Below are positions 1 through 64,000 of a DNA stretch of 64,000 bases, piece after piece. Origin of the DNA: Clostridia bacterium (GTDB taxonomy: Bacteria; Bacillota; Clostridia; Oscillospirales; CAG-272); assembly GCA_017505785.1 (NCBI GenBank), contig JAFVOQ010000020.1:13489-77488 (forward strand), in the 5' to 3' direction. The notes below the pieces were generated by a model. That model did not search any database, was not told the origin of the DNA, and saw only the letters and a list, made by a program, of their open reading frames with translations. The translations under genes were made by a program, and so were the position numbers. How positions within the stretch are numbered: the first letter of the stretch is position 1; the number at the start of each line of letters is the position of its first letter.

Positions 1-866
1 GCAGAAACGACACTCATTGTGGGAGTGACGAGTATACGGGGCAAGCGCGGTAACGCGCCAAAGGATACCAAAAGCACAGCAAGCGTGCGCCAGGTGAAAA
101 AGGCGGTTACCATGCAAGTAATGATAAAGATCGCGGGGGAAAGATTGATCAGCTCGGCTAAAAGATTGCGGATCGCCGTTTCGGAAATTTCCATTGTGAT
201 GCCGGCTTCGGCATAAAGTGCCTTTGCCTCATCCAGCGTGGCGATCAGCTCGTCACCGAGCGAATCAAGAACGCTCGGCAAAAGCGAAACATCCAAAAGA
301 TTGACCGAGGCGAGCGCAATGCCTGCCGCTGTAAGCAGCCCCACACCAATCATTGCGGTAAGCGCGATGATGATGGACGTGAACGGAATGCAGCGGCGTA
401 CGCCAAGCATAGCAATGAGTGCCACAGGCAAGGGTAGAAGCGTGAGCAGTGCGGCAAGTGGCGTTGCGCCGAGCAACAGTGCTGCAAAATATGCGCCGAT
501 CGGCAAAAGAGCCAGCACGGAATCGCCGGGGGCTTTTGCCGATAGCAAGAGCATTGCGCCGCACGCGCCCCCGAACACAATGGCAAAAAAGGCGGCGGGG
601 AGCATCATAGATCCCGAAACCGAAAAGAGCAGCATGGCGGGAATGGCGGGCGCGATGAGGGACGCCAAGGTGCGGGTCTGCATGTAAAAGAAGAGTGCCA
701 AGACTGCCACAAAGAGGAGCGAAGCCGTTTCGTTTGCCGCAAAGGGAATGATGAGAGAGGAGATCAGATACAGTACCGCTGCCGCAAGCAGTCTTGTGGC
801 GTTAGGACGTGCGATCAAGCTCCGCCACGCGGCAAGATCGGTTTTATTCAGTACGGTGCCGTTCAT
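1..866 (-). CDS. polytopic membrane protein, partial (C-terminus lies beyond the window start)
   Basis: Absent from the ORF track because it runs off the edge. The reverse strand reads AGGAGG-N7-ATG at 866 and stays open to position 1. The translation (MNGTVLNKTDLAAWRSL...LLFVAVLALFFYMQ...) is highly hydrophobic with many predicted TM segments. No family assignment is possible by eye. Confidence 0.6.
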   Translation of the reverse strand, partial: MNGTVLNKTDLAAWRSLIARPNATRLLAAAVLYLISSLIIPFAANETASLLFVAVLALFFYMQTRTLASLIAPAIPAMLLFSVSGSMMLPAAFFAIVFGGACGAMLLLSAKAPGDSVLALLPIGAYFAALLLGATPLAALLTLLPLPVALIAMLGVRRCIPFTSIIIALTAMIGVGLLTAAGIALASVNLLDVSLLPSVLDSLGDELIATLDEAKALYAEAGITMEISETAIRNLLAELINLSPAIFIITCMVTAFFTWRTLAVLLVSFGALPRLPRILVTPTMSVVS

Positions 867-1034
867 AGCGGATCCTCCTGCAAAAACATTACTCTAATTT
901 AATATTATAACATAAAAACTGACGGTTGTAAACACATTGCATGAAGGATTTGTGAAAAAAAGAGATAAAAAGGGAAATTTTTCCGCCCCTGTTTTGACTT
1001 TTTGATAAAAAAATAAAAAAATTTGAGTACTCTA

Positions 1035-1063
1035 TTGCAAAATGGGAAAAAGTGTGTTATACT
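1035..1063 (+). promoter_or_regulatory. sigma-A type promoter for the rimP-nusA-infB operon
   Basis: TTGCAA (1035-1040), a 17-nt spacer ending in TGt, then TATACT (1058-1063), giving an extended -10. Confidence 0.5.
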
Positions 1064-1084
1064 ACTGACAGTAGATAGTAGGTT

Positions 1085-1117
1085 GGAGCAGGTTGGTAAG
1101 ACCTGCTCCTCTTATTT
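1085..1117 (+). terminator. terminator-like hairpin in the rimP-nusA leader (possible attenuator)
   Basis: GGAGCAGGT-tggtaag-ACCTGCTCC forms a perfect 9-bp stem followed by TCTTATTT. It lies between the promoter and the rimP RBS. Confidence 0.45.
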
Positions 1118-1184
1118 GCGGTAGTGCGCGTATGTCAAATGCTACCGTTTATGCGCTATTTCAAATGTCAAACGGAGGTCTTTT

Positions 1185-1652
1185 ATGGCAACAGCAAAAA
1201 ACATTGCCGAAACCGTGCGCGAGCTGATTGCACCCGTAGCCGAGGAGCTGGGGCTTTTCTTATGGGACGTTGAGTTCGTCAAGGAGGGAGCACGCCGTGT
1301 GCTTCGGGTGACCATTGACAGCGACGAGGGGATCACGATCGACGATTGCGAACGTATGCACCGCGCCATTGACCCCGTGCTTGACGAGGCGGATCCCATT
1401 GAAAGTGCTTACGATCTTGAGGTCAGCTCTCCCGGCATTGAGCGTGAGCTGCGCACCGATGCACACATCGCGTTTGGCATCGGAGAGCTGGTGGATCTGC
1501 GCTTCTTTGCGCCTGTGAACGGCAAAAAGACACACCGCGGCATTCTGGTGGGTCGGGGCGAGGCAGGAAGCATTTTGATCGAGGTAGACGGTGAGGTAAC
1601 CGCCTTTGAGCGAAACACTGTTGCCAAGATCACAACTGTGTTTGAATTTTAA
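1185..1652 (+). CDS. rimP: ribosome maturation factor RimP
   Basis: 155 aa with a GGAGG RBS. The sequence has RimP-like motifs (LFLWDVEF...RVLRVTID...YDLEVSSPGIEREL) and sits immediately upstream of nusA. Confidence 0.9.
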   Translation: MATAKNIAETVRELIAPVAEELGLFLWDVEFVKEGARRVLRVTIDSDEGITIDDCERMHRAIDPVLDEADPIESAYDLEVSSPGIERELRTDAHIAFGIGELVDLRFFAPVNGKKTHRGILVGRGEAGSILIEVDGEVTAFERNTVAKITTVFEF

Positions 1653-1721
1653 ATTCAAGCCTTCAAAACAGCGAATAAATTTGAGAAAGCAAAAGATAAC
1701 ATAGTACGAAAGGATAAAGCC

Positions 1722-2762
1722 ATGAGCACGAAAAGCAGTAAGGAGTCCTTCCTCAACGCCCTTGACCTTCTTGAAAAGGAGAAGGGTATTCCGAAAGCCT
1801 ACATGTTGGAAAAGATCGAGGCGGCACTTGTGTCCGCTTATCACAAGGAGTACGGTGCCAACGCCAATGTGAGGATCGCGTTTGACCTTGAAAAGGACGA
1901 TGTGCGTGTATTTAAGCAAATGACAGTTGTGGATACCGTGACCGATCCCGAAACCGAGATCTCGCTTGAGGATGCCAAGGCTCTCAATAAGCGCCACACA
2001 CTCGGCAAGCTCATTGAGATCAAGGTCAAGCCCGAAAATTTCCGCCGCTTGTCCGCCGCTGCCGCCAAATCGGTCATTATTCAGAGCATTCGCGAGGGCG
2101 AGCGCCGCGTGATGCAGGAGGCATATGAGAACCAGCGCGAGGAGATCATTACCGCAACGGTGAGCAAGATCGACCCCGTAAACGGCAACGTGGTGCTGGA
2201 TACCGGAACAGGCCGCGCCGTGCTTCTTAAAAACGAGCAGATCCCCGGCGAGAGCTTTATGGTAGACGACCGTGTAAAGGTGTTTGTCATGGAAGTAAAC
2301 AAGGAGGCACACGGGCCGCTGGTTACGCTTTCGCGCTCCCACTCGGGTCTTGTGCGCCGCTTGTTTGAGCTGGAAATTCCCGAGATCGCAGACGGCGTTG
2401 TAATGATCAAGAGCGTATCCCGTGAGGCGGGCGTGCGCAGCAAGGTTGCTGTATATTCTCGCGACGAGAACGTGGATCCGATCGGTGCATGCATCGGCAA
2501 TCGCGGTATGCGTATCGGCGGTATTGTTGAGGAGCTGCGCGGCGAAAAGATCGACATCATTCCTTACAGCGAAACGCCCGAGGAATTTATTGCCGCCGCA
2601 CTTGCCCCTGCGCGCGTGCTCTCGGTTGAGCTGACGGGTGAGCGCACCTGTCGCGTTTTGGTAGAGCCCGACCAGCTCTCGCTTGCCATTGGCAGAGAGG
2701 GTCTTAACGCCCGTCTTGCGGCAAGACTTACCGGCTACAAGATCGACATCAAGGCAGAATAA
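1722..2762 (+). CDS. nusA: transcription termination/antitermination factor NusA
   Basis: 346 aa with N-terminal, S1 and KH-domain sequence (…GACIGNRGMRIGGIVEELRGEKIDII…). It occupies the canonical operon position. Confidence 0.95.
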   Translation: MSTKSSKESFLNALDLLEKEKGIPKAYMLEKIEAALVSAYHKEYGANANVRIAFDLEKDDVRVFKQMTVVDTVTDPETEISLEDAKALNKRHTLGKLIEIKVKPENFRRLSAAAAKSVIIQSIREGERRVMQEAYENQREEIITATVSKIDPVNGNVVLDTGTGRAVLLKNEQIPGESFMVDDRVKVFVMEVNKEAHGPLVTLSRSHSGLVRRLFELEIPEIADGVVMIKSVSREAGVRSKVAVYSRDENVDPIGACIGNRGMRIGGIVEELRGEKIDIIPYSETPEEFIAAALAPARVLSVELTGERTCRVLVEPDQLSLAIGREGLNARLAARLTGYKIDIKAE

Positions 2763-2781
2763 TGCCATAACGGTGTAAGAA

Positions 2782-3063
2782 ATGGAGAAAAAAGCGAAAA
2801 AGATCCCCTTGCGTCAATGTCTTGGCTGCAACGGGCATTTCCCCAAAAAGGAGCTGCTGCGCGTGGTGCGTGATCCCGCGGGTGCGGTATCGCTTGATTT
2901 CACGGGCAAGAAATCGGGGCGCGGCGCGTATATTTGTAAGAGTAGCGCTTGCCTTGTAAAGGCTGAAAAAACGGGACGCCTTGCACGCAATCTTGAGTGT
3001 GAGATCCCCGCCGAGGTCTACACCGCAATGCGCGAAGAGCTTGCCGCCCATGAAGCAGATTGA
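2782..3063 (+). CDS. ylxR: YlxR/RnpM family RNA-binding protein (DUF448)
   Basis: 93 aa with the RQCLGC...GRGAYIC motif. It lies between nusA and infB, as in Bacillus. Confidence 0.85.
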   Translation: MEKKAKKIPLRQCLGCNGHFPKKELLRVVRDPAGAVSLDFTGKKSGRGAYICKSSACLVKAEKTGRLARNLECEIPAEVYTAMREELAAHEAD

Positions 3064-3406
3064 AGCAAAGGCACTCTCCTATCTCGGCTTTGCCGTGCGC
3101 GCAAGGCGTGCGGTGATCGGCGTGGCCTTGGTGTGTGAGGCACTCAAAAAAGCACCAAACGGTAGTGAAAAAGCACCGCTTATCGTTTTGGAGGCGGCGG
3201 ATACCTCGGCAAACACGCACAAGCGTATTGCCGACCGTACCCTTTATTATAAAACCCCTGCCGTGCGGCTTTCGGTCGACGGCGGCGCGCTTGCCACTGC
3301 CGTGGGTAAGCGTGGCGGCACTGTCGGTGCTGTTGGCGTGACCGATCAAAATCTTGCGGCGGCGATCGCCGCACTTTACGGCATTACTTTTTCAAACAAT
3401 CAGTAA
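3050..3406 (+). CDS. L7Ae/L30e family RNA-binding protein (YlxQ-like)
   Basis: The ATG at 3050 (MKQIEAKALSYLGFAVRARRAV...) overlaps the ylxR stop. This is the conserved position directly upstream of infB. The longer track ORF starting at 2981 overlaps ylxR heavily and is less likely. Confidence 0.75.
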   Translation: MKQIEAKALSYLGFAVRARRAVIGVALVCEALKKAPNGSEKAPLIVLEAADTSANTHKRIADRTLYYKTPAVRLSVDGGALATAVGKRGGTVGAVGVTDQNLAAAIAALYGITFSNNQ

Positions 3407-3484
3407 ATTTACCCTTTGGGTGTAAGAAATTTAACCAAACTTTGGAAGGTGTTCCGCACGGACTGCGGAAGACAAGGAGGAAAT

Positions 3485-6271
3485 ATGGCGTTTAAGGTTG
3501 CACAATTAGCAAAGGATCTCGGTATCAAAAGTAAGCAAATTACAGAATTGATGACCGCGAAGGGTCTTGAATGCAAGACCACGCAAAAATCGCTGGATGC
3601 AAAGGAATTTGATATTATTTTCGACGCATTGACGCGTGAAAAGCAGGTTACCGATATCGACGGATATCTGTTTGGTGATACCTATATCCCCACGGCGGCA
3701 AAGCCTGCCCCCAAAAAGGAAACTGTCGAGGAAAAGGGTAAACAGGAACCTGCCACTGCATCCGCAGCAGAAGCCAAAGCTGCGCCCAAAACAGAAAAAG
3801 CTACTGCAAAAGCAGCGCCTGAGGTGAAGTCCGCACCGAAGACGGAAGCTGCAAAAGCCCCCACCTCCTCCAAAGAGCAAACAGTGGAGCCATCCACCGA
3901 AAAGCCCGAAGTGGCAAAGCCGGCGGCACCCGCTACACCCGCACGCCCCGCGCCCCGTACCTATAATATTCCCCAAAATCTGCGTGCCACCATTGCTACC
4001 TCGCAGCGTCCCGCAGCGCAAACGGCTCCCCGCCGTGATGCCGCACCCACGCGCCCTGCACAGCAGGGAAGTGCGCGTCCTATGGGCGATCGCCCTGCAC
4101 GTGCCGAGTTTGCGCCCCGTGGCGGTGCATTTTCGCAGGGCAACGTAAAGCCGAACTTTGCACAGCAAAGACCGGATAACCGTGCGCAAAAGCCCCAGCA
4201 AAACCGCAACAACGGCTTCCGCGATAAGGACGAAGGGGGAGGACGCATCGTGCGCGAGCAGTTCCGACCGACCGTTATTACCCGTGGGCAGACCCCCAAG
4301 GGCACCGATGCTACCGCAAAGGCGCGTACCACACGTGTGGTGGACATGCGCGGCTCAAGCGTGGACCTTTCCAAATACGATGAACGTTTGGATACCTTTG
4401 TGCCCGATGCAGTGCGCGACGCGCGCGGCGGAAACCAGCGCTTCAAAAAGCAGCAGGTAGGCACGCATGCCTTCAGCGCGGGTAAGAAGGGTGCGAAAAA
4501 GAGCACCGCGCCCGTTACCAAGCAGGCAAATTCCGTGACGATCCCTGAGGAGATCACGGTGAGCGAATTCGCTTCACGTATGAAGATCCCGCCTGCAGAA
4601 GTGGTGAAAAAGCTCATGATGATGGGCATGATGGTCACGCTCAATCAAACCATTGATTTTGATACAGCATTCCTCATCGCCTCCGAGCTTGGCGTTGAAG
4701 CAACCAAGGAGGTTGTTGTCAGCATTGAGGAAAAGCTGTTTGACGATGCCGAGGATAAGGCAGAGGATCTTATGGATCGCGCACCCGTTGTGTGCGTTAT
4801 GGGTCACGTTGACCACGGTAAGACCTCCTTGCTTGATGCCATTCGTCACACCAACGTAACCGCAGGCGAGGCCGGCGGTATTACCCAGCACATCGGTGCG
4901 TATCGCGTAAAGGTGGACGGCAGAGATCTTACCTTCCTTGATACCCCCGGTCACGAGGCGTTTACCGCCATGCGTGCACGCGGTGCCAAGGCGACCGATA
5001 TTGCCATTCTCGTGGTGGCGGCAGATGACGGTATCATGCCCCAGACCGTTGAGGCGATCAACCACGCAAAGGCAGCCGAGATCGATATCATCGTTGCCAT
5101 TAATAAAATGGATAAACCCGGCGCCAACCCCGATGCCATTAAGCAGGAGCTGACCAAATACGACCTTGTGCCCGAGGAGTGGGGCGGCGACGTTATCTGT
5201 GTGCCGATCTCCGCACTCAAGCGTGAGGGTATTGATACACTGCTTGAAAACGTATTGCTCGTTGCCGATATGAAGGAGCTGAAGGCCAATCCCGACCGTC
5301 GCGCTAAGGGTATTATCATCGAATCTAAGCTTGACCGCGGTCGCGGTCCTGTGGCGACCGTGCTGGTACAAAACGGTACGTTGCATAGCGGCGATATCGT
5401 CATTGCAGGCACTGCCGTTGGCCGTGTGCGTGTGATGAGCGACCACAATGGCAGAACCCTCAAGGAGGCAGGCCCCTCCGTGCCTGTTGAGATCGTCGGT
5501 CTTGCAGAAGTGCCCGAGGCAGGCGACGAGTTTGCCGCTGTTGAGGATGAACGCATGGCAAGAACCCTTGCCGATCAGCGCCGTGACAAGGCGAAGGAGG
5601 AGGGCTTTAAGGCAAATGCCCGCGCCAACCTCAACGACCTGTTTGCACAGATCTCCGAGGGCGTAAAGGAGCTCAACATTATCGTAAAGGCAGACGTTGC
5701 AGGTTCTGCCGAGGCTGTAAAGCAATCGCTTGAAAAGCTGACAAACGAGGAAGTAAAGGTGCGCGTGATCCATGCCGCTGTCGGTGGCATCATTGAGGGT
5801 GACGTTATGCTTGCCGCTGCCTCCAATGCCATTATCGTTGGCTTTAACGTACGCCCCGATAAGGCGGCGACCGATTCCGCTGAGCGTCAAAAGGTAGATA
5901 TCCGTACCTACCGCATCATCTACGAGTGCATCGAGGAGATCGAGGCGGCTATGAAGGGTATGCTTGCACCCAAGTTCCGTGAAAACGTGATCGGTCACGC
6001 AGAGGTGCGCCAGACCATTCATGTACCCAACGTCGGCTTTATTGCAGGCTCTTACGTGCAGGACGGTAAGATCACCCGTCAGTCGCAGATCCGCGTGGTA
6101 CGTGACGGCATTGTGATCTTTGAGGATAAAATTGCTTCGTTGCGTCGCTTTAAGGATGACGTAAAGGAGGTTGCCGACGGCTATGAGTGCGGCATCGGTC
6201 TTGATCGCTTTAATGATATCAAGGTAGGCGATATTCTCGAGGCCTTCATCATGGAGGAAATTGCGCAGTGA
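3485..6271 (+). CDS. infB: translation initiation factor IF-2
   Basis: AGGAGG RBS before the ATG at 3485 ([13 protein letters not shown]...). GTPase motifs are present ([21 protein letters not shown]). The N-terminal linker is Ala/Pro/Lys-rich. Confidence 0.95.
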
Positions 6272-6311
6272 GATAAGCTCACGCCGATTTCAATCCACAA
6301 GGAGGCTTCAG

Positions 6312-6737
6312 ATGAATTGGGAAAAATCTTGCGGCGCACTTGTGGTGCGCCGCGAAAATGACAAGTATTATATACTCATGATACGCCATAAGGCGGGCGG
6401 GAGTCGCTCCTTTCCTAAAGGACATATGGAACAGGGAGAAAGCGAATATGCCACCGCCCTGCGCGAGGTGATGGAAGAAACCTCTTCCCGTATAGCGATT
6501 ATTTCGGATTTCCGTGCTACCGTTAAATACAGCCCCTCGCCCGGCGTGATGAAAGAGGTTGTGTATTTCCTTGCCTTTACGACCGAAGAGAGCATCAAGG
6601 CAAGAGAGGGTGAGATCGCTGAGGTTGAGTGGGTGCCACTTGAGGAGGCGGAACGGTGCCTCACGCACGAAAATGATAAAACCGTATTTCGTGCCGCTAT
6701 GGAGCGCATGCAGCATCTTTCTTTTGAAATTAAATGA
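6312..6737 (+). CDS. NUDIX hydrolase
   Basis: AGGAGG RBS before the ATG at 6312. The Nudix box GHMEQGESEYATALREVMEETS is present. Confidence 0.85.
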   Translation: MNWEKSCGALVVRRENDKYYILMIRHKAGGSRSFPKGHMEQGESEYATALREVMEETSSRIAIISDFRATVKYSPSPGVMKEVVYFLAFTTEESIKAREGEIAEVEWVPLEEAERCLTHENDKTVFRAAMERMQHLSFEIK

Positions 6738-6747
6738 GGAAATAAGA

Positions 6748-6797
6748 GAGCAGGGGGACCCCCTTTTGAAAAATGGGGTCCCCCTGCTCTTTGTTTG
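6748..6797 (+). terminator. intrinsic terminator after the Nudix gene
   Basis: Perfect 15-bp stem GAGCAGGGGGACCCC / GGGGTCCCCCTGCTC with a 12-nt loop, followed by TTTGTTTG. Confidence 0.8.
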
Positions 6798-6819
6798 CCC
6801 ATGGGCAAACAAATTCACA
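6795..6819 (+). repeat. direct repeat copy 1 (TTGCCCATGGGCAAACAAATTCACA)
   Basis: Matches 7733-7757 at 23 of 25 positions. It directly follows a terminator. Confidence 0.8.
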
Positions 6820-6963
6820 TCCCTCTCCCGAAAACTTTATAAGGGGATAAGAGGTTGGGTGCTTGTCTTTACAGGTTGATCGTTGTTATTTTGCAGATGT
6901 CTTCAAAAGCTTATTTGATTTTTCACTGCAAATATGCTATAATGGCAATAAGAGGTGAGATTC

Positions 6964-7695
6964 ATGATTGATCAGATCAGCGCACGGCGTAGAGTGGTGA
7001 TTGTTTTTTTGTTTTCGGTAGTAGCGTTGCTTGTGTTTACAGGTTGCTGCTATTTGGGGCAGGATTGGTTTTTGAAATGGCATGGCATCCCCACAGGCGG
7101 TGTATTGATGCTGTTGGCTATTCCGCTTCACCTGTTGGGTGAAAAAAGTGCAATTTCCTATGTGTTCAGCTTTTTGTTGAACACAGCGGGTATGGGCTTT
7201 TGCGCTTCGGCATATTACACCATGACGATCGCGCCCTCGGCACTGGAGGATCTTTTGCCGGCGCTCGTTTTGCCGCTTGCAATCTTGCTTGTGACCTGTA
7301 TTTTACTTGTTGTATGTATTGAGAAAAAGCAACCGATCGTTACGATCGTAATATTCCTTGAAATCGCCTTGATCATTGCTTCGATCGTGTTTTGGGTGGA
7401 CCGAGGGGCAGAGTTCTATGCATTTTCACTCTTTTCCTTGGTTGTGGCAAGCTTTTATACAGTTGTGTATCACTTCGCCATAGACGAGGATGAATATAGC
7501 ATCTTGCGTGATGTTTCTCTTGGCAGCTACGGCGCGTTTTTATTGGTGGGCGTTGCCGCATTGGTTGCCATTGCCTGCGTTGCGGGTGATGGATGTGACT
7601 GCGACGGGGGAGATTGCTGTGACTGTGATTGTAGCGGTTGCGACTGCGGTAGCGGTGATGGCAAGACAAAGGCGAAAAAGATAAAAAATAAGTAA
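6964..7695 (+). CDS. polytopic membrane protein with a C-terminal Cys/Asp-rich tail
   Basis: AAGAGG RBS before the ATG at 6964, with a TATAAT at 6936-6941. About six hydrophobic segments are followed by GDGCDCDGGDCCDCDCSGCDCGSGDG and a KTKAKKIKNK terminus. I recognise no family. Confidence 0.7.
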   Translation: MIDQISARRRVVIVFLFSVVALLVFTGCCYLGQDWFLKWHGIPTGGVLMLLAIPLHLLGEKSAISYVFSFLLNTAGMGFCASAYYTMTIAPSALEDLLPALVLPLAILLVTCILLVVCIEKKQPIVTIVIFLEIALIIASIVFWVDRGAEFYAFSLFSLVVASFYTVVYHFAIDEDEYSILRDVSLGSYGAFLLVGVAALVAIACVAGDGCDCDGGDCCDCDCSGCDCGSGDGKTKAKKIKNK

Positions 7696-7698
7696 GAC

Positions 7699-7730
7699 AA
7701 AAAAGCCGCGGCGAATGCCGCGGCTTTTTT
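7699..7730. terminator. bidirectional intrinsic terminator
   Basis: AAAAAGCCGCGG-cgaatg-CCGCGGCTTTTTT has an A-tract upstream and a T-tract downstream. It lies between convergent genes. Confidence 0.8.
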
Positions 7731-7732
7731 GA

Positions 7733-7757
7733 TTGCCCGTGGGCCAACAAATTCACA
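7733..7757 (+). repeat. direct repeat copy 2 (TTGCCCGTGGGCCAACAAATTCACA)
   Basis: Matches 6795-6819 at 23 of 25 positions. It also directly follows a terminator. Confidence 0.8.
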
Positions 7758-7812
7758 GATCTGTAAAAGCTTACCACAAATCTATGAGGCTTGGGGGAGT
7801 GAGTTTTAAAAT

Positions 7813-8160
7813 TTATTTTTTTGACCGAAGAACAGCTTTTGTGGTTTCGATTACCGCCAAGATTGCAGAAAGCTCCTCACCGGTACAATCCGAGAGCAGA
7901 GCATTGATGCGTGCATTTGACACGTGCTCACATTTTTTAAGATTTTGATATACCAGCTCGTCAAGCGAAACTTCGAGCGCATTTGCGATTTTGATTAAAG
8001 TGGGTAAGCTTACCTTTGTGGCGGCACGCTCAATGTGCGAAATGTTAGAGGGCTCAACTTGAGATAATTCTGCCAAAGCCGCTTGCGTCAAATGCTTATG
8101 TGTTCGAAATTCTTTTATTCTTTTGCCGATTTCGGCGTAATCTATACTACAATTCATCAA
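7813..8160 (-). CDS. XRE-family helix-turn-helix transcriptional regulator
   Basis: 115 aa with an HTH_3 signature (IKEFRTHKHLTQAALAELSQVEPSNISHIERAATKVSLPTLIKIANAL). Confidence 0.85.
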   Translation of the reverse strand: MMNCSIDYAEIGKRIKEFRTHKHLTQAALAELSQVEPSNISHIERAATKVSLPTLIKIANALEVSLDELVYQNLKKCEHVSNARINALLSDCTGEELSAILAVIETTKAVLRSKK

Positions 8161-8255
8161 AGCGTTTCTCCTAAAATTATACTAATGTTATTGTATATCC
8201 GAAAAGGATATGTTAAAATAACACATAAATCCTAATAGGACACACAATAACATTT

Positions 8256-8699
8256 ATGGAGAAAATTGCTTTGACAGTAACATTTTTTGGACACAAGGAT
8301 GCACCAACAAGCCTTGGAGAGAGGATATATGAGATATTGCTTGATCTCATTTGTAAGAAAGGTGCGAAAAATTTTCTTGTTGGAACACACGGAAACTTTG
8401 ATCACTTGGCACTTTCGGTATTAACACGCTTAAAAAAGCAGTATCCGTATATACGGTGCACAGTGGTGCTTGCATATATGCCGCAAGGGAAACGAGAAGT
8501 TTACAACGAAATGGAAACGGTGCTTCCGGCAGAGGTGACAAGCGCGCCACCTCGCTTTGCCATAGATAGAAGAAACAGTTATATGCTTGAGAAAAGTGAT
8601 GTTGTGATAACCTATGTTATGCGATCATATGGCGGCGCTGCAAAATTTAAGGAAATGGCACTTTCGTGCGGTAAACGCGTAATAGAATTGTCGGAATAA
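8256..8699 (+). CDS. SLOG-fold DUF1273/YpsA-like protein
   Basis: 147 aa. The pattern FFGHKDAP...FLVGTHGNFDHLA...VVLAYMP...SDVVITYV resembles DUF1273 (YpsA-type SLOG) proteins. This assignment is from memory of the family only. Confidence 0.6.
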   Translation: MEKIALTVTFFGHKDAPTSLGERIYEILLDLICKKGAKNFLVGTHGNFDHLALSVLTRLKKQYPYIRCTVVLAYMPQGKREVYNEMETVLPAEVTSAPPRFAIDRRNSYMLEKSDVVITYVMRSYGGAAKFKEMALSCGKRVIELSE

Positions 8700-9160
8700 T
8701 ATTCGATACGAAAACGGGCTGTCGCGGTTGCCGCAACGGTTTGCGGAGCAAAACTTACATAGCCGAAGGCACCAACTCCTACAAGGGCATGCGAACGGGG
8801 TGTAAAATGTAAGATGTCATCGTAGGGGCGCTTCACGAAGCGCCCGCGGAGGAATTGTGAAACGGGCACTACTGTGAAACGAAGAATCGCAACGCGATTC
8901 CTACACACAAACCGCAAGCGGTTTGTCGCCCCTGCAAGAGCCTCTTTTCAAATATTAATAGGGTGTTTGGGTGTGAATTGTATTTCTGGTTTTGCATGTT
9001 GCGGATCACGGGAGGGGGAACCCCTCCCCTACAAGGGAGAGTGCGAGCAGGGTGCAAGGTGTAGATACATGGTAAGCACCCCTACAGCAAATGGTGTAAA
9101 CAACGCGCAGCATTGCGGCATATGATAATTCCCCTTCCTCTTTATTTTCTCATTTTGCTG
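8700..9160. repeat. non-coding cluster of short GC-rich hairpin modules
   Basis: No credible ORF. Hairpins include GGGGCGCTTCACGAAGCGCCC, GAATCGCAACGCGATTC, AAACCGCAAGCGGTTT and GGGAGGGGGAACCCCTCCC. The motif CCTACA (TGTAGG on the other strand) recurs next to the stems. Confidence 0.6.
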
Positions 9161-9161
9161 A

Positions 9162-10238
9162 TCAGTCAAAATAACCTTCTTTGTGCAAGAGCTCTGCAAT
9201 GAGAACTGCACCGCCTGCGGCGCCGCGCAGGGTGTTGTGAGAAAGGCCTACAAACTTATAATCATAAACGCTATCCTCACGAAGTCTGCCGACTGTTACG
9301 CCCATGCCGCCGTAGATGTCGCGATCAAGCGCGGCTTGAGGACGGTTATCCTCCTCAAAGTAAGTGATAAACTGCTCGGGCGCGTGGGGGAGCTTCAGCT
9401 CCTGGGGCTTACCCTTGAAGTTTTTCCAAGCGGCAAGAATTTGCTCCTTGGTGGGCTTTTTGCGGAATTTTACAAACACAGCGGCGGTATGGCCGTCGGT
9501 TACGGGCACGCGAATGCACTGGGTGGTAATGGTGATACCCTCGCGCTTCACGATCTCGCCGTTCTTGACCTCGCCCCAAACACGCAGGGGCTCCTGCTCG
9601 CTCTTTTCCTCCTCGCCACCGATAAAGGGAATGACGTTATCGATCATTTCGGGCCATTCCTTAAAGGTCTTACCTGCGCCGGAAATTGCCTGATAGGTGG
9701 TAGCGACCACCTCGTAGGGCTCGAACTCAAGGAGTGCGGTAAGGGCGGGCACATAGGACTGGATCGAGCAGTTGGGCTTAACGGCAACGAAGCCGCGCTT
9801 GGTGCCAAGGCGCTTTCTTTGCGCCTCGATAACGGCGAGGTGTCCGTCGTTGATTTCGGGGATCACCATCGGCACGTCGGGGGTCCAGCGGTGTGCGGAG
9901 TTGTTCGATACCACGGGGATCTCTGCCTTAGCATACGCATCCTCAAGGGCGCGGATATCCTCTTTTTTCATATCCACAGCACAGAACACCATGCTGCAAA
10001 GTGCCTTCATTTCCTCAATGTTGGCGGCATCGTGCACCACCATATCGGCGGCGTATGCAGGCATGGGGGTCTTCAGCTTCCAGCGATCGCCCACTGCCTC
10101 ACGGTAGGTTTTGCCGGCAGAGCGTGCGGATGCGGCAAGTGCGGTTACTTCAAAATAAGGGTGATTATCAAGCAGGGTGAGGAAACGCTGTCCCACCATG
10201 CCCGTGGCGCCAATTACGCCAACCTTGCGTTTGGTCAT
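9162..10238 (-). CDS. asd: aspartate-semialdehyde dehydrogenase
   Basis: 358 aa beginning VGVIGATGMVGQRF at the N-terminus, with the active-site region KPNCSIQ. Length and motifs fit Asd. Confidence 0.9.
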   Translation of the reverse strand: MTKRKVGVIGATGMVGQRFLTLLDNHPYFEVTALAASARSAGKTYREAVGDRWKLKTPMPAYAADMVVHDAANIEEMKALCSMVFCAVDMKKEDIRALEDAYAKAEIPVVSNNSAHRWTPDVPMVIPEINDGHLAVIEAQRKRLGTKRGFVAVKPNCSIQSYVPALTALLEFEPYEVVATTYQAISGAGKTFKEWPEMIDNVIPFIGGEEEKSEQEPLRVWGEVKNGEIVKREGITITTQCIRVPVTDGHTAAVFVKFRKKPTKEQILAAWKNFKGKPQELKLPHAPEQFITYFEEDNRPQAALDRDIYGGMGVTVGRLREDSVYDYKFVGLSHNTLRGAAGGAVLIAELLHKEGYFD

Positions 10239-10319
10239 GGTAAATCTCCTTTTGGAAAATCAAAATAATAAACAAATTGTAGCATACAGTGCATAAAAAA
10301 TCAAGGGGTTTGCGTGATT

Positions 10320-11186
10320 TTATTGATGTAAAATGCGGTAAAGCTCATTTTTTTGCATACCGCGCTCCTTTGCTGCCGCTTTGATAGCATTCATGCGTGT
10401 CATACCCTGCTTTTCATAATATGCAACGTGGTCGGCAGGGGAGAGTGCAAGCAGTGGGGAGGGGGAGGAGTCTGCCGCTTTGCCGTCGCCGCCTGCTACG
10501 ATCAGCACGTACTCGCCGCGCGGGTCAATTTCGTTGTAATGGGCGATCGCACCCTCAAGGGTGGTGCGCAAAATTTCCTCGTTTCGCTTGGTAAGCTCGC
10601 GGCAAAGTGCTATGGTGCGCGCCTCGCCGAACACCGTCAAAAAGGCATCCAGCGTTTCGCGTAAGCGGTGCGGTGCCTCGTGAAAGATCATGGTACGTGT
10701 TTCACTTTTTAATGCCTCAAGGCGCAGGCGAAGCTCCTTTTTTTCGCGCGGCAAAAATCCCTCAAAGCAAAAGCGCGCGGTGGGAAGACCCGAGAGCGCG
10801 AGTGCGGTAAGGCCTGCACAGCAGCCGGGGACGGCGGTAACGGGAACACCTTCCTTGGCGGCAAGCGCCACGAGATCCTCTCCGGGGTCGCTGATAGCGG
10901 GTGTGCCCGCATCGGTCACAAGCGCACAGCTCTCACCGCCAAGCAGTCGCTCTACGATCAGGGGGCCTCGCTCACGGCGATTGTGGTCGTGGTAGGATAC
11001 AAGGGGGCGCGAGATGCCAAAGGCGGCAAGGAGTCTTGCGGTATTGCGGGTATCCTCTGCCGCGATAAAGTCAACCTCGGCAAGCGTTTTCTTGGCACGG
11101 TCCGACAGATCCCCAAGATTGCCGATCGGCGTGGCGACCAAGTAGAGCGTGCCGCCCATAATGCGGTTTTTTTCTTCATTTAACAT
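10320..11186 (-). CDS. rsmI: 16S rRNA (cytidine1402-2'-O)-methyltransferase RsmI
   Basis: 288 aa with GTLYLVATPIGNLGDLSDRA...IAAEDTRNT. It shows synteny with yabB, ricT and holB. Confidence 0.9.
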   Translation of the reverse strand: MLNEEKNRIMGGTLYLVATPIGNLGDLSDRAKKTLAEVDFIAAEDTRNTARLLAAFGISRPLVSYHDHNRRERGPLIVERLLGGESCALVTDAGTPAISDPGEDLVALAAKEGVPVTAVPGCCAGLTALALSGLPTARFCFEGFLPREKKELRLRLEALKSETRTMIFHEAPHRLRETLDAFLTVFGEARTIALCRELTKRNEEILRTTLEGAIAHYNEIDPRGEYVLIVAGGDGKAADSSPSPLLALSPADHVAYYEKQGMTRMNAIKAAAKERGMQKNELYRILHQ

Positions 11187-11268
11187 GGACAGATCCTTTC
11201 TCGCGCGGTGACACGGTGCGATTTTGCATCATAAGATGATTGTGAGAACTTTTGGAAAGGGTGAGCGA

Positions 11269-11835
11269 ATGGCAATTAAAATTTATATCGATCAGGGGCA
11301 TAACCCCGTCAATCCCAATGCGGGTGCCGAGGGCAACGGACTTCGGGAGCAAAACATTGTTTACCGCATCGGGCAGGAGCTTGCCACGCTGCTGCGACAA
11401 AGCGGAAACTATGAGGTACGGCTTTCCCGCCCGACGGCGCAAACACAGCTCGGTACATCCAATGCCACCAGCCTGCGTGTGCGTACAAACGAGGCAAACA
11501 GCTGGGGGGCAGACTATTTTATCAGCCTGCACACAAATGCCTCGGAGCTTGCCGCCGCTACGGGAAGCGAGGCGTTTGTGTTTTCCCTCGGTGGCGTGGC
11601 GGATGCCCTTGCAAGCGATATCTTAGCGGCGTTGCAGCGCGAAACGGGTCTTCCCAATCGCGGCGTGTTTGCGCGCCCCTCGCTGTACGTATTAAAGCGC
11701 ACGAATATGCCCGCTACGCTCCTTGAGCTTGGCTTTATCACCAACGCGCGTGATGCGCGCTTGATGAACGAGGAGCCCGAGCTTTTCGCCAGAGGCATTT
11801 ATGAGGGGATCGTGGCATACACGGGCTTAGCGTAA
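11269..11835 (+). CDS. N-acetylmuramoyl-L-alanine amidase (Amidase_3 family)
   Basis: ATG at 11269 (MAIKIYIDQGHNP...). Motifs include ADYFISLHTNAS and LLELGFITN. Confidence 0.85.
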   Translation: MAIKIYIDQGHNPVNPNAGAEGNGLREQNIVYRIGQELATLLRQSGNYEVRLSRPTAQTQLGTSNATSLRVRTNEANSWGADYFISLHTNASELAAATGSEAFVFSLGGVADALASDILAALQRETGLPNRGVFARPSLYVLKRTNMPATLLELGFITNARDARLMNEEPELFARGIYEGIVAYTGLA

Positions 11836-11863
11836 TAAAGCACCGTAAAGGCGCAAAACGGTA

Positions 11864-12619
11864 TCAAAAAATGCCGTTTTGATAGATTTGCTGTGCGCGC
11901 GGTGAAAGTGCGGGATCCCCCGTGTTTTCGTGCAAAAACAGCGGCGGCAGTATCACAAGCCCCTCGCCTGCGCCCTTTTTGGCTTCAAGCAAGACCATGG
12001 CAGGGGCGGCGGTGGGGTTATCGTGTACAAAAACCATGCGCTTGGGTGCCAATTTGTGCATATGCAGTGCCGCAAAAAGGCTTTCAAGACGGTCGGGGCG
12101 ATAGACTGTGTAAAAAAGCCCCCCGTATTTGAGGCACCGTGCAGCGGCTGCCGTAAATTCGGCAATGCCGCCGTCGGTTTCGTGCCGTGCGGTTTGCTTG
12201 GCACTGTGAGGAGAAGCAAGCCCGGAGTCGGTACGCATATAGGGGGGATTGGCAAACACGGCACAAACCTCGCCGCCAAGTGCGGCGGCATTCAAGCGGC
12301 GCACGTCGTTTTGCTGCACAGCAATGCGATCCGTGAGGCTGTTGAGGGCTACGTTTCGCGCAGTCAAGTCTGCCATTTCGGGTTGAATTTCGATAGCGGT
12401 TATGTGAGAAAAGCGACCCCGTGCAGCTGCCAAAAGCGAAATGATGCCGTTGCCGCAGCCAAGCTCTGCCGCACGCTCACGCGGTGCGGGGCGCAAAAAG
12501 GCAGAGAGCAGAAAGGCATCGGTGCCAAAGGCAAGCGCGTTCTTTTTTTGAATTAAGCGGAGCTTTTCGTTTACCTCGTCAAGTCGCTCGTCCTGAGCCA
12601 GCAAAATTTCGTGATGCAT
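11864..12619 (-). CDS. SAM-dependent N6-adenine methyltransferase, YabB/TrmN6-like
   Basis: 251 aa with the SAM motif ELGCGNG and the NPPY motif (FANPPYM). It lies between rsmI and ricT, as yabB does in Bacillus. Confidence 0.8.
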   Translation of the reverse strand: MHHEILLAQDERLDEVNEKLRLIQKKNALAFGTDAFLLSAFLRPAPRERAAELGCGNGIISLLAAARGRFSHITAIEIQPEMADLTARNVALNSLTDRIAVQQNDVRRLNAAALGGEVCAVFANPPYMRTDSGLASPHSAKQTARHETDGGIAEFTAAAARCLKYGGLFYTVYRPDRLESLFAALHMHKLAPKRMVFVHDNPTAAPAMVLLEAKKGAGEGLVILPPLFLHENTGDPALSPRAQQIYQNGIF

Positions 12620-12824
12620 AATACTCCTTTTTCATAAAGCGAGGTGTGTTGGTTTGATAAAGGGGGGCGAGCACTGCTTCAAACATAAGTAAAATTGAAA
12701 TTTGCAGAATTTCTGCGAAAAAACCGCTTCCTCTGTTGCGTTGGCAATAGAAAAAGCGGTTTCTTTTTTTGTTTTTGTGTTTTTTGCTCGGCGCTAAAAA
12801 GCAGCCCCCGCTTTTTTGGCTTGA

Positions 12825-12995
12825 TTATTCAGCCTGGGGAGCACCAACGGGGCATACACCCTCGCAAGCACCGCACTCAACGCAAAGATCGGGATTGATC
12901 TCGTATTTGTCAGCACCCTCTTTGATTGCCTCAACGGGGCATTCGGACTGGCATGCGCCGCAGGAAATGCAAGCATCGGTAATTTTGTAAGCCAT
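12825..12995 (-). CDS. fdx: 2x[4Fe-4S] ferredoxin
   Basis: 56 aa (MAYKITDACISCGACQSECPVEAI...CVECGACEGVCPVGAP) with two CxxCxxCxxxCP motifs and a GGAGG RBS. The 107-aa track ORF carries a spurious N-terminal extension. Confidence 0.9.
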   Translation of the reverse strand: MAYKITDACISCGACQSECPVEAIKEGADKYEINPDLCVECGACEGVCPVGAPQAE

Positions 12996-13027
12996 GATAA
13001 GTACCTCCATAAAAATTGTATCACATG

Positions 13028-13042
13028 ATGATATGATATCAT
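13028..13042. promoter_or_regulatory. perfect 7-1-7 palindrome ATGATAT-G-ATATCAT upstream of ferredoxin (Fur/PerR-like box?)
   Basis: Read directly from the sequence, about 35 nt upstream of the fdx start. It resembles the Fur-family 7-1-7 consensus TGATAAT-N-ATTATCA. Which regulator binds it is unknown. Confidence 0.3.
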
Positions 13043-13153
13043 TGTAACATATTTTTTCAAAAATGCAACTGTTTTTGACAAAAAAGTTTGAATAAATTTT
13101 TGTAAGACCTGTTTTAATTATACACGCCTGCCTGTGGCAAACATGCAAACGAT

Positions 13154-14638
13154 TTAGCCCTTTTCGCTTTCGTCAGCACTTGCTTTTTGGGGTGCCTGAA
13201 CGGTAAGCGTATCGCGGTGGTAGGCTGTGGGCGCGACGTCGGGCGCGCTGTCAAGGCGCACCTTTACCATGCCCGAAAGCGGCGCGGTTTCAACCACAGT
13301 GCCGGGTCCCTCCGGCGTTGTAACGCGCGTATCCTTTTTGGGGGTGAGTGCCAGCTCGGCGGCATAGCTTTCCTGCTCGTAGCGCAAGCAGCACATAAGG
13401 CGTCCGCAGCAGCCCGAAATTTTTGAGGTGTTGATAGAAAGACCTTGCTCCTTTGCCATTTTCACCGATACCTGGCCGAAATCGGAAAGGAAGGTGGTGC
13501 AGCAGAAGGGTCTGCCACACATGCCAAGCCCACCAATGAGGCGCGACTCGTCGCGAATGCCGATCTGACGGAGCTCGATGCGTGTGCGGAACATGCCTGC
13601 AAGATCGCGCACCAGCTCACGGAAATCCACGCGCCCCTCGGCAGTGAAATAAAAGAGCAGCTTAGAGTTATCAAAGGTGTACTGTGCATCGACCAAATTC
13701 ATATCAAGCTTATGCGCCGCGATCTTTTCGGCGCAGATCTTTAATGCCTCTGCCTCCTTGGCACGGTTTTGAGCGTTGTGTGCGGTATCCTCCTCGGTGG
13801 CACGGCGCAAAACAGAGCGCAGGGGCTGCACGATGTCCTTTTCCGCCATTCTGCGGTTCAGCATCACGACCTCGCCGTACTCCGCGCCGCGCGCGGTATC
13901 CACGATCGCCGCTTCGCCGATGCGAAAACGCTCGTTGCCGGGTGCAAAAAAGTAGACCTTGCCTGCCCCTCTGAAGCGAACGCCGATCACCTCCACCGCC
14001 TTGCCGTCTGGCACGGGGAAGCCGCAGGGCACGTCCTCAACCAAGTATGCTGCGGTGGCAATATCCACTTCAAATTCTTTGGTGCTTACCGCCTCGTTTT
14101 CTGCCAGCTTTTTCTCTGCCATGGCAACGGGAGAAAGGAAGGAAAGGGTAGGCGCGGAGGAGAATTGTGCATCAAGCTCTTTTTGCAGTGATTCGCTGAT
14201 CTCGGGCGCGGGCTTGGCTTTTGGAGCAGGTGCCTGCTGAGGTCTTACCTCACCGTGACGGCTTTGCTTGTCGTTTTGGTGGCGGCGATCCCTGCGATCC
14301 CCTCGGGTTTTGTTGATTTTCTCCTCGCTTGCTTGCTTTTGGGGGGCAGCGGGGCGATTTTTTGCCGTGCTTTGCTGCTCGGCACTCGGCGCGTTGGCGG
14401 CAGAATGTCCGCGGCCGTGTCGGTTGCCTCTGTGGCGGTTACGCCTTTTGGCGTTGCCGGCGTTGCGCCCTTGCTCGTTGCTGCCCTCGCGGGCGGCAGC
14501 TTTTTCAGGCGCGCGTGCCTCAGCCCCTTCTTGGCGAGCCTGACCCGTGGGCTTGCCGGGAATAATAAAATTGCCGGGGCGAACCGAAATGCGGGGCTCC
14601 CCCTCTTTTCTTTCAGTTTTTTTCTTTTGTTTTTCCAT
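13154..14638 (-). CDS. ricT: PSP1-domain protein RicT/YaaT with a long basic N-terminal extension
   Basis: 494 aa. The C-terminal ~290 aa match the PSP1/YaaT pattern (…YTFDNSKLLFYFTAEGRVDFRELVRDL…CGRPFCC…CGRLMCCLRYE). GGAG RBS sits 6 nt before the ATG at 14638, which lies 35 nt after the holB stop. Confidence 0.85.
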   Translation of the reverse strand: MEKQKKKTERKEGEPRISVRPGNFIIPGKPTGQARQEGAEARAPEKAAAREGSNEQGRNAGNAKRRNRHRGNRHGRGHSAANAPSAEQQSTAKNRPAAPQKQASEEKINKTRGDRRDRRHQNDKQSRHGEVRPQQAPAPKAKPAPEISESLQKELDAQFSSAPTLSFLSPVAMAEKKLAENEAVSTKEFEVDIATAAYLVEDVPCGFPVPDGKAVEVIGVRFRGAGKVYFFAPGNERFRIGEAAIVDTARGAEYGEVVMLNRRMAEKDIVQPLRSVLRRATEEDTAHNAQNRAKEAEALKICAEKIAAHKLDMNLVDAQYTFDNSKLLFYFTAEGRVDFRELVRDLAGMFRTRIELRQIGIRDESRLIGGLGMCGRPFCCTTFLSDFGQVSVKMAKEQGLSINTSKISGCCGRLMCCLRYEQESYAAELALTPKKDTRVTTPEGPGTVVETAPLSGMVKVRLDSAPDVAPTAYHRDTLTVQAPQKASADESEKG

Positions 14639-14673
14639 TGTTTACTCCAGGCCCTCGATTTGTCGAGGGAGCT

Positions 14674-15720
14674 TTATGTGGTGAATAGCTGTGCTTGCAG
14701 GCGCGTGAGCGCAAGACGCACGTTTGCGTTTGCGGCAAGTGCCTCCTTCGTTTCCTCCACAGCACAGGAAATAAGAAGCAGTCTTGCGGTAGTGAAGGAT
14801 GTGGCAAGCTCAATCGCTTGCTCGCGGTTGGTAAAAAACAGTAGGGGTGCATGCTCGGTGCGCGAGAGCAGCGTGAGGTCACGCAGTGCAAGCAAAAGCG
14901 TTGTCATGCGTGCATTCAACTCCTCGCGGCTTGCACCAAACGACCGAAAAAGCAAAAACAGCTCATCCTGTGCGGTGTGCGCGGCAAGCAAACGAAGTAT
15001 CCTTGCGGTATCCTCCCTTTGCTGCATCAGGGGTGCGCGTTTTTTGGAGTCGAGCAGGGTCAGTGCCTCGCCGATCGATCCTGCCGAGAGGGTGAGAAGT
15101 GCCTCAAATTCCTCGGGGTGCTCTTGAAGCAGCGTGGGTGCGCCGCCCGCAATACCTGCAGGGGAAGCTGTAAGATAGCTGCGCATGGCATCACGGCTAA
15201 GGGGCTGCAAGCGAAAAACAGGCGCACGTGAGCGCACGGTTTCAAGCAGGGCACCGGCATCCTCCGAGAGCAGCAAAAAAAGTACAAACGAGGGCGGCTC
15301 CTCCAGTGTAAGAAGCAACGCATTTTGCGCTTGCTTGGTCATGGTATGTGCATCCTCAATGATGTAGACCTTTACATCAAGGTCATTGGGCACGGTAGCA
15401 AGCCCCTCGCGCAGGGCTCTTACGGTGTCCACACTCATGGTGGTGCGTCCCTCGGGCTTTGACACGGTGATCACGTCAAGGCAATTGTCGGCTGCGATCT
15501 TGCGGCAGGATCGGCAGATGCCGCACGGCAAGGGGTGGGATTTACTTTGGCGGTTTTCGCACGCCGCCGCCATTGCCATTTGACGGGCAAGCAGGTGCTT
15601 GCCGTATCCGCGCCCTCCCTCTAAAATATAGGCGTGGGAAAAGGAGCCCTCACAAAATTCCGCACCGATGCGGCGGCGCAGCGACTCGTTGCCGCAGATG
15701 TCGGGAAAGAAAGATTTCAT
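14674..15720 (-). CDS. holB: DNA polymerase III subunit delta'
   Basis: ATG at 15720 (MKSFFPDICGNESLRRR...) with a GGAGG RBS. Motifs include AYILEGGRGYGKH and the zinc module PCGICRSCRKI. Confidence 0.85.
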   Translation of the reverse strand: MKSFFPDICGNESLRRRIGAEFCEGSFSHAYILEGGRGYGKHLLARQMAMAAACENRQSKSHPLPCGICRSCRKIAADNCLDVITVSKPEGRTTMSVDTVRALREGLATVPNDLDVKVYIIEDAHTMTKQAQNALLLTLEEPPSFVLFLLLSEDAGALLETVRSRAPVFRLQPLSRDAMRSYLTASPAGIAGGAPTLLQEHPEEFEALLTLSAGSIGEALTLLDSKKRAPLMQQREDTARILRLLAAHTAQDELFLLFRSFGASREELNARMTTLLLALRDLTLLSRTEHAPLLFFTNREQAIELATSFTTARLLLISCAVEETKEALAANANVRLALTRLQAQLFTT

Positions 15721-16055
15721 GCGCACGCCTCCTTCTTTGCGATCAAGGCTGACAGCCGAAGAGGCGAGCCGCACGGGCTCGACTCCTCCGGGCGATACCT
15801 TCAAAATAATATTATAGCAAAATAAGTTTACAATGTCAATCCCGTAAGGCAATGAAGTTTGTGACAAGTTTTCTCGCTACCGCAGGTTGCCGAAATTTGT
15901 GGAAAAAATTAGAAATTCTGTTAAAAAAATGCAAAATTTGTTGAATTTACTCATATAAAGTATTTCAAAAAATCTTGTGTTTTAAAAATGTATATGTTAT
16001 AATATAATCAGGTATATCGACATACCGTTTTATCAAGACGAAATGAGGTGATAGC

Positions 16056-17972
16056 ATGCAGCAAAACGGAGATCTTGCGCCGTATTTGTTTCATCAAGGT
16101 ACAAATTTTGAGGCCCATGCCTATCTTGGTGTACATAAGACCGAGGAAGGATATGTTTTCCGCGTTTGGGCGCCGCACGCTATTGCCGCTTTTGTTGTGG
16201 GAGATTTTAACGGTTGGACGGAATGCGACCCCATGCAGCGCGCAACCGAGGGTGGCGTGTTTGAATGCATGGTGTCAACCGAACGTTTTGGCAAGGGTTG
16301 TCTTTATAAATTTAAAATGAAGACACCGCACGGTGACGTTTACAAGGCAGATCCTTACGGCACCTGTGCCGGGCAATACCCCGAAACAGCCTCGATCTAT
16401 TTTGATATTGATGGCTACGCTTGGCGCGATGAGGGTTGGCTTCGCTACCGTCGCCGTGAAGCAAAAAAGCCGATCGTTTCTCGCCCGCTTAACATCTACG
16501 AGGTGCACCTTGGCTCTTGGAAAAAGCACCAAGACGGCAGCTACTGCACTTACGAGGAGATCGCGCGCGAGCTTGCACCCTACGTGAAGCAAATGGGCTA
16601 CACGCACGTGGAGCTGCTTCCCGTTATGGAGCATCCGTATGACGGCTCCTGGGGCTACCAGGTAACAGGATATTTTGCGCCAACCTCACGCTTTGGCACA
16701 CCGCATGATTTTATGGCGTTTGTAGACGTCATGCATGAGGCGGGCATCGGCGTGATCCTTGACTGGGTCCCTGCGCATTTTCCAAAGGATGCACAAGGGC
16801 TTTACGAGTTTGACGGTCAGCCGCTTTACGAGTATCAGGGCAGGGACCGCATGGAGCACCGCGGTTGGGGCACACGTTGCTTTGACGTAGGACGTGAGGA
16901 GGTACAAAGCTTTCTCATTTCCAATGCGAGCTACTGGGCGGAGAAATATCACATCGACGGCTTGCGTGTGGATGCAGTTGCATCGATGCTCTACCTCGAT
17001 TATGACCGCTTGCCCGGGGAGTGGGTGCCGAACGTGTATGGCGACAACCGCAATCTTGAGGCAATGGCGTTCTTCCGCAAGCTCAACGCCCATATGAGAG
17101 GTGCCTTTCCCGACGTTTTGATGATCGCCGAGGAATCTACGGCATGGGGCAACATTACCGGCTTTGAAAACGACGGCCTTGGGTTTACCCTGAAATGGAA
17201 TATGGGGTGGATGAACGATACGCTCTCGTATGCCGAGGCGGATCCGATCTACCGCAAATATAACCACGGCAAGCTGACCTTCTCACTCTCCTATGCGTTT
17301 GGAGAAAAATATGTATTGCCCATTTCTCACGACGAGGTGGTGCACGGCAAGAAATCCTTCCTTGACCGCAACCCGGGCACTTATCGGGAGAAATTTGCGG
17401 GCGCACGCGCGCATTTGGCCTATATGATGACGCATCCCGGCAAAAAGCTGCTGTTTATGGGCAGTGAGATCGCGCAATTCCGTGAGTGGGACTATGAAAA
17501 TGAGCTCGAATGGTTTTTGCTTGACTACCCCATGCATGCCGCATTTCAGCAATATGTGGCGGCACTCAATCACCTTTACCTTAAAACACCCGCGCTCTTT
17601 GAGCAGGACGGCGGTTGGGAGGGCTTCCGGTGGATCGACCCTGACAACTGCGACCAGAGCGTGATCTCCTATCGCCGCATCGACAAGCGTGGTAGGGAGG
17701 TGGTGGTTTTGATCAACTTCACACCCGTTTTGCGCGACAATTTCCGCGTGGGGTTGCCCGTGCACGGTGTGTGGGAGGAGATCCTTAACTCCGATGCTGC
17801 CTCTTTTGGTGGCGCAGATCTTTTAAACGGGGGAGAGCTTCGCACCGAGCAAGTGCCCATGCACGGTCTTGCCCAATCGGTCAAGCTGACGCTGCCTCCT
17901 CTTAGTGCGGTGTTTCTTTCCTGCCGCCGCAAATTCCCACAAAGGAGAGTTAAAAAAGAAAAAACACAGTAA
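16056..17972 (+). CDS. glgB: 1,4-alpha-glucan branching enzyme
   Basis: 638 aa with GH13 branching-enzyme motifs (DWVPAHF, GLRVDAVASMLY, IAEESTAW). First gene of the glg operon. Confidence 0.95.
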   Translation: MQQNGDLAPYLFHQGTNFEAHAYLGVHKTEEGYVFRVWAPHAIAAFVVGDFNGWTECDPMQRATEGGVFECMVSTERFGKGCLYKFKMKTPHGDVYKADPYGTCAGQYPETASIYFDIDGYAWRDEGWLRYRRREAKKPIVSRPLNIYEVHLGSWKKHQDGSYCTYEEIARELAPYVKQMGYTHVELLPVMEHPYDGSWGYQVTGYFAPTSRFGTPHDFMAFVDVMHEAGIGVILDWVPAHFPKDAQGLYEFDGQPLYEYQGRDRMEHRGWGTRCFDVGREEVQSFLISNASYWAEKYHIDGLRVDAVASMLYLDYDRLPGEWVPNVYGDNRNLEAMAFFRKLNAHMRGAFPDVLMIAEESTAWGNITGFENDGLGFTLKWNMGWMNDTLSYAEADPIYRKYNHGKLTFSLSYAFGEKYVLPISHDEVVHGKKSFLDRNPGTYREKFAGARAHLAYMMTHPGKKLLFMGSEIAQFREWDYENELEWFLLDYPMHAAFQQYVAALNHLYLKTPALFEQDGGWEGFRWIDPDNCDQSVISYRRIDKRGREVVVLINFTPVLRDNFRVGLPVHGVWEEILNSDAASFGGADLLNGGELRTEQVPMHGLAQSVKLTLPPLSAVFLSCRRKFPQRRVKKEKTQ

Positions 17973-18041
17973 ATATCCCCGCAAATCCCCTTTTTGAACC
18001 CCGCAATGCTACAATGCAATAAAAACCATGGAGGACATAGT

Positions 18042-19238
18042 ATGTTCAAGAAGAAAGAATGTGTGGCAATGCTGCTTGCCGGCGGGCAAGGCAGCCGACT
18101 TTACGCATTGACTGATAAAACGGCAAAGCCTGCCGTAACCTTCGGCGGCAAATACCGTATTATAGATTTCCCCCTTTCCAACTGCGTTAACTCGGGGCTT
18201 GATACCGTGGGCGTGCTGACGCAGTATCAGCCCCTTGTACTGAACGAGTATATCGGCACGGGTCTGCCGTGGGATCTTGACCGCAGCTACGGCGGTGTAA
18301 ACATCCTGCCCCCCTATCAGGGAAAGGGCGGTGCCGATTGGTACAGCGGCACGGCAAATGCCATTTATCAAAACATGCAATTCATCGAGCGTTACGATGC
18401 AGAGTACGTGCTGATCCTTTCGGGTGACCATATCTATCATATGGATTACTCCAAAATGATCGACTATCATAAGGAAACGGGTGCTGCGTGCACCATTGCC
18501 GTGCTTGACGTGCCGCTTTCTGAGGCAAGCCGCTTCGGTATTATGAGCACGCACGATGACGGTACGATCTATAAGTTTACCGAAAAGCCCAAAAATCCCG
18601 ACAGCACCAAGGCGTCCATGGGCATTTACGTATTTACGCGCAAAAAGCTGTTTGACTATTTGATCGCAGATGCAAAGGATCCCAAATCCGCTAACGATTT
18701 CGGAAAAAATATTATCCCCACAATGCTTGCTGCCGGCGAGAAGATGATGGCGTATTCCTTTGAGGGCTACTGGAAGGATGTGGGCACCATCGACTCTTTG
18801 TGGGAGGCGAACATGGATATTCTCGGAGAGGATCCTGTTTTAAAGCTTCACGACGGCAATCATCGCGTGCTTTCCCGCCATGAAAATGCGCCGCCCCAAT
18901 ACATCGGCCCCAATGCGGTGATCGAAAACGCATCGATCACAGAGGGCTGTGAGATCCTTGGCACGGTGAAAAACTCGGTATTGGGTGAAAACGTGCGCGT
19001 TATGGAGGGTGCCGTGGTGGAGGATGCAGTGATCATGGGTGACTGTATCATTCACGAGGGTGCGCATGTATCCTACGCGATCATTGACCGAGATGTAAAG
19101 ATTTGTAAGGGTGCCGTTGTCGGCAAGCCGAGAAGTGAGGCAAAGGGCATCGCCGTGATCGGCGAGGGTGTTGTTATTGAGGAAAACGGTGTCGCAAAGG
19201 ACGGCGAGATCATTTCGGATAAGGGAGGTGCAAGGTAA
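18042..19238 (+). CDS. glgC: glucose-1-phosphate adenylyltransferase
   Basis: ATG at 18042 after GGAGGA. The sequence reads [23 protein letters not shown]...GTANAIYQN. Confidence 0.95.
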
Positions 19239-20371
19239 TGACCGCAGCAGGAATTATTTTCTCTAACATTCACGATGCAACCGTGCCCGAGCTAACGGGC
19301 CGCCGCACGATGGCAAGTATCCCCTTTGGCGGCAGATACCGCCTGATCGACTTTGCACTTTCCAATATGGTAAATTCGGGCATCTCCAAGGTGGGTGTCA
19401 TAACGCACTACAACTATCAGTCGTTGCTTGACCATATCGGCAACGGTAAGGACTGGGATCTGGCACGCCGCACGGGCGGTATTAAGATCCTTCCGCCCTT
19501 TATCACCGCGTATGACAATGCCGCAGCAGGACGTCTGTATTCCACGCGACTTGAGGCACTCATGGGCGTGATGAACTTTATCGATCGCTGCACCGAGGAC
19601 GTTATAGTGCTTTCCGATTGCGACGTGATCTGTAACGTGGACATTGCTTCGGTGATGAAGCTGCATGAAAAGCGCGGGGCTGATTTTACGCTGATCACCA
19701 CTACGGTGGATACGGCCGTCCAATCGCTTGACAGCCATGCCGAGCTGCCCGTGGCAGACGAAACGGGACGAGTGATCGATATGGCGGAGTATAACGGCGA
19801 GCAGGGTAAGGTCAAGATCTGTGCCGATATTTGGCTTGTCAACCGCACATATTTAAAGCGCGTTGTATCGGAGGCTATGGCACACGGATACAAGAGCTTT
19901 TACAAGGACGTGATCGTGCGTAATCTTGGCAGAGATAAAATTTATGCACACGAGTATGACGGCTTTTTTGCGCGCATCAACTCGCTTGAAAGCTATTTCC
20001 GTTGCTCGATGCGCTTGCTTGACCCCGTGAATCGCGTCAACCTTTTCTACCGTCGCAATCAGCCGATCTTTACCAAGGTACGTAACTCCGTCCCCACACG
20101 CTATACGAGTGATGCAAAGGTAAGCGGCTCTATGATCGCAGACGGCTGTGTCATTGAGGGTACGGTTGAAAATTCTATTTTGTTCCGCGGCGTGAAGGTG
20201 GGCAAGGGAACGGTAGTTAAGAATTCTATTTTGATGCAGGATACCGTAACGGGTGACAATGTGCGCCTGTCCTGTGTCATTACCGATAAAAACGTGATGA
20301 TCCGCGACGGACGTGAGCTCTGCGGTTGCGAGAGTATGCCGTTCTACATCGGTAAGGGCGTCATGGTATAA
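19238..20371 (+). CDS. glgD: glucose-1-phosphate adenylyltransferase regulatory subunit GlgD
   Basis: 377 aa paralogous to GlgC. Its start overlaps the glgC stop (TAATG). Confidence 0.9.
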   Translation: MTAAGIIFSNIHDATVPELTGRRTMASIPFGGRYRLIDFALSNMVNSGISKVGVITHYNYQSLLDHIGNGKDWDLARRTGGIKILPPFITAYDNAAAGRLYSTRLEALMGVMNFIDRCTEDVIVLSDCDVICNVDIASVMKLHEKRGADFTLITTTVDTAVQSLDSHAELPVADETGRVIDMAEYNGEQGKVKICADIWLVNRTYLKRVVSEAMAHGYKSFYKDVIVRNLGRDKIYAHEYDGFFARINSLESYFRCSMRLLDPVNRVNLFYRRNQPIFTKVRNSVPTRYTSDAKVSGSMIADGCVIEGTVENSILFRGVKVGKGTVVKNSILMQDTVTGDNVRLSCVITDKNVMIRDGRELCGCESMPFYIGKGVMV

Positions 20372-20510
20372 TCAAAAAGCGATGGGAGAGCAGCAAGGCT
20401 GTGATCCTTTCGAACATAATAAAGCGGGATGCTGTGATAGCGTACGATCTGTGTCGCTTTTTAACAGCATCCCGCAAGACAGTAAAAAAAGCAAACATAC
20501 AGGAGTAAAC

Positions 20511-21947
20511 ATGAAAAAAATTTTATTTGTAGGCGCGGAGGCAATGCCCTTTGCAGCAACGGGAGGTCTTGGTGACGTACTGGGCTCTTTACCCGCAGCT
20601 CTGGCAAAGGAGGGCGCCGATGTGCGTGTGATCCTACCCCTTTACGGTCAGGTAAAGGAGGAATGGCGCGCAAAAATGAAGACCGAGGCGGTCTTTACCG
20701 TAAAGCTTGCATGGCGTGAGCTGTATTGCGGGATCAAGTCCCTCAAAAAGGGTGGCGTAACCTATTATTTTGTAGATAACGAATACTATTTTAAGCGTGA
20801 TGCGCTTTACGGCAGCTTTGATGACGGTGAGCGCTTTGCATACTTCTCAATGGCAGTTATGGAAGCCATAGAGAAGCTTGATTTTTATCCCGACGTGCTG
20901 CACGCACACGATTGGCAGGCGGCACTCTCGGTTGTCTATCTCAAGTGTCTGTATGGCAATAAGCCGGGCTACGGTGCGATCCGTTCGGTATTTACCATTC
21001 ACAATATCGAATACCAGGGACAATATAATTTCGGCATTCTTGGTGACGTGTTCGGCCTTGACGTAGCGCAATATGATCTCATGGATTTCGGCGGCTGCAT
21101 CAATTTGATGAAGGGTGCGATCGTTGCGGCGGATACCGTAAGCACGGTAAGCCCGCGCTATGCAGATGAGATCTGCACACCCGCCTTTGGCAGGGGTCTT
21201 GACGGCATTTTGCGCGAGAATCGCTACAAGCTTTGCGGCATTTTGAACGGTATTGACTATCAGTACTATAACCCCGCAAAGGATACCGCCATTCCCGTGC
21301 CCTACAGCTGGCGCACGCGTGAGAAAAAGCCTGAAAACAAGCTTGCGCTGCAGGCAGCACTTGATCTACCCATGCGCCGTGATGTGCCCTTGCTTGCGGT
21401 GATCACACGCTTGGTGGCACATAAAGGGCTTGATATCATGACCGAGATCCTCGGTAAGCTGATCGGTGAGAGTGACGTGCAATTGGTCGTGCTTGGCTGC
21501 GGAGATGAGCGCTATGAGCATTATTTCAACGAGCTCGCACGCTGCTTTCCCGACAAGGTCCGTGTGCTTTTGAAATATGACCGCGATCTTGCCAAGCAGA
21601 TCTATGCCGCTTGCGATATTTTCCTCATGCCCTCAAAATCCGAGCCCTGCGGACTCTCGCAAATGATTGCCTCGCGTTACGGTGCAATTCCCGTGGTGCG
21701 CGAAACAGGCGGCCTTTACGATTCGATCAAGGGCTACTGGGAGGAAGGCAAGCGTATCCACGGCAACGGGTTTACCTTTGCGGGCTACAGCAGTGCGGAG
21801 CTTTATGAGCGCACGGGTGCTGCCATTGCTCTTTGGCGCAATGAGGAAAAGCGCGATCGCCTGATGAGTAAGATCATGCGCACCAACTTTTCGTGGGCTG
21901 CTGCCGCACGTGACTACCTTGCTATGTACGACAAAATTAACGCATAA
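20511..21947 (+). CDS. glgA: glycogen synthase
   Basis: ATG at 20511 after AGGAG. The sequence begins MKKILFVGAEAMPFAATGGLGDV. The upstream in-frame extension in the track has no RBS. Confidence 0.95.
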   Translation: MKKILFVGAEAMPFAATGGLGDVLGSLPAALAKEGADVRVILPLYGQVKEEWRAKMKTEAVFTVKLAWRELYCGIKSLKKGGVTYYFVDNEYYFKRDALYGSFDDGERFAYFSMAVMEAIEKLDFYPDVLHAHDWQAALSVVYLKCLYGNKPGYGAIRSVFTIHNIEYQGQYNFGILGDVFGLDVAQYDLMDFGGCINLMKGAIVAADTVSTVSPRYADEICTPAFGRGLDGILRENRYKLCGILNGIDYQYYNPAKDTAIPVPYSWRTREKKPENKLALQAALDLPMRRDVPLLAVITRLVAHKGLDIMTEILGKLIGESDVQLVVLGCGDERYEHYFNELARCFPDKVRVLLKYDRDLAKQIYAACDIFLMPSKSEPCGLSQMIASRYGAIPVVRETGGLYDSIKGYWEEGKRIHGNGFTFAGYSSAELYERTGAAIALWRNEEKRDRLMSKIMRTNFSWAAAARDYLAMYDKINA

Positions 21948-21965
21948 TCCGGAGGAACCCCTAAC

Positions 21966-24401
21966 ATGAATTACACCCCTAACGCAAAAGATGTAAAAAA
22001 GAATATTGAAGAAAAGCTTTCCCGCCATTTCGGCATGACAGCAAAGGAAGCAACCAAGGAGCAGCTCTACAAGGCGGCGGCACTTACCGTCAAGGATATC
22101 TTGGTAGAGAAGCGCAATCAGTTTAAGGATAAGGTAAACGAACAGGGCGCTAAGCGCGTGTACTATATGTGCATGGAATTTCTGCTTGGCAGATCCCTTA
22201 AGACCAATCTTTGCAACCTTGGCTTGCAGGAGAATTACCGCAAGGCACTGAAATCCCTTGGTGCAGATCTTGAGGTGCTGTATGAGTGTGAGCCCGATGC
22301 AGGTCTTGGTAACGGCGGTCTTGGCCGACTTGCCGCCTGCTTTATGGATTCGCTCTCCTCGCTTGATTATCCCGCAACCGGCTTTTCGCTTTGCTATGAG
22401 TACGGTCTTTTCAAGCAAATGATCGTTGACGGTATGCAGATCGAGCTGCCCGATGCATGGCTGCCCGGCGGTGAGGTTTGGCTCTCGCCCCGTGCCGACC
22501 GTGTGTACAAGGTGCATTTCGGCGGACACGTGAAGGAGGAATGGAGGGACGGCAAGCTGGATATCACCTATGAGGGTGGTGAGGAGTATGAGGCCGTTCC
22601 CTACGATATGATGATCTCGGGTGCTGACAGCGATGCGGTATCCCAGCTTCGCTTGTGGAAGGCAAGGCCCGTCAGCAGCTTTAACATGGGTCTTTTCTCG
22701 CAGGGACAGTATACCCTTGCTATGGAGCAGACCAACAACGCAGATATCATTACGAAGGTGCTGTATCCTGCCGACAACCATACCGAGGGCAAGCTTTTGC
22801 GCCTTACCCAGCAGTATTTCTTGGTTTCCGCTTCCTGTCAGAGCATCATTCGCGATCACATGATGGTTTACGGCAATCTTGACAATCTCCCCGAAAAGGT
22901 ATCGATCCATATCAACGATACCCACCCTGCACTCTGCGTTCCCGAGCTGATGCGTATTCTCATTGACGAGTATTGCTTCTCTTGGGAAAAGGCATGGGAT
23001 ATTGTTACACGTACGGTTTCCTATACCAACCACACCGTTATGCCCGAGGCACTTGAAACCTGGAATGAGGATCTTTTTGCTCTCAAGCTGCCCCGTATTC
23101 ATATGATCGTAAAGGAGATCAACGAGCGTTTTTGCCGCGAGGCTTGGCAATTCTTCCCCGGCAACTGGAACCGCATTTCCGCACTCAGCGTAATTGCTTA
23201 CGGTCAGGTGCGTATGGCAAACCTTTCGGTGATCGGCTCGCATAAGATCAACGGTGTGTCAAAGCTTCACTCCGATATTTTGGTAGATACCGTATTTAAG
23301 GATTTCTACCGCATGTACCCGAGTCGCTTTACCAACGTAACAAACGGTATCGCGCATCGCCGTTGGCTGGTCTACTCCAATCCCGAGCTCGCAGGCCTGC
23401 TTGACGAGTGCATCGGCGAAGGGTACCGTCACGAGCCCGAGCGCCTTGCCGATTTCCTCAAATACAGCAATGACGCTGCCGTGCTGGAAAAGCTTGCTGC
23501 CATTAAGCACAATAATAAGGTGCGCTTTGCAAATCATTTGCAGAAGAAGACGGGCATTGTGCTTGACACCAACTCGATCTTTGACGTGCAGATCAAGCGC
23601 TTGCATGAGTATAAGCGTCAGCTTCTCAATGCCCTGAACATCATTGGCCTTTATTTGGATCTCAAGGAAAATCCCAATTTGGATATACAGCCCCAAACCT
23701 TTATCTTCGGTGCTAAGGCGGCTCCCGGCTATGCTATGGCAAAGCGCATCATTAAGCTGCTGTGCATGCTGCAAAAGGATATTGAGCAGCATCCGAAGAT
23801 CGCCGCTAAGCTGCGTGTGGTATTCCTTGAGGATTACAACGTCAGCACTGCCGAGGCGCTTATCCCCTCTGCCGAGATCAGTGAGCAGATCTCTATGGCA
23901 GGTAAGGAGGCAAGCGGTACGGGCTGCATGAAGCTTATGATCAACGGTGCGCTTACCATTGGTACGCTTGACGGTGCAAACGTAGAGATGCAAGCGGCAA
24001 CCGGCCCCGAAAATATGTTCATCTTCGGTCTTAGTGCCAACGAGGTCAGTGAGCTTTGGAACAAGGGCTACAATTCCGCACTGTACTATGCACAAAATGA
24101 GCGTCTTGCACGCATCGTCAACTACCTTAACGTTGGCTTTGCGGGTGAGAACTTCTCGGATATCGCGACCTACCTGCTGGCAGGCCCCGGCGTTGCCGAT
24201 CCCTATCTTTGCCTTGCTGATTTCGAGTCCTACCGTCAAGCACACTTGGCGGCCCTCAATGCCTATGCAGATAAGACACGCTGGAACCGTATGTCGCTTG
24301 CTAACATTGCAGGCGCGGGCTTCTTCGCCGCGGATCGCAGCATCAACGATTACGCAAGAGATATTTGGCATCTCAAGCGTCTTGTTACAGAGAAGAAATA
24401 A
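21966..24401 (+). CDS. glgP: glycogen/maltodextrin phosphorylase
   Basis: 811 aa with GNGGLGRLAACF and the PLP-site region EASGTGCMKLMINGA. Confidence 0.95.
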   Translation: MNYTPNAKDVKKNIEEKLSRHFGMTAKEATKEQLYKAAALTVKDILVEKRNQFKDKVNEQGAKRVYYMCMEFLLGRSLKTNLCNLGLQENYRKALKSLGADLEVLYECEPDAGLGNGGLGRLAACFMDSLSSLDYPATGFSLCYEYGLFKQMIVDGMQIELPDAWLPGGEVWLSPRADRVYKVHFGGHVKEEWRDGKLDITYEGGEEYEAVPYDMMISGADSDAVSQLRLWKARPVSSFNMGLFSQGQYTLAMEQTNNADIITKVLYPADNHTEGKLLRLTQQYFLVSASCQSIIRDHMMVYGNLDNLPEKVSIHINDTHPALCVPELMRILIDEYCFSWEKAWDIVTRTVSYTNHTVMPEALETWNEDLFALKLPRIHMIVKEINERFCREAWQFFPGNWNRISALSVIAYGQVRMANLSVIGSHKINGVSKLHSDILVDTVFKDFYRMYPSRFTNVTNGIAHRRWLVYSNPELAGLLDECIGEGYRHEPERLADFLKYSNDAAVLEKLAAIKHNNKVRFANHLQKKTGIVLDTNSIFDVQIKRLHEYKRQLLNALNIIGLYLDLKENPNLDIQPQTFIFGAKAAPGYAMAKRIIKLLCMLQKDIEQHPKIAAKLRVVFLEDYNVSTAEALIPSAEISEQISMAGKEASGTGCMKLMINGALTIGTLDGANVEMQAATGPENMFIFGLSANEVSELWNKGYNSALYYAQNERLARIVNYLNVGFAGENFSDIATYLLAGPGVADPYLCLADFESYRQAHLAALNAYADKTRWNRMSLANIAGAGFFAADRSINDYARDIWHLKRLVTEKK

Positions 24402-26317
24402 TGTTAGCTAAAAAACAGCTTGAATTTCCCCTGCCGCAGCTGAAAAAGCATGTAGGCGGCAGGGATGTAAGCGCGCGCGGTGCCTTCTTCTGCCGTGATA
24501 CCTTGGTATTCACGGCACAGGTGCCGCGCACCATGGGCGCGGCCGCTGTTGTGCTGCGTATTGCGCCCGACGGGGGCAGGGATGCGGATCATCCATTTGC
24601 CTTTGTTGATACCAAGGGCGGGATCGATACCTACCGCCTTTCGGTATCCCTTAAAGAACTTACATCGCCCCGCACGCACGGGCTTTTTTACTATGAGCTG
24701 CTGTTTCTGCGCAGCGGGGACACGCTCTTTACCGATACCAAGAGTGATAACGTAAGCTTTTCACTTTCCACTGAGAGCCGCGGCAGATTTCGGCTATTGG
24801 TTTCGGAAAACGAGTATACAACGCCTGCGTGGTTTCACGGAAAAACGATGTATCATATTTTTGTGGATCGCTTTGCCCCCCACGGGGGTGTGCACCCCGA
24901 GGGGGCGGTGTATCATGAGGGGTGGTATGAGGAGATCGAGCAGTTTGGCGCTTATCCGGGAGCTCCCGTTGCCAACAACGAGTTTTTTGGCGGCACACTG
25001 TGGGGCGTGATCGATAAGCTCGATTATCTTGCAGAGCTCGGTGTTGGTGTGATCTATCTCTCGCCTATCTTCAAGTCGGTATCCAACCACAAATACGATA
25101 CGGGCGACTATGAAACGGTGGATCCGCAGTTTGGCGGCAGAAGGGCCCTCGATGCCTTGATCGCGGCGGCCGCGGAGCGCGGTATGGGCGTGATGCTTGA
25201 CGGCGTGTTTAATCACACGGGTGATAATAGCCGTTATTTTGACCGTTACAGCACTTACGGTGGGAACGGTGCGTACAATTCAAAGCAATCCCCCTATTAC
25301 GATTGGTTTTATTTTAAGCAGTATCCCGATAAATACGAGTGCTGGTGGGATATTCCGATCCTGCCGAAGCTCAATCTTTCAAACCCTGCTGTGCACCAAT
25401 ATTTTGTGGGTGAGGGCGGTATCATCGATACCTATACCAAGGCAGGAATACTGGGTTGGCGACTTGACGTTGCTGACGAGCTGCCCAACGCCTTTCTCGA
25501 TGACCTGCGCCTGCGCGTGAAGAACGCCACGGGCGGTGAGGGCGTGGTGTTAGGCGAGGTATGGGAGAACGCCGCGGATAAGATCGCCTATGGCAAGCGC
25601 CGCCGTTACTTTGAGGGCAAGCAGCTGGACAGCGTGATGAATTATCCGTTGCGCCGTGGCATCATTTCCTTTGTGCGCGACGGCGATGCCGCAGCCCTTT
25701 GCGCCGCTTTGCGTGAGCTTTGGGGCTCGTATCCCACGTCGGTTTGTCACAGCCTGATGAACATTCTCTCCACACACGATACCGAGCGTATTCTTACCAC
25801 CCTTGGCGGTCAGAAGGACGACGGGCGTTTTACAAACGCCGAGCTGCGCAAAATGCGCATGTCCCCTGCCGCGCGTGCGATTGCCCTATCCCGTTTGCGG
25901 ATCGCTGCGGCATTACAGTATACCGTATTTGGTGTGCCCTCGCTTTTCTACGGTGATGAGGCCGGACTTGAGGGGTATCATGATCCCTTCTGTCGCCGTC
26001 CCTATCCTTGGGGGCGCGAGGACAAGTCGCTTTTGCGGTATTACAAAAAGCTTGGCAGGATCAGGCGCGAGAACGCCGTTTTCGCCGACGGGGATTTTGA
26101 GATCGTTGCTGAGTCTGCGCATGCCATTGCTTTTTCGCGCAAGAATGAGAAAGGGCATATCATTGTAGGTGCAAATTGCGGCAGTGAGCCATTTTCTATA
26201 TGCCTGCCTCGCCCCGCCCGCGATCTGCTTTCGGGCAAGCAGTATGGACGCCGCGTTACGCTTGACGCGGGAGAAGTTTGCGTTTGGAGGATAAAGCATG
26301 TTTCGTCGCATCATTGA
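24401..26317 (+). CDS. GH13 alpha-glucosidase/neopullulanase-like glycoside hydrolase
   Basis: ATG at 24401 overlaps the glgP stop. GH13 conserved regions are present (DGVFNHTG, GWRLDVADEL, GEVWE, LSTHDTER). Confidence 0.85.
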   Translation: MLAKKQLEFPLPQLKKHVGGRDVSARGAFFCRDTLVFTAQVPRTMGAAAVVLRIAPDGGRDADHPFAFVDTKGGIDTYRLSVSLKELTSPRTHGLFYYELLFLRSGDTLFTDTKSDNVSFSLSTESRGRFRLLVSENEYTTPAWFHGKTMYHIFVDRFAPHGGVHPEGAVYHEGWYEEIEQFGAYPGAPVANNEFFGGTLWGVIDKLDYLAELGVGVIYLSPIFKSVSNHKYDTGDYETVDPQFGGRRALDALIAAAAERGMGVMLDGVFNHTGDNSRYFDRYSTYGGNGAYNSKQSPYYDWFYFKQYPDKYECWWDIPILPKLNLSNPAVHQYFVGEGGIIDTYTKAGILGWRLDVADELPNAFLDDLRLRVKNATGGEGVVLGEVWENAADKIAYGKRRRYFEGKQLDSVMNYPLRRGIISFVRDGDAAALCAALRELWGSYPTSVCHSLMNILSTHDTERILTTLGGQKDDGRFTNAELRKMRMSPAARAIALSRLRIAAALQYTVFGVPSLFYGDEAGLEGYHDPFCRRPYPWGREDKSLLRYYKKLGRIRRENAVFADGDFEIVAESAHAIAFSRKNEKGHIIVGANCGSEPFSICLPRPARDLLSGKQYGRRVTLDAGEVCVWRIKHVSSHH

Positions 26318-26636
26318 GCGTTTGAAAAAAAGCAAAAATCCGAACAGTCCGCGCTATAAGTGGGATATGGCAAGGCGTATCTCCGGGCATCACGTCAAAT
26401 ATGTCAGTGAGCGTATTGATAACGTTGACGAGGTGATCGGCAAGTCGGGTGCGCTGAATATTAAGGATGACGAGCTGCTTGTGTATGCCTCGTTTGATGT
26501 TTTGATGCGCTGCAAGATCGTGGATATGCAGGCAGCGGAGCTGCTTTCGGGCGACGGCGTGGTGATCACCGCGCCCGACCTTGAGCACGGCGGAAAAATG
26601 CGTACCGTGATCGTGCATTACGTGTATTACAGGTAG
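26298..26636 (+). CDS. hypothetical protein
   Basis: 112 aa. It overlaps the GH13 stop by 20 nt on the same strand. I recognise no motif. Confidence 0.5.
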   Translation: MFRRIIERLKKSKNPNSPRYKWDMARRISGHHVKYVSERIDNVDEVIGKSGALNIKDDELLVYASFDVLMRCKIVDMQAAELLSGDGVVITAPDLEHGGKMRTVIVHYVYYR

Positions 26637-26689
26637 TACTTTTTAAGCCTTGACATGGGAAAAGACACTAAAATTTATCGCCGCAGGGC

Positions 26690-26990
26690 TTGTGTGTTCG
26701 GACTCTCTCTTGCCTAGGCACAACCGACAAGTCCGAACACGCCTGTGATGGCGAAATATCGGGACTTTCGGAATTGTCGTCCTTGCAAGGATCGCACCTT
26801 GCTTCGTCCTTCGCATCCCAAATTCCTCAATATTTCGCACACCACAGGTCGAAGAATTTTGCAGGAACAAATTTTTGGTGGGTGCAAGGCAAAAACAGAG
26901 TGAAACCAAGCGGTTTCACGAGTATTTTAACGTGGCAACAACCTAAATTTGTCCTACAAAATCGAGTTCGGACTTGTCGGTTGTGCCTAG
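26690..26990. repeat. nested inverted-repeat (MITE-like or structured-RNA-like) element
   Basis: A perfect 25-nt inverted repeat lies at 26714-26738 and 26966-26990 (CTAGGCACAACCGACAAGTCCGAAC). An inner imperfect inverted repeat lies at 26742-26759 and 26830-26848. A separate hairpin lies at 26900-26919. No ORF is present. Confidence 0.7.
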
Positions 26991-27006
26991 TGAAAAGAAA
27001 AAGATC

Positions 27007-27040
27007 GAGGGGAGGTCCTTTTGCAAAAGGACCTCCCCTC
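27007..27040. terminator. bidirectional intrinsic terminator
   Basis: GAGGGGAGGTCC-ttttgcaaaa-GGACCTCCCCTC forms a perfect 12-bp stem. It lies immediately 3' of the minus-strand ABC operon. Confidence 0.8.
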
Positions 27041-27049
27041 AATCTTTGT

Positions 27050-28930
27050 TTATGAGGCATTTTCAGTGTTCCACTGATATTTTTCGGACTGGACACGAAA
27101 CATTTCTGCATATTTGCCGTTTTGCAATAGAAGCTCGCTGTGACTGCCTTCTTCAATCAATCTGCCGCTATCAAACATATATATTTTGTCGGCAATACGT
27201 GTTGTTGAAAGTCTGTGCGAGATGAAAATGACGGTTTTGTCATTTGTGTGATGCAATATCGACTGGTTGAGCTTATACTCAGCCATAGGGTCAAGCGCAC
27301 TGGAGGGCTCGTCCATGATAATCAAGGTGTGATCCTTTGCAAATACGCGTGAGATCGCTACCTTTTGTGCCTCGCCCCCTGAAAGATTGGTGCCCTTGTC
27401 ATTGAATTCACGTGTGAGATGTGTGTGTATCCCGTCGGCAAGCTCTGATAGCTTTTCACTGAAATCTGCCGCTTCGAGCGCTTTTTGTACGGTTTCCCTA
27501 TCCTTGGTATCATCATAGCTGCCGTTCATAACGTTTTCAGCCACCGTGGTAGCAAATATCTTGAAATCCTGAAACACTGTACCGATCATTTTACGGTATT
27601 CGTCGGTGTCAAATTCCTTTATATTTATACCGTTGTAGAGGATCTCTCCCTCTGTTGGGTCATAAAGACGCATGATGAGCTTGATCAGTGTGGTTTTTCC
27701 TGCACCGTTATATCCCACGATCGCTATTTTTTCTCCCTTGTGGATCGTTAGATTGACATTCTTTAGCGCGTCCTTATTTTCATCCTCTTTTTTGGGTGAT
27801 ATATGATCTTCATCATGAAAAAGATATTTGGGATGCGCGGAAAATTCGTAGGAAAAGCTTACGTTTCTCAGCTCGAGTGATTCAAATGGGGGCAGCGATA
27901 GCTGGCCTTTTTTGATATTGGGTGTAAATCTTAAAAACTCGCGGTATTTTTCTACATACAAGGAATGCTTTGCATATTTGGTCAGCCTTTCCGTAAGGTC
28001 TGTTAGCATCCAGCGTATCTTTCCAACTACGGTAGCACTTGCTGCAAATCCACCGATCAGAAGTGAGCCTTTGCCAAGCATGACGATCATGTATATAAGG
28101 ATGAGCGAATAGGTAAGGTTGAATGCGGCATTCCACCCAAGACCGTACAGAAAAAAATACTTTTTCCCGTACTTTTGTTCCATATCAATAATTTTTTGCG
28201 CATTTTCATCGTATTCCTGCATCAGCAGATCGTCTGCGCGGCTGATACGGAGCTCCTTTGCATAATCGGAAAGGCGATATACGCGGTTGATATAGGAATT
28301 TTTTCGCCATAGCGGCGTGGATTCCTTGCTGTGCTGAAAGCTTACTTTGTTTCCGAGCAGATTACAGATGACAGTGATGGCTGATGATACAAGCAAAATC
28401 AAAGCAATAATGGGATCTACGGTTATCAGTAAGCTTATGAGCGTTGTGGAAGCCACAATTCTGTTTATCAGCTTTCCTGTATCCTCGAGCACCTCTGTGG
28501 CACGTGTGTGGGATTCGTTCATTGCCCATACGTAATCATCGTAGAATTCGGGATCGTCAAAGCAAGCGAGGTCAAGGGAGCGCGACTTTACAAAAAGCTC
28601 CTCGTGCATCTTCAGATACAGCTTTTCACGCATGATGGGATTGTGTATGCTCCGATACCATCTGTCAAACAGATAAGCGAGGATATAAAACAGCGCCATG
28701 AAAGCAATTATTTTTAGGGCGTGTGCAAAATCCGTGCCTTGGCTTACGGTATTCAAAAGATTGAATGTGTAATAAGCTGAAGCAGAATTGATAAATCCCC
28801 AGATAACACCCTCAATGATCATGAAGATAAAGTAGTCGGGTGTGTGTTTGGCAATCTTTTTTATCATAAAAAGATTGTTTTTGAAGATCGACGATATTTT
28901 TTGCTTTTTCCTTTGGGTTTTAGCATGCAT
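27050..28930 (-). CDS. ABC exporter, fused permease/ATP-binding subunit
   Basis: 626 aa with an N-terminal 6-TM domain and a C-terminal NBD (Walker A GYNGAGKTT, signature LSGGEAQK, Walker B LIIMDEPSS). Confidence 0.9.
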   Translation of the reverse strand: MHAKTQRKKQKISSIFKNNLFMIKKIAKHTPDYFIFMIIEGVIWGFINSASAYYTFNLLNTVSQGTDFAHALKIIAFMALFYILAYLFDRWYRSIHNPIMREKLYLKMHEELFVKSRSLDLACFDDPEFYDDYVWAMNESHTRATEVLEDTGKLINRIVASTTLISLLITVDPIIALILLVSSAITVICNLLGNKVSFQHSKESTPLWRKNSYINRVYRLSDYAKELRISRADDLLMQEYDENAQKIIDMEQKYGKKYFFLYGLGWNAAFNLTYSLILIYMIVMLGKGSLLIGGFAASATVVGKIRWMLTDLTERLTKYAKHSLYVEKYREFLRFTPNIKKGQLSLPPFESLELRNVSFSYEFSAHPKYLFHDEDHISPKKEDENKDALKNVNLTIHKGEKIAIVGYNGAGKTTLIKLIMRLYDPTEGEILYNGINIKEFDTDEYRKMIGTVFQDFKIFATTVAENVMNGSYDDTKDRETVQKALEAADFSEKLSELADGIHTHLTREFNDKGTNLSGGEAQKVAISRVFAKDHTLIIMDEPSSALDPMAEYKLNQSILHHTNDKTVIFISHRLSTTRIADKIYMFDSGRLIEEGSHSELLLQNGKYAEMFRVQSEKYQWNTENAS

Positions 28931-30779
28931 CCTGCTTCACCTCGCTTCCAAGATAATTTTGTGCCTGACGGTTAAACATTTCGGCGTATTTTCCGTTTTG
29001 ATCCATAAGCTCCCGGTGGGTTCCGGATTCTATGATACATCCGTCGTCCATAAGAAGGATCCGATCGGCAAGCACGGCAGAAGAAAGCCTGTGTGAAATG
29101 AATATAACGCTTCTTCCCTTAGTGGCGCGCATCATATTTTCAAACATTTTATATTCGGCAATCGGGTCAAGCGCGCTGGATGGCTCATCAAGGATAACAA
29201 AAGGTGTGCTGTCCCCAAATATCCTTGCCAGTGACAGCTTTTGCTGCTCACCGACCGAGAGATTTTCTCCTTTTTTATCAAATTCGCGTGTGAGCACGGT
29301 GTCAAGACCGTTTTTCATCCGTTCTACACGTTCAAATGCGCCGCTTTCCCGCAGTGCATGCTCCACAAGCTCTCTATCTCCCGTTCTTTGGGGGCGGAGC
29401 AGGACATTGTCCTTCACGCTCATGGAAAACATTTTGAAATCTTGAAAAACCGTACTGAAGGAATTGCGATAGGATGAAAGTGAAAACTCCTTTATGTTTT
29501 GATCGCCGAGTGTGATCTCTCCTTCGGTTGGGTCATATAGGCGCAGCATCAATTTGATCAGTGTAGTTTTGCCCGAGCCATTGCTTCCTACAAGTGCTAC
29601 ACGCTCACCCTTTCGTAGGGTAAAGCTTATGTTTTTCAATGTGTCGTGCTCCGCGCCGTCATATTTGAAGAAAAGGTTTTTTACCGCGATATCTCCGCCG
29701 TCGTTGGGGGCAACAAGCGCACCGCCAACAAGGGTGGGCTCGTAATCGAGAAAGAAGCGCACGTCCTCAAGGAAAAGCGCGTGCTCGCCAAATTCGGCAA
29801 AATTTTGCACAAGGTTGTTCAGGCAATAAGAGATCGTACCGATAGATCCGATCACCACGATACAGTCGCCGATATTCATGCCTCCGTTTTGCGGACCTAT
29901 CACCATGTTGCTCCATACTGCATAAAGTGTAGCTCCCAGCACCGTAACCACCTCAAGCCCTACATTTCGGATATAGCCAAAAATTGCCTTGCGCGTGCCG
30001 TGCTTTTTTGTAAGTGCGCAAAAATCACGGATGCTTTCTCTGAAATCGCGCAGCATGTTTTCGTGCATTCCACCGATACGCATCTCTTTGGCGTATTCGC
30101 CAAGATAAAAGGTTCTGCGCACATATTCTTTGCGGCGGTTGATAGGCTTCTTTGCGGCTTTATATTTGTGATTTGCAATATTCTCAAGGCGCCTGAAAAA
30201 GCCCAAAAGGAGAGGGAACAGACCGAAAAGTATAAGTAATGGATCAATAATAAAAAGCAAAAGAGAGTTTGCAAAAAGCGCGGTGAATTTCCCGATCAGA
30301 CTGTCGAGTGTCTGCATGACTTTTATAACGCGGTTTTGTGCTTCGTCCATTGCTTTTACGTATTTGTCGTAGAAGGAAGGGGTTTCGTAGCATGCCAGTT
30401 CTACCGTTGCTGCTTTTCTAAACAGCATTTTCTGAATATGCATAGCGATTTTTCTATACATTTTTTGAGAAGTGACACGCCAAAACCATTGCAGCGCTGT
30501 GTATGTAATTAAAATGACAGCGCCGAGAATTGCGGTAAACATCAAAGCATTGGCTATGGGGGTGCCGCTTGAGATATCGTTAACAATTTTTCTTAAAAGA
30601 TAAGAGCCCGAAAGGAAATCAAGGGTTCCGTATACGATCGAGGAGGATAAATAGATAAAAAGATATATGGGCGATGCCCGCCATATCGCTTTCAGGGCAA
30701 AAATGTTGTTTGATATGTTTCTTTTAAGAGAAAGCTTTTTCTTTTTTTCTTTGGATTTATCGTTTGTTTTTTTAGGCAT
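28920..30779 (-). CDS. ABC exporter, fused permease/ATP-binding subunit (heterodimer partner)
   Basis: ATG at 30779 (MPKKTNDKSKEKKKK...). NBD motifs are GSNGSGKTT, LSVGEQQK and FVILDEPSS. It overlaps the downstream partner by 11 nt. Confidence 0.9.
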   Translation of the reverse strand: MPKKTNDKSKEKKKKLSLKRNISNNIFALKAIWRASPIYLFIYLSSSIVYGTLDFLSGSYLLRKIVNDISSGTPIANALMFTAILGAVILITYTALQWFWRVTSQKMYRKIAMHIQKMLFRKAATVELACYETPSFYDKYVKAMDEAQNRVIKVMQTLDSLIGKFTALFANSLLLFIIDPLLILFGLFPLLLGFFRRLENIANHKYKAAKKPINRRKEYVRRTFYLGEYAKEMRIGGMHENMLRDFRESIRDFCALTKKHGTRKAIFGYIRNVGLEVVTVLGATLYAVWSNMVIGPQNGGMNIGDCIVVIGSIGTISYCLNNLVQNFAEFGEHALFLEDVRFFLDYEPTLVGGALVAPNDGGDIAVKNLFFKYDGAEHDTLKNISFTLRKGERVALVGSNGSGKTTLIKLMLRLYDPTEGEITLGDQNIKEFSLSSYRNSFSTVFQDFKMFSMSVKDNVLLRPQRTGDRELVEHALRESGAFERVERMKNGLDTVLTREFDKKGENLSVGEQQKLSLARIFGDSTPFVILDEPSSALDPIAEYKMFENMMRATKGRSVIFISHRLSSAVLADRILLMDDGCIIESGTHRELMDQNGKYAEMFNRQAQNYLGSEVKQDAC

Positions 30780-30813
30780 TTTTAACCTCACTGCATAAAT
30801 GCTTACGATGGTT

Positions 30814-31023
30814 TTAGTTTTCTTCAAACAGATTTTTGATCTCAACGCCAAGCGCCGCGGCAAGATCGTCAAGTATGAGAAGGTCGGGACAGCTTTGCCC
30901 ACGTTCCCATTTGGAAACTGCTTGAACCGAAACAAAGCATTTTTCTGCCACGTCTTGCTGCTTTAAGTGTGCCATATGTCGAAGATGGGAAAGTCTTTGT
31001 CCGAAATTTTTTATATCGAGCAC
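30814..31023 (-). CDS. small XRE-family HTH regulator
   Basis: GTG at 31023 preceded by AAAGGAGG. The ~69-aa product (…FGQRLSHLRHMAHLKQQDVAEKCFVSVQAVSKWERGQSCPDLLILDDLAAALGV) is a typical HTH_3 protein. The track's longer ATG-initiated version lacks an RBS. Confidence 0.75.
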   Translation of the reverse strand: MLDIKNFGQRLSHLRHMAHLKQQDVAEKCFVSVQAVSKWERGQSCPDLLILDDLAAALGVEIKNLFEEN

Positions 31024-31287
31024 AGCTTGCCTCCTTTTATGATTTTGGTATAGATTATAATGGTTAATGCTTTTTCGAATTATATCATATATATTAAAAA
31101 TTGTCAATGACATTTACAGTTTAATTCGACAAATATGAAACAATAATATTATTTTGTTTCTATTTTTATTGAAAAAAGATGAAGTATAAAACGATCGTGC
31201 TATAAACGTAAATAGAAATATAGGCTTGACAAGCTAAATGCTTAATGTTAAAATATGTAGTAAGAATGTTAGAAAAGGGGTAAGGCA

Positions 31288-32331
31288 ATGCCAGATCTAA
31301 AGCTCATCAAAAATCCGGGATATGTTTATGATCTTATTTTTTTGTTTTATTACAAGTACAATGTCGATCAATTTCCCGAATTGTTTGAAGCAAATGAAGA
31401 AGACATGAAGTATTTTTCCGAGAAATTCAAGCTTTTTGAACCAATCTCGGATGATCTATACATTTTTTTCAGAGCCGCAGCGGATAAGCATTGCTTTTTT
31501 ACTTTAAACTATTTTCACAACTGTGCGAAGGCGTTTACAACCGAGTATGACCTTGCTTTTTTGCAAAAGCAGATAAATGATTACGACTTGTTTGTGAAAA
31601 ACGTGATCGAATACTATTTTGAAGACCTTGATGAGAGTGAAATAAATGAATGTATAGGATCAAAAAAACATTTATTTGAGATCATAAAAAAATCGGATTA
31701 TGATGATAAGTTAAAGGCAAAGCTCTATGAGTTTTTCATGGACCCGGAGTATTATATACGTGTGCTACAGTATGAGCTTATGGCGAAAGATGTTCAGCTT
31801 TCCTCCTACTATGAACGAAATTATGCGAAGATACTTGATGCGTATAATGAGTTGAATTATGAATTACTTGAGGAAAGGTTTAGCTTTCTCGAGTATCCGA
31901 AAATTGACAAGGCTGCTGGGAATCCTATATATCTTTCATTTTGCCTTTTAAATAAAAATCTTTTGCAGTTTAGATGCGCTTCACAAGTGCTTTATTTGAT
32001 AGGGATTGAGTATCTTTCTTCCCTTGAACGTTTGAAAAAAAAGCATATCGATCTTATCCCCGAGCAGTTTGGCGCGGCGCTGTCTGATGTCAACCGTGTA
32101 AAAATGCTTGAGATCATCCTGCAAAAGACAGAGTGTACCTGCAAGGATCTTGAGGTGATGCTGGGACTCCCCCCCTCAACGGCATATCATCACGTGAGCA
32201 CGCTTGAAAAGTGTGGGGTTGTGAAAAAAAGGATCATTAAAAAGTCGATCCTTTATAGCATTAACCGAAAATACTTTGCTACAATAATAGAATATTTCAA
32301 AAAATTTTCAGAAACTACCCCAAAGCAGTAA
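31288..32331 (+). CDS. ArsR-like winged-helix protein with a ~250-aa uncharacterised N-terminal domain
   Basis: 347 aa in an AT-rich gene. The C-terminal segment VNRVKMLEIILQKTECTCKDLEVMLGLPPSTAYHHVSTLEKCGVV looks like an ArsR/HTH_20 motif. Promoter TTGACA-N17-TAAAAT lies at about 31226-31254. Confidence 0.75.
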   Translation: MPDLKLIKNPGYVYDLIFLFYYKYNVDQFPELFEANEEDMKYFSEKFKLFEPISDDLYIFFRAAADKHCFFTLNYFHNCAKAFTTEYDLAFLQKQINDYDLFVKNVIEYYFEDLDESEINECIGSKKHLFEIIKKSDYDDKLKAKLYEFFMDPEYYIRVLQYELMAKDVQLSSYYERNYAKILDAYNELNYELLEERFSFLEYPKIDKAAGNPIYLSFCLLNKNLLQFRCASQVLYLIGIEYLSSLERLKKKHIDLIPEQFGAALSDVNRVKMLEIILQKTECTCKDLEVMLGLPPSTAYHHVSTLEKCGVVKKRIIKKSILYSINRKYFATIIEYFKKFSETTPKQ

Positions 32332-32458
32332 TAACTACGCAATACGCCGCCCTCAAGAGATCAAACGCTTTTGAACGCGTGAGGTGCATACCTCTAGAGG
32401 AAAAACATCAAAAAACGCACTCCCCTCGGAAAACAACAGGGAAAACGCAAAATAATGG

Positions 32459-32487
32459 TTGACAAGCAAATCCTTTTGTGATAAAAT
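32459..32487 (+). promoter_or_regulatory. promoter of the SCIFF operon
   Basis: TTGACA (32459-32464), a 17-nt spacer, then TGaTAAAAT (extended -10 ending at 32487). Confidence 0.55.
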
Positions 32488-32519
32488 TTTACTAACGAAC
32501 AGCAAAGGAGATTTTTCTC

Positions 32520-32660
32520 ATGAAAAGAATTACAACCATTGAAACCAAGGATATTGCAAAAACCGTAACGACCGGCGGCTGCGGCGAGTGCCAAACCTCT
32601 TGCCAGTCTGCTTGCAAAACCTCTTGCGGCGTTGCAAATCAGCAGTGCGAGAACAAGTAA
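32520..32660 (+). CDS. scfA: SCIFF (six-cysteines-in-forty-five) ranthipeptide precursor
   Basis: Hand-translated and not in the ORF track because it is under 60 aa. The product is MKRITTIETKDIAKTVTTGGCGECQTSCQSACKTSCGVANQQCENK. AAAGGAG RBS lies 8 nt upstream. The GGCGECQTSCQSACKTSC core matches the SCIFF family signature. Confidence 0.9.
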   Translation: MKRITTIETKDIAKTVTTGGCGECQTSCQSACKTSCGVANQQCENK

Positions 32661-32673
32661 TTGTTTCACACAT

Positions 32674-32709
32674 AAAACGCTGCCCCTGTGGCAGCGTTTT
32701 ATATTTGTT
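32674..32709 (+). terminator. intercistronic hairpin with T-tract between precursor and maturase
   Basis: AAAACGCTGCC-cctgt-GGCAGCGTTTT forms an 11-bp stem followed by ATATTTGTT. Confidence 0.6.
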
Positions 32710-32720
32710 AGGAGAATAAT

Positions 32721-34097
32721 ATGGTACATCAATATAAACTGAACGGATATAACATTGTGCTCGATACGGCAAGCGGCTCGGTACACGCGGTAGACGAGGT
32801 GGCGTATGACATCATTGCCATGTATGAGCATGCCACAGCCGAGGAGATCGTTTCGGCAATGCTCCAAAAATACGGCGACCGTGAGGACGTCACGCGTGAG
32901 GAGATCCTTGCCTGTCTTGACGATGTTGCGGCACTGAAGGATGCGGGCAAGCTTTTCTCGGTGGATCCTTATGAGAACCTTGCCACTACATACAAAAACA
33001 ACAGTAACGTAGTGAAGGCACTTTGCCTGCACGTGGCACACACCTGCAACCTTTGCTGCGAATATTGCTTTGCGGGGCAGGGCAAATATCAGGGTAAGGA
33101 TGCCTTGATGAGCTTTGAGGTCGGCAAGCAGGCACTTGATTTTCTCATTGCCAATTCGGGTACACGCCGCAACCTTGAGGTCGATTTCTTCGGCGGCGAG
33201 CCGATGATGAACTTTGAGGTCGTAAAGCAGCTGGTGGCTTACGCGCGCGAGGTAGAAAAGGAGAAGGGAAAGAACTTCCGCTTCACCTTTACCACAAACG
33301 GTGTACTGCTTGACGATGACGTGATGGACTTCCTCAACCGTGAGATGAGCAACGTGGTGCTCTCGCTTGACGGCAGAAGGGAGGTCAACGACCACTTCCG
33401 TAAAAACGCGGCAGGCCGCGGCAGCTACGATATTATCGTACCGAAGTTCCAAAAGCTGGTAGAGAAGCGCGGCGGCAAGAATTACTACGTGCGCGGTACG
33501 TTTACCCACCAAAACGTTGATTTTACAAACGACCTGTTCCATATGGCGGATCTCGGCTTTACCGAGCTTAGCATGGAGCCTGTTGTTTGCCCGCCCGATG
33601 ACCCGTATGCCCTCACCAAAGAGGATCTGCCCCTGCTTTTCGAGCAGTATGAGATCCTGGCAAAGGAGATGCTCAGGCGCGAAAAAGAGGGCAGACCCAT
33701 TACCTTTTATCACTATATGCTTGACCTTAAAAACGGGCCTTGCATTTATAAGCGCATCACGGGGTGCGGATCTGGTACCGAATATATGGCTGTAACGCCC
33801 GCAGGTGAGCTCTACCCCTGTCACCAATTTGTAGGTGATGCACGCTATCGCCTTGGTGACGTGTGGAACGGCGTATCGAATACCGCCGTACAGGATGAGT
33901 TTCGCCATTGTAATGCCTATGCACGTTCTGAGTGTAAGGAGTGCTGGGCAAGGCTTTACTGCTCCGGCGGTTGCGCCGCAAACGCTTACCATGCCACGGG
34001 CAGTATTGGCGGTGTTTATGAGTACGGATGCGAGCTCTTTAAAAAGCGTATTGAGTGTGCTGTGATGATGCAGGTTGCCAAATCGGAGCAGGTATGA
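32721..34097 (+). CDS. scfB: radical SAM/SPASM thioether-forming SCIFF maturase
   Basis: 458 aa with the radical-SAM motif CNLCCEYC (Cx3Cx2C) and a C-terminal SPASM Cys cluster (GCGSG…CKECWARLYCSGGCAANAY). It is directly adjacent to scfA. Confidence 0.9.
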   Translation: MVHQYKLNGYNIVLDTASGSVHAVDEVAYDIIAMYEHATAEEIVSAMLQKYGDREDVTREEILACLDDVAALKDAGKLFSVDPYENLATTYKNNSNVVKALCLHVAHTCNLCCEYCFAGQGKYQGKDALMSFEVGKQALDFLIANSGTRRNLEVDFFGGEPMMNFEVVKQLVAYAREVEKEKGKNFRFTFTTNGVLLDDDVMDFLNREMSNVVLSLDGRREVNDHFRKNAAGRGSYDIIVPKFQKLVEKRGGKNYYVRGTFTHQNVDFTNDLFHMADLGFTELSMEPVVCPPDDPYALTKEDLPLLFEQYEILAKEMLRREKEGRPITFYHYMLDLKNGPCIYKRITGCGSGTEYMAVTPAGELYPCHQFVGDARYRLGDVWNGVSNTAVQDEFRHCNAYARSECKECWARLYCSGGCAANAYHATGSIGGVYEYGCELFKKRIECAVMMQVAKSEQV

Positions 34098-35434
34098 CAA
34101 CACCGATCTTGGATTTTGTGCGGCGTTATGCCGAAAAAAACGGCATGCGCTTTCATATGCCGGGGCATAAGGGTAAGGCGCACCTCGGCTGTGAGCAGCT
34201 TGATATAACCGAGATCAAGGGTGCCGACGTGCTCTATGATGCCATGGGAATTATTGAGGAGAGTGAGCAAAACGCCACGGCACTCTTTGGCAGCGCACAC
34301 ACCTTTTATTCTACCGAGGGGGCTACGCTTGCCATTAAGGCAATGCTTGCCACCGTGGCAACGCAGCTGCCGCGCGGCGCGCAGCTCCACATACTCGCGG
34401 CGCGTAATGCCCACAAGTCGTTTTTGTACGGCGCGGCACTTCTTGACGCCAAGGTGACCTGGCTTTATTCGACAAAGGCGGCACATCTTTGTGCTTGCCC
34501 CCTCTTGGCAGATGATGTAAAGAGCGCACTTTTGGCGTGTGAGGAAAAGCCCCACGCCGTGTATCTTACCTCGCCCGATTACCTCGGTAATGTGGCGGAT
34601 ATCGCGGCGATTGCCGCCGTTTGTGAAGGCTTTGGTGTGCCCTTGCTTGTGGACAATGCACACGGCGCGTATCTTAACTTTTTGTCGCCCTCAAGGCATC
34701 CTATTGCATTGGGTGCTACCATGTGTGCGGATTCTGCCCATAAAACCTTACCTGTTTTAACGGGTGGGGCGTATTTGCATATTGCCAAAAAGGCACCCGA
34801 AGCGTATTTAAAGGGCGCAAGAGATGCGCTTTCGCTCTTTGCCTCTACCAGTCCCTCGTATCTCATACTCCAGTCACTTGACCGCTGTAACGCATATCTT
34901 GCGGGTGAGTATCCCACAGCACTTGCCGAAACGGCGGCGCGGATCGCCGGCGTTCGTGCGGTGCTTTCATCACACGGCTACTGTGTGCTTGAGGGCGAGC
35001 CCTTAAAGATCGTGATCGAGGCGACTAAAAGCGGTTACACGGGTGAAGCACTTGCAGACATTTTGCGTGAAAACGGCATTGAGCCCGAATTTGCCGACAA
35101 GGAATTTTTGGTGCTGATGTGCACCGAGGGGAACGGGGAAGCGGAGCTTTTGCATCTTTGCACAGTCTTGTGCAGTGTGCCGCTTGGCGCAGCACTTCCA
35201 CAAAAGCAGCTTCCCACCATACGCCCCGTGCCCTCCTTATCCATAAGAGAAGCAATGCTTTCTCCCTGTGAAACGGTGCCGCTTTCCCCGGCACAGGGGC
35301 GCATTTGCGCCGCCCCCACCGTTTCCTGCCCACCTGCCGTACCCATTGCGGTGGCAGGCGAGTATATCGATGCGGATGTTGTTGCGCTCCTTAGGCATTA
35401 CGGTGTTGATAAAATAAAAGTTGTAAAAGAATAA
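34094..35434 (+). CDS. PLP-dependent Orn/Lys/Arg decarboxylase family protein (YaaO-like)
   Basis: The ATG at 34094 overlaps the scfB stop (ATGA). Motifs are FHMPGHKG and the PLP-lysine region DSAHKTLPVLTGG. Confidence 0.85.
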   Translation: MTTPILDFVRRYAEKNGMRFHMPGHKGKAHLGCEQLDITEIKGADVLYDAMGIIEESEQNATALFGSAHTFYSTEGATLAIKAMLATVATQLPRGAQLHILAARNAHKSFLYGAALLDAKVTWLYSTKAAHLCACPLLADDVKSALLACEEKPHAVYLTSPDYLGNVADIAAIAAVCEGFGVPLLVDNAHGAYLNFLSPSRHPIALGATMCADSAHKTLPVLTGGAYLHIAKKAPEAYLKGARDALSLFASTSPSYLILQSLDRCNAYLAGEYPTALAETAARIAGVRAVLSSHGYCVLEGEPLKIVIEATKSGYTGEALADILRENGIEPEFADKEFLVLMCTEGNGEAELLHLCTVLCSVPLGAALPQKQLPTIRPVPSLSIREAMLSPCETVPLSPAQGRICAAPTVSCPPAVPIAVAGEYIDADVVALLRHYGVDKIKVVKE

Positions 35435-35470
35435 AAATGATCCACCGATCGTAATCGGTGGATCATTTTT
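35433..35470. terminator. bidirectional intrinsic terminator
   Basis: AAAAATGATCCACCGAT-cgta-ATCGGTGGATCATTTTT forms a perfect 17-bp stem between convergent genes. Confidence 0.85.
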
Positions 35471-35484
35471 ATTGTAAAACTGCG

Positions 35485-36000
35485 TTACGGTGTCAAAATT
35501 TTTTGGCAGATCAAAAGCGTTTTTTGGAGCGTTTCGCTAAGCCCCTCGGCGCAGGTTTCCTCATCTACAATATGATCGGCATATGCTTCATAAAGCGCGG
35601 TGCGCTCGCGGTAAAGATCCTTTAAGGTATATCCCTCGCGTAAGATCACGCCGCGATGCACGTAATCGCCAAGACGGGCGGTAAGCGTTTCATAGCTGAT
35701 CTTCAAATAGATCACCGTTCCAATGCTTTTGAGGTGCGCCATTGCCTCCTTGCCGTAAACGGCACTGCCACCCGTGGAGATGACGGTGCGGCTCGCTTCA
35801 AGCGCGGCGCACACCTCGTTTTCAAGCTGTAAAAAGCCCTCTATGCCGCGCTCGGCAATGATCTCGTGCAGCAGCTTTCCGTGGTGCTCCTGTATGGCGA
35901 GGTCGGTGTCGATAAAACGGTAGCCAAGGTTTTTGGCAAGCAATACCCCCACCGTGCTTTTGCCGCACGAGGGCATGCCGATGAGTATGATGTTGTTCAT
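35485..36000 (-). CDS. aroK: shikimate kinase
   Basis: 171 aa with the P-loop GMPSCGKST. Size and pattern are typical for AroK. Confidence 0.9.
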   Translation of the reverse strand: MNNIILIGMPSCGKSTVGVLLAKNLGYRFIDTDLAIQEHHGKLLHEIIAERGIEGFLQLENEVCAALEASRTVISTGGSAVYGKEAMAHLKSIGTVIYLKISYETLTARLGDYVHRGVILREGYTLKDLYRERTALYEAYADHIVDEETCAEGLSETLQKTLLICQKILTP

Positions 36001-36009
36001 GCGCCCTCC

Positions 36010-37074
36010 TTATTTTAGCGAAAAGGTGAGCTTGACGGGGTTGTGGTCGGAGTTGTTAAAATCCTCGTTTAGCGTTTGGCAGGCACTGACGGTAATATTA
36101 TCGGAAACGATAAAGCCGTCAACCGTCACCTCAAAGGTCGTGCCTTTTTGGTAGCCCGTGTCGCAGTTTCGGCAGCTGTGCGTGCTTCCGTCACCGCACT
36201 TGAGCGAGAGCCCCTCGGGCAGCAGTGCTGTGGGAAAGGGCTGTGCCCAGGTGTTTTCGCCCCCGTCGCCAAGTCCTAAGAGATCCTTGTTAAAGTCACC
36301 ACCTGCCAGTACGTAGTTGCCCTTTTGGTACTCTGCCGCCATATCGGAAAGCAACAGCGTTAATTGCTCGGTGGCAATGGTGCCGTCACTGGTGTAGGCA
36401 GAAAGGTGAAGATTGTAAAGATAAAGTGTTTTGCCGTTCTCAACCGGCAGTGCCATTTTATGATAGCAGCGGTCAAGATCAAGAAATTTCATAAACCCTT
36501 TCTCAACGGGCAGCTCCACGCGCTTAGCAGAAAGGATCTCCCCCGAGCTTAGCGTCAGCAGCCCTGCCTTTGATTTTCCGTGCGGCGAGGTAAAGGGATA
36601 AAACAGATAGGGAGAATCGTAATTCTCGGCAAAGCTTTTGCTGTATGAGGGGAATTTTTCCGAAATGTAGTCCTTTTGGTTAACGTGGTAGCTTCTTGTC
36701 GCGTCGGTATCGACCTCTTGCAGAAACATAAAGTCGGGGTTCTCGGCAAGAAGACGGGATAGCATACCGTCAAGGTTTTTGAAGACCTCCTCTTCGGAGT
36801 AGGCGCGCGACTCTGTGCCGCCGTCCATAAAAAAGCTGAAGTCGCGGCTGTATGCCGCAAAGCCGATGTTCCACGTGATAAAGGAATATTCGGTCTGCAC
36901 GGCAACCTTGTCGCTGCCGACTGCCGCTATCGCGGTTTCCTTGTCACCGATGCGGTAGTAAGCGATCAGCACATAAGAGAGGTACCCACCCGCCACCAGC
37001 AAAAGCGCAAGCAGCGCGCATGCGGCACCAAGCCCTATCTGTTTCAGTGTCCTTTTTGCCGTGTTGCTCATCAC
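36010..37074 (-). CDS. membrane-anchored endonuclease/exonuclease/phosphatase (EEP) family protein
   Basis: 354 aa with an N-terminal TM helix. EEP hallmarks are present (ITWNIGFA…, FLQEVD, C-terminal SDHNPV). Confidence 0.8.
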   Translation of the reverse strand: MMSNTAKRTLKQIGLGAACALLALLLVAGGYLSYVLIAYYRIGDKETAIAAVGSDKVAVQTEYSFITWNIGFAAYSRDFSFFMDGGTESRAYSEEEVFKNLDGMLSRLLAENPDFMFLQEVDTDATRSYHVNQKDYISEKFPSYSKSFAENYDSPYLFYPFTSPHGKSKAGLLTLSSGEILSAKRVELPVEKGFMKFLDLDRCYHKMALPVENGKTLYLYNLHLSAYTSDGTIATEQLTLLLSDMAAEYQKGNYVLAGGDFNKDLLGLGDGGENTWAQPFPTALLPEGLSLKCGDGSTHSCRNCDTGYQKGTTFEVTVDGFIVSDNITVSACQTLNEDFNNSDHNPVKLTFSLK

Positions 37075-39647
37075 CTTTCATCCTCCTCAAAGAGCTTAAG
37101 ACTATCGTAAAGCGTGCCGCGCGCCCCTGCCGAGCGAAGCATGGAAAGGGGATGCACGGGTGCCTTTAACAGGCGACGCACCACCCAAAACGGAACAAGG
37201 AACAAAAGAAGCACGCGATATTTCTTGCATATCGGCCATTCCTCGCGGCACTTTTGCGTGACGTTTAAAAGTGCCGTGGCAAGGCTGCCCTTACCCTCTT
37301 GGCGGTGGAGCGTGACGATGCCACTACCCGCGAAATCGGCATTTCCAAGCCCAAAGTTGCCGCTTGCCATAAAATCGGCAAACAGTGCATCGGCAAGCGC
37401 GGCGTCATCCTCCGAAAACGGAGATTTTTCCGCAGGTAAACCAAGGTGGCGCACGGCGGCAAGCGTTACTGTCGCGGCAAAGCGGTAAAGCCCTACCTCA
37501 TGCAATGCCGCAATCAGGCGCGGCACGGTTTCCTCTTTGAGTCCTTTTGCTACAAACAGTGCCCAATCGCACATTTGGCGTAAGCCAAGCCCCCCCTCGC
37601 GCATATGCTGTTGCATATGGAGCAGAAGAATGAGTGCTTGGTGGAAATCGCTTGCAACGGGGAAGCATTCGCCATTTATTTCGGAGAGCGTGCCTGCTGC
37701 TAAGGTATCGGCAAGATATGCGGCTACTTTTTCGCGCATTTCGCCGTCGGGCAGTCCCGAAACGCTGCGGTGCAGCTCGATCTCACAGCCCTCTTTTTTG
37801 TAAACGGCATGGTGCTGGCTGTGGGTTTCGCACGCGGTAAAGCCACGGTCAATTAAGTGGGCACCGACCTTGGGCAACGCCGCCTCGTCAATAAGGCAAT
37901 CGATATCCCCCGCCACGCGCAGATCGGGCGTGGGGTAAAGTGCGGCAACACTGTCACCCTTTAGGATCACGGCAGGAATACCGTTCGCTGTAAGGAACGC
38001 ACAAAGCTCGGCGCGGCACTCTGCAAGGCGCGCATTTTGGCGCAGTAGCGTAACAGTGCGATCCTGTAAGCAAAGCAGGGCTTCTCTTGACAGGGCATCC
38101 TCGGGCAACGTGCCGAGTGCCTCGCTCACAACGCCAAACACCATATGACGGTCGGCAAGTGCTAACACGGCATCAAGATCGGTGTTAGGGGGGAGTGCAA
38201 GCGGCTTTTCAAAGAGTGCGTGTGAGAGCAGCGAGGTCAGTGCTGCCTCGGTAGTGTCTTGCTGTGTCTTGGCAGCGTGCTCTGTGTTTTCCTCAAGGAA
38301 GAGGAAGATCATCACGGCAACGAGCTCGTAGGGCATGGGGCAAAATTCACCGGGATTGACCTGTGACATGAGAAACAGCCCGATGTAGGACAGAGCCAAG
38401 GCACGGGAGAGGGGATCGGCATTGCGCTTGATCAGCACGCCGCGCCGCCAAAACAGAAATGCGTAAGCAAAGGTGCCCACAAGCCCCATGCCTGCCACGA
38501 TCTGCGGTATCATCATGTGATACCAGTTCATGGCAAAGGTCTTGGGGTCGTAAATATCGGCATTGCCCGTGTAGCCGAGGCCCACGCCAAAAATGGGGTG
38601 ATTGAGAAAATCCCACACCGCACGGCCAAGCAAGCGCACGCGGGGCTCATCGCCCTCAATAAAGCCGCCCGCAAAGCGGAAGGAGTAGAATTTGATCAAG
38701 AATCCGCCCGCAAGCAGTGCTCCCACGCCAAGCATGGCCAAAACAGCGAGGTTGCGGCGGCGGTGCTTTTTATCGCGGCGCAAAAGGTACAAAAAGCAAA
38801 GTCCGAAAAGAGCCAGCCCCATGAGCATGCCGCCGCGCGAGCCGGTAAGCATCAGCGAACAGAAAAACAGGAGCGCGGGGATCAGATGCCACCCCTTGCC
38901 GTTTGCGGCATGGTAAAAGGGGGCAGGCAGAGCAAGCAGTAAAAACGTGGCGTAGACGTTGCGGTTGTCTATGCTGATGAGGCGCAAGTGCCCAAAGATC
39001 TCAAGGTCATCCTGCATCCAAACAAGACGCTCGGCATAAAACAGGAGCGTAAAAAAGGTGGCATAGAGTCCTGCCAAATAAAGCCCTGTCAGGAGCAACT
39101 TTTTTACATCATAGTCGCGCTTTCTTGAAAGCGCGGATTTGAGCAGAAGGTAGACGCCTGCCATGCCGAACCCAAGCCCCGCGACGTAATAAAGCGCCGC
39201 AGGCGTAAAATATTCCCGCAAGGAAAGGCACCCAACACCGCCAAGTGTGACTGCCACCGACACCGCGATCAGGGGTGCGAAGGAGTAGCCGATGCGGAAT
39301 TGCGCGCGGTAGTAAATAAAATGGAACAAGAGTGCCGCAAGGGCAGGGACGATCATCGGTGCATAGGGGATAAACAGCGCGTATCCGTCGTAGCACGCCG
39401 ATACCAGCACGGTGAGCAGCAAAAAGGGGACGGTGGCGGCAAACGCATCGTCTGAGGTGACGAGTATAATGAGAATAAGCCACAAAAGGGTCATGGCACC
39501 CGCCACCTCAAGCGAGAATGCCGTGAAGGTACAGCAAGCGATCAGCAGCAGGGCAAAAAAGATAGGCGAGAGCCAAAAACGGCGCAACAAGAGAAGCCAC
39601 GCAGGCGTGGCAAAGCCGTTTTTCTTTACTGACAGTGTCGGCATCAT
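37071..39647 (-). CDS. fusion protein: O-antigen-ligase-like (Wzy_C) polytopic membrane domain plus C-terminal NTP_transf_5-type nucleotidyltransferase domain
   Basis: 858 aa. Residues ~1-470 contain ~12 TM segments with the LTGSRGGMLMGL motif typical of Wzy_C/O-antigen ligases. Residues ~480-858 resemble the uncharacterised nucleotidyltransferase family (…ILKGDSVAALYPTPDLRVAGDIDCLI…HH…). The stop overlaps the EEP gene start. Confidence 0.7.
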   Translation of the reverse strand: MMPTLSVKKNGFATPAWLLLLRRFWLSPIFFALLLIACCTFTAFSLEVAGAMTLLWLILIILVTSDDAFAATVPFLLLTVLVSACYDGYALFIPYAPMIVPALAALLFHFIYYRAQFRIGYSFAPLIAVSVAVTLGGVGCLSLREYFTPAALYYVAGLGFGMAGVYLLLKSALSRKRDYDVKKLLLTGLYLAGLYATFFTLLFYAERLVWMQDDLEIFGHLRLISIDNRNVYATFLLLALPAPFYHAANGKGWHLIPALLFFCSLMLTGSRGGMLMGLALFGLCFLYLLRRDKKHRRRNLAVLAMLGVGALLAGGFLIKFYSFRFAGGFIEGDEPRVRLLGRAVWDFLNHPIFGVGLGYTGNADIYDPKTFAMNWYHMMIPQIVAGMGLVGTFAYAFLFWRRGVLIKRNADPLSRALALSYIGLFLMSQVNPGEFCPMPYELVAVMIFLFLEENTEHAAKTQQDTTEAALTSLLSHALFEKPLALPPNTDLDAVLALADRHMVFGVVSEALGTLPEDALSREALLCLQDRTVTLLRQNARLAECRAELCAFLTANGIPAVILKGDSVAALYPTPDLRVAGDIDCLIDEAALPKVGAHLIDRGFTACETHSQHHAVYKKEGCEIELHRSVSGLPDGEMREKVAAYLADTLAAGTLSEINGECFPVASDFHQALILLLHMQQHMREGGLGLRQMCDWALFVAKGLKEETVPRLIAALHEVGLYRFAATVTLAAVRHLGLPAEKSPFSEDDAALADALFADFMASGNFGLGNADFAGSGIVTLHRQEGKGSLATALLNVTQKCREEWPICKKYRVLLLFLVPFWVVRRLLKAPVHPLSMLRSAGARGTLYDSLKLFEEDER

Positions 39648-39659
39648 ACGGGCTCTCCT

Positions 39660-40751
39660 TTACTTTGATTTGTGTGCCGCCTGAAGGGCTTGGCGTATGG
39701 CAGTGGCGGATCGCTGCCAATCGTAGCGCGAAAGGCGTGCCTTGGCGGCGGCGGGGTCCGCCTTGAGATTTCCCAGCACCACCTCGCGCAAAAGCGCGGC
39801 AAGCGCACATTCATCCCCGAGGGGATAATAGGAGGCATAGGCACCCGAAACCTCCCTGTTGGTGGGAATGTCACTGGCAATGAGAGGGAGTGCCGCCGCC
39901 ATTGCCTCGGTTTGGGGAGAGCCAAAGCCCTCGTATATACTGGGAAACACAAATGCCGCCGCTTCGCCAAGAAGCTTTGCGCGGTCGGAATTGCTCACAA
40001 ACCCCGCCAGGCGAATGTCCGCCGTATCGGGGGCGTTTGCGACCAGATCTGTTACAGCCTCAGAACCAAACCCTTGTCTGCCTGCCAATACCAGCGCATA
40101 GTCCGCGGCGGCAGGGCAGGTCTTTTGAAGTAGGGTGTAGGCGTTGATCAGCTCGGTTAAATTTTTACGCTTTTCCACCGTGCCCACAAACAAAAAGAAT
40201 TTGCGCTTGGTAAGACCCTTTAGGATTTCGCTTTCATAAACCGCGGGTGTGATAGCCTCGGTTGCACCCGTGTAGTGCCCGGGGTGCACAGCCACCACTT
40301 TTTTTGCCGCACGGGGGAAACGGGCGCAGATCTCCTCCCCCATGGCTTTTGATACCGTGAAAACAATATCGGCATGCTTCATGGCGCGGCGCACCATAAA
40401 GCGATTGTACAGCGCGTAAGCACGCGGCAGCGTTTCGGGATGCGAAAACGCGGTAAGATCGTGCACCGTAACCGCCACCGTGGTGTGTGGGGGATGCTTT
40501 TTGGGCAGTGCGTAGTTGGCATAGTGCACCACGTCAAACGCCGCAAGCTTTTTGCGGTAGGCGGCGGAGCTCAGGTATTTGAGATAGGAAAGACGTGCGG
40601 CACGCCGCCCGCCCGCAGGTGTAAAATCCTCGCGTGTGACGGTGGTGTCGGGGAGCGCGGCAAGTGCTTCCCCCAAATACCGCGCGTAGCTACCGATGCC
40701 CGTTCTGATATGCAGTTGTAAGCCGTCATCCAGTAAGATATTCATAAGCAT
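39660..40751 (-). CDS. GT4-family (GT-B) glycosyltransferase
   Basis: 363 aa with the C-terminal motif FVFPSIYEGFGSPQTEAMAAALPLIASD (EX7E). Confidence 0.85.
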   Translation of the reverse strand: MLMNILLDDGLQLHIRTGIGSYARYLGEALAALPDTTVTREDFTPAGGRRAARLSYLKYLSSAAYRKKLAAFDVVHYANYALPKKHPPHTTVAVTVHDLTAFSHPETLPRAYALYNRFMVRRAMKHADIVFTVSKAMGEEICARFPRAAKKVVAVHPGHYTGATEAITPAVYESEILKGLTKRKFFLFVGTVEKRKNLTELINAYTLLQKTCPAAADYALVLAGRQGFGSEAVTDLVANAPDTADIRLAGFVSNSDRAKLLGEAAAFVFPSIYEGFGSPQTEAMAAALPLIASDIPTNREVSGAYASYYPLGDECALAALLREVVLGNLKADPAAAKARLSRYDWQRSATAIRQALQAAHKSK

Positions 40752-40753
40752 CC

Positions 40754-42001
40754 TTATAGATCAAGATTTTGAAATGCATCAAATATACGGTCCCAAGCAA
40801 AATTTTCGCCAACAAACGCGGCGGCATTTTTGCCGATCTCGCGGCAACGCAAGGGGTCGCTCAGCAGTGCATTTGCCGTGTCGGCAAGTGCTTGTGGGTC
40901 ATCATACACGAAAATAGCTTCACCGTGAGTGGCGTTGATGCCCTCACTCCCCACGGTATTGGTCAGAACGGGGAGCTCTGCTGCCATGGCTTCCAGGATC
41001 TTGGTCTTGATCCCCGAGCCAAACGCAATGGGGCAAAGGGAAAATTGCCATGAGTGCATCACGGGGGCAAGGTCTGCTACCTCGCCAAAAAGAGAAAGGT
41101 TCTGTACTCCCTCAAAGCGTGCACGCACCGCATCGGGCACGGGCCCTATCACCTCAAAGCAATAGGGTGGGGTGAGCTTGGGCAAAATGCTCTGCACGAT
41201 GTATTCCAGTGAGGAAACGTTTGCCGCAACGTGCAAATTGCCGACAAAGCCAAAGGTGCGCGGTCGCTTTTCTGCGTCAGCGTAGGCAAATGCCGCCATG
41301 TCAACGCCCATTGGCACGGCAACGGCGCGAGGGCTGTCAAGCCTTTGGTTGAGTGTAGCGACCTCCTTTTCGGATACCAAGATCACGCCCTCGGCTTCAT
41401 TGGCATACTCCGGCTCCGATCTTGCAAGCCGCTTTTGCTCGCTTTTTAGGATCATACGACCGAGCCTGCCGCGACAGAGCACACGCTCGGCAGTGGGGTT
41501 CATCCCACCTGCATAGTGCCCCGCAATGCTCGTGCCCTCATCAAGGGCGGAAAGCTGGCGCGCATAGCGTACCGACAAAAGATCGTCAAGGTCAAGAATA
41601 CAGCGCACCTTGTCCTTGAAATCACGCATGTAGGGTGCCAAGCGAATCATGTCAAACAGCATTACGTCGGGCCTAAACTCCGCCACGTGCTTTTGCAGTA
41701 AGCGGCGGTTTTTGCGGCTTTTGTAAAGGGCTGCTTGCAAGGGCTTGCCCGAAAGTGTATGTGTCGCGAGATTTGCAAGCTTTTCTGCGCGAGAGATCGG
41801 GGCGGCAAAGCGCACCTCAGAGATAAACGCGGGCTTGTCCGTGGCATCGCGCGGCTGATCCCATTCGGGAAACACAAACAGGGCAATTTCATACCCGTAT
41901 CGCTCAAAAAGTCCGCGGCAGTAGTGATAAAGTGAAACCTTGCGTCCGCTGTTGTGTGGCCACGGCAGGCGCGAGGTGACAAACAGTAAACGCTTACTCA
42001 T
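40754..42001 (-). CDS. GT4-family (GT-B) glycosyltransferase
   Basis: The ATG at 42001 (MSKRLLFVTSRLPWP…) overlaps the gmhA stop by 4 nt (ATGA). The motif GSGIKTKILEAMAAELPVL is present. Confidence 0.8.
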   Translation of the reverse strand: MSKRLLFVTSRLPWPHNSGRKVSLYHYCRGLFERYGYEIALFVFPEWDQPRDATDKPAFISEVRFAAPISRAEKLANLATHTLSGKPLQAALYKSRKNRRLLQKHVAEFRPDVMLFDMIRLAPYMRDFKDKVRCILDLDDLLSVRYARQLSALDEGTSIAGHYAGGMNPTAERVLCRGRLGRMILKSEQKRLARSEPEYANEAEGVILVSEKEVATLNQRLDSPRAVAVPMGVDMAAFAYADAEKRPRTFGFVGNLHVAANVSSLEYIVQSILPKLTPPYCFEVIGPVPDAVRARFEGVQNLSLFGEVADLAPVMHSWQFSLCPIAFGSGIKTKILEAMAAELPVLTNTVGSEGINATHGEAIFVYDDPQALADTANALLSDPLRCREIGKNAAAFVGENFAWDRIFDAFQNLDL

Positions 42002-42639
42002 ACCGCAAAAAAGTGGTTTTCGAGCATGCGGCAAAGCGCATGATATAAGGGCAGATGCAGCTCTTGCACAAGATAGGTTTCGGTTTGGGGCACGCGAACG
42101 GCAATGTCCGCGAGGGGCGCAAGCTTGCCGCCCTCAGCGCCCGTCATCAAAATTACCTTCATACCGCGCGCCTTGGCGGCGGCGGTGGCAAGCAGCAGGT
42201 TTTCGGCGTTGCCCGAGGTGGAAATGGCAAGCAAAATATCACCCGGCTTGCCCCAACCCCATACCTGCTGTGCAAAAACCGCTACGGCATCACTGTCGTT
42301 CATCACGGCGGTGGAGAGTGCTGCGTGACCTGTAAGTGAGATCACGGGCAGTGTTTCCTGTAGCATATCTGCCAGTGCCTGTCCGCGTCCCGGGTCGGCG
42401 GCGACAAGTGCCGCACGGCTTTTGGGGGATAAGGGGCGCTTTTTGGCAAAGCATTTCATCAGCTCGCCGGCAATATGCTCGGCATCCGCGGCAGAGCCGC
42501 CGTTGCCTGCGGTCAGTAGCTTGCCGCCCGACGCAAAGCATTGCTGCATGGCGGTGTACGCGGCTATAATATCCTGCTTTGCGGTGGCAAGGGTGGGATA
42601 GCGGCAGAGTAGGTCCTGCAATATATCAAGGTAAGTCAT
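41998..42639 (-). CDS. gmhA: SIS-domain D-sedoheptulose-7-phosphate isomerase
   Basis: 213 aa with GNGGSAADAEH and ISTSGN motifs typical of GmhA. Confidence 0.8.
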   Translation of the reverse strand: MTYLDILQDLLCRYPTLATAKQDIIAAYTAMQQCFASGGKLLTAGNGGSAADAEHIAGELMKCFAKKRPLSPKSRAALVAADPGRGQALADMLQETLPVISLTGHAALSTAVMNDSDAVAVFAQQVWGWGKPGDILLAISTSGNAENLLLATAAAKARGMKVILMTGAEGGKLAPLADIAVRVPQTETYLVQELHLPLYHALCRMLENHFFAV

Positions 42640-43912
42640 GACTATATTCCTCGGCTTTTAAAATTTTAGAAACGCAATCCAAAAGACTGTTGCCCACAAT
42701 ATCGGCTTGTATGCTGCCAATGGCGGCGGTGCCACAGCCTGCGCGGCGTGCGGCGGTCATGTCGCTTTCGCTGTCGCCGATCATATAGGAGCGCGAGAGG
42801 TCAAGATTGTAGCGTGCCGCGGCGGCAAGGAGAAGCCCCGGTGCCGGTTTGCGGCAATCACAAACGCATTTTAACTCGGGAACCTCGCCTGCAAATCCGC
42901 TGTCGGGGTGGTGCGGACAGTAAAAGATATCGGTTACATAAGCTCCGTTTTCCGAGAGGAGTGCTTCAAGCCTTGCGTGTATGGCCCAAAGCCCTGCTTC
43001 GTCAACCTCACCGCGCGCGAGAACCGGCTGATTGGTCACCACGATGACGGGGATGTGACGGTCGTTGAGCTGTTTGATCGCCTCGGCGGCACCCTCAAGC
43101 AACACAAGCTGATCGGGCGAGGTCACAAATCCCACGTGGCGGTTGATCGTGCCGTCGCGGTCAAGAAATACCGCGGCGCGTGGGGCTTTGGGATCGCCGC
43201 GTGTGACCACGCCTGCGGCAAGGTCACGCTCTGCCTCGGTCAAACGCTGCGGCGTGCCCATGTCCTTCACGTACTCGTGAGAGTTGTAGGCGAAAAGCGC
43301 GCCTTCGGCGGCGAGGGGCGCAAGCACCTCGCGGTCAAGATCGGTCTTTTTCACTGTGGGAAAGCGGGAGAGCACAGCAGGGGAAAAGAAGTGCAAGCCC
43401 GCGTTTGTGCGGTTGCGTGTAAGGGGTCGTGCGGTATCGGGCGCGAGAAAGGCAGTGACGCGATCGTTTTTATCGCTTTCCACGATCACGCTGTCGGCAG
43501 GGTGTGTGCTTGGATGTGTGAAAATGGTGGCGATGCCGCGCTTTTCACGGTGAAAGGCAAGGAAACGGGCAAGATCTACGTCAAATAAAATATCGCCGTT
43601 GAGAAGCAGGAAGTCCTCCTCCTTCAGCACGTCGCCAAGCAGTGCCAGTGCACCCGCGGTGCCAAGAGGCTCCTGCTCGTGTATGTAGGTGATATGCACG
43701 CCAAATGCGGCACCGTCACCGAAATGGCTTTGGATCACTCCGCCAAGATGTCCCACCACAAGCACAATATCAAGAAAGCCCTCTCGGCGCAGCACCTCAA
43801 TTTGGCGTTCTAAAACAGGCTTGCCGCAAAGCGGCAGCATGGGCTTTGGAATATCACGCGCAAGGGATGCAATGCGCGTGCCCTTGCCGCCTGCCATGAT
43901 AACTGCCCTCAT
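42626..43912 (-). CDS. bifunctional sugar-1-phosphate nucleotidyltransferase (HddC-like) / D,D-heptose-1,7-bisphosphate phosphatase (GmhB-like)
   Basis: 428 aa. The N-terminal half has MAGGKGTRI…PKPMLP…GTAGA (NTP_transferase). The C-terminal half has FLDRDGTIN…VTNQP…CPHHP…CxCRKP…GDSESD (HAD-IIIA GmhB with a Zn loop). Confidence 0.8.
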   Translation of the reverse strand: MRAVIMAGGKGTRIASLARDIPKPMLPLCGKPVLERQIEVLRREGFLDIVLVVGHLGGVIQSHFGDGAAFGVHITYIHEQEPLGTAGALALLGDVLKEEDFLLLNGDILFDVDLARFLAFHREKRGIATIFTHPSTHPADSVIVESDKNDRVTAFLAPDTARPLTRNRTNAGLHFFSPAVLSRFPTVKKTDLDREVLAPLAAEGALFAYNSHEYVKDMGTPQRLTEAERDLAAGVVTRGDPKAPRAAVFLDRDGTINRHVGFVTSPDQLVLLEGAAEAIKQLNDRHIPVIVVTNQPVLARGEVDEAGLWAIHARLEALLSENGAYVTDIFYCPHHPDSGFAGEVPELKCVCDCRKPAPGLLLAAAARYNLDLSRSYMIGDSESDMTAARRAGCGTAAIGSIQADIVGNSLLDCVSKILKAEEYSHDLP

Positions 43913-43955
43913 GCCTGCTACCTCCTTTTAATTTAAAGATAATTATACAGAATAC

Positions 43956-43984
43956 ATTATACACCCAAAATGTTATTTTTGCAA
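43956..43984 (-). promoter_or_regulatory. promoter of the heptose/glycan operon
   Basis: The minus strand reads TTGCAA-N17-TATAAT about 40 nt upstream of the ATG at 43912. Confidence 0.5.
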
Positions 43985-44034
43985 GAGGGCAGAGGACAGG
44001 TTCTGAAATTAGGAGATAAATTTTTCTCACCCAC

Positions 44035-44063
44035 TTGACAGGCGACGCGAATAATGCTACAAT
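44035..44063 (+). promoter_or_regulatory. promoter of the T-box leader
   Basis: TTGACA (44035-44040), a 17-nt spacer, then TACAAT (44058-44063). Confidence 0.6.
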
Positions 44064-44084
44064 ATTTGTGTATGATAATTTTTA

Positions 44085-44364
44085 CAGGCGATGATGAAAA
44101 AAAGTAGCCGCGAATGCAATCACAGAGAGCCGTTGGTGCTGGGATAACGGTATGTGCACGGGGTGAAAGAACATTTCGGAGCTCTCAACCGAACCTGCAA
44201 GTTGTTGCGGCAGTAGATTTGAGCGCGGCGGCGCGTTATAGCCGAGGGGTATTTGCCGTGTGGCACGTGCCCATGAGGAGTGAAAACTCAAATGCGGGTG
44301 GTACCGCGAAGGCTTGCCTTCGCCCCGAAAGTGTTTCAGGCACTTTCAGGGGCGTTATTTTTTT
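44085..44364 (+). promoter_or_regulatory. T-box riboswitch leader, putative Asn (AAC) specifier
   Basis: Stem I base/K-turn GCGATGATGAAAAAAAGTA, an AGAGAG box, and distal GGTGC. The specifier-loop 3' side reads GAAAG-AAC-A followed by TTTC, which pairs with the 5' GAAA. The T-box sequence AATGCGGGTGGTACCGCG lies at 44291-44308. The terminator is CGCCCCGAAAGTG…CACTTTCAGGGGCG plus TTATTTTTTT. Confidence 0.85.
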
Positions 44365-44598
44365 GCCATGTGCCGCCAAGGCGGCAGGCATCCTCATCCG
44401 TCACGGCTTTGCCGTGCCACCTTCCCCTTCTTGGGGAAGGCAGGAGATAGTGCGAACATTGCGGATGTGTTGAAAACTGTAGCAGATGTTAGAGTAGCCT
44501 TCTCCTGTGGGAGAAGGGGAACCGCCATGGTGGTGGATGAGGAGTCAGCGCAAGGCGCTGCCACCAACAAAGAATTTTTCTCAAATGAGGGAATCGCA
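44365..44598. repeat. GC-rich short-hairpin modules preceding the DUF559 gene
   Basis: Hairpins are GCCGCCaaGGCGGC (44372-44385), CCTTCCCCttcttGGGGAAGG (44420-44440) and CCTTCTCCtgtgGGAGAAGG (44498-44517). There is no independent RBS or start. Confidence 0.55.
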
Positions 44599-44967
44599 AT
44601 GTATCCATACAACAAAAAACTGGTTGGAAATGCGCGGGCACTTCGTAAGCAAATGACCCCCGAGGAGAAGCATATTTGGTATGATTTTTTAAAGATGCTT
44701 CCTATAACGGTGAAAAGGCAAAAGAACATTGAGAATTACATTCTCGATTTTTATATTGCAAGTGCTAAAATTGCGATAGAAATTGACGGATTGCAGCATG
44801 CCTTATCCCAAAACAAGGGGGCAGATCTTGAAAGGGATTTTACACTTGCTCGTTGGGGAATAAAGGTTTTAAGATACACCAATAAAGATATCAACGAACG
44901 TTTTTATGCAGTGTGCGAGGAGATCTTGAATGCGATTGGGCTCACCGCGGTTGATTTAAAAATCTGA
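44599..44967 (+). CDS. DUF559 (Vsr-like) endonuclease-domain protein
   Basis: ATG at 44599. The product MYPYNKKLVGNARALRKQMTPEEKHIWYDFL…YILDFY…IAIEIDGLQH…RDFTLARWGIKVLRYTN matches the DUF559 pattern. The track's N-terminal extension runs through the T-box terminator. Confidence 0.8.
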   Translation: MYPYNKKLVGNARALRKQMTPEEKHIWYDFLKMLPITVKRQKNIENYILDFYIASAKIAIEIDGLQHALSQNKGADLERDFTLARWGIKVLRYTNKDINERFYAVCEEILNAIGLTAVDLKI

Positions 44968-45007
44968 TTTTTTGAAATTTATAAAACATTCCGAAAGGAG
45001 TATCAAT

Positions 45008-47095
45008 ATGAAAAGAACGATTTATTGCGGGCTTGTGAGAGAAGCACACATCGGTACCGACCAGCGTGTTGCCGGTTGGGTTTTAAACAAGCGCGACATG
45101 GGTGGCGTTATCTTTATCGACCTGCGCGACCGCGAGGGCGTGGTGCAGGTGGTATTTGATGCTGCCAATCTCACGGCACAGGATTTTGCTGTGGCAGAGA
45201 GTCTGAAAAACCAGTCCGTGATTTCGGCACTGGGGGCTGTACGGTTGCGCGATGCCGAAACGGTAAACCCCCGTATTGCAACGGGCACGGTGGAGGTCAT
45301 GGCAACCTCGCTTGAGCTTTTGTCGCAATGCGATCAGCTCCCCTTCTCGCCCGAGGACAATCAAAATACGCGTGAGGATCTGCGCCTGAAGTATCGCTAT
45401 ATCGATCTGCGCCGCCCCTCCATGTATCACAATTTAAAGACCCGTGCCTTTATTCAGCGCACGGTAGAGCGGTATCTTGACGAGCACGGATTTTTATGTG
45501 TAGAAACGCCCATGCTCTGTAAATCCACGCCCGAGGGTGCGCGTGACTATCTTGTGCCCTCTCGCGTGCATCCCGGCAGCTTTTACGCGCTGCCCCAATC
45601 CCCCCAGATCTACAAGCAGCTCTTGATGGTGGGCGGTATTGACCGCTACTATCAGGTGGCACGGTGCTTCCGTGACGAGGATCTGCGTGCTGACCGTCAG
45701 CCTGAGTTTACGCAGGTGGATATGGAGATGTCCTTTGTCGAGCAGGAGGATGTGTTAGAGCATCTTGAGGGAATGTTTAAGGATCTGTTTTATAAGGTGA
45801 AGGGCATTGATATCAAGGAGCCGTTCCAGCGCATCACATGGCATGAGGCAATGGATAAATACGGCTCGGATAAGCCCGACCTGCGCTTTGATCTGCCCAT
45901 TGTTGACGTAACCGATCTTGCAGCTGCTTCTACCTTCTCGGTCTTTCATTCCGTCACCAAAGAGGGCGGTGTGGTGCGCGCCATTTGCGTGCCGGGTGCC
46001 GGCGAAAAATTTGCCCGTACCGATATTGAAAATCTCACGGAGGCGGCAATATCCTTTGGTGCAAAGGGCATGGCGTGGATCCTTTTGCGCGCCGACGGCA
46101 CGGTAAACTCCATTCTCCCCAAATACTTTACCGAGGAGGGCTTCAAGGCTCTGCTGGGTCGCCTTGGCGCGAAGGCGGGCGACTTTATCCTGTTTTCGGC
46201 AGACAAGCTTGCAACCGTTCGCAAGGTGCTGGGTGCTTTGCGCCTTAACGTTGCGGATATGCTGGGGCTTCGCCACAAGGACGAATACAAGTTCTTGTTT
46301 GTTACCGACTTTCCGCAGTTTGAATACTCCGAGGAGGAGGATCGCTTTGTGGCGACCCACCACCCCTTTACCATGCCCTATCCCGAGGATGTACAGTACC
46401 TCTTAACCGATAAGGCAAGAGTGCGCGCACAGGCGTATGACGTGGTATTAAACGGCGTGGAGCTTGGCTCGGGATCGGTGCGTATTCACAACCGTGACGT
46501 GCAAAAGGTGATGTTTGAGGCACTCGGCTTCTCAAACGAGGAGATCGAGGATCGCTTTGGCTTTATGGTGGGTGCGTTCCGCTACGGCACGCCCCCCCAC
46601 GCAGGCTTTGCCTTCGGTCTTGACCGCTTCGTGATGCTTATGGTGGGCGCAGATAGCCTAAGAGAGGTTATCGCATTCCCCAAGATCAAGGATGCCTCCT
46701 GTCCCATGACCGATGCACCCACCCCCGTTGATGCCTCGCAGCTTGAGGTGCTTGGCCTTGGTCAAGCACTTGAGGGGAGTGTTGGTGGCAAAACGGGTGC
46801 AAAAAAAGCAGCCCCTACCATTGACGTAGAAAGAATTGCAGACCTTGCCCGTCTTTCGCTTTCGAGTGAGGAAAAGGCACGCGTGGCAAGCGATATGGGC
46901 GCGATCATCGGCTTTGCCGATCAGCTTTCGGCAGTCGATACCGCAGGGGTCGCGGAGGCGACCTATGTGGTTGACCTTAAAAACGTGCTCCGCGAGGATG
47001 AGCCCGAAAACAATTTTGAACGCGAGGCACTGCTTGCCAATGCCAAAACCAAGGCACAGGGGTATGTCACTGTGCCCCGTGTTGTAGAAGGATAA
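45008..47095 (+). CDS. aspS: aspartate--tRNA ligase fused in frame to GatC
   Basis: ATG at 45008 after AAAGGAG, giving 695 aa. Residues ~1-590 form a bacterial-type AspRS (…FRDEDLRADRQPEFTQVDMEMSF…GSGSVRIH…GLDR…). After the linker GSVGGKTGAKKAAP, the last ~95 aa (TIDVERIADLARLSLSSEEKARV…VDLKNVLREDEP…GYVTVPRVVEG) are a full GatC. There is no stop and no in-frame ATG, GTG or TTG at the junction. Confidence 0.85.
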   Translation: MKRTIYCGLVREAHIGTDQRVAGWVLNKRDMGGVIFIDLRDREGVVQVVFDAANLTAQDFAVAESLKNQSVISALGAVRLRDAETVNPRIATGTVEVMATSLELLSQCDQLPFSPEDNQNTREDLRLKYRYIDLRRPSMYHNLKTRAFIQRTVERYLDEHGFLCVETPMLCKSTPEGARDYLVPSRVHPGSFYALPQSPQIYKQLLMVGGIDRYYQVARCFRDEDLRADRQPEFTQVDMEMSFVEQEDVLEHLEGMFKDLFYKVKGIDIKEPFQRITWHEAMDKYGSDKPDLRFDLPIVDVTDLAAASTFSVFHSVTKEGGVVRAICVPGAGEKFARTDIENLTEAAISFGAKGMAWILLRADGTVNSILPKYFTEEGFKALLGRLGAKAGDFILFSADKLATVRKVLGALRLNVADMLGLRHKDEYKFLFVTDFPQFEYSEEEDRFVATHHPFTMPYPEDVQYLLTDKARVRAQAYDVVLNGVELGSGSVRIHNRDVQKVMFEALGFSNEEIEDRFGFMVGAFRYGTPPHAGFAFGLDRFVMLMVGADSLREVIAFPKIKDASCPMTDAPTPVDASQLEVLGLGQALEGSVGGKTGAKKAAPTIDVERIADLARLSLSSEEKARVASDMGAIIGFADQLSAVDTAGVAEATYVVDLKNVLREDEPENNFEREALLANAKTKAQGYVTVPRVVEG

Positions 47096-47106
47096 GGAGG
47101 TAAACG

Positions 47107-48558
47107 ATGTCTGATTTGTTAAAAATGAATGTGTCGGAGCAAGCCCTTGCCCTTCGCGAGAAAAAGATCTCGTCAGCAGAGCTGACCAAGGCATATATTG
47201 CCTCAATTGAGGAAAACGAGCCCCGTGTGGGGGCATATATCTCGACTGACGCGCGCCGTGCGCTTGATATGGCAATTGCTGTTGATAAGCGCCGCGCCGC
47301 CGGCGAGGAGCTCTCGGCGCTGGCAGGCATCCCCATGGGCGTGAAGGATAATATCTGCACCAAGGGTGTTGCTACCACCTGTGCTTCCAAAATGCTTGCC
47401 GATTACGTGCCGCCCTACAACGCGCACGTGGTGGAAAACCTTGAAAAAGCAGGCTTTGTTATGCTTGGCAAGCTCAATATGGATGAGTTTGCCATGGGGT
47501 CTACCACTGAGAACTCGGCGATGAAGATCACCCACAATCCCCTTGACCTCTCGCGCGTGCCGGGTGGTAGCTCGGGCGGCTCTGCCGCCGCTGTTGCCGC
47601 AAACGAGGCGGCGTATACGCTGGGGTCTGATACGGGCGGCTCGATCCGCCAGCCTGCCGCATTTTGCGGCGTGGTGGGCATGAAGCCTACCTACGGTACA
47701 GTTTCCCGTTACGGTCTTGTGGCGTTTGCCTCGTCGCTTGATCAGATCGGCCCGCTGACCAAGACCGTGCGTGATAATGCTATGGTGCTGAATGTGATCG
47801 CAGGACATGATAAGCGCGATGCTACCTCTGTTGACCGCGTATACGGTGATTTCACAGCCGAGATCGGCCGCGGCGTGGCAGGACTTACGATCGGTATCCC
47901 GAAGGAGTTTTTTGGGGAGGGTATTTCTCCCGACGTGAAGGAAGCCGTACTGAATGCCGCTAAACGGTATGAAAAAATGGGCGCAAGGCTGCTTGAGGTG
48001 TCAATGCCCGCGATCGACCACGCACTGGCGGCGTATTACGTGATCTCCAGTGCCGAGGCATCCTCTAACCTTGCTCGCTTTGACGGTGTGCGATACGGCT
48101 ACCGTACCGAGGAATTTTCTGACATTGCGGAGCTTTATAAAAAGAGCCGTTCCGAGGGCTTTGGCGCAGAGGTCAAGCGCCGCATTATGCTGGGCACCTT
48201 TGCCCTCTCCTCGGGCTATTACGATGCTTACTATAAAAAGGCGTTGCAGGTGCGTGCCCTTGTGCGTGCCGATTATGACCGCGTGCTTGAAAAATGCGAC
48301 GTGATCCTCTCGCCCGTAGCACCCACCGTGGCGTATAAGCTCGGTGAAAAGAGCCAAAATCCGCTGGAAATGTATATGGGCGATGCGTACAGCGTACCCG
48401 TTAACGTGGCGGGTATTCCCGCCCTCTCACTCCCGTGCGGCGTGGGCGAGGGCAATATGCCCGTAGGGCTTCAGCTCATGGGCAAGCCCTTCAGCGAGGC
48501 ACTGCTTTACCGTGTTGGCGCGGCACTTGAAGACGATATGGGAGGTGCAAGAGTATGA
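47107..48558 (+). CDS. gatA: Asp-tRNA(Asn)/Glu-tRNA(Gln) amidotransferase subunit A
   Basis: 483 aa with the amidase signature GGSSGGSAAAVA…GSDTGGSIRQPA. Confidence 0.95.
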   Translation: MSDLLKMNVSEQALALREKKISSAELTKAYIASIEENEPRVGAYISTDARRALDMAIAVDKRRAAGEELSALAGIPMGVKDNICTKGVATTCASKMLADYVPPYNAHVVENLEKAGFVMLGKLNMDEFAMGSTTENSAMKITHNPLDLSRVPGGSSGGSAAAVAANEAAYTLGSDTGGSIRQPAAFCGVVGMKPTYGTVSRYGLVAFASSLDQIGPLTKTVRDNAMVLNVIAGHDKRDATSVDRVYGDFTAEIGRGVAGLTIGIPKEFFGEGISPDVKEAVLNAAKRYEKMGARLLEVSMPAIDHALAAYYVISSAEASSNLARFDGVRYGYRTEEFSDIAELYKKSRSEGFGAEVKRRIMLGTFALSSGYYDAYYKKALQVRALVRADYDRVLEKCDVILSPVAPTVAYKLGEKSQNPLEMYMGDAYSVPVNVAGIPALSLPCGVGEGNMPVGLQLMGKPFSEALLYRVGAALEDDMGGARV

Positions 48559-49988
48559 CGCTTTATAAAGGCTATGAAATGGTGATCGGTCTTGAGGTGC
48601 ACGTAGAGCTCAAAACCAAAACCAAGATCTTTTGCTCCTGTCCCACGACCTTTGGGGCCCTGCCCAATACCCAGTGCTGTCCCGTGTGCATGGGCTATCC
48701 CGGCACGCTGCCCGTGCTGAACAAAAAAGTGGTGGAGTATGCCGTAAAGGCAGGCCTTGCCACCAATTGTAAAATTGCCAACTATTCCAAGGAGGATAGA
48801 AAAAATTATTTCTATCCCGATCTGCCGAAGGCTTATCAGATCTCGCAGTACGACCTGCCGCTTTGCGAGCATGGCTGGCTTGATGTGGAAACCGAGGCGG
48901 GTGCCAAGCGTATTGGCATTACGCGTATTCACATTGAGGAGGATGCAGGCAAGCTGGTGCACGACGACACGCACGGCACCATGATCGACTGCAACCGCTG
49001 CGGTGTGCCCCTCATTGAGATCGTTTCCGAGCCCGATATCCGTTCTGCCGAGGAGGCAAAGGCGTATCTTCAGAAGCTGCGTGCGATCATTCTTTACACG
49101 GGCGTTTCCGACTGTAAGATGCAGGAGGGGTCCCTTAGATGTGACGTCAACCTGTCGGTTCGAAAAGCAGGCGAGGAGAAGTTTGGCACGCGCACCGAGA
49201 TGAAGAACCTCAACTCCTTCCAGTTTATCGTCAAAGCGATCGAGTATGAGTATAAGCGTCAGGTAGATGCCATTGAAGCAGGAGAGGCTATTGTGCAGGA
49301 AACGCGCCGCTTTGACCCTGCCACGGGCAAGACCTACACGATGCGCTCTAAGGAAAATGCAAACGATTATCGCTATTTCCCCGATCCCGACCTGCCCCCC
49401 ATTGAGCTTTCCGATGCCGCGATCAAGGCACTTGGCAATGAGATCCCCGAGCTGCCCGATGCGCGCAAAGCCGCGTATATGCAAAAATACGGCCTTACTG
49501 CCTATGACGGTGAGGTTTTGACCTCCGATAAGGCAATGGCAGATTACTTTGAGGCGGCGGCCGCCACCACAAAGCACCCCAAGCTTGCGGCAAATCTCCT
49601 GATTTCCGAGTTTATGCGCCTGATTGAAACGGAGAGCTTTTCCTGCCCCGTGTCGGCAGAAAACCTCGGCGAGCTTGCCACGCTCGTTGGCGATGACGTG
49701 ATCAACAGCTCCACCGCCAAGAAACTCATTAAGGAAATGTTTGAAACCAACGCTTCCCCGAAGGCTCTGGTGGAGGAAAGAGGACTTGCACAGATCAACG
49801 ATGAGGTGCTGCTCGGCCAGCTTGTAGCCGAGGCAGTAGCCGCTAACCCCAAGTCGGTTGCCGACTACAAAAAGGGCAAGCTTGCCGCCGCCAAGGCGAT
49901 CGTTGGTAACGTCATGGGCAAGACTGCAGGCAAGGGTAACCCCGTCATTATCAACCGCTTGCTTGAGGAAGAGCTCAAAAAGTATTAA
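48555..49988 (+). CDS. gatB: Asp-tRNA(Asn)/Glu-tRNA(Gln) amidotransferase subunit B
   Basis: 477 aa with GLEVHVELKTKTKIFC… and a C-terminal YqeY-like tail. Its start overlaps the gatA stop. Confidence 0.95.
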   Translation: MTLYKGYEMVIGLEVHVELKTKTKIFCSCPTTFGALPNTQCCPVCMGYPGTLPVLNKKVVEYAVKAGLATNCKIANYSKEDRKNYFYPDLPKAYQISQYDLPLCEHGWLDVETEAGAKRIGITRIHIEEDAGKLVHDDTHGTMIDCNRCGVPLIEIVSEPDIRSAEEAKAYLQKLRAIILYTGVSDCKMQEGSLRCDVNLSVRKAGEEKFGTRTEMKNLNSFQFIVKAIEYEYKRQVDAIEAGEAIVQETRRFDPATGKTYTMRSKENANDYRYFPDPDLPPIELSDAAIKALGNEIPELPDARKAAYMQKYGLTAYDGEVLTSDKAMADYFEAAAATTKHPKLAANLLISEFMRLIETESFSCPVSAENLGELATLVGDDVINSSTAKKLIKEMFETNASPKALVEERGLAQINDEVLLGQLVAEAVAANPKSVADYKKGKLAAAKAIVGNVMGKTAGKGNPVIINRLLEEELKKY

Positions 49989-50012
49989 GATTTTCTTTTG
50001 CAAAACAAATAA

Positions 50013-50050
50013 GGGGCTACTCCGATTTGGTTGGAGTAGCCCCTTTTATC
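50013..50050. terminator. intrinsic terminator after gatB
   Basis: GGGGCTACTCC-gatttggtt-GGAGTAGCCCC followed by TTTTAT. Confidence 0.8.
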
Positions 50051-50081
50051 TTGCATTTTCTTTTGGCTTCATATTTGTTGC

Positions 50082-50636
50082 CTAAATTTCTGTAAAGGTT
50101 ACAGTAGATATGTCCATTTTTTTCATTTTGACCACCATGCATCTATGCCATGGCCTTACCGCATCCTTTCTGTCATCCCAAGGCTTTTTATCTGACTTGA
50201 AATATACAGTTGCCATGTCACCTTCTACCTCGATTTTTTTTATGCTATAGTTTCTGGTAGAGGGAACGCCATCGATGAACATATATAGCACGATCATTTC
50301 TTCGTTAAAATTGACTTCAATGGGATTTGCGGTAAATATTTCTTCAAAGGTTTCTTCATCGGTGATCAGAAAAGTTCTGTTAGAAGGCAAGGTTAGATCT
50401 TGAAAATACACAGGATTTTCAGGGGTTGGGCCCTCGTTTTCATCATAATTTGGGTTATCATACATAGCTCTGAGTTTTTTGCTCTCAAGAAATGCCGGAT
50501 CGATCCATTCGTTACAGTAGCTATACATTTTTGCTCGATACCGTAACGGCGAGTAGGTCAGCAAAACAGTTGTGAGCAGGGTTGCCGCAATCAAAACCAA
50601 TATGATGCCAAATACCAATATTCTTTTCAGCTTCAT
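50082..50636 (-). CDS. hypothetical membrane-anchored protein
   Basis: 184 aa with a single N-terminal TM helix, AT-richer codon usage and an AAGGAG RBS. I recognise no family. Confidence 0.65.
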   Translation of the reverse strand: MKLKRILVFGIILVLIAATLLTTVLLTYSPLRYRAKMYSYCNEWIDPAFLESKKLRAMYDNPNYDENEGPTPENPVYFQDLTLPSNRTFLITDEETFEEIFTANPIEVNFNEEMIVLYMFIDGVPSTRNYSIKKIEVEGDMATVYFKSDKKPWDDRKDAVRPWHRCMVVKMKKMDISTVTFTEI

Positions 50637-51085
50637 AAGATACTCCTTTCACAAAACCGCATTATTTTTTCATTGCACATCGGATATCCCCTCATTTCAT
50701 AACAAAAATAGCGCACAGTACGGGTGACAGTGACCCGCTTCCTGCGCGCTTTTATCATTCATTTTACAAGGACTTTTGCGTAATATACGGTGCAGACGGC
50801 TTGACAAAACGGTGAAAATCGCGAACATTTCGGATGAGGGTGGTGTCATCACTGCCGTGTGTCTATAGCATAGCAAATTTTACCAAATTTGTCAATGACC
50901 TGAATTAATAAAATGAGAAAGAAGGTTGTATCGCCCTTTAAATAGGGCATGGTTTGGAATCTATACTGTAAAATGTTAACGGTGTGCTCTTTTTGCTTTA
51001 AATCACATGTTTAGTCGCTTGCTATTGACAAATTTCCCAAAAAGCGGTATGATAAAATCAAATAAACAGTAAGGAGAGCCTTTAT

Positions 51086-51928
51086 ATGATCCCGATACAA
51101 AGCAACATTCAAAAACTGCAAAGTGAAGCCAAATATAAATCTGCGCGTATGTCGCTTTTGGCTATCGTTCTTTTTTCGCTTGTAAACATTTTTTCAATCA
51201 CCTTTGCCGAGTCTTATTTCCTGTTTTCTTCTTACGTCACGCAGCTTATTTCCGCCACCGGCGCGATGTTTTACTATGAAACCGGTGAAACACTGTTTGT
51301 AGTGGTTTCCATTATCTTGGCTGTGATAAGTGTGGTGCCCTATCTTTTGTTCTGGATCTTTTCTAAAAATCATCCGGGGTGCATGATAGGGGCACTGGTG
51401 CTCTTTTCTGTTGATTCCTTCATTTTTCTGATTGATTTTATTGTTTTCCTGCTTTCGGGCGATTTTTCCTTTATTATTGATCTGGTATTTCGCGTATGGG
51501 CGTTGGCATCTCTTATTATCGCTGTCAAATATGGCTTTCAGGCAAAAAAGCTGGCAAACAGTGTTCCGCCTGTATCGCCCACAGATTTTTATGCAAATGA
51601 CGCGGCATTTGAGCAGAATGAAAATGCCATGATCTCCCGTCAGATCACGCTGGTACGTCCGAAGCGTTTTGCCGGCATGGCGGTGCAATTTTCTTGCTTG
51701 GCAGATGGACAGCAGATCGGGCAATTGGCAAACGGAAAGTCGCTCACGTTTACGCTTGACGGCAATGCACACGAGTTGATCGTACAGCTACCCAACGGCG
51801 TGGCAATGTGTGGCATAAGTGTGCCTGCCGGCGCGGAGCGCAGAGCATATGAGGTGCATCTTAAGATGACCCTGTTTTCTACAACCCTTACCGCTGTTGA
51901 AACGGCTGTTCCTCTTGTTCCACAATAA
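51086..51928 (+). CDS. hypothetical membrane protein (4 TM plus a C-terminal soluble domain)
   Basis: 280 aa with an AAGGAG RBS and a TTGACA-N17-TATGAT promoter about 40 nt upstream. I recognise no family. Confidence 0.65.
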   Translation: MIPIQSNIQKLQSEAKYKSARMSLLAIVLFSLVNIFSITFAESYFLFSSYVTQLISATGAMFYYETGETLFVVVSIILAVISVVPYLLFWIFSKNHPGCMIGALVLFSVDSFIFLIDFIVFLLSGDFSFIIDLVFRVWALASLIIAVKYGFQAKKLANSVPPVSPTDFYANDAAFEQNENAMISRQITLVRPKRFAGMAVQFSCLADGQQIGQLANGKSLTFTLDGNAHELIVQLPNGVAMCGISVPAGAERRAYEVHLKMTLFSTTLTAVETAVPLVPQ

Positions 51929-51943
51929 AATAAAAATAAATAA

Positions 51944-51990
51944 GAGCCAAGGCGTTAGTTTTTAGCTAACGCCTTGGCTCTGCTTTTTTG
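51944..51990. terminator. intrinsic terminator
   Basis: GAGCCAAGGCGTTAG…CTAACGCCTTGGCTC forms a 15-bp stem followed by TGCTTTTTT. Confidence 0.8.
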
Positions 51991-52043
51991 TGAGGAATAT
52001 GTGTGCATCAGAGAAAAGCTGTGATACAAAAAATTCTGTGTGA

Positions 52044-54044
52044 TCAAATGCGGCGCACGCTGCCTTTGGGCGGTGTGCCGTTTTGGTAATCGGAAATGAC
52101 CCTTTTTACCTCACTTGCCGTTTCCACGGTAAAGATAAAGTGACCGCCCGTGATGCCTGCCACAGCAAGCTCGCGGCGCTTGTCCGCCATGTAGGTGGGA
52201 CGGCTGTTGACCACGATGCTGCGGTGGGGATAGAGCTGCAATACGGGGAATTTCTCGTCACGTCTGTCGACAAGTGCGTTTTCTCCTCGCTGGCAGGCGG
52301 CACAGCTGCCAACCTCCTTGCCGGCGCACTTTTCCAAGGTCATCAGCGGCACACGCCCGTAAACAATGGCATCGGCGTGACCCTTAAGATCCCTGATCTG
52401 CGGCAAGGTGAGCTCGGGGGAGAGCAGAACGTCTGCAAATCCAAGGGATAGCAGAAAGGAAAGAGATTCACTGTTTGTCACGTTCAGCCGAAAATCGCCG
52501 TGGGGGATAAGCCCCGCCTCACGCGCGAGCGAAAGGTGCCCCACGTTCCCTACAAGCGCGTGCTTTGCGCCCTGTTTTGCGGCGTTTTTCAGCATGGATG
52601 CTACCCTTTCGCGCTCGCTGTCAAAGATAACGGCGGGCAGCACCACACCGTCGGCTGCGGGGGCGTAACGGTCAAGGGGCAAGTAAATGTGCTCAAAATA
52701 GTTTTTTGCTTCGGTGGGGATCTCTCTTGCGTCTTCAAAGCGCGCGGTGGGCGTTTGGGGGCGCAGTCCCTCCTGTTTGGTTGGAACATAGCGCGGTATA
52801 TCAATCACGGCGCGACCGTTGGCGTCAAGCGCATCGAGCGCGGCGCGGCGCAAGGCGTTTAGCTTTGAGATCGGCACCATTAAGCCGCCGTCCATGGTAA
52901 CGGAAAGGCTTTCTGCCACGTAGGGCGTGCCGCCAAGCCGCGTGAGCTTTTCCTTAACCGCTTCCTCACTTAGAGGCGCGGTGTTGGCGACAAAGGGAAT
53001 ATCCCCCGTAACGGTAACGGTTTTCTCGCCTCTTGTAACGGTTAGCGAAAGGGGAGTATCCTTTTTCATGGCAAAGCGCATGGTAAGGGGCACGCGGCGG
53101 GTAAGCTCGGTAAATGGTGCGGTGGCGCGGCTCTGCTCCTTGTTTTCCTCGGAGCGCACGCCAAGCATATCTTGCCCCACATGATCGGTAAAATAAGCAT
53201 CTGTAAAGCCGCCGCGTGAAAAAATGGCGGCAAGCTCCTTCATTTCGGCATCTGTTGCGGCGCGACGCTCATCCAGCAGACGGCGCCAAATTCTCACCAC
53301 GTCACGCACGTATTCGGGGGATTTCAGGCGTCCCTCTATTTTGAGGGAATGTACGCCCATTTGGAGGAGGGTCGGCACGTGACGGGCAAGGGAAAGATCC
53401 TTGAGAGAAAGCGGATATCTGCCGCTTTTGTCGGGCAGGCGGCAGGGCTGTGCGCACTCGCCGCGGTTGCCGCTGCGCCCCCCCACAAGGGAGGAAAAGA
53501 GGCACTGACCCGAATGGGATACGCACAGTGCGCCGTGCACAAACACCTCGGTTTCCATGCCGCAATCTTTTACAAAGGTGCGCATATTTTCAGCACTCGC
53601 CTCGCGCGCGAGAACCATGCGCGAAAAGCCGAGGGCGGCAAGCTCACGTGCGGCGTGGATGCTGTGGCCCGATGCCTGCGTTGATGCGTGGAGCTCCATG
53701 TCGGGCATGGCGCGGTGTATGGCGGCGGCACCGCCGAGGTCGGCAACGATCAGGGCGTCAGCCCCTGCATTTCGCGCCATTGCAGCCGCCTCCAAAAATG
53801 CGGGCAGCTCGCGGTCGGTCAGTAGCGTGTTGAGTGTGATATAGGCACGAACGCCAAAGGCGTGGCAGAGCGCAATGCTCTCGCGCATGGTGTCTGCCGT
53901 AAAATTCTCGGCGCGCATGCGCGCATGAAAGGAGGGACCGCCGAAATAAACGGCATCTGCCCCCGCCTCAATGGCGGCACGCAGTGCTTTCGGGGTCCCT
54001 GCGGGGGCGAGAAGCTCGGGTAATTTTTTCTCACTCATGATCAA
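52044..54044 (-). CDS. U32-family peptidase-like protein
   Basis: 666 aa beginning ELLAPAGTPKALRAAIEAGADAVYFGG, with a Cys-rich segment. The usual Firmicutes ZapA-U32 pairing is present. Confidence 0.85.
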   Translation of the reverse strand: MIMSEKKLPELLAPAGTPKALRAAIEAGADAVYFGGPSFHARMRAENFTADTMRESIALCHAFGVRAYITLNTLLTDRELPAFLEAAAMARNAGADALIVADLGGAAAIHRAMPDMELHASTQASGHSIHAARELAALGFSRMVLAREASAENMRTFVKDCGMETEVFVHGALCVSHSGQCLFSSLVGGRSGNRGECAQPCRLPDKSGRYPLSLKDLSLARHVPTLLQMGVHSLKIEGRLKSPEYVRDVVRIWRRLLDERRAATDAEMKELAAIFSRGGFTDAYFTDHVGQDMLGVRSEENKEQSRATAPFTELTRRVPLTMRFAMKKDTPLSLTVTRGEKTVTVTGDIPFVANTAPLSEEAVKEKLTRLGGTPYVAESLSVTMDGGLMVPISKLNALRRAALDALDANGRAVIDIPRYVPTKQEGLRPQTPTARFEDAREIPTEAKNYFEHIYLPLDRYAPAADGVVLPAVIFDSERERVASMLKNAAKQGAKHALVGNVGHLSLAREAGLIPHGDFRLNVTNSESLSFLLSLGFADVLLSPELTLPQIRDLKGHADAIVYGRVPLMTLEKCAGKEVGSCAACQRGENALVDRRDEKFPVLQLYPHRSIVVNSRPTYMADKRRELAVAGITGGHFIFTVETASEVKRVISDYQNGTPPKGSVRRI

Positions 54045-54775
54045 AGGGTGCCGGGCGTGTCGTCAAAATCAAGCACGTCGGAGATGTTTGCGGGCATGTC
54101 GCGGTCGGCAGTGGCATCCAGCACGGGGGCTGTCGGGCGGCCGCCCTTGGGCGCAGTGTTGAGGATATCGTCAAGATCCATTTGCTCGTATTTGCGTGTG
54201 ACCTGCTGCTCGGTGGGGGTCACCTCAATGGCAGGCTCCTCCTCGTAGGTAGAATAGCTGGCAGACGGTGCGCGCGTTTCCACGCACATGGAGGCAAGGC
54301 GTTCACGGAGCTCGCGCACCTCGGTGAGGATCGAGAGCACCTGGTCGTGCATGCGGTCAGCGCGTGCGTTTGCCTCGCCGTTTTGGCGTACCAGCTTGGC
54401 GTTTAACTGAAAGAGCGTCGCGTTATCCTGTAGCAACGCATCATATTCGCCGCGGCTGACCTGTAGCTGTGCGCGCAGTGTTTCGTTTTCGCCGCGCAAA
54501 AGATTTGCCTCGTATGTATCGCCTGTGGGATCTGCCTCACTGACATAATTTTCAAGCTCCTGTACGCGCTCCTTTAAATGCATGCAGCGTGTGCTGTAAT
54601 CAAGGGCGGAGAGCAGGGCAGCCTCGGTCTTGGTGCAGGAATGACCTGCGGTGGAGGTAAGCATGCGAATTTGGGCATCAAGCTCACTAACAGCGGCGTC
54701 AACGGTCTCACCCGTTTCGTCGCAAATGATGTTCATCGGTATATCGGCAACGGTAATGGAAAATTTTTGTCTCAT
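54041..54775 (-). CDS. zapA: ZapA-domain cell-division protein with a coiled-coil extension
   Basis: 244 aa. The N-terminal ~90 aa are ZapA-like (FSITVADIPMNIICDE…) and are followed by heptad-rich sequence. It overlaps the U32 gene by 4 nt. Confidence 0.65.
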   Translation of the reverse strand: MRQKFSITVADIPMNIICDETGETVDAAVSELDAQIRMLTSTAGHSCTKTEAALLSALDYSTRCMHLKERVQELENYVSEADPTGDTYEANLLRGENETLRAQLQVSRGEYDALLQDNATLFQLNAKLVRQNGEANARADRMHDQVLSILTEVRELRERLASMCVETRAPSASYSTYEEEPAIEVTPTEQQVTRKYEQMDLDDILNTAPKGGRPTAPVLDATADRDMPANISDVLDFDDTPGTL

Positions 54776-54888
54776 AGCGGCCTCCTTTTTTTGAAACCTC
54801 TTGCGAAAAGAGAAAATTTAGAGTATAATCTTATTATAATACAATTCAATCGAATTTTCAAATACTTTTTGCAAGGAATACGAAAAAA

Positions 54889-55677
54889 ATGTCAAGTTTA
54901 AAAAATTGTCACCGCTTGGTGGTAAAAATCGGGACCTCGACTCTCACGCACGAGGAGGGGCATCTCAACCTGCGCCGCATAGAGGCACTGGTAAAAATTT
55001 TGTCTGATTTTAAAAATGCGGGTCAGCAGATCGTGCTGGTATCCTCGGGAGCTGTCAGCGCGGGCGTGGCACGACTTGGCACACATCGCCCCACCTGTAC
55101 CAAGGAAAAGCAGGCAATGGCGGCAGTGGGACAGAGCGAGCTGATGAAGCTTTACTCCCGTTTTTTCTCGGACTACGGACACACCGTTGCGCAAATGCTT
55201 CTCACGAAGGACGTGATCGATAATCCCGTTCGCCGCGCGGCGGCAGAGGATACCTTTGAAACGCTGCTTCGGATGGGTTGTGTGCCGATCGTCAATGAAA
55301 ATGACTGTATTTCCACCACCGAGCTAAACTTTGGCGGTAACGATACGCTTTCCGCATACGTGGCGTTGGTGGCGCATGCCGATCTTTTGATCAACCTCTC
55401 CGATGTGGACGGTCTTTATGACAGCGATCCGCGCAAAAACCCGAATGCCAAGCTCATTTCGCGCGTGGATCACATCGATGACAGCGTCCTGCAAATGGCA
55501 GGAGGCGCGGGTACTGCGCGCGGCACGGGCGGAATGGCAACCAAGCTGGAGGCGGCAAAGCTGGTCTGTGAGGCGGGGATCCCGATGTTTATTCTGAACG
55601 GCAAGGATCCGCACGTGCTTTACGAGCTGCTTGACGGTGCTGTTGTCGGTACATACTTTGCGGTAAAGCAGAAATAA
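54889..55677 (+). CDS. proB: glutamate 5-kinase (no PUA domain)
   Basis: 262 aa with RLVVKIGTSTLT…VLVSSGAV…NENDC… motifs. Confidence 0.9.
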   Translation: MSSLKNCHRLVVKIGTSTLTHEEGHLNLRRIEALVKILSDFKNAGQQIVLVSSGAVSAGVARLGTHRPTCTKEKQAMAAVGQSELMKLYSRFFSDYGHTVAQMLLTKDVIDNPVRRAAAEDTFETLLRMGCVPIVNENDCISTTELNFGGNDTLSAYVALVAHADLLINLSDVDGLYDSDPRKNPNAKLISRVDHIDDSVLQMAGGAGTARGTGGMATKLEAAKLVCEAGIPMFILNGKDPHVLYELLDGAVVGTYFAVKQK

Positions 55678-55700
55678 AAGAAGGGGGCTGAGCCATCTGC

Positions 55701-56312
55701 TCACCCCCTACTTTCAATTTTTTGCAATAGCTTAATCAGTGGGAACGCAAGCGTGCAGGCGGCAAAATTGCCAATGCCGTGCAGAATGTCAAAGTAAAAG
55801 CCTGCCGCGATCCAAGCGAGCGCACCTTGAAAATCAAGCCCGAAAAGAAGCGCCTGTGACGGGGCGCAAAAAACGCCAAACAAAAGACCGTGAAGCGTAC
55901 CCAGCGCGATGTAGATCGGCGCGGCTATTTTGGGGCTCATGCGGCGTGGGAGAAGCATAACGCCCCCCCACAAAATAGCCCAAACATAAAGGTAAGGCAC
56001 CCACCAAGGAGAAAAGCCCTCTAAAAGACCGGTGAGGAAAACGAACACGTAAATAGGCACCAGAGCCTTGATGCGATATACAACGGTAAAGACGATGATG
56101 AAAAGCGCGATCAAATGAATGTTAGGAGCCCATGCAAGAAAGAGCTTCGAGCAGTACATTATGGTGCCAAGCATGGAAAAAACCGTCATTTCCCGTACCG
56201 TTAAGGCGCTTTTTCTGCGTTTTTTGCTGTTTTTCACCACAGGGCGAGCCTGTTCCGAGGGCTCGCCCGCATGGGTGCTTTGGTTATGTTTCCACATAGT
56301 ATCGCTTACCAC
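55701..56312 (-). CDS. ECF-transporter S-component-like membrane protein (candidate cobalamin-specific)
   Basis: 203 aa with ~6 TM segments. It overlaps the stop of the upstream DUF4430 gene and lies downstream of the putative B12 riboswitch. Substrate is inferred from context only. Confidence 0.55.
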   Translation of the reverse strand: MVSDTMWKHNQSTHAGEPSEQARPVVKNSKKRRKSALTVREMTVFSMLGTIMYCSKLFLAWAPNIHLIALFIIVFTVVYRIKALVPIYVFVFLTGLLEGFSPWWVPYLYVWAILWGGVMLLPRRMSPKIAAPIYIALGTLHGLLFGVFCAPSQALLFGLDFQGALAWIAAGFYFDILHGIGNFAACTLAFPLIKLLQKIESRG

Positions 56313-56740
56313 TCGCTAACCGTTTTGGTAATCTCGTAGCAATCTCCGTCCGAAATGAGGGTTGCTTTCGCACCCATAGTTATCTCGCCACTCTTGGTGA
56401 TCGCCCAGTAGGTCTTATCGGTATCGTAATCGGCTACAATGCCGTTTACCATTTTAATATACATACCGTATCCCTCGATATCCCCATCAATGAGCTCGTG
56501 CTCGACGAGCGCATCTTCGAGGTTTTCCTTATCCGTGTGCAGGGTAAAGGTCAGCTCCTGCCCGTCGGCTATGACCTTTACGGTCACGGTTTTCTCACCC
56601 TTACCAAACTCGGTATCGCGCACATACGTGGCAGTTTCCCAGTCGCCTGTTTTATCAACGTCGGCGCATGCGACAAGAGCCAAAGCCGCGAGAAGTGCCA
56701 GCAGCACGAGCAATATACGGCTCAAAATTTGCTTTTTCAT
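56306..56740 (-). CDS. DUF4430-like lipoprotein
   Basis: 144 aa with a signal peptide and lipobox LALVAC. The sequence style (…TFTLHTDKENLEDALVEHELIDG…YIKMVNGIVADYDTDKTYWAI…) resembles DUF4430. Confidence 0.65.
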   Translation of the reverse strand: MKKQILSRILLVLLALLAALALVACADVDKTGDWETATYVRDTEFGKGEKTVTVKVIADGQELTFTLHTDKENLEDALVEHELIDGDIEGYGMYIKMVNGIVADYDTDKTYWAITKSGEITMGAKATLISDGDCYEITKTVSEW

Positions 56741-56784
56741 TTTTTATTCCTCTTTTCGTTTGTTTTAATACAATCAAACGAAAG

Positions 56785-57060
56785 CAAAAGCACCCCCCAA
56801 AACGGAAAACCGCTTTGAGGGGTACGACAAAAAACAAGCATCGGAACAATTGCTTGCAAAACGCCATACCCCCCAAATACCCGGGGATACCTTGCGGCAC
56901 AAGACGATGAGCATTCCGACTGGGGGCGTGCGCCCGTAACGGCAATGGCTGTTGCGACGGATTTGCACCGTACTTTCCTCATCCCCGCAAAAAGGCTTGC
57001 GGTTGCGCGATGATGCCAAGGAATGACAGCCCGCGCCGAATTGTGTTTCATTTATTTGTA
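56785..57060 (-). promoter_or_regulatory. probable cobalamin riboswitch with a terminator expression platform
   Basis: The minus strand reads GGGGATGAGGAAAGTACGGTGCAAATCCGTCGCAACAGCC…CCGTTACGGG…CCAGTCGGAATGCTCATCG. The GGTGCAAATCC core and the B12-box-like AGTCGGAATGC are present, and CTCATC pairs with GATGAG. A 13-bp hairpin CCCCTCAAAGCGG-tttt-CCGTTTTGGGGGG followed by a U-rich tract comes next. Confidence 0.6.
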
Positions 57061-57067
57061 CGGTGCT

Positions 57068-57096
57068 ATTGTAGCACGAATTTTGTAATTTGTCAA
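57068..57096 (-). promoter_or_regulatory. promoter of the riboswitch-controlled operon
   Basis: The minus strand reads TTGACA-N17-TACAAT and overlaps the 3' end of the HAD gene. Confidence 0.5.
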
Positions 57097-57935
57097 TAAA
57101 AAAGGTGTTTTTGCGAAAGGTAATGGCGCAAAATATAAGGAACGGCATGATCGGTATTTTTGCAGATCACCGCATCGGCAATGCTTTTTAGCTCGGGGCA
57201 GGCATTTTCCATGGCGAGCCCAAGCCCTGCCTTTAAGATCATGTCGCTGTCGTTGGTACTGTCGCCGACCGCAATCGTTTGTGCACGGTCGATCCCAAGC
57301 TGTGCCGCAAGGTGCAAAAGGGCGTTGCCCTTGCCCGCCTTTTTTGAGAAAATTTCAAGATTCGCATCGGCGGTCGAGGCAAGCTGCACGCTTTCAAGCG
57401 CGGCAAGCCTTTCGGCAGCCTCGGCGCGCTCATCGGCGTTTGCAAAAAAGGGGCAGATCATCTCGGTTTGCGTCGCCTCACGGCAAAAGCCTTTGAAATT
57501 TTCTTTTGGAACACCGTAGGTGTAAAAGAAATAACGCCATGCGCTATTTGCATGATGTGCGATATAGTCCGCGTCGTTGTGTGTTGCCGCATCCACGTAG
57601 CAGCTGCCGTCCTTGCGCAGGGTGAGGGAAGTATCGTAGTCGTCAAGAATATCCAGCACCTGATTTGACACCTCGTTTTCCATACAAAGTGAGAGGCGTG
57701 TATTGTTTTTCTTGTCATAGATCGCCGCACCGTCAGAGCAGATAATATACTGCACCGCGGGGTGCTCGCGGAGCTCCTTCGGGATCTCGGAATAGGTTCT
57801 GCCTGTGTTTATCACAAACAAGCACCCGCGCGCGGTGAGCGCGCGCATGGCACGGTCGTTTTCTTCACTTACGTGCTTGCCGTGGTCAAACAGCGTGCCG
57901 TCAAGATCGCAGGATAAAATTTTGTAGCTTGGCAT
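57093..57935 (-). CDS. Cof-type HAD-IIB hydrolase
   Basis: ATG at 57935 (MPSYKILSCDLDGTLF…) after AGGAG. The C-terminal motif GDSTNDSDM is present. Confidence 0.85.
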   Translation of the reverse strand: MPSYKILSCDLDGTLFDHGKHVSEENDRAMRALTARGCLFVINTGRTYSEIPKELREHPAVQYIICSDGAAIYDKKNNTRLSLCMENEVSNQVLDILDDYDTSLTLRKDGSCYVDAATHNDADYIAHHANSAWRYFFYTYGVPKENFKGFCREATQTEMICPFFANADERAEAAERLAALESVQLASTADANLEIFSKKAGKGNALLHLAAQLGIDRAQTIAVGDSTNDSDMILKAGLGLAMENACPELKSIADAVICKNTDHAVPYILRHYLSQKHLFY

Positions 57936-58069
57936 GGTATGCTCCTTTCCTGCCAATTATACCATTTTTCGAGGTTGTCTGTCAACGATAATTGTTTGAC
58001 GCAATTGCCAAAATATGATATACTGAAGACAAGAAATTTGTTTGTGTGCAGTAGAGTAAGGAGAACGAT

Positions 58070-58966
58070 ATGATCTACACGGTAACACTGAATCCTGCGC
58101 TTGATTACACGGTTTGGGTCTCGGATTTTGAGGCGGATAAAACCAACCGCGCCGAGCGCGAGATGCTGCTTTTTGGCGGAAAGGGCATCAATGTTTCGGC
58201 TGTGCTTTCGGCACTCGGTGAGCCTACGGTGGCACTGGGGTTTGTCGCGGGCGTGACGGGAGAGGCACTCTGTGCGCTCTTGCGCGACGCGTGCGTTGCC
58301 GAGGAGTTTATCCGCTTGCCCGAAGGGCAAACACGCATTAACGTAAAATTAAAGGCGACAAAGGAGTGCGAGATCAACGCGGGAGGTCCTGCTGTACCGC
58401 CCTCTGCCATTACAGCCCTGCTTCGCAAGCTGGACGTGCTGCGCGCAGGGGATACCTTGGTGCTTGCGGGGAGCGTGCCGCGCTCGGTCCCCACCGATAT
58501 TTACGAGCAAATGCTTTTGCAAATAAGAGGGCGCGATATTCGCGTGGTGGTGGATGCCGAAAGGGCATTGCTATTGCCGATCTTGCCCTACCGCCCCTTT
58601 CTTATCAAGCCAAATTTGCGTGAGCTTTGTGATATGGTGGGGCAGGAGCTTACGGGTGAGTTGGAGATCGCACAGGCGGCAAGGGAGCTGCAGCAAGCCG
58701 GCGCACAAAACGTGCTTGTTTCGCTTGGTGGGCAAGGGGCTTTGTTGCTTGATGGGCATGGCAGGGTACACCGTGCACCTGCCGTTGGCGGCGCGCCGGT
58801 AAACACCGTAGGTGCAGGAGATTCGATGATCGCGGGCTTTCTTTGCGGCGTCAAAAAAGGATATGCGCACGGCCTTCGCATGGGGCTTGCCGCCGGCGGA
58901 GCCACGGCATGCAAGGCAGGGCTTGCCACAGGTGAGGAGATCGCAGGGCTGATGCGAGAAGGATAG
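58070..58966 (+). CDS. pfkB-family sugar-phosphate kinase (1-phosphofructokinase-like)
   Basis: 298 aa with MIYTVTLNPALDYT…GGKGINV…GAGDSMIAGF. Confidence 0.8.
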   Translation: MIYTVTLNPALDYTVWVSDFEADKTNRAEREMLLFGGKGINVSAVLSALGEPTVALGFVAGVTGEALCALLRDACVAEEFIRLPEGQTRINVKLKATKECEINAGGPAVPPSAITALLRKLDVLRAGDTLVLAGSVPRSVPTDIYEQMLLQIRGRDIRVVVDAERALLLPILPYRPFLIKPNLRELCDMVGQELTGELEIAQAARELQQAGAQNVLVSLGGQGALLLDGHGRVHRAPAVGGAPVNTVGAGDSMIAGFLCGVKKGYAHGLRMGLAAGGATACKAGLATGEEIAGLMREG

Positions 58967-59188
58967 ATCGGTTTTCCTTTTATTTTGATCATAAACACAA
59001 AAAGCACAGCTTGACCTTGGGGCGGCTGTGCTTTTTGCGCGCTGTTATTTGTAAAAAAATGCAATCTTGACAAAAGCAAAAAGCAATATTATAATAAAAA
59101 TACATAATTTATGTTAAATAACAGCTATCTTAGGGAATTAGCTTTTTGATTGTATATTTGACACAAACTGTTCAAACGGAGGTGTATT

Positions 59189-61015
59189 ATGAGTCAAAAA
59201 CCCCGCAAGCGACCAGGTATGGCGAATGATGTTGCGCTTGCATCGATCGGGTGTATTGTGGCAAGTGCCATACTACTTATCGTGCTGCGTTATCAAACAT
59301 ATTTTCAACCCTTCCTGCTGCTCGCATTGCTCCTTTTACTGCCGGCGGCAATCAATCTTTGCTTGCTGATCCCACGCCAAAGAGGAGAAAAAGCCAAACC
59401 GTCTGTGCCCGAAGCCGAAATATCCGGCGACGAGGAGGGGTTGGCCAAGGACAAGTCAAGAAAAGGATTTGGCTTGGCACTGAAGCGTGGCGTGGCACGT
59501 GTCGCACGCGCACTGGCGCGCTTTGCGGTACGCAATCGCACAAGCCTGGTGGCTTTGCTGATCGTTTTTGTTACGGTAGCGGCAAACGTTTGCTTTTGGC
59601 TGTTTGCACGCGGCACCTCTTACACCAATCGATTGAGTTATTTTGCACTTGTGATCGTTGCGGCATTTTTTGTGCTGTTTATCGTGTTCGGCAAATGGTG
59701 CAAGCATCGCACCCTACGGTTTTCGGAGGAAGCAAGCGACGGTAAGACTGTGCGATACAGCATCGCCTTGCTGCGCAATCTGCAAAGTGCGTTTGCGCTG
59801 GCGCGCCTTGCGCTCCTGCTCACGGCTGCCACCATACTGCTAAATCTGCTTGGCTCGTATGATCTTTCCAAATGGCTCACGCTTGCGTTGGCGGTGCTCT
59901 TTGCGTATAAAACAGTGTTTATGATGATCTCGCTGTTTGTTGTGTCGGTCAGACACGAGCTTGCGACCGCACCCGAGATCATGGCTCCGGCGCCGGGAGT
60001 CGAGGGCGGAAGCCTCGGTATTCTTACATATCTTGAGAAAAACACGGGCATCAGCATGCGCTCGCTTTGGAGCATACAGATGATCAAGCAGGCGTTGCCC
60101 TATGCCGCGCTTGGCGCGGTGCTGCTGCTGTGGGGCGTGAGTGGCGTTGTGCTGGTCAACTCCAATCAGGAGGCGGCGCACTACCGCTTTGGAAAGCTGC
60201 AAGAGGAAACACTCTCCCCCGGGCTTCATCTCACGCTTCCTTGGCCCTTTGATAAGGTGGAGGTCTACGACACCAAGACCGTGAGTCAAATGACGGTTGG
60301 TTATATTTCCGAGGAGAACGCTGATAACTTCTGGACCGAAGCGCACGGTAGCGATGAGTATCGCTTGCTGCTTGGCGGTGGCAATGAGCTGGTTTCGATC
60401 AATCTGCGCGTGATGTACCGCATTTGTGATCTGCGCGCCTATCTTACCACCAGTGCGGCACCCGAGTTCCTTATGAGCGCGGCATCCTATGAGATCGTGA
60501 CGGCGCGCACCATTACAAGTGATCTTGATACCATGCTTTCGGGTGATCGTGCGGTGTTTGCCGAAACCTTCCGCGAGGAGCTCAGCGCATACATGGCGCA
60601 ATACAACACCGGCCTTGAGGTGGTCAGTGTGGTACTGGAAAGTATTCATCCGCCTGTGGAGGTCGCCGATGCGTATCAAGCACTGATCAGTGCCGAGATC
60701 GAAGCGGATAAAATTTTGATCGACGCACAGGCGTACAAGGGCGAACGCATTGCCTGGGCGTGGGTGGATTACGACAGTCAGGTGGCACTGGCAAATATCG
60801 AGAGCTATGATGCGATCGCTGCGGCTAAGAGCTCGGTTGCAGAGTTCCTTGCAAGCGTTGAAGCGGATAAGAACTACCCCGAGGACTATCGCTACTATAA
60901 GTACATGAAAGCCATTTCCGAGGCGTATTCGGATGCAAAGATCGTGATCGTTGGAAACGGTGTGAACGAGGAAAATATTTACATCGGAAGTCTTACTTCC
61001 GGTGGCAAGGAGTGA
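59189..61015 (+). CDS. polytopic membrane protein with a C-terminal SPFH/band-7 (HflK-like) domain
   Basis: 608 aa. The N-terminal ~300 aa contain ~6 TM segments. They are followed by …SPGLHLTLPWPFDKVEVYDTKT… and an SPFH-type helical tail. Confidence 0.75.
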   Translation: MSQKPRKRPGMANDVALASIGCIVASAILLIVLRYQTYFQPFLLLALLLLLPAAINLCLLIPRQRGEKAKPSVPEAEISGDEEGLAKDKSRKGFGLALKRGVARVARALARFAVRNRTSLVALLIVFVTVAANVCFWLFARGTSYTNRLSYFALVIVAAFFVLFIVFGKWCKHRTLRFSEEASDGKTVRYSIALLRNLQSAFALARLALLLTAATILLNLLGSYDLSKWLTLALAVLFAYKTVFMMISLFVVSVRHELATAPEIMAPAPGVEGGSLGILTYLEKNTGISMRSLWSIQMIKQALPYAALGAVLLLWGVSGVVLVNSNQEAAHYRFGKLQEETLSPGLHLTLPWPFDKVEVYDTKTVSQMTVGYISEENADNFWTEAHGSDEYRLLLGGGNELVSINLRVMYRICDLRAYLTTSAAPEFLMSAASYEIVTARTITSDLDTMLSGDRAVFAETFREELSAYMAQYNTGLEVVSVVLESIHPPVEVADAYQALISAEIEADKILIDAQAYKGERIAWAWVDYDSQVALANIESYDAIAAAKSSVAEFLASVEADKNYPEDYRYYKYMKAISEAYSDAKIVIVGNGVNEENIYIGSLTSGGKE

Positions 61016-61025
61016 GGGCTTTATC

Positions 61026-62147
61026 ATGAGCAAAAAAAGAATAAATGATAAAAAAGAGCCGATCGCCGCGGGTGCTGTGCAGGCATCGGTTGAAAAGAAG
61101 GCAGGCGCTGCCGGCGTGATGAGCAGAGTGGCAAAATATTTGACCGCTGCCATTGTGCTGCTGGTGCTCTTTTGGTTTGGATTTACCTACGAGGTGCGAG
61201 AGGGTAGCTGTGCTGTGGTGCTGCGCTTTGGTGCGGTGCGTGCCGAAACCGAGGAGGCAGGGCTTTACATGAAGCTGCCCTGGCCCTTTGAAACTGTTGT
61301 AACATACGATGATCGCCTTATCACGCTTGAATCGAACCGACTTGAAACGACGACAAAGGATAAGCGCAACATCATTTTGCAATCCTACGCTGTATGGGAG
61401 ATCGATGACCCCGTGCTTTATCACAACAGCGTGGGTGCCGCAGGCGTAGCGGAAGAGTATATTCAGGCGCAGATCTTCAGTGCTACCAACAGCACGCTTG
61501 GCGCATATGAGCTGACGTCGCTTGTTTCGCTTGAAAAGGAAGACGTTAAGATCGACGAGATCCAAAACGAGATCTTTACCCGTGTGAAGGAAAACTGCCT
61601 TGCCAATTACGGCATTAACGTGGTTGATGTGAGCATTTTGCGCCTTTCGCTCCCCGATCAAAACCTGAGTGCGGTATTTGAGCAGATGCGCGCAGACCGC
61701 GAAAAGGATATTGATATCATACTTGCAGAGGCTGAAAAGCAGGCGAATAAGATCACTTCGGGCGCGGATACCGAGGCCTCCGAGATCATCAATCAGGGTG
61801 TGACCGATGCGGCTGCGATCAAGGCAAAGACCGAAACCGAGGTTGCCAAGATCTATGCCGATGCGCAAGCTGCGAACATCGAGCTTTACAAATTCCTTAA
61901 AAATTTGGATACGGTGGTATCCTCTGTCAACAGCTCTACCATTTTGGTGGTAAAGGCAAACGAATATCCCTTTAACATTTTGACCGAGTACTCGAAAAAC
62001 ATGGAGATCGAGGGCGATCAGACTGTGATCAAGGATCTTACCTATATCCTTAGCAAGCTGCCCGAGGCAGATCGCGAGGCACTCATCAACGGTATTGCCG
62101 CGCTCATTGAAGATGCGGCGGCAGATAACGGCATTACCATGCCGTAA
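61026..62147 (+). CDS. SPFH/band-7 family protein (HflC-like)
   Basis: ATG at 61026, with one N-terminal TM helix. The sequence reads VREGSCAVVLRFGAV…GLYMKLPWPFETVV… plus a coiled-coil region. Confidence 0.8.
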   Translation: MSKKRINDKKEPIAAGAVQASVEKKAGAAGVMSRVAKYLTAAIVLLVLFWFGFTYEVREGSCAVVLRFGAVRAETEEAGLYMKLPWPFETVVTYDDRLITLESNRLETTTKDKRNIILQSYAVWEIDDPVLYHNSVGAAGVAEEYIQAQIFSATNSTLGAYELTSLVSLEKEDVKIDEIQNEIFTRVKENCLANYGINVVDVSILRLSLPDQNLSAVFEQMRADREKDIDIILAEAEKQANKITSGADTEASEIINQGVTDAAAIKAKTETEVAKIYADAQAANIELYKFLKNLDTVVSSVNSSTILVVKANEYPFNILTEYSKNMEIEGDQTVIKDLTYILSKLPEADREALINGIAALIEDAAADNGITMP

Positions 62148-62158
62148 GGAGAGCGTGT

Positions 62159-63103
62159 ATGAAGCAAAAAACATTATTTGCGGACGTTCTCGAAACAGTC
62201 ACCAAGTATTTTTTGATACTGGTCGTTCTCGTGGTCGTCGGCATATTCTTCTCCGGCTTGCGCGTGGTCGAAACCGGCAACGTGGCTGTGGTGCTGCGCT
62301 TTGGCAGGCTGGTAGGAGATACGTACGAGGAGCAGGTGAGTGAGCCGGGGCTCATGTTTGCCTTCCCTTATATCATCGATGAAGTGATCATGGTTCCGAC
62401 GGGTAGGGTTATGGAGCAAACGGTCACCACGCACTATACCGATCCTATGGAAGCCACAACCACGCTTGACGGCGGATACGTGATCACGGGCGATCAGAAC
62501 ATTGCCGTGGTGGCGGCTTCTGTGAAATACGTCATTTCAGATCCCGTAGCGTATGCACTGTACGTCAAGGATATTTCCTCCCTGATAGACAGGTCTGTCA
62601 GCTCCGCCATGCTAAACGAAGCGGCGCGTATTAACGTTGACAACCTGCTCACCGACGGCAAGGATGCTTATGCCAAGGCGGTTTTGGGGCGCGCACAGGA
62701 GAAGCTTGCCGCAATGGGCGCGGGCGTTACGCTTACTACCGTAGAGCTGACGAATGTCAGTGTGCCCGAGGAGGTGCGCGATGTGTACGAGGCGGTCAAT
62801 TCCGCTACCGTGCAGGCTACGACCATTGTGGAGCGTGCCAATCAGTATAAAGCCGGACTGATGCTGAAGGCAGAGGCTGAAGCAACAACACTGATCGCTG
62901 AGGCAAACGCAGAGTTTTCAAGAAATGTTGCGGCGGCAAACAAGGATCTTGCCGAGTTTTGGGGCGTGCTTGAGGAATACGAGCTCCGACCCGAGGTTGT
63001 AAAAACGCGCATCTATTCTGCCAAATCCATTGCCTTTATGGAAAAGCTGAAAAAGGTCTACGTGGTGCAGGACGGCGATAATAAGATATTTATTGATCCG
63101 TAG
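62159..63103 (+). CDS. SPFH/band-7 family protein (HflK/C-like)
   Basis: 314 aa with one N-terminal TM helix. The sequence reads VETGNVAVVLRFGRLV…GLMFAFPYIIDEV…. Confidence 0.8.
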   Translation: MKQKTLFADVLETVTKYFLILVVLVVVGIFFSGLRVVETGNVAVVLRFGRLVGDTYEEQVSEPGLMFAFPYIIDEVIMVPTGRVMEQTVTTHYTDPMEATTTLDGGYVITGDQNIAVVAASVKYVISDPVAYALYVKDISSLIDRSVSSAMLNEAARINVDNLLTDGKDAYAKAVLGRAQEKLAAMGAGVTLTTVELTNVSVPEEVRDVYEAVNSATVQATTIVERANQYKAGLMLKAEAEATTLIAEANAEFSRNVAAANKDLAEFWGVLEEYELRPEVVKTRIYSAKSIAFMEKLKKVYVVQDGDNKIFIDP

Positions 63104-63115
63104 TGGGGTACACAT

Positions 63116-64000
63116 ATGGAAAATATTGATCATATGGGTCGTAGCAGCTTAGAGGCCCTCTCTCGGGATAATCTTACCGAGAAGGGGCGCAAAAAGCTGA
63201 CAAGAGATATTATATGCGGTCTTGTTACGCTGACTTGTCTTGCGGTGGGTCTGTTTTATACCTACATATTAAAGGGACAGCATGAGATCGTACCGCGACT
63301 GCTGTATTTTATGGGTGTGCTCATTGAGGGCGTGCCTGTGATCGCGGCAGGTGTGAAGGGTATTTTTACAAAAAACTTGACGAATGCCATGGAGATCCTG
63401 GTGGGCATTGCGATCATTGCTTGCGTGTTTGAGCAGGAGCTGATCCTTGGCTTGCTGATCCCGCTGATCCTCAATGTGGTTCATTTGCTTGAGGAGCGCA
63501 GTATTATGGGTGGACGCGATGTCATTGAGGGGCTGAAAAAAATGCAACAGACCACGGCAGTGCTTCTTGCAGACGGCGAGGAGCGCGAGGTGGATGCAAG
63601 AACCCTTACGGTTGGGCAGGAGATCGTAATAAGGCCCGGGTGCTGTATCCCGATCGACGGCGTTGTGGTAAGCGGCGAAACAGACATTGACCAAAAATCC
63701 CTTACCGGTGAGCCGCAGCCCGCACGTGCAGCTGTCGGTGATACGGTATATGCGGGAACGGTCAACCTCACGGGCAGGATCGTGGTGGAGGTAAAGCGCG
63801 CGTATGTGGATACCTCTTTTTCAAAGATCCTGCGCCTGCTTGAGCAATCCGAGGGGATCTCGGTGCCGGAATCTCGCCTGACCGACAGATTTCTTGGGTA
63901 CTATATTCCCTTTGTGCTCGCTGTGGCAGGTGCGGTGGCACTGGTCAGTGCGGATATAGGCAAGGCGATCGCCATTTTGGTGGTTTCCTGCCCCTGTGGG
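63116..64000 (+). CDS. P1B-type heavy-metal-translocating ATPase, N-terminal part (continues beyond the window)
   Basis: Not in the ORF track because it runs off the edge. Hand translation from the ATG at 63116 stays open for 295 codons. It contains the actuator motif DQKSLTGEP and the TM6 motif SCPCG. No N-terminal CxxC HMA domain is visible. Confidence 0.8.
   Translation, partial: MENIDHMGRSSLEALSRDNLTEKGRKKLTRDIICGLVTLTCLAVGLFYTYILKGQHEIVPRLLYFMGVLIEGVPVIAAGVKGIFTKNLTNAMEILVGIAIIACVFEQELILGLLIPLILNVVHLLEERSIMGGRDVIEGLKKMQQTTAVLLADGEEREVDARTLTVGQEIVIRPGCCIPIDGVVVSGETDIDQKSLTGEPQPARAAVGDTVYAGTVNLTGRIVVEVKRAYVDTSFSKILRLLEQSEGISVPESRLTDRFLGYYIPFVLAVAGAVALVSADIGKAIAILVVSCPCG

Follow-up and report, generated by a model that had tools for sequence, protein, structure and literature searches.

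The first SCIFF system to be characterised in vitro was Tte1186a/Tte1186 of Caldanaerobacter subterraneus, and for its peptide a single thioether from Cys32 has been reported (PMC8326336, PMC8172795). CteA/CteB of Acetivibrio (Clostridium) thermocellus, the thermocellin system, provides the solved structures 5WGG and 5WHY. The number and positions of cross-links in native SCIFF peptides are disputed: according to PMC8326336, the link is Cys32-Thr37 in vitro, but Cys32-Thr34 in E. coli. As for function, scfAB knock-outs in C. beijerinckii altered the expression of agr and sporulation genes, an effect that the authors read as quorum sensing (PMC8102284, PMC8326336). These knock-outs suggest a regulatory or quorum-sensing-like effect of the SCIFF peptide. 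Related chemistry is also found outside the SCIFF family. PapB, a radical SAM/SPASM ranthisynthase of Paenibacillus polymyxa, forms Cys-to-side-chain thioethers on the Cys-rich peptide PapA, the precursor of freyrasin (PMC8172795). QhpD, a homologous radical SAM/SPASM enzyme, makes thioethers from Cys-S to C-beta or C-gamma in QhpC during quinohemoprotein amine dehydrogenase maturation.

We analyzed a locus of this kind, scfAB, within a window of 64,000 nt (the whole stretch of DNA under study); its features are compiled in Table 1. The preliminary description had proposed that an ORF of 46 codons, coding for a six-cysteine peptide and equipped with its own promoter and a strong ribosome-binding site, lies 60 nt upstream of a gene for a 458-aa radical SAM/SPASM enzyme with a CNLCCEYC motif and a C-terminal Cys motif, and that the two represent a SCIFF precursor/maturase pair. 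All of this was borne out, including the quoted translation, no observation speaks against the identification, and we regard it as very probable that the locus is a canonical SCIFF ranthipeptide operon in an Oscillospiraceae-type Clostridia genome. The summary of existing knowledge was accurate as well, in that it counts the thioether cross-links, and not the physiological role, as settled by experiment. However, calling the system 'hidden' was an overstatement. The identification of the peptide and its maturase is correct but already known, since the exact peptide is public in NCBI, IMG and ENA (90 contigs encode an identical ScfA) and relatives are routinely named; the enzyme, too, is public under the SCIFF name. 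The closest relatives of the locus are Oscillospiraceae/Clostridia MAGs, and the SCIFF family as a whole comprises more than 5,000 clusters at 90% identity. The identification itself is thus of little weight, as SCIFF pairs occur in most Clostridia and are called automatically by the NCBI pipeline. Proteins of 593-594 aa that fall into the 90%-identity cluster of ScfA share no similarity with it and were dismissed as a clustering artefact rather than a fusion.

Table 1. Features of the scfAB locus (positions within the window)
Feature	Position	Strand	Basis or remarks
scfA promoter, sigma-A-type	32459..32487	+	TTGACA (32459-32464), 17 nt, TG-n-TAAAAT (extended -10; TAAAAT at 32482-32487, TG just 5')
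scfA Shine-Dalgarno, AAAGGAG	32504..32510	+	9 nt 5' of ATG, by sequence reading
scfA, 46-aa SCIFF precursor	32520..32660	+	ATG to stop; TIGR03973, PF13165
Intrinsic-terminator-like hairpin, 13-bp stem, 5-nt loop, then U-rich tract	32672..32709	+	Folding, conservation
scfB Shine-Dalgarno, AGGAG	32710..32714	+	6 nt 5' of scfB ATG, by sequence reading
scfB, 458-aa radical SAM/SPASM thioether-forming SCIFF maturase	32721..34097	+	TIGR03974, Pfam, CteB match
PLP-dependent Orn/Lys/Arg-decarboxylase-family gene, 446 aa	34094..35434	+	OKR_DC_1; start overlaps scfB stop (ATGA)

ScfA consists of a leader (residues 1-18) followed by Gly19-Gly20 and the Cys-rich core GGCGECQTSCQSACKTSCGVANQQCENK, and its six cysteines are C21, C24, C28, C32, C36 and C43. 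The peptide matches TIGR03973 over its full length (78.4 bits, E=2.8e-22; the curated equivalog cut-off is 50) and the Pfam SCIFF family PF13165 (78.3 bits, cut-off 27). The promoter agrees with the consensus at 11 of 12 positions. Most of 76 related loci have a near-consensus promoter of similar layout 5' of scfA, and related loci also carry GGAG or GGAGG at the site that matches the Shine-Dalgarno sequence. It might be argued that such a small ORF is a chance, untranslated one, short ORFs being common (58 ORFs of >=30 aa overlap the 31-36 kb region), and that the radical SAM enzyme is either an orphan or a member of another family, such as not_ScfB, PapB or QhpD. Quite apart from the match to TIGR03973, however, differences between the core codons of 75 distinct relatives are concentrated at third positions (0.379, compared with 0.027 at first and 0.015 at second positions), which thus vary 14-25 times as much as the other two. 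This codon-position signature, combined with the strong Shine-Dalgarno sequence, shows, as far as comparative sequence data can, that scfA is a translated gene subject to strong purifying selection. The position of the small ORF is conserved, too: of 80 related loci, counted at species level, 73 have scfA 5' of scfB, and, among the other seven, five have too little upstream sequence, while a wider search found scfA in the remaining two. An Rfam search in and around the locus returned no known RNA. The ORF tool has a default minimum of 60 aa, and the 46-aa scfA appears once min_aa=30 is set; its absence from the supplied ORF list is consistent with this length cut-off.

The product of scfB, which begins after a spacer of exactly 60 nt (32661-32720), is assigned to the SCIFF maturases by TIGR03974 (755.8 bits, equivalog cut-off 425). 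Its Pfam domains are PqqD, Radical_SAM, Fer4_12 and SPASM, the first of them being an N-terminal PqqD-like RRE (PF05402, residues ~12-69, 27.1 bits, cut-off 23.4). The motif CNLCCEYC occupies residues 109-116, with C109, C113 and C116 as the cluster ligands; C112 is not conserved. These three form the CX3CX2C radical SAM motif. Nine further cysteines (C341, C349, C367, C405, C408, C414, C418, C437 and C446) belong to the C-terminal SPASM part; they account for its seven-Cys motif and the additional ligands of two auxiliary clusters, and each aligns with a cysteine of CteB. The nearest solved structure is that of CteB, itself a SCIFF maturase (E=8e-168). The two proteins are 53% identical over the full length, and all 12 cluster cysteines are identical. 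The residues reported for the catalytic site of CteB (F112, F152, T186, S210, H363 and Q364; PMC10288494) all have identical counterparts in ScfB (F117, F157, T191, S215, H368 and Q369). Assignment to a different maturase family fails on all three models considered: the exception model NF040492 (not_ScfB) gives 560.8 against a cut-off of 855, the PapB model NF047865 gives 277.4 against 340 and the QhpD model TIGR03906 gives 280.6 against 453. Taken together, the HMM, positional and codon evidence effectively refutes a chance ORF next to an orphan or differently classified maturase, and we give that explanation almost no credence. An ORF of 569 aa antisense to scfB (32394-34103) has no Pfam match and was set aside as an antisense artefact.

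The spacer between the two genes contains a hairpin that folds with -20.6 kcal/mol (z=-4.9), and none of 200 shuffled sequences folds equally well. Of 77 loci, 87% carry a hairpin of -12 kcal/mol or stronger followed by a T-run, compared with 1.3% of 385 shuffles. Its stem sequences vary from locus to locus, and a hairpin occupies the scfA-scfB junction in the A. thermocellus branch as well. We infer that the hairpin is a leaky terminator (attenuator), which probably sets the ratio of precursor to enzyme; the leakiness is inferred only because no alternative promoter for scfB was found, there being no promoter-like site on the + strand between 32488 and 32720. Such a layout is familiar from the RiPP operons sboA-alb and nisA-nisB, in which a strong promoter and a small precursor gene are followed by a stem-loop and then by modification genes, an arrangement thought to yield surplus precursor transcript. 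On comparative sequence evidence only, the scfAB layout resembles these operons; our literature search found no report of a precursor-terminator-maturase layout for SCIFF. If the layout indeed works as a conserved leaky terminator, a large surplus of precursor over enzyme is predicted.

The same comparison bears on the position of the cross-link. Thr34 is invariant in all 135 diverse representatives among the matches listed and in all loci, while 134 of those 135 have Gly at position 37; these frequencies describe the query's side of the SCIFF family, from which the nearest matches listed are drawn. Since Thr34 never varies and the alternative acceptor position is Gly across a large branch, the comparison supports Thr34 over Thr37 as the physiologically relevant acceptor. 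By homology, a link from Cys32 to the C-gamma of Thr34 would be best compatible with ScfA. More generally, the mature product would be expected to carry thioethers from Cys-S to C-beta or C-gamma, by analogy with CteB (PMC8326336).

The following sequence of events can be proposed. The strong, constitutive-looking promoter would drive a short leader and scfA, and most transcripts would end at the hairpin and U-tract directly 3' of scfA. A fraction would continue through scfB and the PLP-enzyme gene that overlaps it, so that precursor mRNA would far exceed enzyme mRNA. The catalytic steps are transferred from the homologues CteB and Tte1186. Accordingly modelled, the PqqD-like RRE of ScfB would bind the N-terminal ScfA leader of ~18 residues, SAM would be reductively cleaved at the C109/C113/C116 [4Fe-4S] cluster, and the resulting 5'-deoxyadenosyl radical would take a side-chain hydrogen from the core acceptor residue. 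A cysteine sulfur, positioned at the open iron of auxiliary cluster I, would then complete the thioether.

The gene immediately downstream of scfB codes for a PLP-dependent enzyme with the Pfam domains OKR_DC_1 (E=1.8e-34) and OKR_DC_1_C and with similarity to PDB 2X3L (E=1.6e-28). It is found directly 3' of scfB in 71 of the 80 loci, at 46-86% identity, and no other neighbour is conserved across them. In 64 of the 71 loci its start lies <=30 nt from the scfB stop, and in 46 the two overlap. The HMPGHK motif, D187 and S214-x-H216-K217 are conserved at >=97%. In Ruminococcus-type loci, a member of the same family with ~27% identity is instead located just 5' of scfA. The gene is a candidate for co-transcription and translational coupling with scfB in the Oscillospiraceae-type clade only, with a putative link to SCIFF.

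Linkage retained at such modest identity, the frequent start-stop overlap, the paralogue on the other side of scfA and the conserved catalytic residues would all fit a three-gene unit, in which the PLP enzyme either tailors the peptide or needs, or is regulated by, the cross-linked peptide. QhpD, whose model scores highest among those for enzymes of known function once the SCIFF maturase models are set aside, offers a possible analogy, as it cross-links QhpC into an amine dehydrogenase subunit. However, the linkage is missing from the branch that comprises A. thermocellus, C. thermosuccinogenes and Ruminiclostridium, whose genes run yajC-DUF3792-scfA-scfB-HD or hexapeptide gene-secDF, and also from a Gly37 sub-branch other than the present one, with the order scfA-scfB-65 aa-DUF218. 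It is thus not a trait of the SCIFF family and may be inherited gene order. Enzymes of the Orn/Lys/Arg-decarboxylase family act on free basic amino acids, which also counts against a three-gene unit, and our literature search found no paper connecting SCIFF with a PLP enzyme of this family. On balance, we consider such a unit unlikely, and slightly less likely still that the cross-linked peptide works intracellularly with the PLP enzyme, as partner, regulator or substrate, and not as a secreted signal. If true, this partnership would be the first biochemical handle on the purpose of the SCIFF peptide and would echo QhpD; in any case, a clade-specific and tightly coupled gene is a cheap experimental lead on the SCIFF role.

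A broader proposal sees the mature SCIFF peptide as Cys-rich, intracellular and of a housekeeping type (one that binds a metal or a cluster, say, or serves in redox reactions), and not as a secreted species-specific signal or antibiotic. In its favor, the core hardly varies between Oscillospiraceae and Acetivibrio, whereas diversification is the usual pattern for pheromones and bacteriocins. The neighbours of scfAB are housekeeping genes, and no exporter, protease, immunity or sensor gene is conserved beside scfAB in any branch examined. Quorum sensing would call for a dedicated exporter or protease together with a receptor, and these are not found beside scfAB; a distant locus could supply them. 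Two genes for ABC transporters and two for HTH regulators just 5' of scfA (26639-32376) were considered as SCIFF exporter and regulators and rejected, because they lie on a low-GC insertion absent from a 97%-identical relative (L001). The ABC genes belong to a strain-specific insertion, and their matches in other loci reflect generic ATPase-domain similarity only (25-32% identity). There is also at most one SCIFF copy per Clostridia species (bioRxiv 10.1101/2025.02.12.637840). The knock-out effects in C. beijerinckii, with their quorum-sensing interpretation, point the other way. Moreover, when ScfA was compared with PDB chains, the sole likeness was a weak one, to a ferredoxin motif of epoxyqueuosine reductase (E=0.05), which we treated as chance. 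An intracellular housekeeping role is accordingly a tentative proposal, with perhaps better prospects than the three-gene unit but still doubtful.

Compared with described systems, the locus is closest to CteA/CteB, which belongs to the same two families (TIGR03973 and TIGR03974). CteA and ScfA both have 46 aa and align without gaps; their cores differ at positions 37 (Gly in ScfA, Thr in CteA), 42 (Gln and Ser, respectively), 45 and 46. CteB and ScfB share the RRE-rSAM-SPASM layout. In contrast, the precursor-enzyme spacer is 150 nt in the CteA/CteB locus, and the context there is pseudouridine synthase gene-scfA-scfB-HD gene-secDF, whereas here the overlapping PLP decarboxylase-family gene follows scfB. 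Tte1186a/Tte1186 is of the same family, yet Thr37, the acceptor reported for Tte1186a in reviews, is replaced by Gly37 in ScfA. PapB represents a different equivalog, and its substrate has six Cys-X3-Asp motifs, whereas the ScfA core is without Asp. QhpD differs in that its substrate is an enzyme subunit and that of ScfB a 46-aa peptide, and the scfAB locus has no qhp genes; among characterized enzymes outside the SCIFF maturases, its model is nevertheless the one that ScfB matches best.

As the preliminary description had proposed, scfA and scfB constitute a SCIFF precursor/maturase pair, and both products score above the cut-offs of the respective family models (TIGR03973, 78.4 bits versus 50 for the peptide; TIGR03974, 755.8 bits versus 425 for the enzyme). 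The precursor gene is an ATG-started ORF coding for 46 residues including six cysteines, MKRITTIETKDIAKTVTTGGCGECQTSCQSACKTSCGVANQQCENK, which also matches Pfam SCIFF (PF13165, 78.3 bits); its omission from the ORF list probably stems from the 60-aa default minimum of the ORF tool. The promoter and strong ribosome-binding site claimed for it are both present, the former agreeing with the consensus at 11 of 12 positions. A near-consensus promoter (TTGACA-17-TGnTAtAAT) and a GGAGG Shine-Dalgarno (SD) sequence also precede scfA in most related loci. The 90%-identity cluster of the peptide (32520-32657) includes 593-594-aa public proteins (P0002, P0004 and others), which are unrelated to it and represent a short-sequence clustering artefact. 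Two other public proteins, P0271 and P0272, are single ORFs with two tandem SCIFF peptides, each having a leader and a core; either tandem duplication or a read-through call could account for them.

Features of the scfAB region and of the rest of the window
Feature	Positions	Strand	Remarks
Glycogen/starch phosphorylase and alpha-amylase-family gene	21966-26317	+	upstream of insertion
Low-GC insertion	26639-32376
ABC-ATPase-containing gene	27050-28930	-	in insertion
ABC-ATPase-containing gene	28920-30935	-	in insertion
XRE-type HTH gene	30814-31113	-	in insertion
347-aa protein, C-terminal ArsR-type HTH	31288-32331	+	in insertion
569-aa ORF	32394-34103	-	antisense to scfB
scfA promoter	32459-32464 (TTGACA); TG-n-TAAAAT ending 32487		17-nt spacer
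scfA SD, AAAGGAG	32504-32510
scfA	32520-32660	+
Hairpin	32672-32709		between scfA and scfB
scfB	32721-34097	+
PLP-dependent Orn/Lys/Arg-decarboxylase-family gene	34094-35434		ATG overlaps scfB stop (GTATGA)
Shikimate kinase	35485-36000	-
T-box leader, RF00230	44082-44330	+	Rfam, 97.9 bits

The adjoining gene starts 60 nt past the peptide stop and encodes the expected 458-aa enzyme, which carries CNLCCEYC (residues 109-116) and is rich in Cys at its C-terminus. Its Pfam domains are PqqD (the RiPP recognition element, RRE; residues 12-69), Radical_SAM, Fer4_12 and SPASM. Alternative identities were rejected, as the 'not_ScfB' exception model NF040492 (560.8 versus 855), QhpD (280.6 versus 453) and PapB (277.4 versus 340) all remain under their cut-offs. 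The top solved structure is CteB, the SCIFF maturase of A. thermocellus (5WGG/5WHY; E=8e-168, full length). An alignment of five sequences puts its identity to native CteB at 53%, with the radical SAM ligands (C109, C113 and C116) and nine C-terminal cysteines invariant. All six CteB catalytic-site residues (F112, F152, T186, S210, H363 and Q364; PMC10288494) are identical in the window enzyme. The ORF antisense to scfB has no Pfam match and was taken as a non-coding artefact.

Scanning one genome per species revealed enzyme relatives on at least 592 contigs, of which the best 80 (72-97% identity) were kept. Heading this set is an Oscillospiraceae MAG, and most of the rest are Clostridia MAGs from gut samples, ruminant ones among them. 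In 73 of the 80 loci scfB is preceded by a SCIFF ORF; in five of the other seven the available upstream sequence is too short, and a wider search recovered scfA in the remaining two. Across 75 distinct DNA sequences, divergence of core codons 19-44 is 0.379 at third positions versus 0.027 at first and 0.015 at second, with the caveat that the ORFs were located using residues 19-36. The pattern is unchanged for residues 37-44, left out of ORF locating, and a looser Cys-count search had earlier picked the same ORFs in loci where both searches worked. This codon-position bias indicates that the encoded peptide is under strong purifying selection and that the small ORF is real. At three further loci (L089-L091), scfA with a CGI-type core lacks scfB directly downstream; in L091 it is followed by a group II intron reverse transcriptase.

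The 60-nt spacer between the two genes contains a hairpin (13-bp stem, 5-nt loop) followed by UUUUAUAUUUGUU. None of 200 shuffles was as stable as its fold (-20.6 kcal/mol, z=-4.9). A hairpin of -12 kcal/mol or lower followed by a T-run occurs in 87% of 77 loci versus 1.3% of 385 dinucleotide shuffles. Stem sequences differ among loci, and the distant loci of A. thermocellus and Ruminiclostridium have the structure too. Only 18 nt, including an AGGAG SD, separate the stem from the scfB start. Since the hairpin is conserved and the scan detected nothing promoter-like from the end of the scfA promoter to scfB, we infer that it may act as a leaky terminator, so that scfA mRNA would be plentiful and the enzyme would be made from a less abundant read-through transcript. 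The precursor-terminator-maturase layout is familiar from other RiPP operons; we found no description of it for SCIFF in the literature.

Directly after scfB, 71 of the best 80 loci have a decarboxylase-family gene (46-86% identity), the sole conserved neighbour in this set. Its start overlaps the scfB stop in 46 of the 71 and lies within 30 nt in 64, suggesting translational coupling in the window's clade. The product matches OKR_DC_1 (E=1.8e-34) plus a C-terminal domain and PDB 2X3L (E=1.6e-28); across 76 sequences, HMPGHK, D187 and the lysine motif S214-x-H216-K217 show at least 97% conservation. Eight Ruminococcus-type loci instead have a paralogue from the same family (25-30% identity) upstream of scfA; L080, for example, reads prfC, decarboxylase-family gene, scfA, scfB, with feoB next in the opposite orientation. 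The linkage does not hold throughout the SCIFF family: an HD or hexapeptide-repeat gene and then secDF come after scfAB in A. thermocellus, Ruminiclostridium josui and C. thermosuccinogenes, the latter two also having queA-tgt-yajC-DUF3792 ahead of it; another sub-branch, with Gly at peptide position 37, has the order scfA-scfB-65 aa-DUF218. Our literature search found nothing connecting SCIFF with such an enzyme, and we treat the gene as a putative co-transcribed, clade-specific partner.

The flanking genes are housekeeping: shikimate kinase converges on the operon end, and the phosphorylase and alpha-amylase-family genes lie upstream of a ~5.7-kb insertion (29-44% GC versus 52% for the window) that stops 82 nt short of the scfA -35 box. 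Absent from the 97%-identical nearest relative, the insertion looks like a strain-specific accessory island; the N-terminal ~380 aa of its two ABC-ATPase-containing genes have no Pfam match. The T-box leader is the window's only Rfam match at gathering threshold.

As to the role of the mature peptide, knock-outs in C. beijerinckii altered the expression of agr and sporulation genes (PMC8102284). None of the branches examined has a conserved exporter, protease or receptor gene near scfAB, and the core is near-invariant; together these points fit poorly with a species-specific pheromone or an antibiotic.

By analogy with CteB and Tte1186, the Caldanaerobacter subterraneus maturase (PMC8326336, PMC8172795), the RRE would bind the precursor leader, a hydrogen would be abstracted from a side-chain carbon after SAM cleavage, and a thioether would form with a cluster-bound cysteine. 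The single thioether obtained in vitro was Cys32-Thr37, whereas E. coli co-expression gave Cys32-Thr34 via C-gamma (PMC8326336, PMC8172795). CteA, the precursor recovered from the A. thermocellus genome (MKHIKILNGSTLKDSLKKGGCGECQTSCQSACKTSCTVANQSCEKR), aligns with the window peptide without gaps, yet position 37 is Thr in CteA and Gly in the window peptide. Among the matches listed, Gly37 occurs in 73/73 loci, 121/121 nearest homologues and 134/135 diverse representatives and Thr34 is invariant, frequencies that hold for the side of the family on which the query lies, as both protein searches list nearest matches only. Judged by sequence, a large branch would be unable to make the Cys32-Thr37 link, which makes Thr34, or some other invariant residue, the more likely conserved acceptor.

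The exact 46-aa sequence is present on 90 contigs in NCBI, IMG and ENA, and the databases already use the names 'thioether cross-link-forming SCIFF peptide maturase' (enzyme's 90% cluster) and 'six-cysteine ranthipeptide SCIFF' (near peptide relatives). Clustered at 90% identity, the peptide family forms 5,046 clusters; at 50% it has 1,218 representatives. The scfAB pair is a routine, already-annotated member of this well-known family; the hairpin, acceptor residue and neighbour gene are minor additions, with the PLP-enzyme coupling alone offering a speculative route to something new. In a recent pangenome study, ranthipeptide/SCIFF clusters were the most conserved biosynthetic clusters over Clostridia orders, and no species had more than one (bioRxiv 10.1101/2025.02.12.637840).

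Follow-up and report, generated by a model that had tools for sequence, protein, structure and literature searches.

A natural AspRS-GatC fusion in uncultured gut Clostridia points to a covalently tethered Asn-transamidosome behind an Asn T-box

Main finding

In a 64,000-nucleotide stretch of DNA from a Clostridia bacterium (the window, at its full length) AspRS and GatC are encoded by one uninterrupted ORF, aspS::gatC, at 45008-47095 on the forward strand (695 codons, 77.5 kDa). The best explanation of this gene and its surroundings is, in our view, a covalently tethered Asn-transamidosome expressed from an operon under the control of an Asn T-box, and we would give this reading a probability of roughly three in four. 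Judged from the genomes compared here, the fusion characterises a large clade of uncultured gut Oscillospiraceae-like Clostridia. It is the Asn T-box that speaks most strongly for a transamidosome.

A complete AspRS and a complete GatC in one frame

The preliminary description of the window had read AspRS and GatC as two complete proteins in one stop-free ORF, with gatA and gatB directly behind it, and each of these points is borne out. The longest open frame begins at a TTG (44972-47095), and the start of aspS::gatC is placed at the ATG at 45008, which is preceded by GAAAGGAG at 44993-45000. The parts of the gene are as follows.

45008..46759, + strand: AspRS part, aa 1-584, with an OB anticodon-binding domain, a class II catalytic core and a GAD insertion (bacterial type)
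46760..46819, + strand: linker, aa 585-604, 20 aa of Gly/Lys/Ala character, GQALEGSVGGKTGAKKAAPT
46820..47095, + strand: GatC part, aa 605-695, plus the stop codon, placed by a TIGR00135 match and by alignment with S. aureus GatC

Pfam finds the catalytic domain of the synthetase (tRNA-synt_2, PF00152, at 123-560, E 4e-120, profile positions 2-307 of 308) and GatC (PF02686 at 618-689, E 1e-17, profile 1-66 of 66) in the same chain, which is the domain architecture that had been proposed. The AspRS part also carries tRNA_anti-codon (PF01336) at 20-105 and GAD (PF02938) at 313-408. The GAD insertion separates bacterial-type from archaeal-type AspRS, a criterion used in PMC4206432. Among the NCBIfam models, aspS_bact (TIGR00459) matches aa 1-582 with 743 bits against a cut-off of 374 (profile 1-579 of 586) and gatC (TIGR00135) matches aa 605-694 with 85.5 bits against a cut-off of 47.1 (profile 4-93 of 93). 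As both profiles are covered over nearly their full length, both parts are complete. NF001750 also matches the AspRS part (814 bits, cut-off 443). Among proteins of known structure the AspRS part matches E. coli AspRS (1EQR, E 2e-174) and the P. aeruginosa Asp/Asn ligase (4WJ3_M, E 2.4e-169), while the GatC part aligns without gaps to residues 8-95 of S. aureus GatC (2DF4_C, E 4e-15) and matches chain C of 4WJ3 (E 5.5e-11). An AF2 model of the fusion as a monomer has a mean pLDDT of 69.7, with low confidence in the linker and the GatC part. For the GatC part this is expected, because GatC folds against GatA and GatB.

Operon layout and the T-box leader

The fused gene lies within a series of features on the forward strand.

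44035..44063, + strand: sigma-70-type promoter-like site, TTGACA-17-TACAAT with an extended -10 TG
44082..44330, + strand: T-box leader RNA (RF00230, 97.9 bits against a gathering threshold of 93, E 2e-22, model 1-219 of 219)
44321..44366, + strand: intrinsic terminator of the T-box leader, a 15-bp stem with one bulged A and a U-run
44599..44967, + strand: small DUF559 gene (Vsr-like endonuclease fold; PF04480, E 2e-22)
47107..48558, + strand: gatA, the amidase subunit (PF01425, E 8e-155), with its synteny kept in every fused locus
48555..49988, + strand: gatB (GatB_N E 2e-128, GatB_Yqey E 1.5e-38), its start overlapping the gatA stop
50011..50055, + strand: operon terminator, a 16-bp stem with a T-run

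We propose that the promoter, the Asn T-box leader, the DUF559 gene, aspS::gatC, gatA, gatB and the terminator may form a single transcription unit. The promoter-like site, which is a consensus match only, agrees with the consensus at 11 of 12 positions, is the best in the region and leaves a gap of 19 nt to the T-box leader downstream. At the other end of the fused gene, gatA begins 11 nt past the stop, behind AAGGAGG, and gatB follows by overlap; the synteny of gatB holds in every fused locus that reaches far enough. The DUF559 gene is an insertion that separates the T-box leader from aspS::gatC; it has no part in the pathway and is probably co-transcribed with the operon. A block of about 44372-44981 containing it is missing in one close relative (L002), in which the T-box abuts aspS, and is present in three other loci (L001, L004 and L006).

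The leader, which the preliminary description had missed, has the hallmarks of RF00230: a specifier followed by a purine, a core with the UGGN bulge, competing terminator and antiterminator helices and an aminoacylation gene downstream. The Rfam alignment gives AAC (44170-44172), an Asn codon, as the specifier; the next base (44173) is A, and the T-box core GGGUGGUACCGCG is at 44297-44309. The terminator shares sequence with the 3' half of the antiterminator; its folding energy is -22.7 kcal/mol (z = -5.2 against shuffled sequences) and it is followed by UUAUUUUUUU.

Of the 48 loci whose upstream sequence reaches 350 nt or more, 46 have the T-box core motif ahead of aspS::gatC. The remaining two are L038, in which Rfam nevertheless matches a T-box (E 1.5e-16), and L006, whose contig ends short of the expected position. 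The AAC specifier is invariant in nine aligned leaders and in the other leaders inspected. Most leaders carry GAAC, in which a GAA (Glu) and an AAC (Asn) codon overlap, but only AAC is universal, because the G is replaced by A or U in some leaders. The N of UGGN varies between U and C among species, and either base can pair with a G73 discriminator. The presence of the AAC specifier in every leader examined argues that the operon responds to uncharged tRNA-Asn, and its expression would thus be tied to tRNA-Asn charging through the T-box. The standalone gatC-gatA-gatB operons of related MAGs (L054-L056 and L058) gave no T-box match at E values up to 0.01, and aspS is absent from their 6-kb upstream flanks.

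tRNA specificity and the question of a housekeeping AspRS

The fused AspRS might instead be the only, general-purpose AspRS of its host, and the fusion a near-neutral by-product of the loss of a stop codon where aspS lay beside gatC, with no role in channelling. This would agree with the AspRS part, which scores as an ordinary bacterial AspRS and is equally close to the discriminating enzymes of E. coli and T. thermophilus and to the Asp/Asn enzyme of P. aeruginosa. An Asn-specific T-box, rather than an Asp-specific one, would however be an odd control for the only supplier of Asp-tRNA-Asp. Among unfused relatives the nearest, P0121 with 51% identity, belongs to a classical hisS-aspS housekeeping pair, and the fused gene therefore looks like a paralogue that has diverged. 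The constrained length of the linker and the independent appearance of covalent AspRS-GatCAB links in other lineages, both described below, also stand against a neutral by-product, and we regard this explanation as unlikely.

The Asn T-box ahead of the AspRS gene suggests a paralogue dedicated to tRNA-Asn. The fused AspRS would then be either non-discriminating or directed towards tRNA-Asn, and we infer that the genome also encodes another AspRS with the housekeeping role. Charging of tRNA-Asn by the fused enzyme has indirect support from the Asn T-box and from the fusion to GatC. In the AspRS of P. aeruginosa, relaxed specificity is associated with two residues of the anticodon-binding domain, His31 and Gly83. 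At these positions the window AspRS has Met31 and, in the loop, Glu84, which are neither ND-like nor D-like; position 31 is Leu in the D-AspRSs of E. coli and T. thermophilus and His in 4WJ3. Neither AsnRS, AsnA/AsnB, GlnRS or a second AspRS nor any tRNA gene was found within the 64-kb window. Among 60 loci the tRNA genes near the operon are those for Val, Asp and Phe, all in one locus (L046).

The linker and the junction

The sequence of the linker varies among species, while its length stays within 18-25 aa (20 aa in 26 loci, 22 aa in 13 and 21 aa in 6). Linker length thus appears to be constrained while the sequence drifts. A basic patch of the linker sits directly ahead of GatC, and in the AF2 model residues 556-604 have a pLDDT below 50.

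A fused gene may nevertheless yield two proteins, by internal initiation, by proteolysis of the linker or by slippage on an A-run, giving free AspRS along with some fusion; dnaX, with its tau and gamma products, is a precedent for two products by slippage. Disorder is predicted for the linker, which would therefore be accessible to proteases, so that cleavage in the cell may occur. It also contains a run of seven A (46801-46807), in which A AAA AAA at 46802 is formally a -1 slippery heptamer; the -1 frame ends after five codons, and a slip there would free AspRS without GatC. This heptamer is restricted to the window, its nearest relatives L001 and L002, and L021. Because it is missing from most fused loci, programmed -1 frameshifting or slippage on the A-run is rejected as a conserved mechanism for freeing AspRS.

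Internal initiation fares no better. The preliminary description had noted that the junction holds no in-frame ATG, GTG or TTG, and this is so for codons 582-625, in which the only start-like codons are ATT at 605 and 610. The nearest upstream in-frame candidate, GTG at codon 581, lies within the AspRS tail and has no Shine-Dalgarno (SD) sequence, and use of the nearest downstream one, GTG at codon 626, would cost about 22 N-terminal residues of GatC. No conserved internal start was found near the junction in 54 loci, as the in-frame ATG, GTG and TTG positions are scattered and unshared across the family, and in only five of the 54 is an in-frame start near the junction preceded by an SD-like match of even 4 nt. 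With no start at codons 582-625 and no family-wide candidate with an SD, we reject an internal start for a separate GatC. A lineage that needed free GatC should have kept or regained a start in or near the linker, and none did in about 50 species. Taken together, the production of two proteins from this gene seems to us quite improbable, and translation of aspS::gatC as a single chain is what its frame would predict.

Conservation of the fused frame

The fused frame is present in all 50 species-level GTDB genome loci with enough upstream sequence, and gatA lies downstream in all 50, followed by gatB wherever the contig reaches. Across the fused loci, identity falls to 67% for AspRS and 48% for GatC, with no stops or frameshifts. 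Among the best 120 database homologues (98% to 66% identity) all 120 have the AspRS and GatC Pfam domains. An indel at the junction, which had been raised as a concern, is absent at the contig level: Logan contigs of four gut-metagenome runs, each from a different study, span 46400-47200 free of indels. One contig from a divergent strain has 38 substitutions over 385 bp with no gaps, and the reading frame has therefore been kept. MAG assemblies do carry indels and the A-run in the linker is a homopolymer of the type miscalled on some sequencing platforms, but with four independent assemblies in agreement, the divergent strain in frame, and fusions in 50 species-level genomes and 120 protein clusters whose linkers differ and in many cases have no A-run, the idea that a missed stop or frameshift merged separate aspS and gatC genes is refuted for practical purposes.

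Proposed mechanism

Transamidosomes have been inferred from the biochemistry and crystal structures of separate proteins. We propose that in the clade described here one of their contacts may be built into a gene. Uncharged tRNA-Asn, as it builds up, would pair with the leader at its AAC specifier and at its UGGU bulge, and this pairing would steady the antiterminator and let RNA polymerase enter the operon. The first product would be one 77.5-kDa chain, a bacterial-type AspRS that continues through a flexible linker, about 20 aa long, into GatC. Since GatC serves as the belt subunit binding GatA to GatB and AspRS forms dimers, one would expect a particle of the composition (AspRS-GatC)2 GatA2 GatB2, which would be a covalently pre-assembled Asn-transamidosome. 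The AspRS part would load Asp on tRNA-Asn and the tethered GatCAB would amidate it to Asn-tRNA-Asn before release. The tether would set a 1:1 stoichiometry and would free complex formation from the concentration of tRNA. Assembly and channelling of this kind are predictions of the model.

A bolder version can also be entertained. The AspRS would be dedicated to tRNA-Asn, and the tethered particle, whose level the T-box would tie directly to uncharged tRNA-Asn, would act as a constitutive, tRNA-independent two-step 'AsnRS', the sole source of Asn-tRNA-Asn and perhaps of asparagine. If this were true, many abundant uncultured gut Clostridia would depend on the tethered particle for Asn-tRNA-Asn. 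We offer this version only tentatively, as a doubtful possibility.

Comparison with known systems

The idea of an AspRS-GatC fusion is not wholly new, as a curated NCBIfam model already exists (NF009460/PRK12820, bifunctional AspRS/GatC); no paper on such a fusion was found in the searchable literature. One member of the family described here is named 'Multifunctional fusion protein' in UniRef. At NCBI the fusion proteins are named plain 'aspartate--tRNA ligase', and gatC and the GatCAB pathway may therefore seem incomplete in metabolic reconstructions of gut MAGs.

The proteins of the NF009460/PRK12820 type come from Desulfobacterales (for example P0158) and have the same order, an AspRS with GAD, a linker and a GatC-like tail, likewise with gatA and then gatB downstream. 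With NF009460 the window protein reaches 627 bits where the cut-off asks for 1379, and its alignment covers no more than positions 24-673 of the 723 in the profile, while P0158 aligns to 18-723 and, with 1188 bits, is also below the cut-off. The GatC tail of P0158 is highly divergent (Pfam GatC E 4e-4), whereas the window GatC is canonical and above the TIGR00135 cut-off. Both fusion families share more identity with unfused AspRSs (46-51%) than with one another (41%), and the two come from different phyla. The window fusion is therefore likely to be independent of the Desulfobacterales fusion in origin. A different arrangement occurs in another member of the Clostridia, Aminipila sp. (WP_331655381.1, P0229), which has a natural gatB::aspS fusion in a gatC-gatA-[gatB::aspS] operon. 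There the N-terminus of AspRS is joined to GatB, whereas in the window its C-terminus is joined to GatC, and the other Aminipila records in the cluster of this protein have a separate 584-aa AspRS. The same pathway has thus been covalently linked at least twice more, in Desulfobacterales and in Aminipila sp. That a natural fusion has been kept in about 50 species, and exists in at least two other forms, suggests that selection favours the physical coupling of mischarging and amidation.

Control of a transamidation operon by a tRNA-Asn-sensing T-box is described for C. acetobutylicum (PMC4052509, PMC4206432; Saad et al. 2012, 2013), and in that riboswitch the Asn and Glu codon positions overlap (PMC4052509). 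According to the summaries of this work, the likeness lies in a tRNA-Asn T-box over the transamidation pathway and in the overlapping GAA/AAC codons, seen here in most leaders; the difference is that these summaries describe no aspS-gatC fusion. Our results would extend the C. acetobutylicum T-box paradigm to a large uncultured clade.

Transamidosomes are established complexes, defined biochemically, whose stability ranges from the stable complex of T. thermophilus to the dynamic one of H. pylori (PMC3367201). The Asn-transamidosomes of P. aeruginosa (4WJ3), T. thermophilus (3KFU) and H. pylori have the same three enzyme components as are encoded here. In the systems studied these are separate chains, mostly held together by tRNA, whereas here one link would be covalent. 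The closest parallel in design is the T. maritima Gln transamidosome (PDB 3AL0), chain C of which is an engineered GatC-linker-GluRS that tethers GatC to a non-discriminating synthetase. It differs from the window fusion in being man-made, in having GatC at the N-terminus and GluRS as the partner and in belonging to the Gln pathway. A tether of the kind that crystallographers had to engineer for the Gln system is natural in the Clostridia described here, and the fusion would offer a stable subject for the structure and kinetics of a bacterial-type (GAD-containing) Asn-transamidosome.

The AspRS-GatC fusion gene

AspRS and GatC are encoded in one open frame with the following features.

45008-47095, + strand: aspS::gatC, single open frame with an ATG at 45008
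aa 20-105: OB anticodon-binding domain (Pfam)
aa 123-560: class II core of AspRS (Pfam)
aa 313-408: GAD insertion (Pfam)
aa 618-689: GatC domain, full (Pfam)

The mechanical ORF opens at a TTG (44972), while the ATG at 45008 has GAAAGGAG ahead of it at 44993-45000 and gives a product of 695 aa and 77.5 kDa. The trio of OB domain, class II core and GAD insertion is that of a bacterial-type AspRS (Pfam), and aa 1-582 are assigned to the NCBIfam aspS_bact equivalog (743 bits, cut-off 374). Beyond the connecting linker, GQALEGSVGGKTGAKKAAPT, aa 605-694 cover positions 4-93 of the 93 in the NCBIfam gatC equivalog (85.5 bits, cut-off 47), and S. aureus GatC (residues 8-95) can be aligned to the GatC part without a gap. 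Both halves are therefore complete. The preliminary description, which read an unbroken frame from a complete AspRS through a linker into a complete GatC, is borne out, as is its placing of gatA and gatB directly afterwards: gatA starts 11 nt past the aspS::gatC stop and gatB overlaps the stop of gatA. The architecture is also recovered by Pfam, which finds both domain sets in one ORF.

Conservation of the fusion

The junction is covered by independently assembled contigs from four gut-metagenome runs, each of a different study. None of the contigs has an insertion or deletion there, so that the indel considered earlier is not seen; a contig from a divergent strain aligns gap-free over 385 bp, with 38 substitutions. 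In a homologue search of a collection of 5.8 billion proteins, all of the best 120 hits, at 98% to 66% identity, have both sets of Pfam domains, AspRS and GatC, with a length of ~690-700 aa in most cases. Scanning one genome per GTDB species with an alignment of linker plus GatC gave 60 loci, all from uncultured gut Clostridia (labelled Oscillospiraceae, Acutalibacteraceae, Congzhengia, Ca. Avispirillum or 'Ruminococcus sp.') in sheep, goat, roe deer, rabbit and other gut or faecal samples. Sufficient upstream sequence is available at 50 loci, and in every one the GatC frame is continuous with a full AspRS ahead of it. Synteny is also kept, with gatA after the fusion in all 50 and gatB wherever the contig reaches. 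Identity falls to 67% in AspRS and 48% in GatC, yet the fused loci contain no stops or frameshifts. Their linkers keep to 18-25 aa (mode 20) while the sequence drifts freely, usually with a Lys/Arg patch directly ahead of GatC. The nearest AspRSs outside the family are unfused and at most 51% identical, the closest sitting in a classical hisS-aspS pair. The natural AspRS-GatC fusion is real, conserved and clade-wide. An assembly artefact is excluded for practical purposes by the contigs from four studies, the 120 homologues and the 50 fused loci.

The two halves may still be separated by proteolysis of the linker, which is predicted to be disordered. Free AspRS would result from a dnaX-like -1 frameshift on an A7 run, whose slippery heptamer is, however, restricted to the window, its nearest relatives L001 and L002, and one further locus (L021). 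Production of a separate GatC from an internal start is unsupported, as no conserved start codon with a Shine-Dalgarno (SD) sequence occurs in or near the linker across the fused loci. The earlier statement that the junction has no in-frame start holds for codons 582-625, but in-frame GTGs flank this stretch, one in the AspRS tail (codon 581) and one within GatC (codon 626); for these a convincing SD is absent or GatC would be truncated.

An asparagine T-box leader

The region upstream of the fusion gene contains a feature that the preliminary description had missed, an Asn T-box.

44035-44063: near-consensus promoter
44082-44330: T-box leader, full-length match to Rfam RF00230 (97.9 bits, gathering score 93)
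44321-44366: terminator of the leader (-22.7 kcal/mol, z = -5.2, U-run)
44599-44967: small DUF559 gene (Vsr-like endonuclease fold), between the terminator and the aspS::gatC start

Aligned to the Rfam model, the leader has AAC (44170-44172), an asparagine codon, as its specifier, with the usual purine after it. Of 12 related loci tested with Rfam, 8 have a T-box ahead of the fusion gene that reaches the gathering threshold. The core motif is present upstream of aspS::gatC in 46 of the 48 loci that offer 350 nt or more of upstream sequence; the exceptions are L038, with an Rfam match under the gathering score (E 1.5e-16), and L006, whose contig ends short of the expected position. Every readable leader has AAC as specifier. 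The preceding base is G in most leaders, which results in an overlapping GAA/AAC arrangement, and A or U in some, so that the Asn codon alone is universal. In the UGGN bulge, N is U or C, either of which can pair with a G73 discriminator. For the standalone gatC-gatA-gatB of four related genomes, a T-box search at E up to 0.01 gave no match, and the 6 kb upstream flank contains no aspS; the absence of a T-box there ties the Asn T-box specifically to the fused operon. Three standalone relatives (L054-L056) have lysine riboswitches just downstream of gatB, at about 9200-9400.

The DUF559 gene lies in a block of ~610 bp (about 44372-44981) present in the window and in three close relatives (L001, L004 and L006) and cleanly absent from a further one, L002, where the leader abuts aspS. 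The block looks like a selfish-gene insertion in a riboswitch-controlled leader, and this position would put the DUF559 gene under tRNA-Asn control. In loci from several other species (L022, L023, L026, L050, L052 and L057) the distance from the T-box core to aspS::gatC is 425-710 nt rather than about 100 nt, with no convincing ORF between core and aspS (roughly locus positions 3300-4280). Peptides such as ...PLCKG.. and ..PSPSWG.., translated from some of these stretches and from window 44370-44590, resemble repeat elements common in gut Firmicutes. The spot between T-box and aspS::gatC seems to collect insertions.

A proposed tethered transamidosome

The AspRS-GatC fusion fits the transamidosome model, to which the Asn T-box, as read from the leader sequences, lends considerable support. 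Uncharged tRNA-Asn would stabilise the antiterminator and so permit transcription of the operon, whose first cistron would be expressed as a single chain of AspRS tethered to GatC, with GatC recruiting GatA and GatB. As AspRS is a dimer, this would probably give a particle of (AspRS-GatC)2 GatA2 GatB2. Its AspRS part would put Asp on tRNA-Asn and the tethered amidotransferase would turn Asp into Asn, with channelling of the intermediate. In the equivalent complex of studied bacteria tRNA is the main glue and stability ranges from stable to dynamic (PMC3367201); a covalent link would render assembly constitutive and fix the stoichiometry. We infer that the fused AspRS is a tRNA-Asn-dedicated paralogue, with a housekeeping AspRS elsewhere in the genome, which makes most sense of an Asn-sensing switch ahead of the gene. 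That it is instead the sole housekeeping AspRS, the fusion being neutral, seems unlikely given the Asn specifier, the constrained linker length and the repeated independent fusions.

Genomic context

3416-6271: infB
14674-15867: holB
16056-26317: glycogen metabolism cluster (glgB, glgC, glgD-like, glgA, glgP, alpha-amylase-family gene)
27050-30935, - strand: two divergently oriented ABC-transporter genes
31288-32328: ArsR-type HTH protein
32721-34094: radical-SAM protein with N-terminal PqqD-like domain

The glycogen cluster, infB and holB confirm the ordinary chromosomal context of a cellular Clostridia genome. The radical-SAM gene lies downstream of the ABC-transporter and ArsR-type genes; its domain combination is typical of RiPP maturases, and these genes may form a peptide-modification cluster.

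Comparison with known systems

The architecture is already in databases as NF009460/PRK12820, 'bifunctional aspartyl-tRNA synthetase/aspartyl/glutamyl-tRNA amidotransferase subunit C'. With 627 vs 1379 bits, the window protein falls short of the cut-off of this NCBIfam family, as does the PRK12820-type P0158 from Desulfobacterales (1188 bits), which has a very divergent GatC tail and, like the window fusion, is followed by gatA-gatB. By pairwise identities, not a tree, each fusion family is nearer to unfused AspRSs than to the other, which suggests independent origins. On the P0158 locus (L063 5001-9867; ENA ERZ21869602) gatB is split into two ORF calls, GatB_N and GatB_Yqey, perhaps through a frameshift or an assembly error. 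Aminipila has a third solution, gatC-gatA-[gatB::aspS], with AspRS joined to GatB. This GatB::AspRS (1090 aa; P0229/WP_331655381.1; Aminipila sp. GCA_032004305.1, L064 5001-8273) is on six contigs from several sources, while in other Aminipila records of that cluster AspRS is a protein of its own, 584 aa long. Among the nearest relatives, P0143 (744 aa) combines AspRS with a YbaK/tRNA_edit (aminoacyl-tRNA deacylase) domain at the C-terminus, and P0123 (1029 aa) is a HisRS-AspRS, matching the usual hisS-aspS pair, that may be genuine or the result of a read-through artefact.

NCBI names the AspRS-GatC proteins just 'aspartate--tRNA ligase', UniRef calls one member 'Multifunctional fusion protein', and our full-text literature search found no paper discussing the fusion. 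For the glutamine transamidosome, PDB 3AL0 shows that capture relied on an engineered GatC-linker-GluRS tether. Of the characterised systems, the T-box-regulated transamidation operon of C. acetobutylicum comes closest; it has a 'two-codon' T-box with overlapping GAA/AAC (review PMC4052509), and summaries of it mention no AspRS-GatC fusion. The fusion family described here is probably an independent one that brings together components, a regulatory logic and an architecture that are already known.
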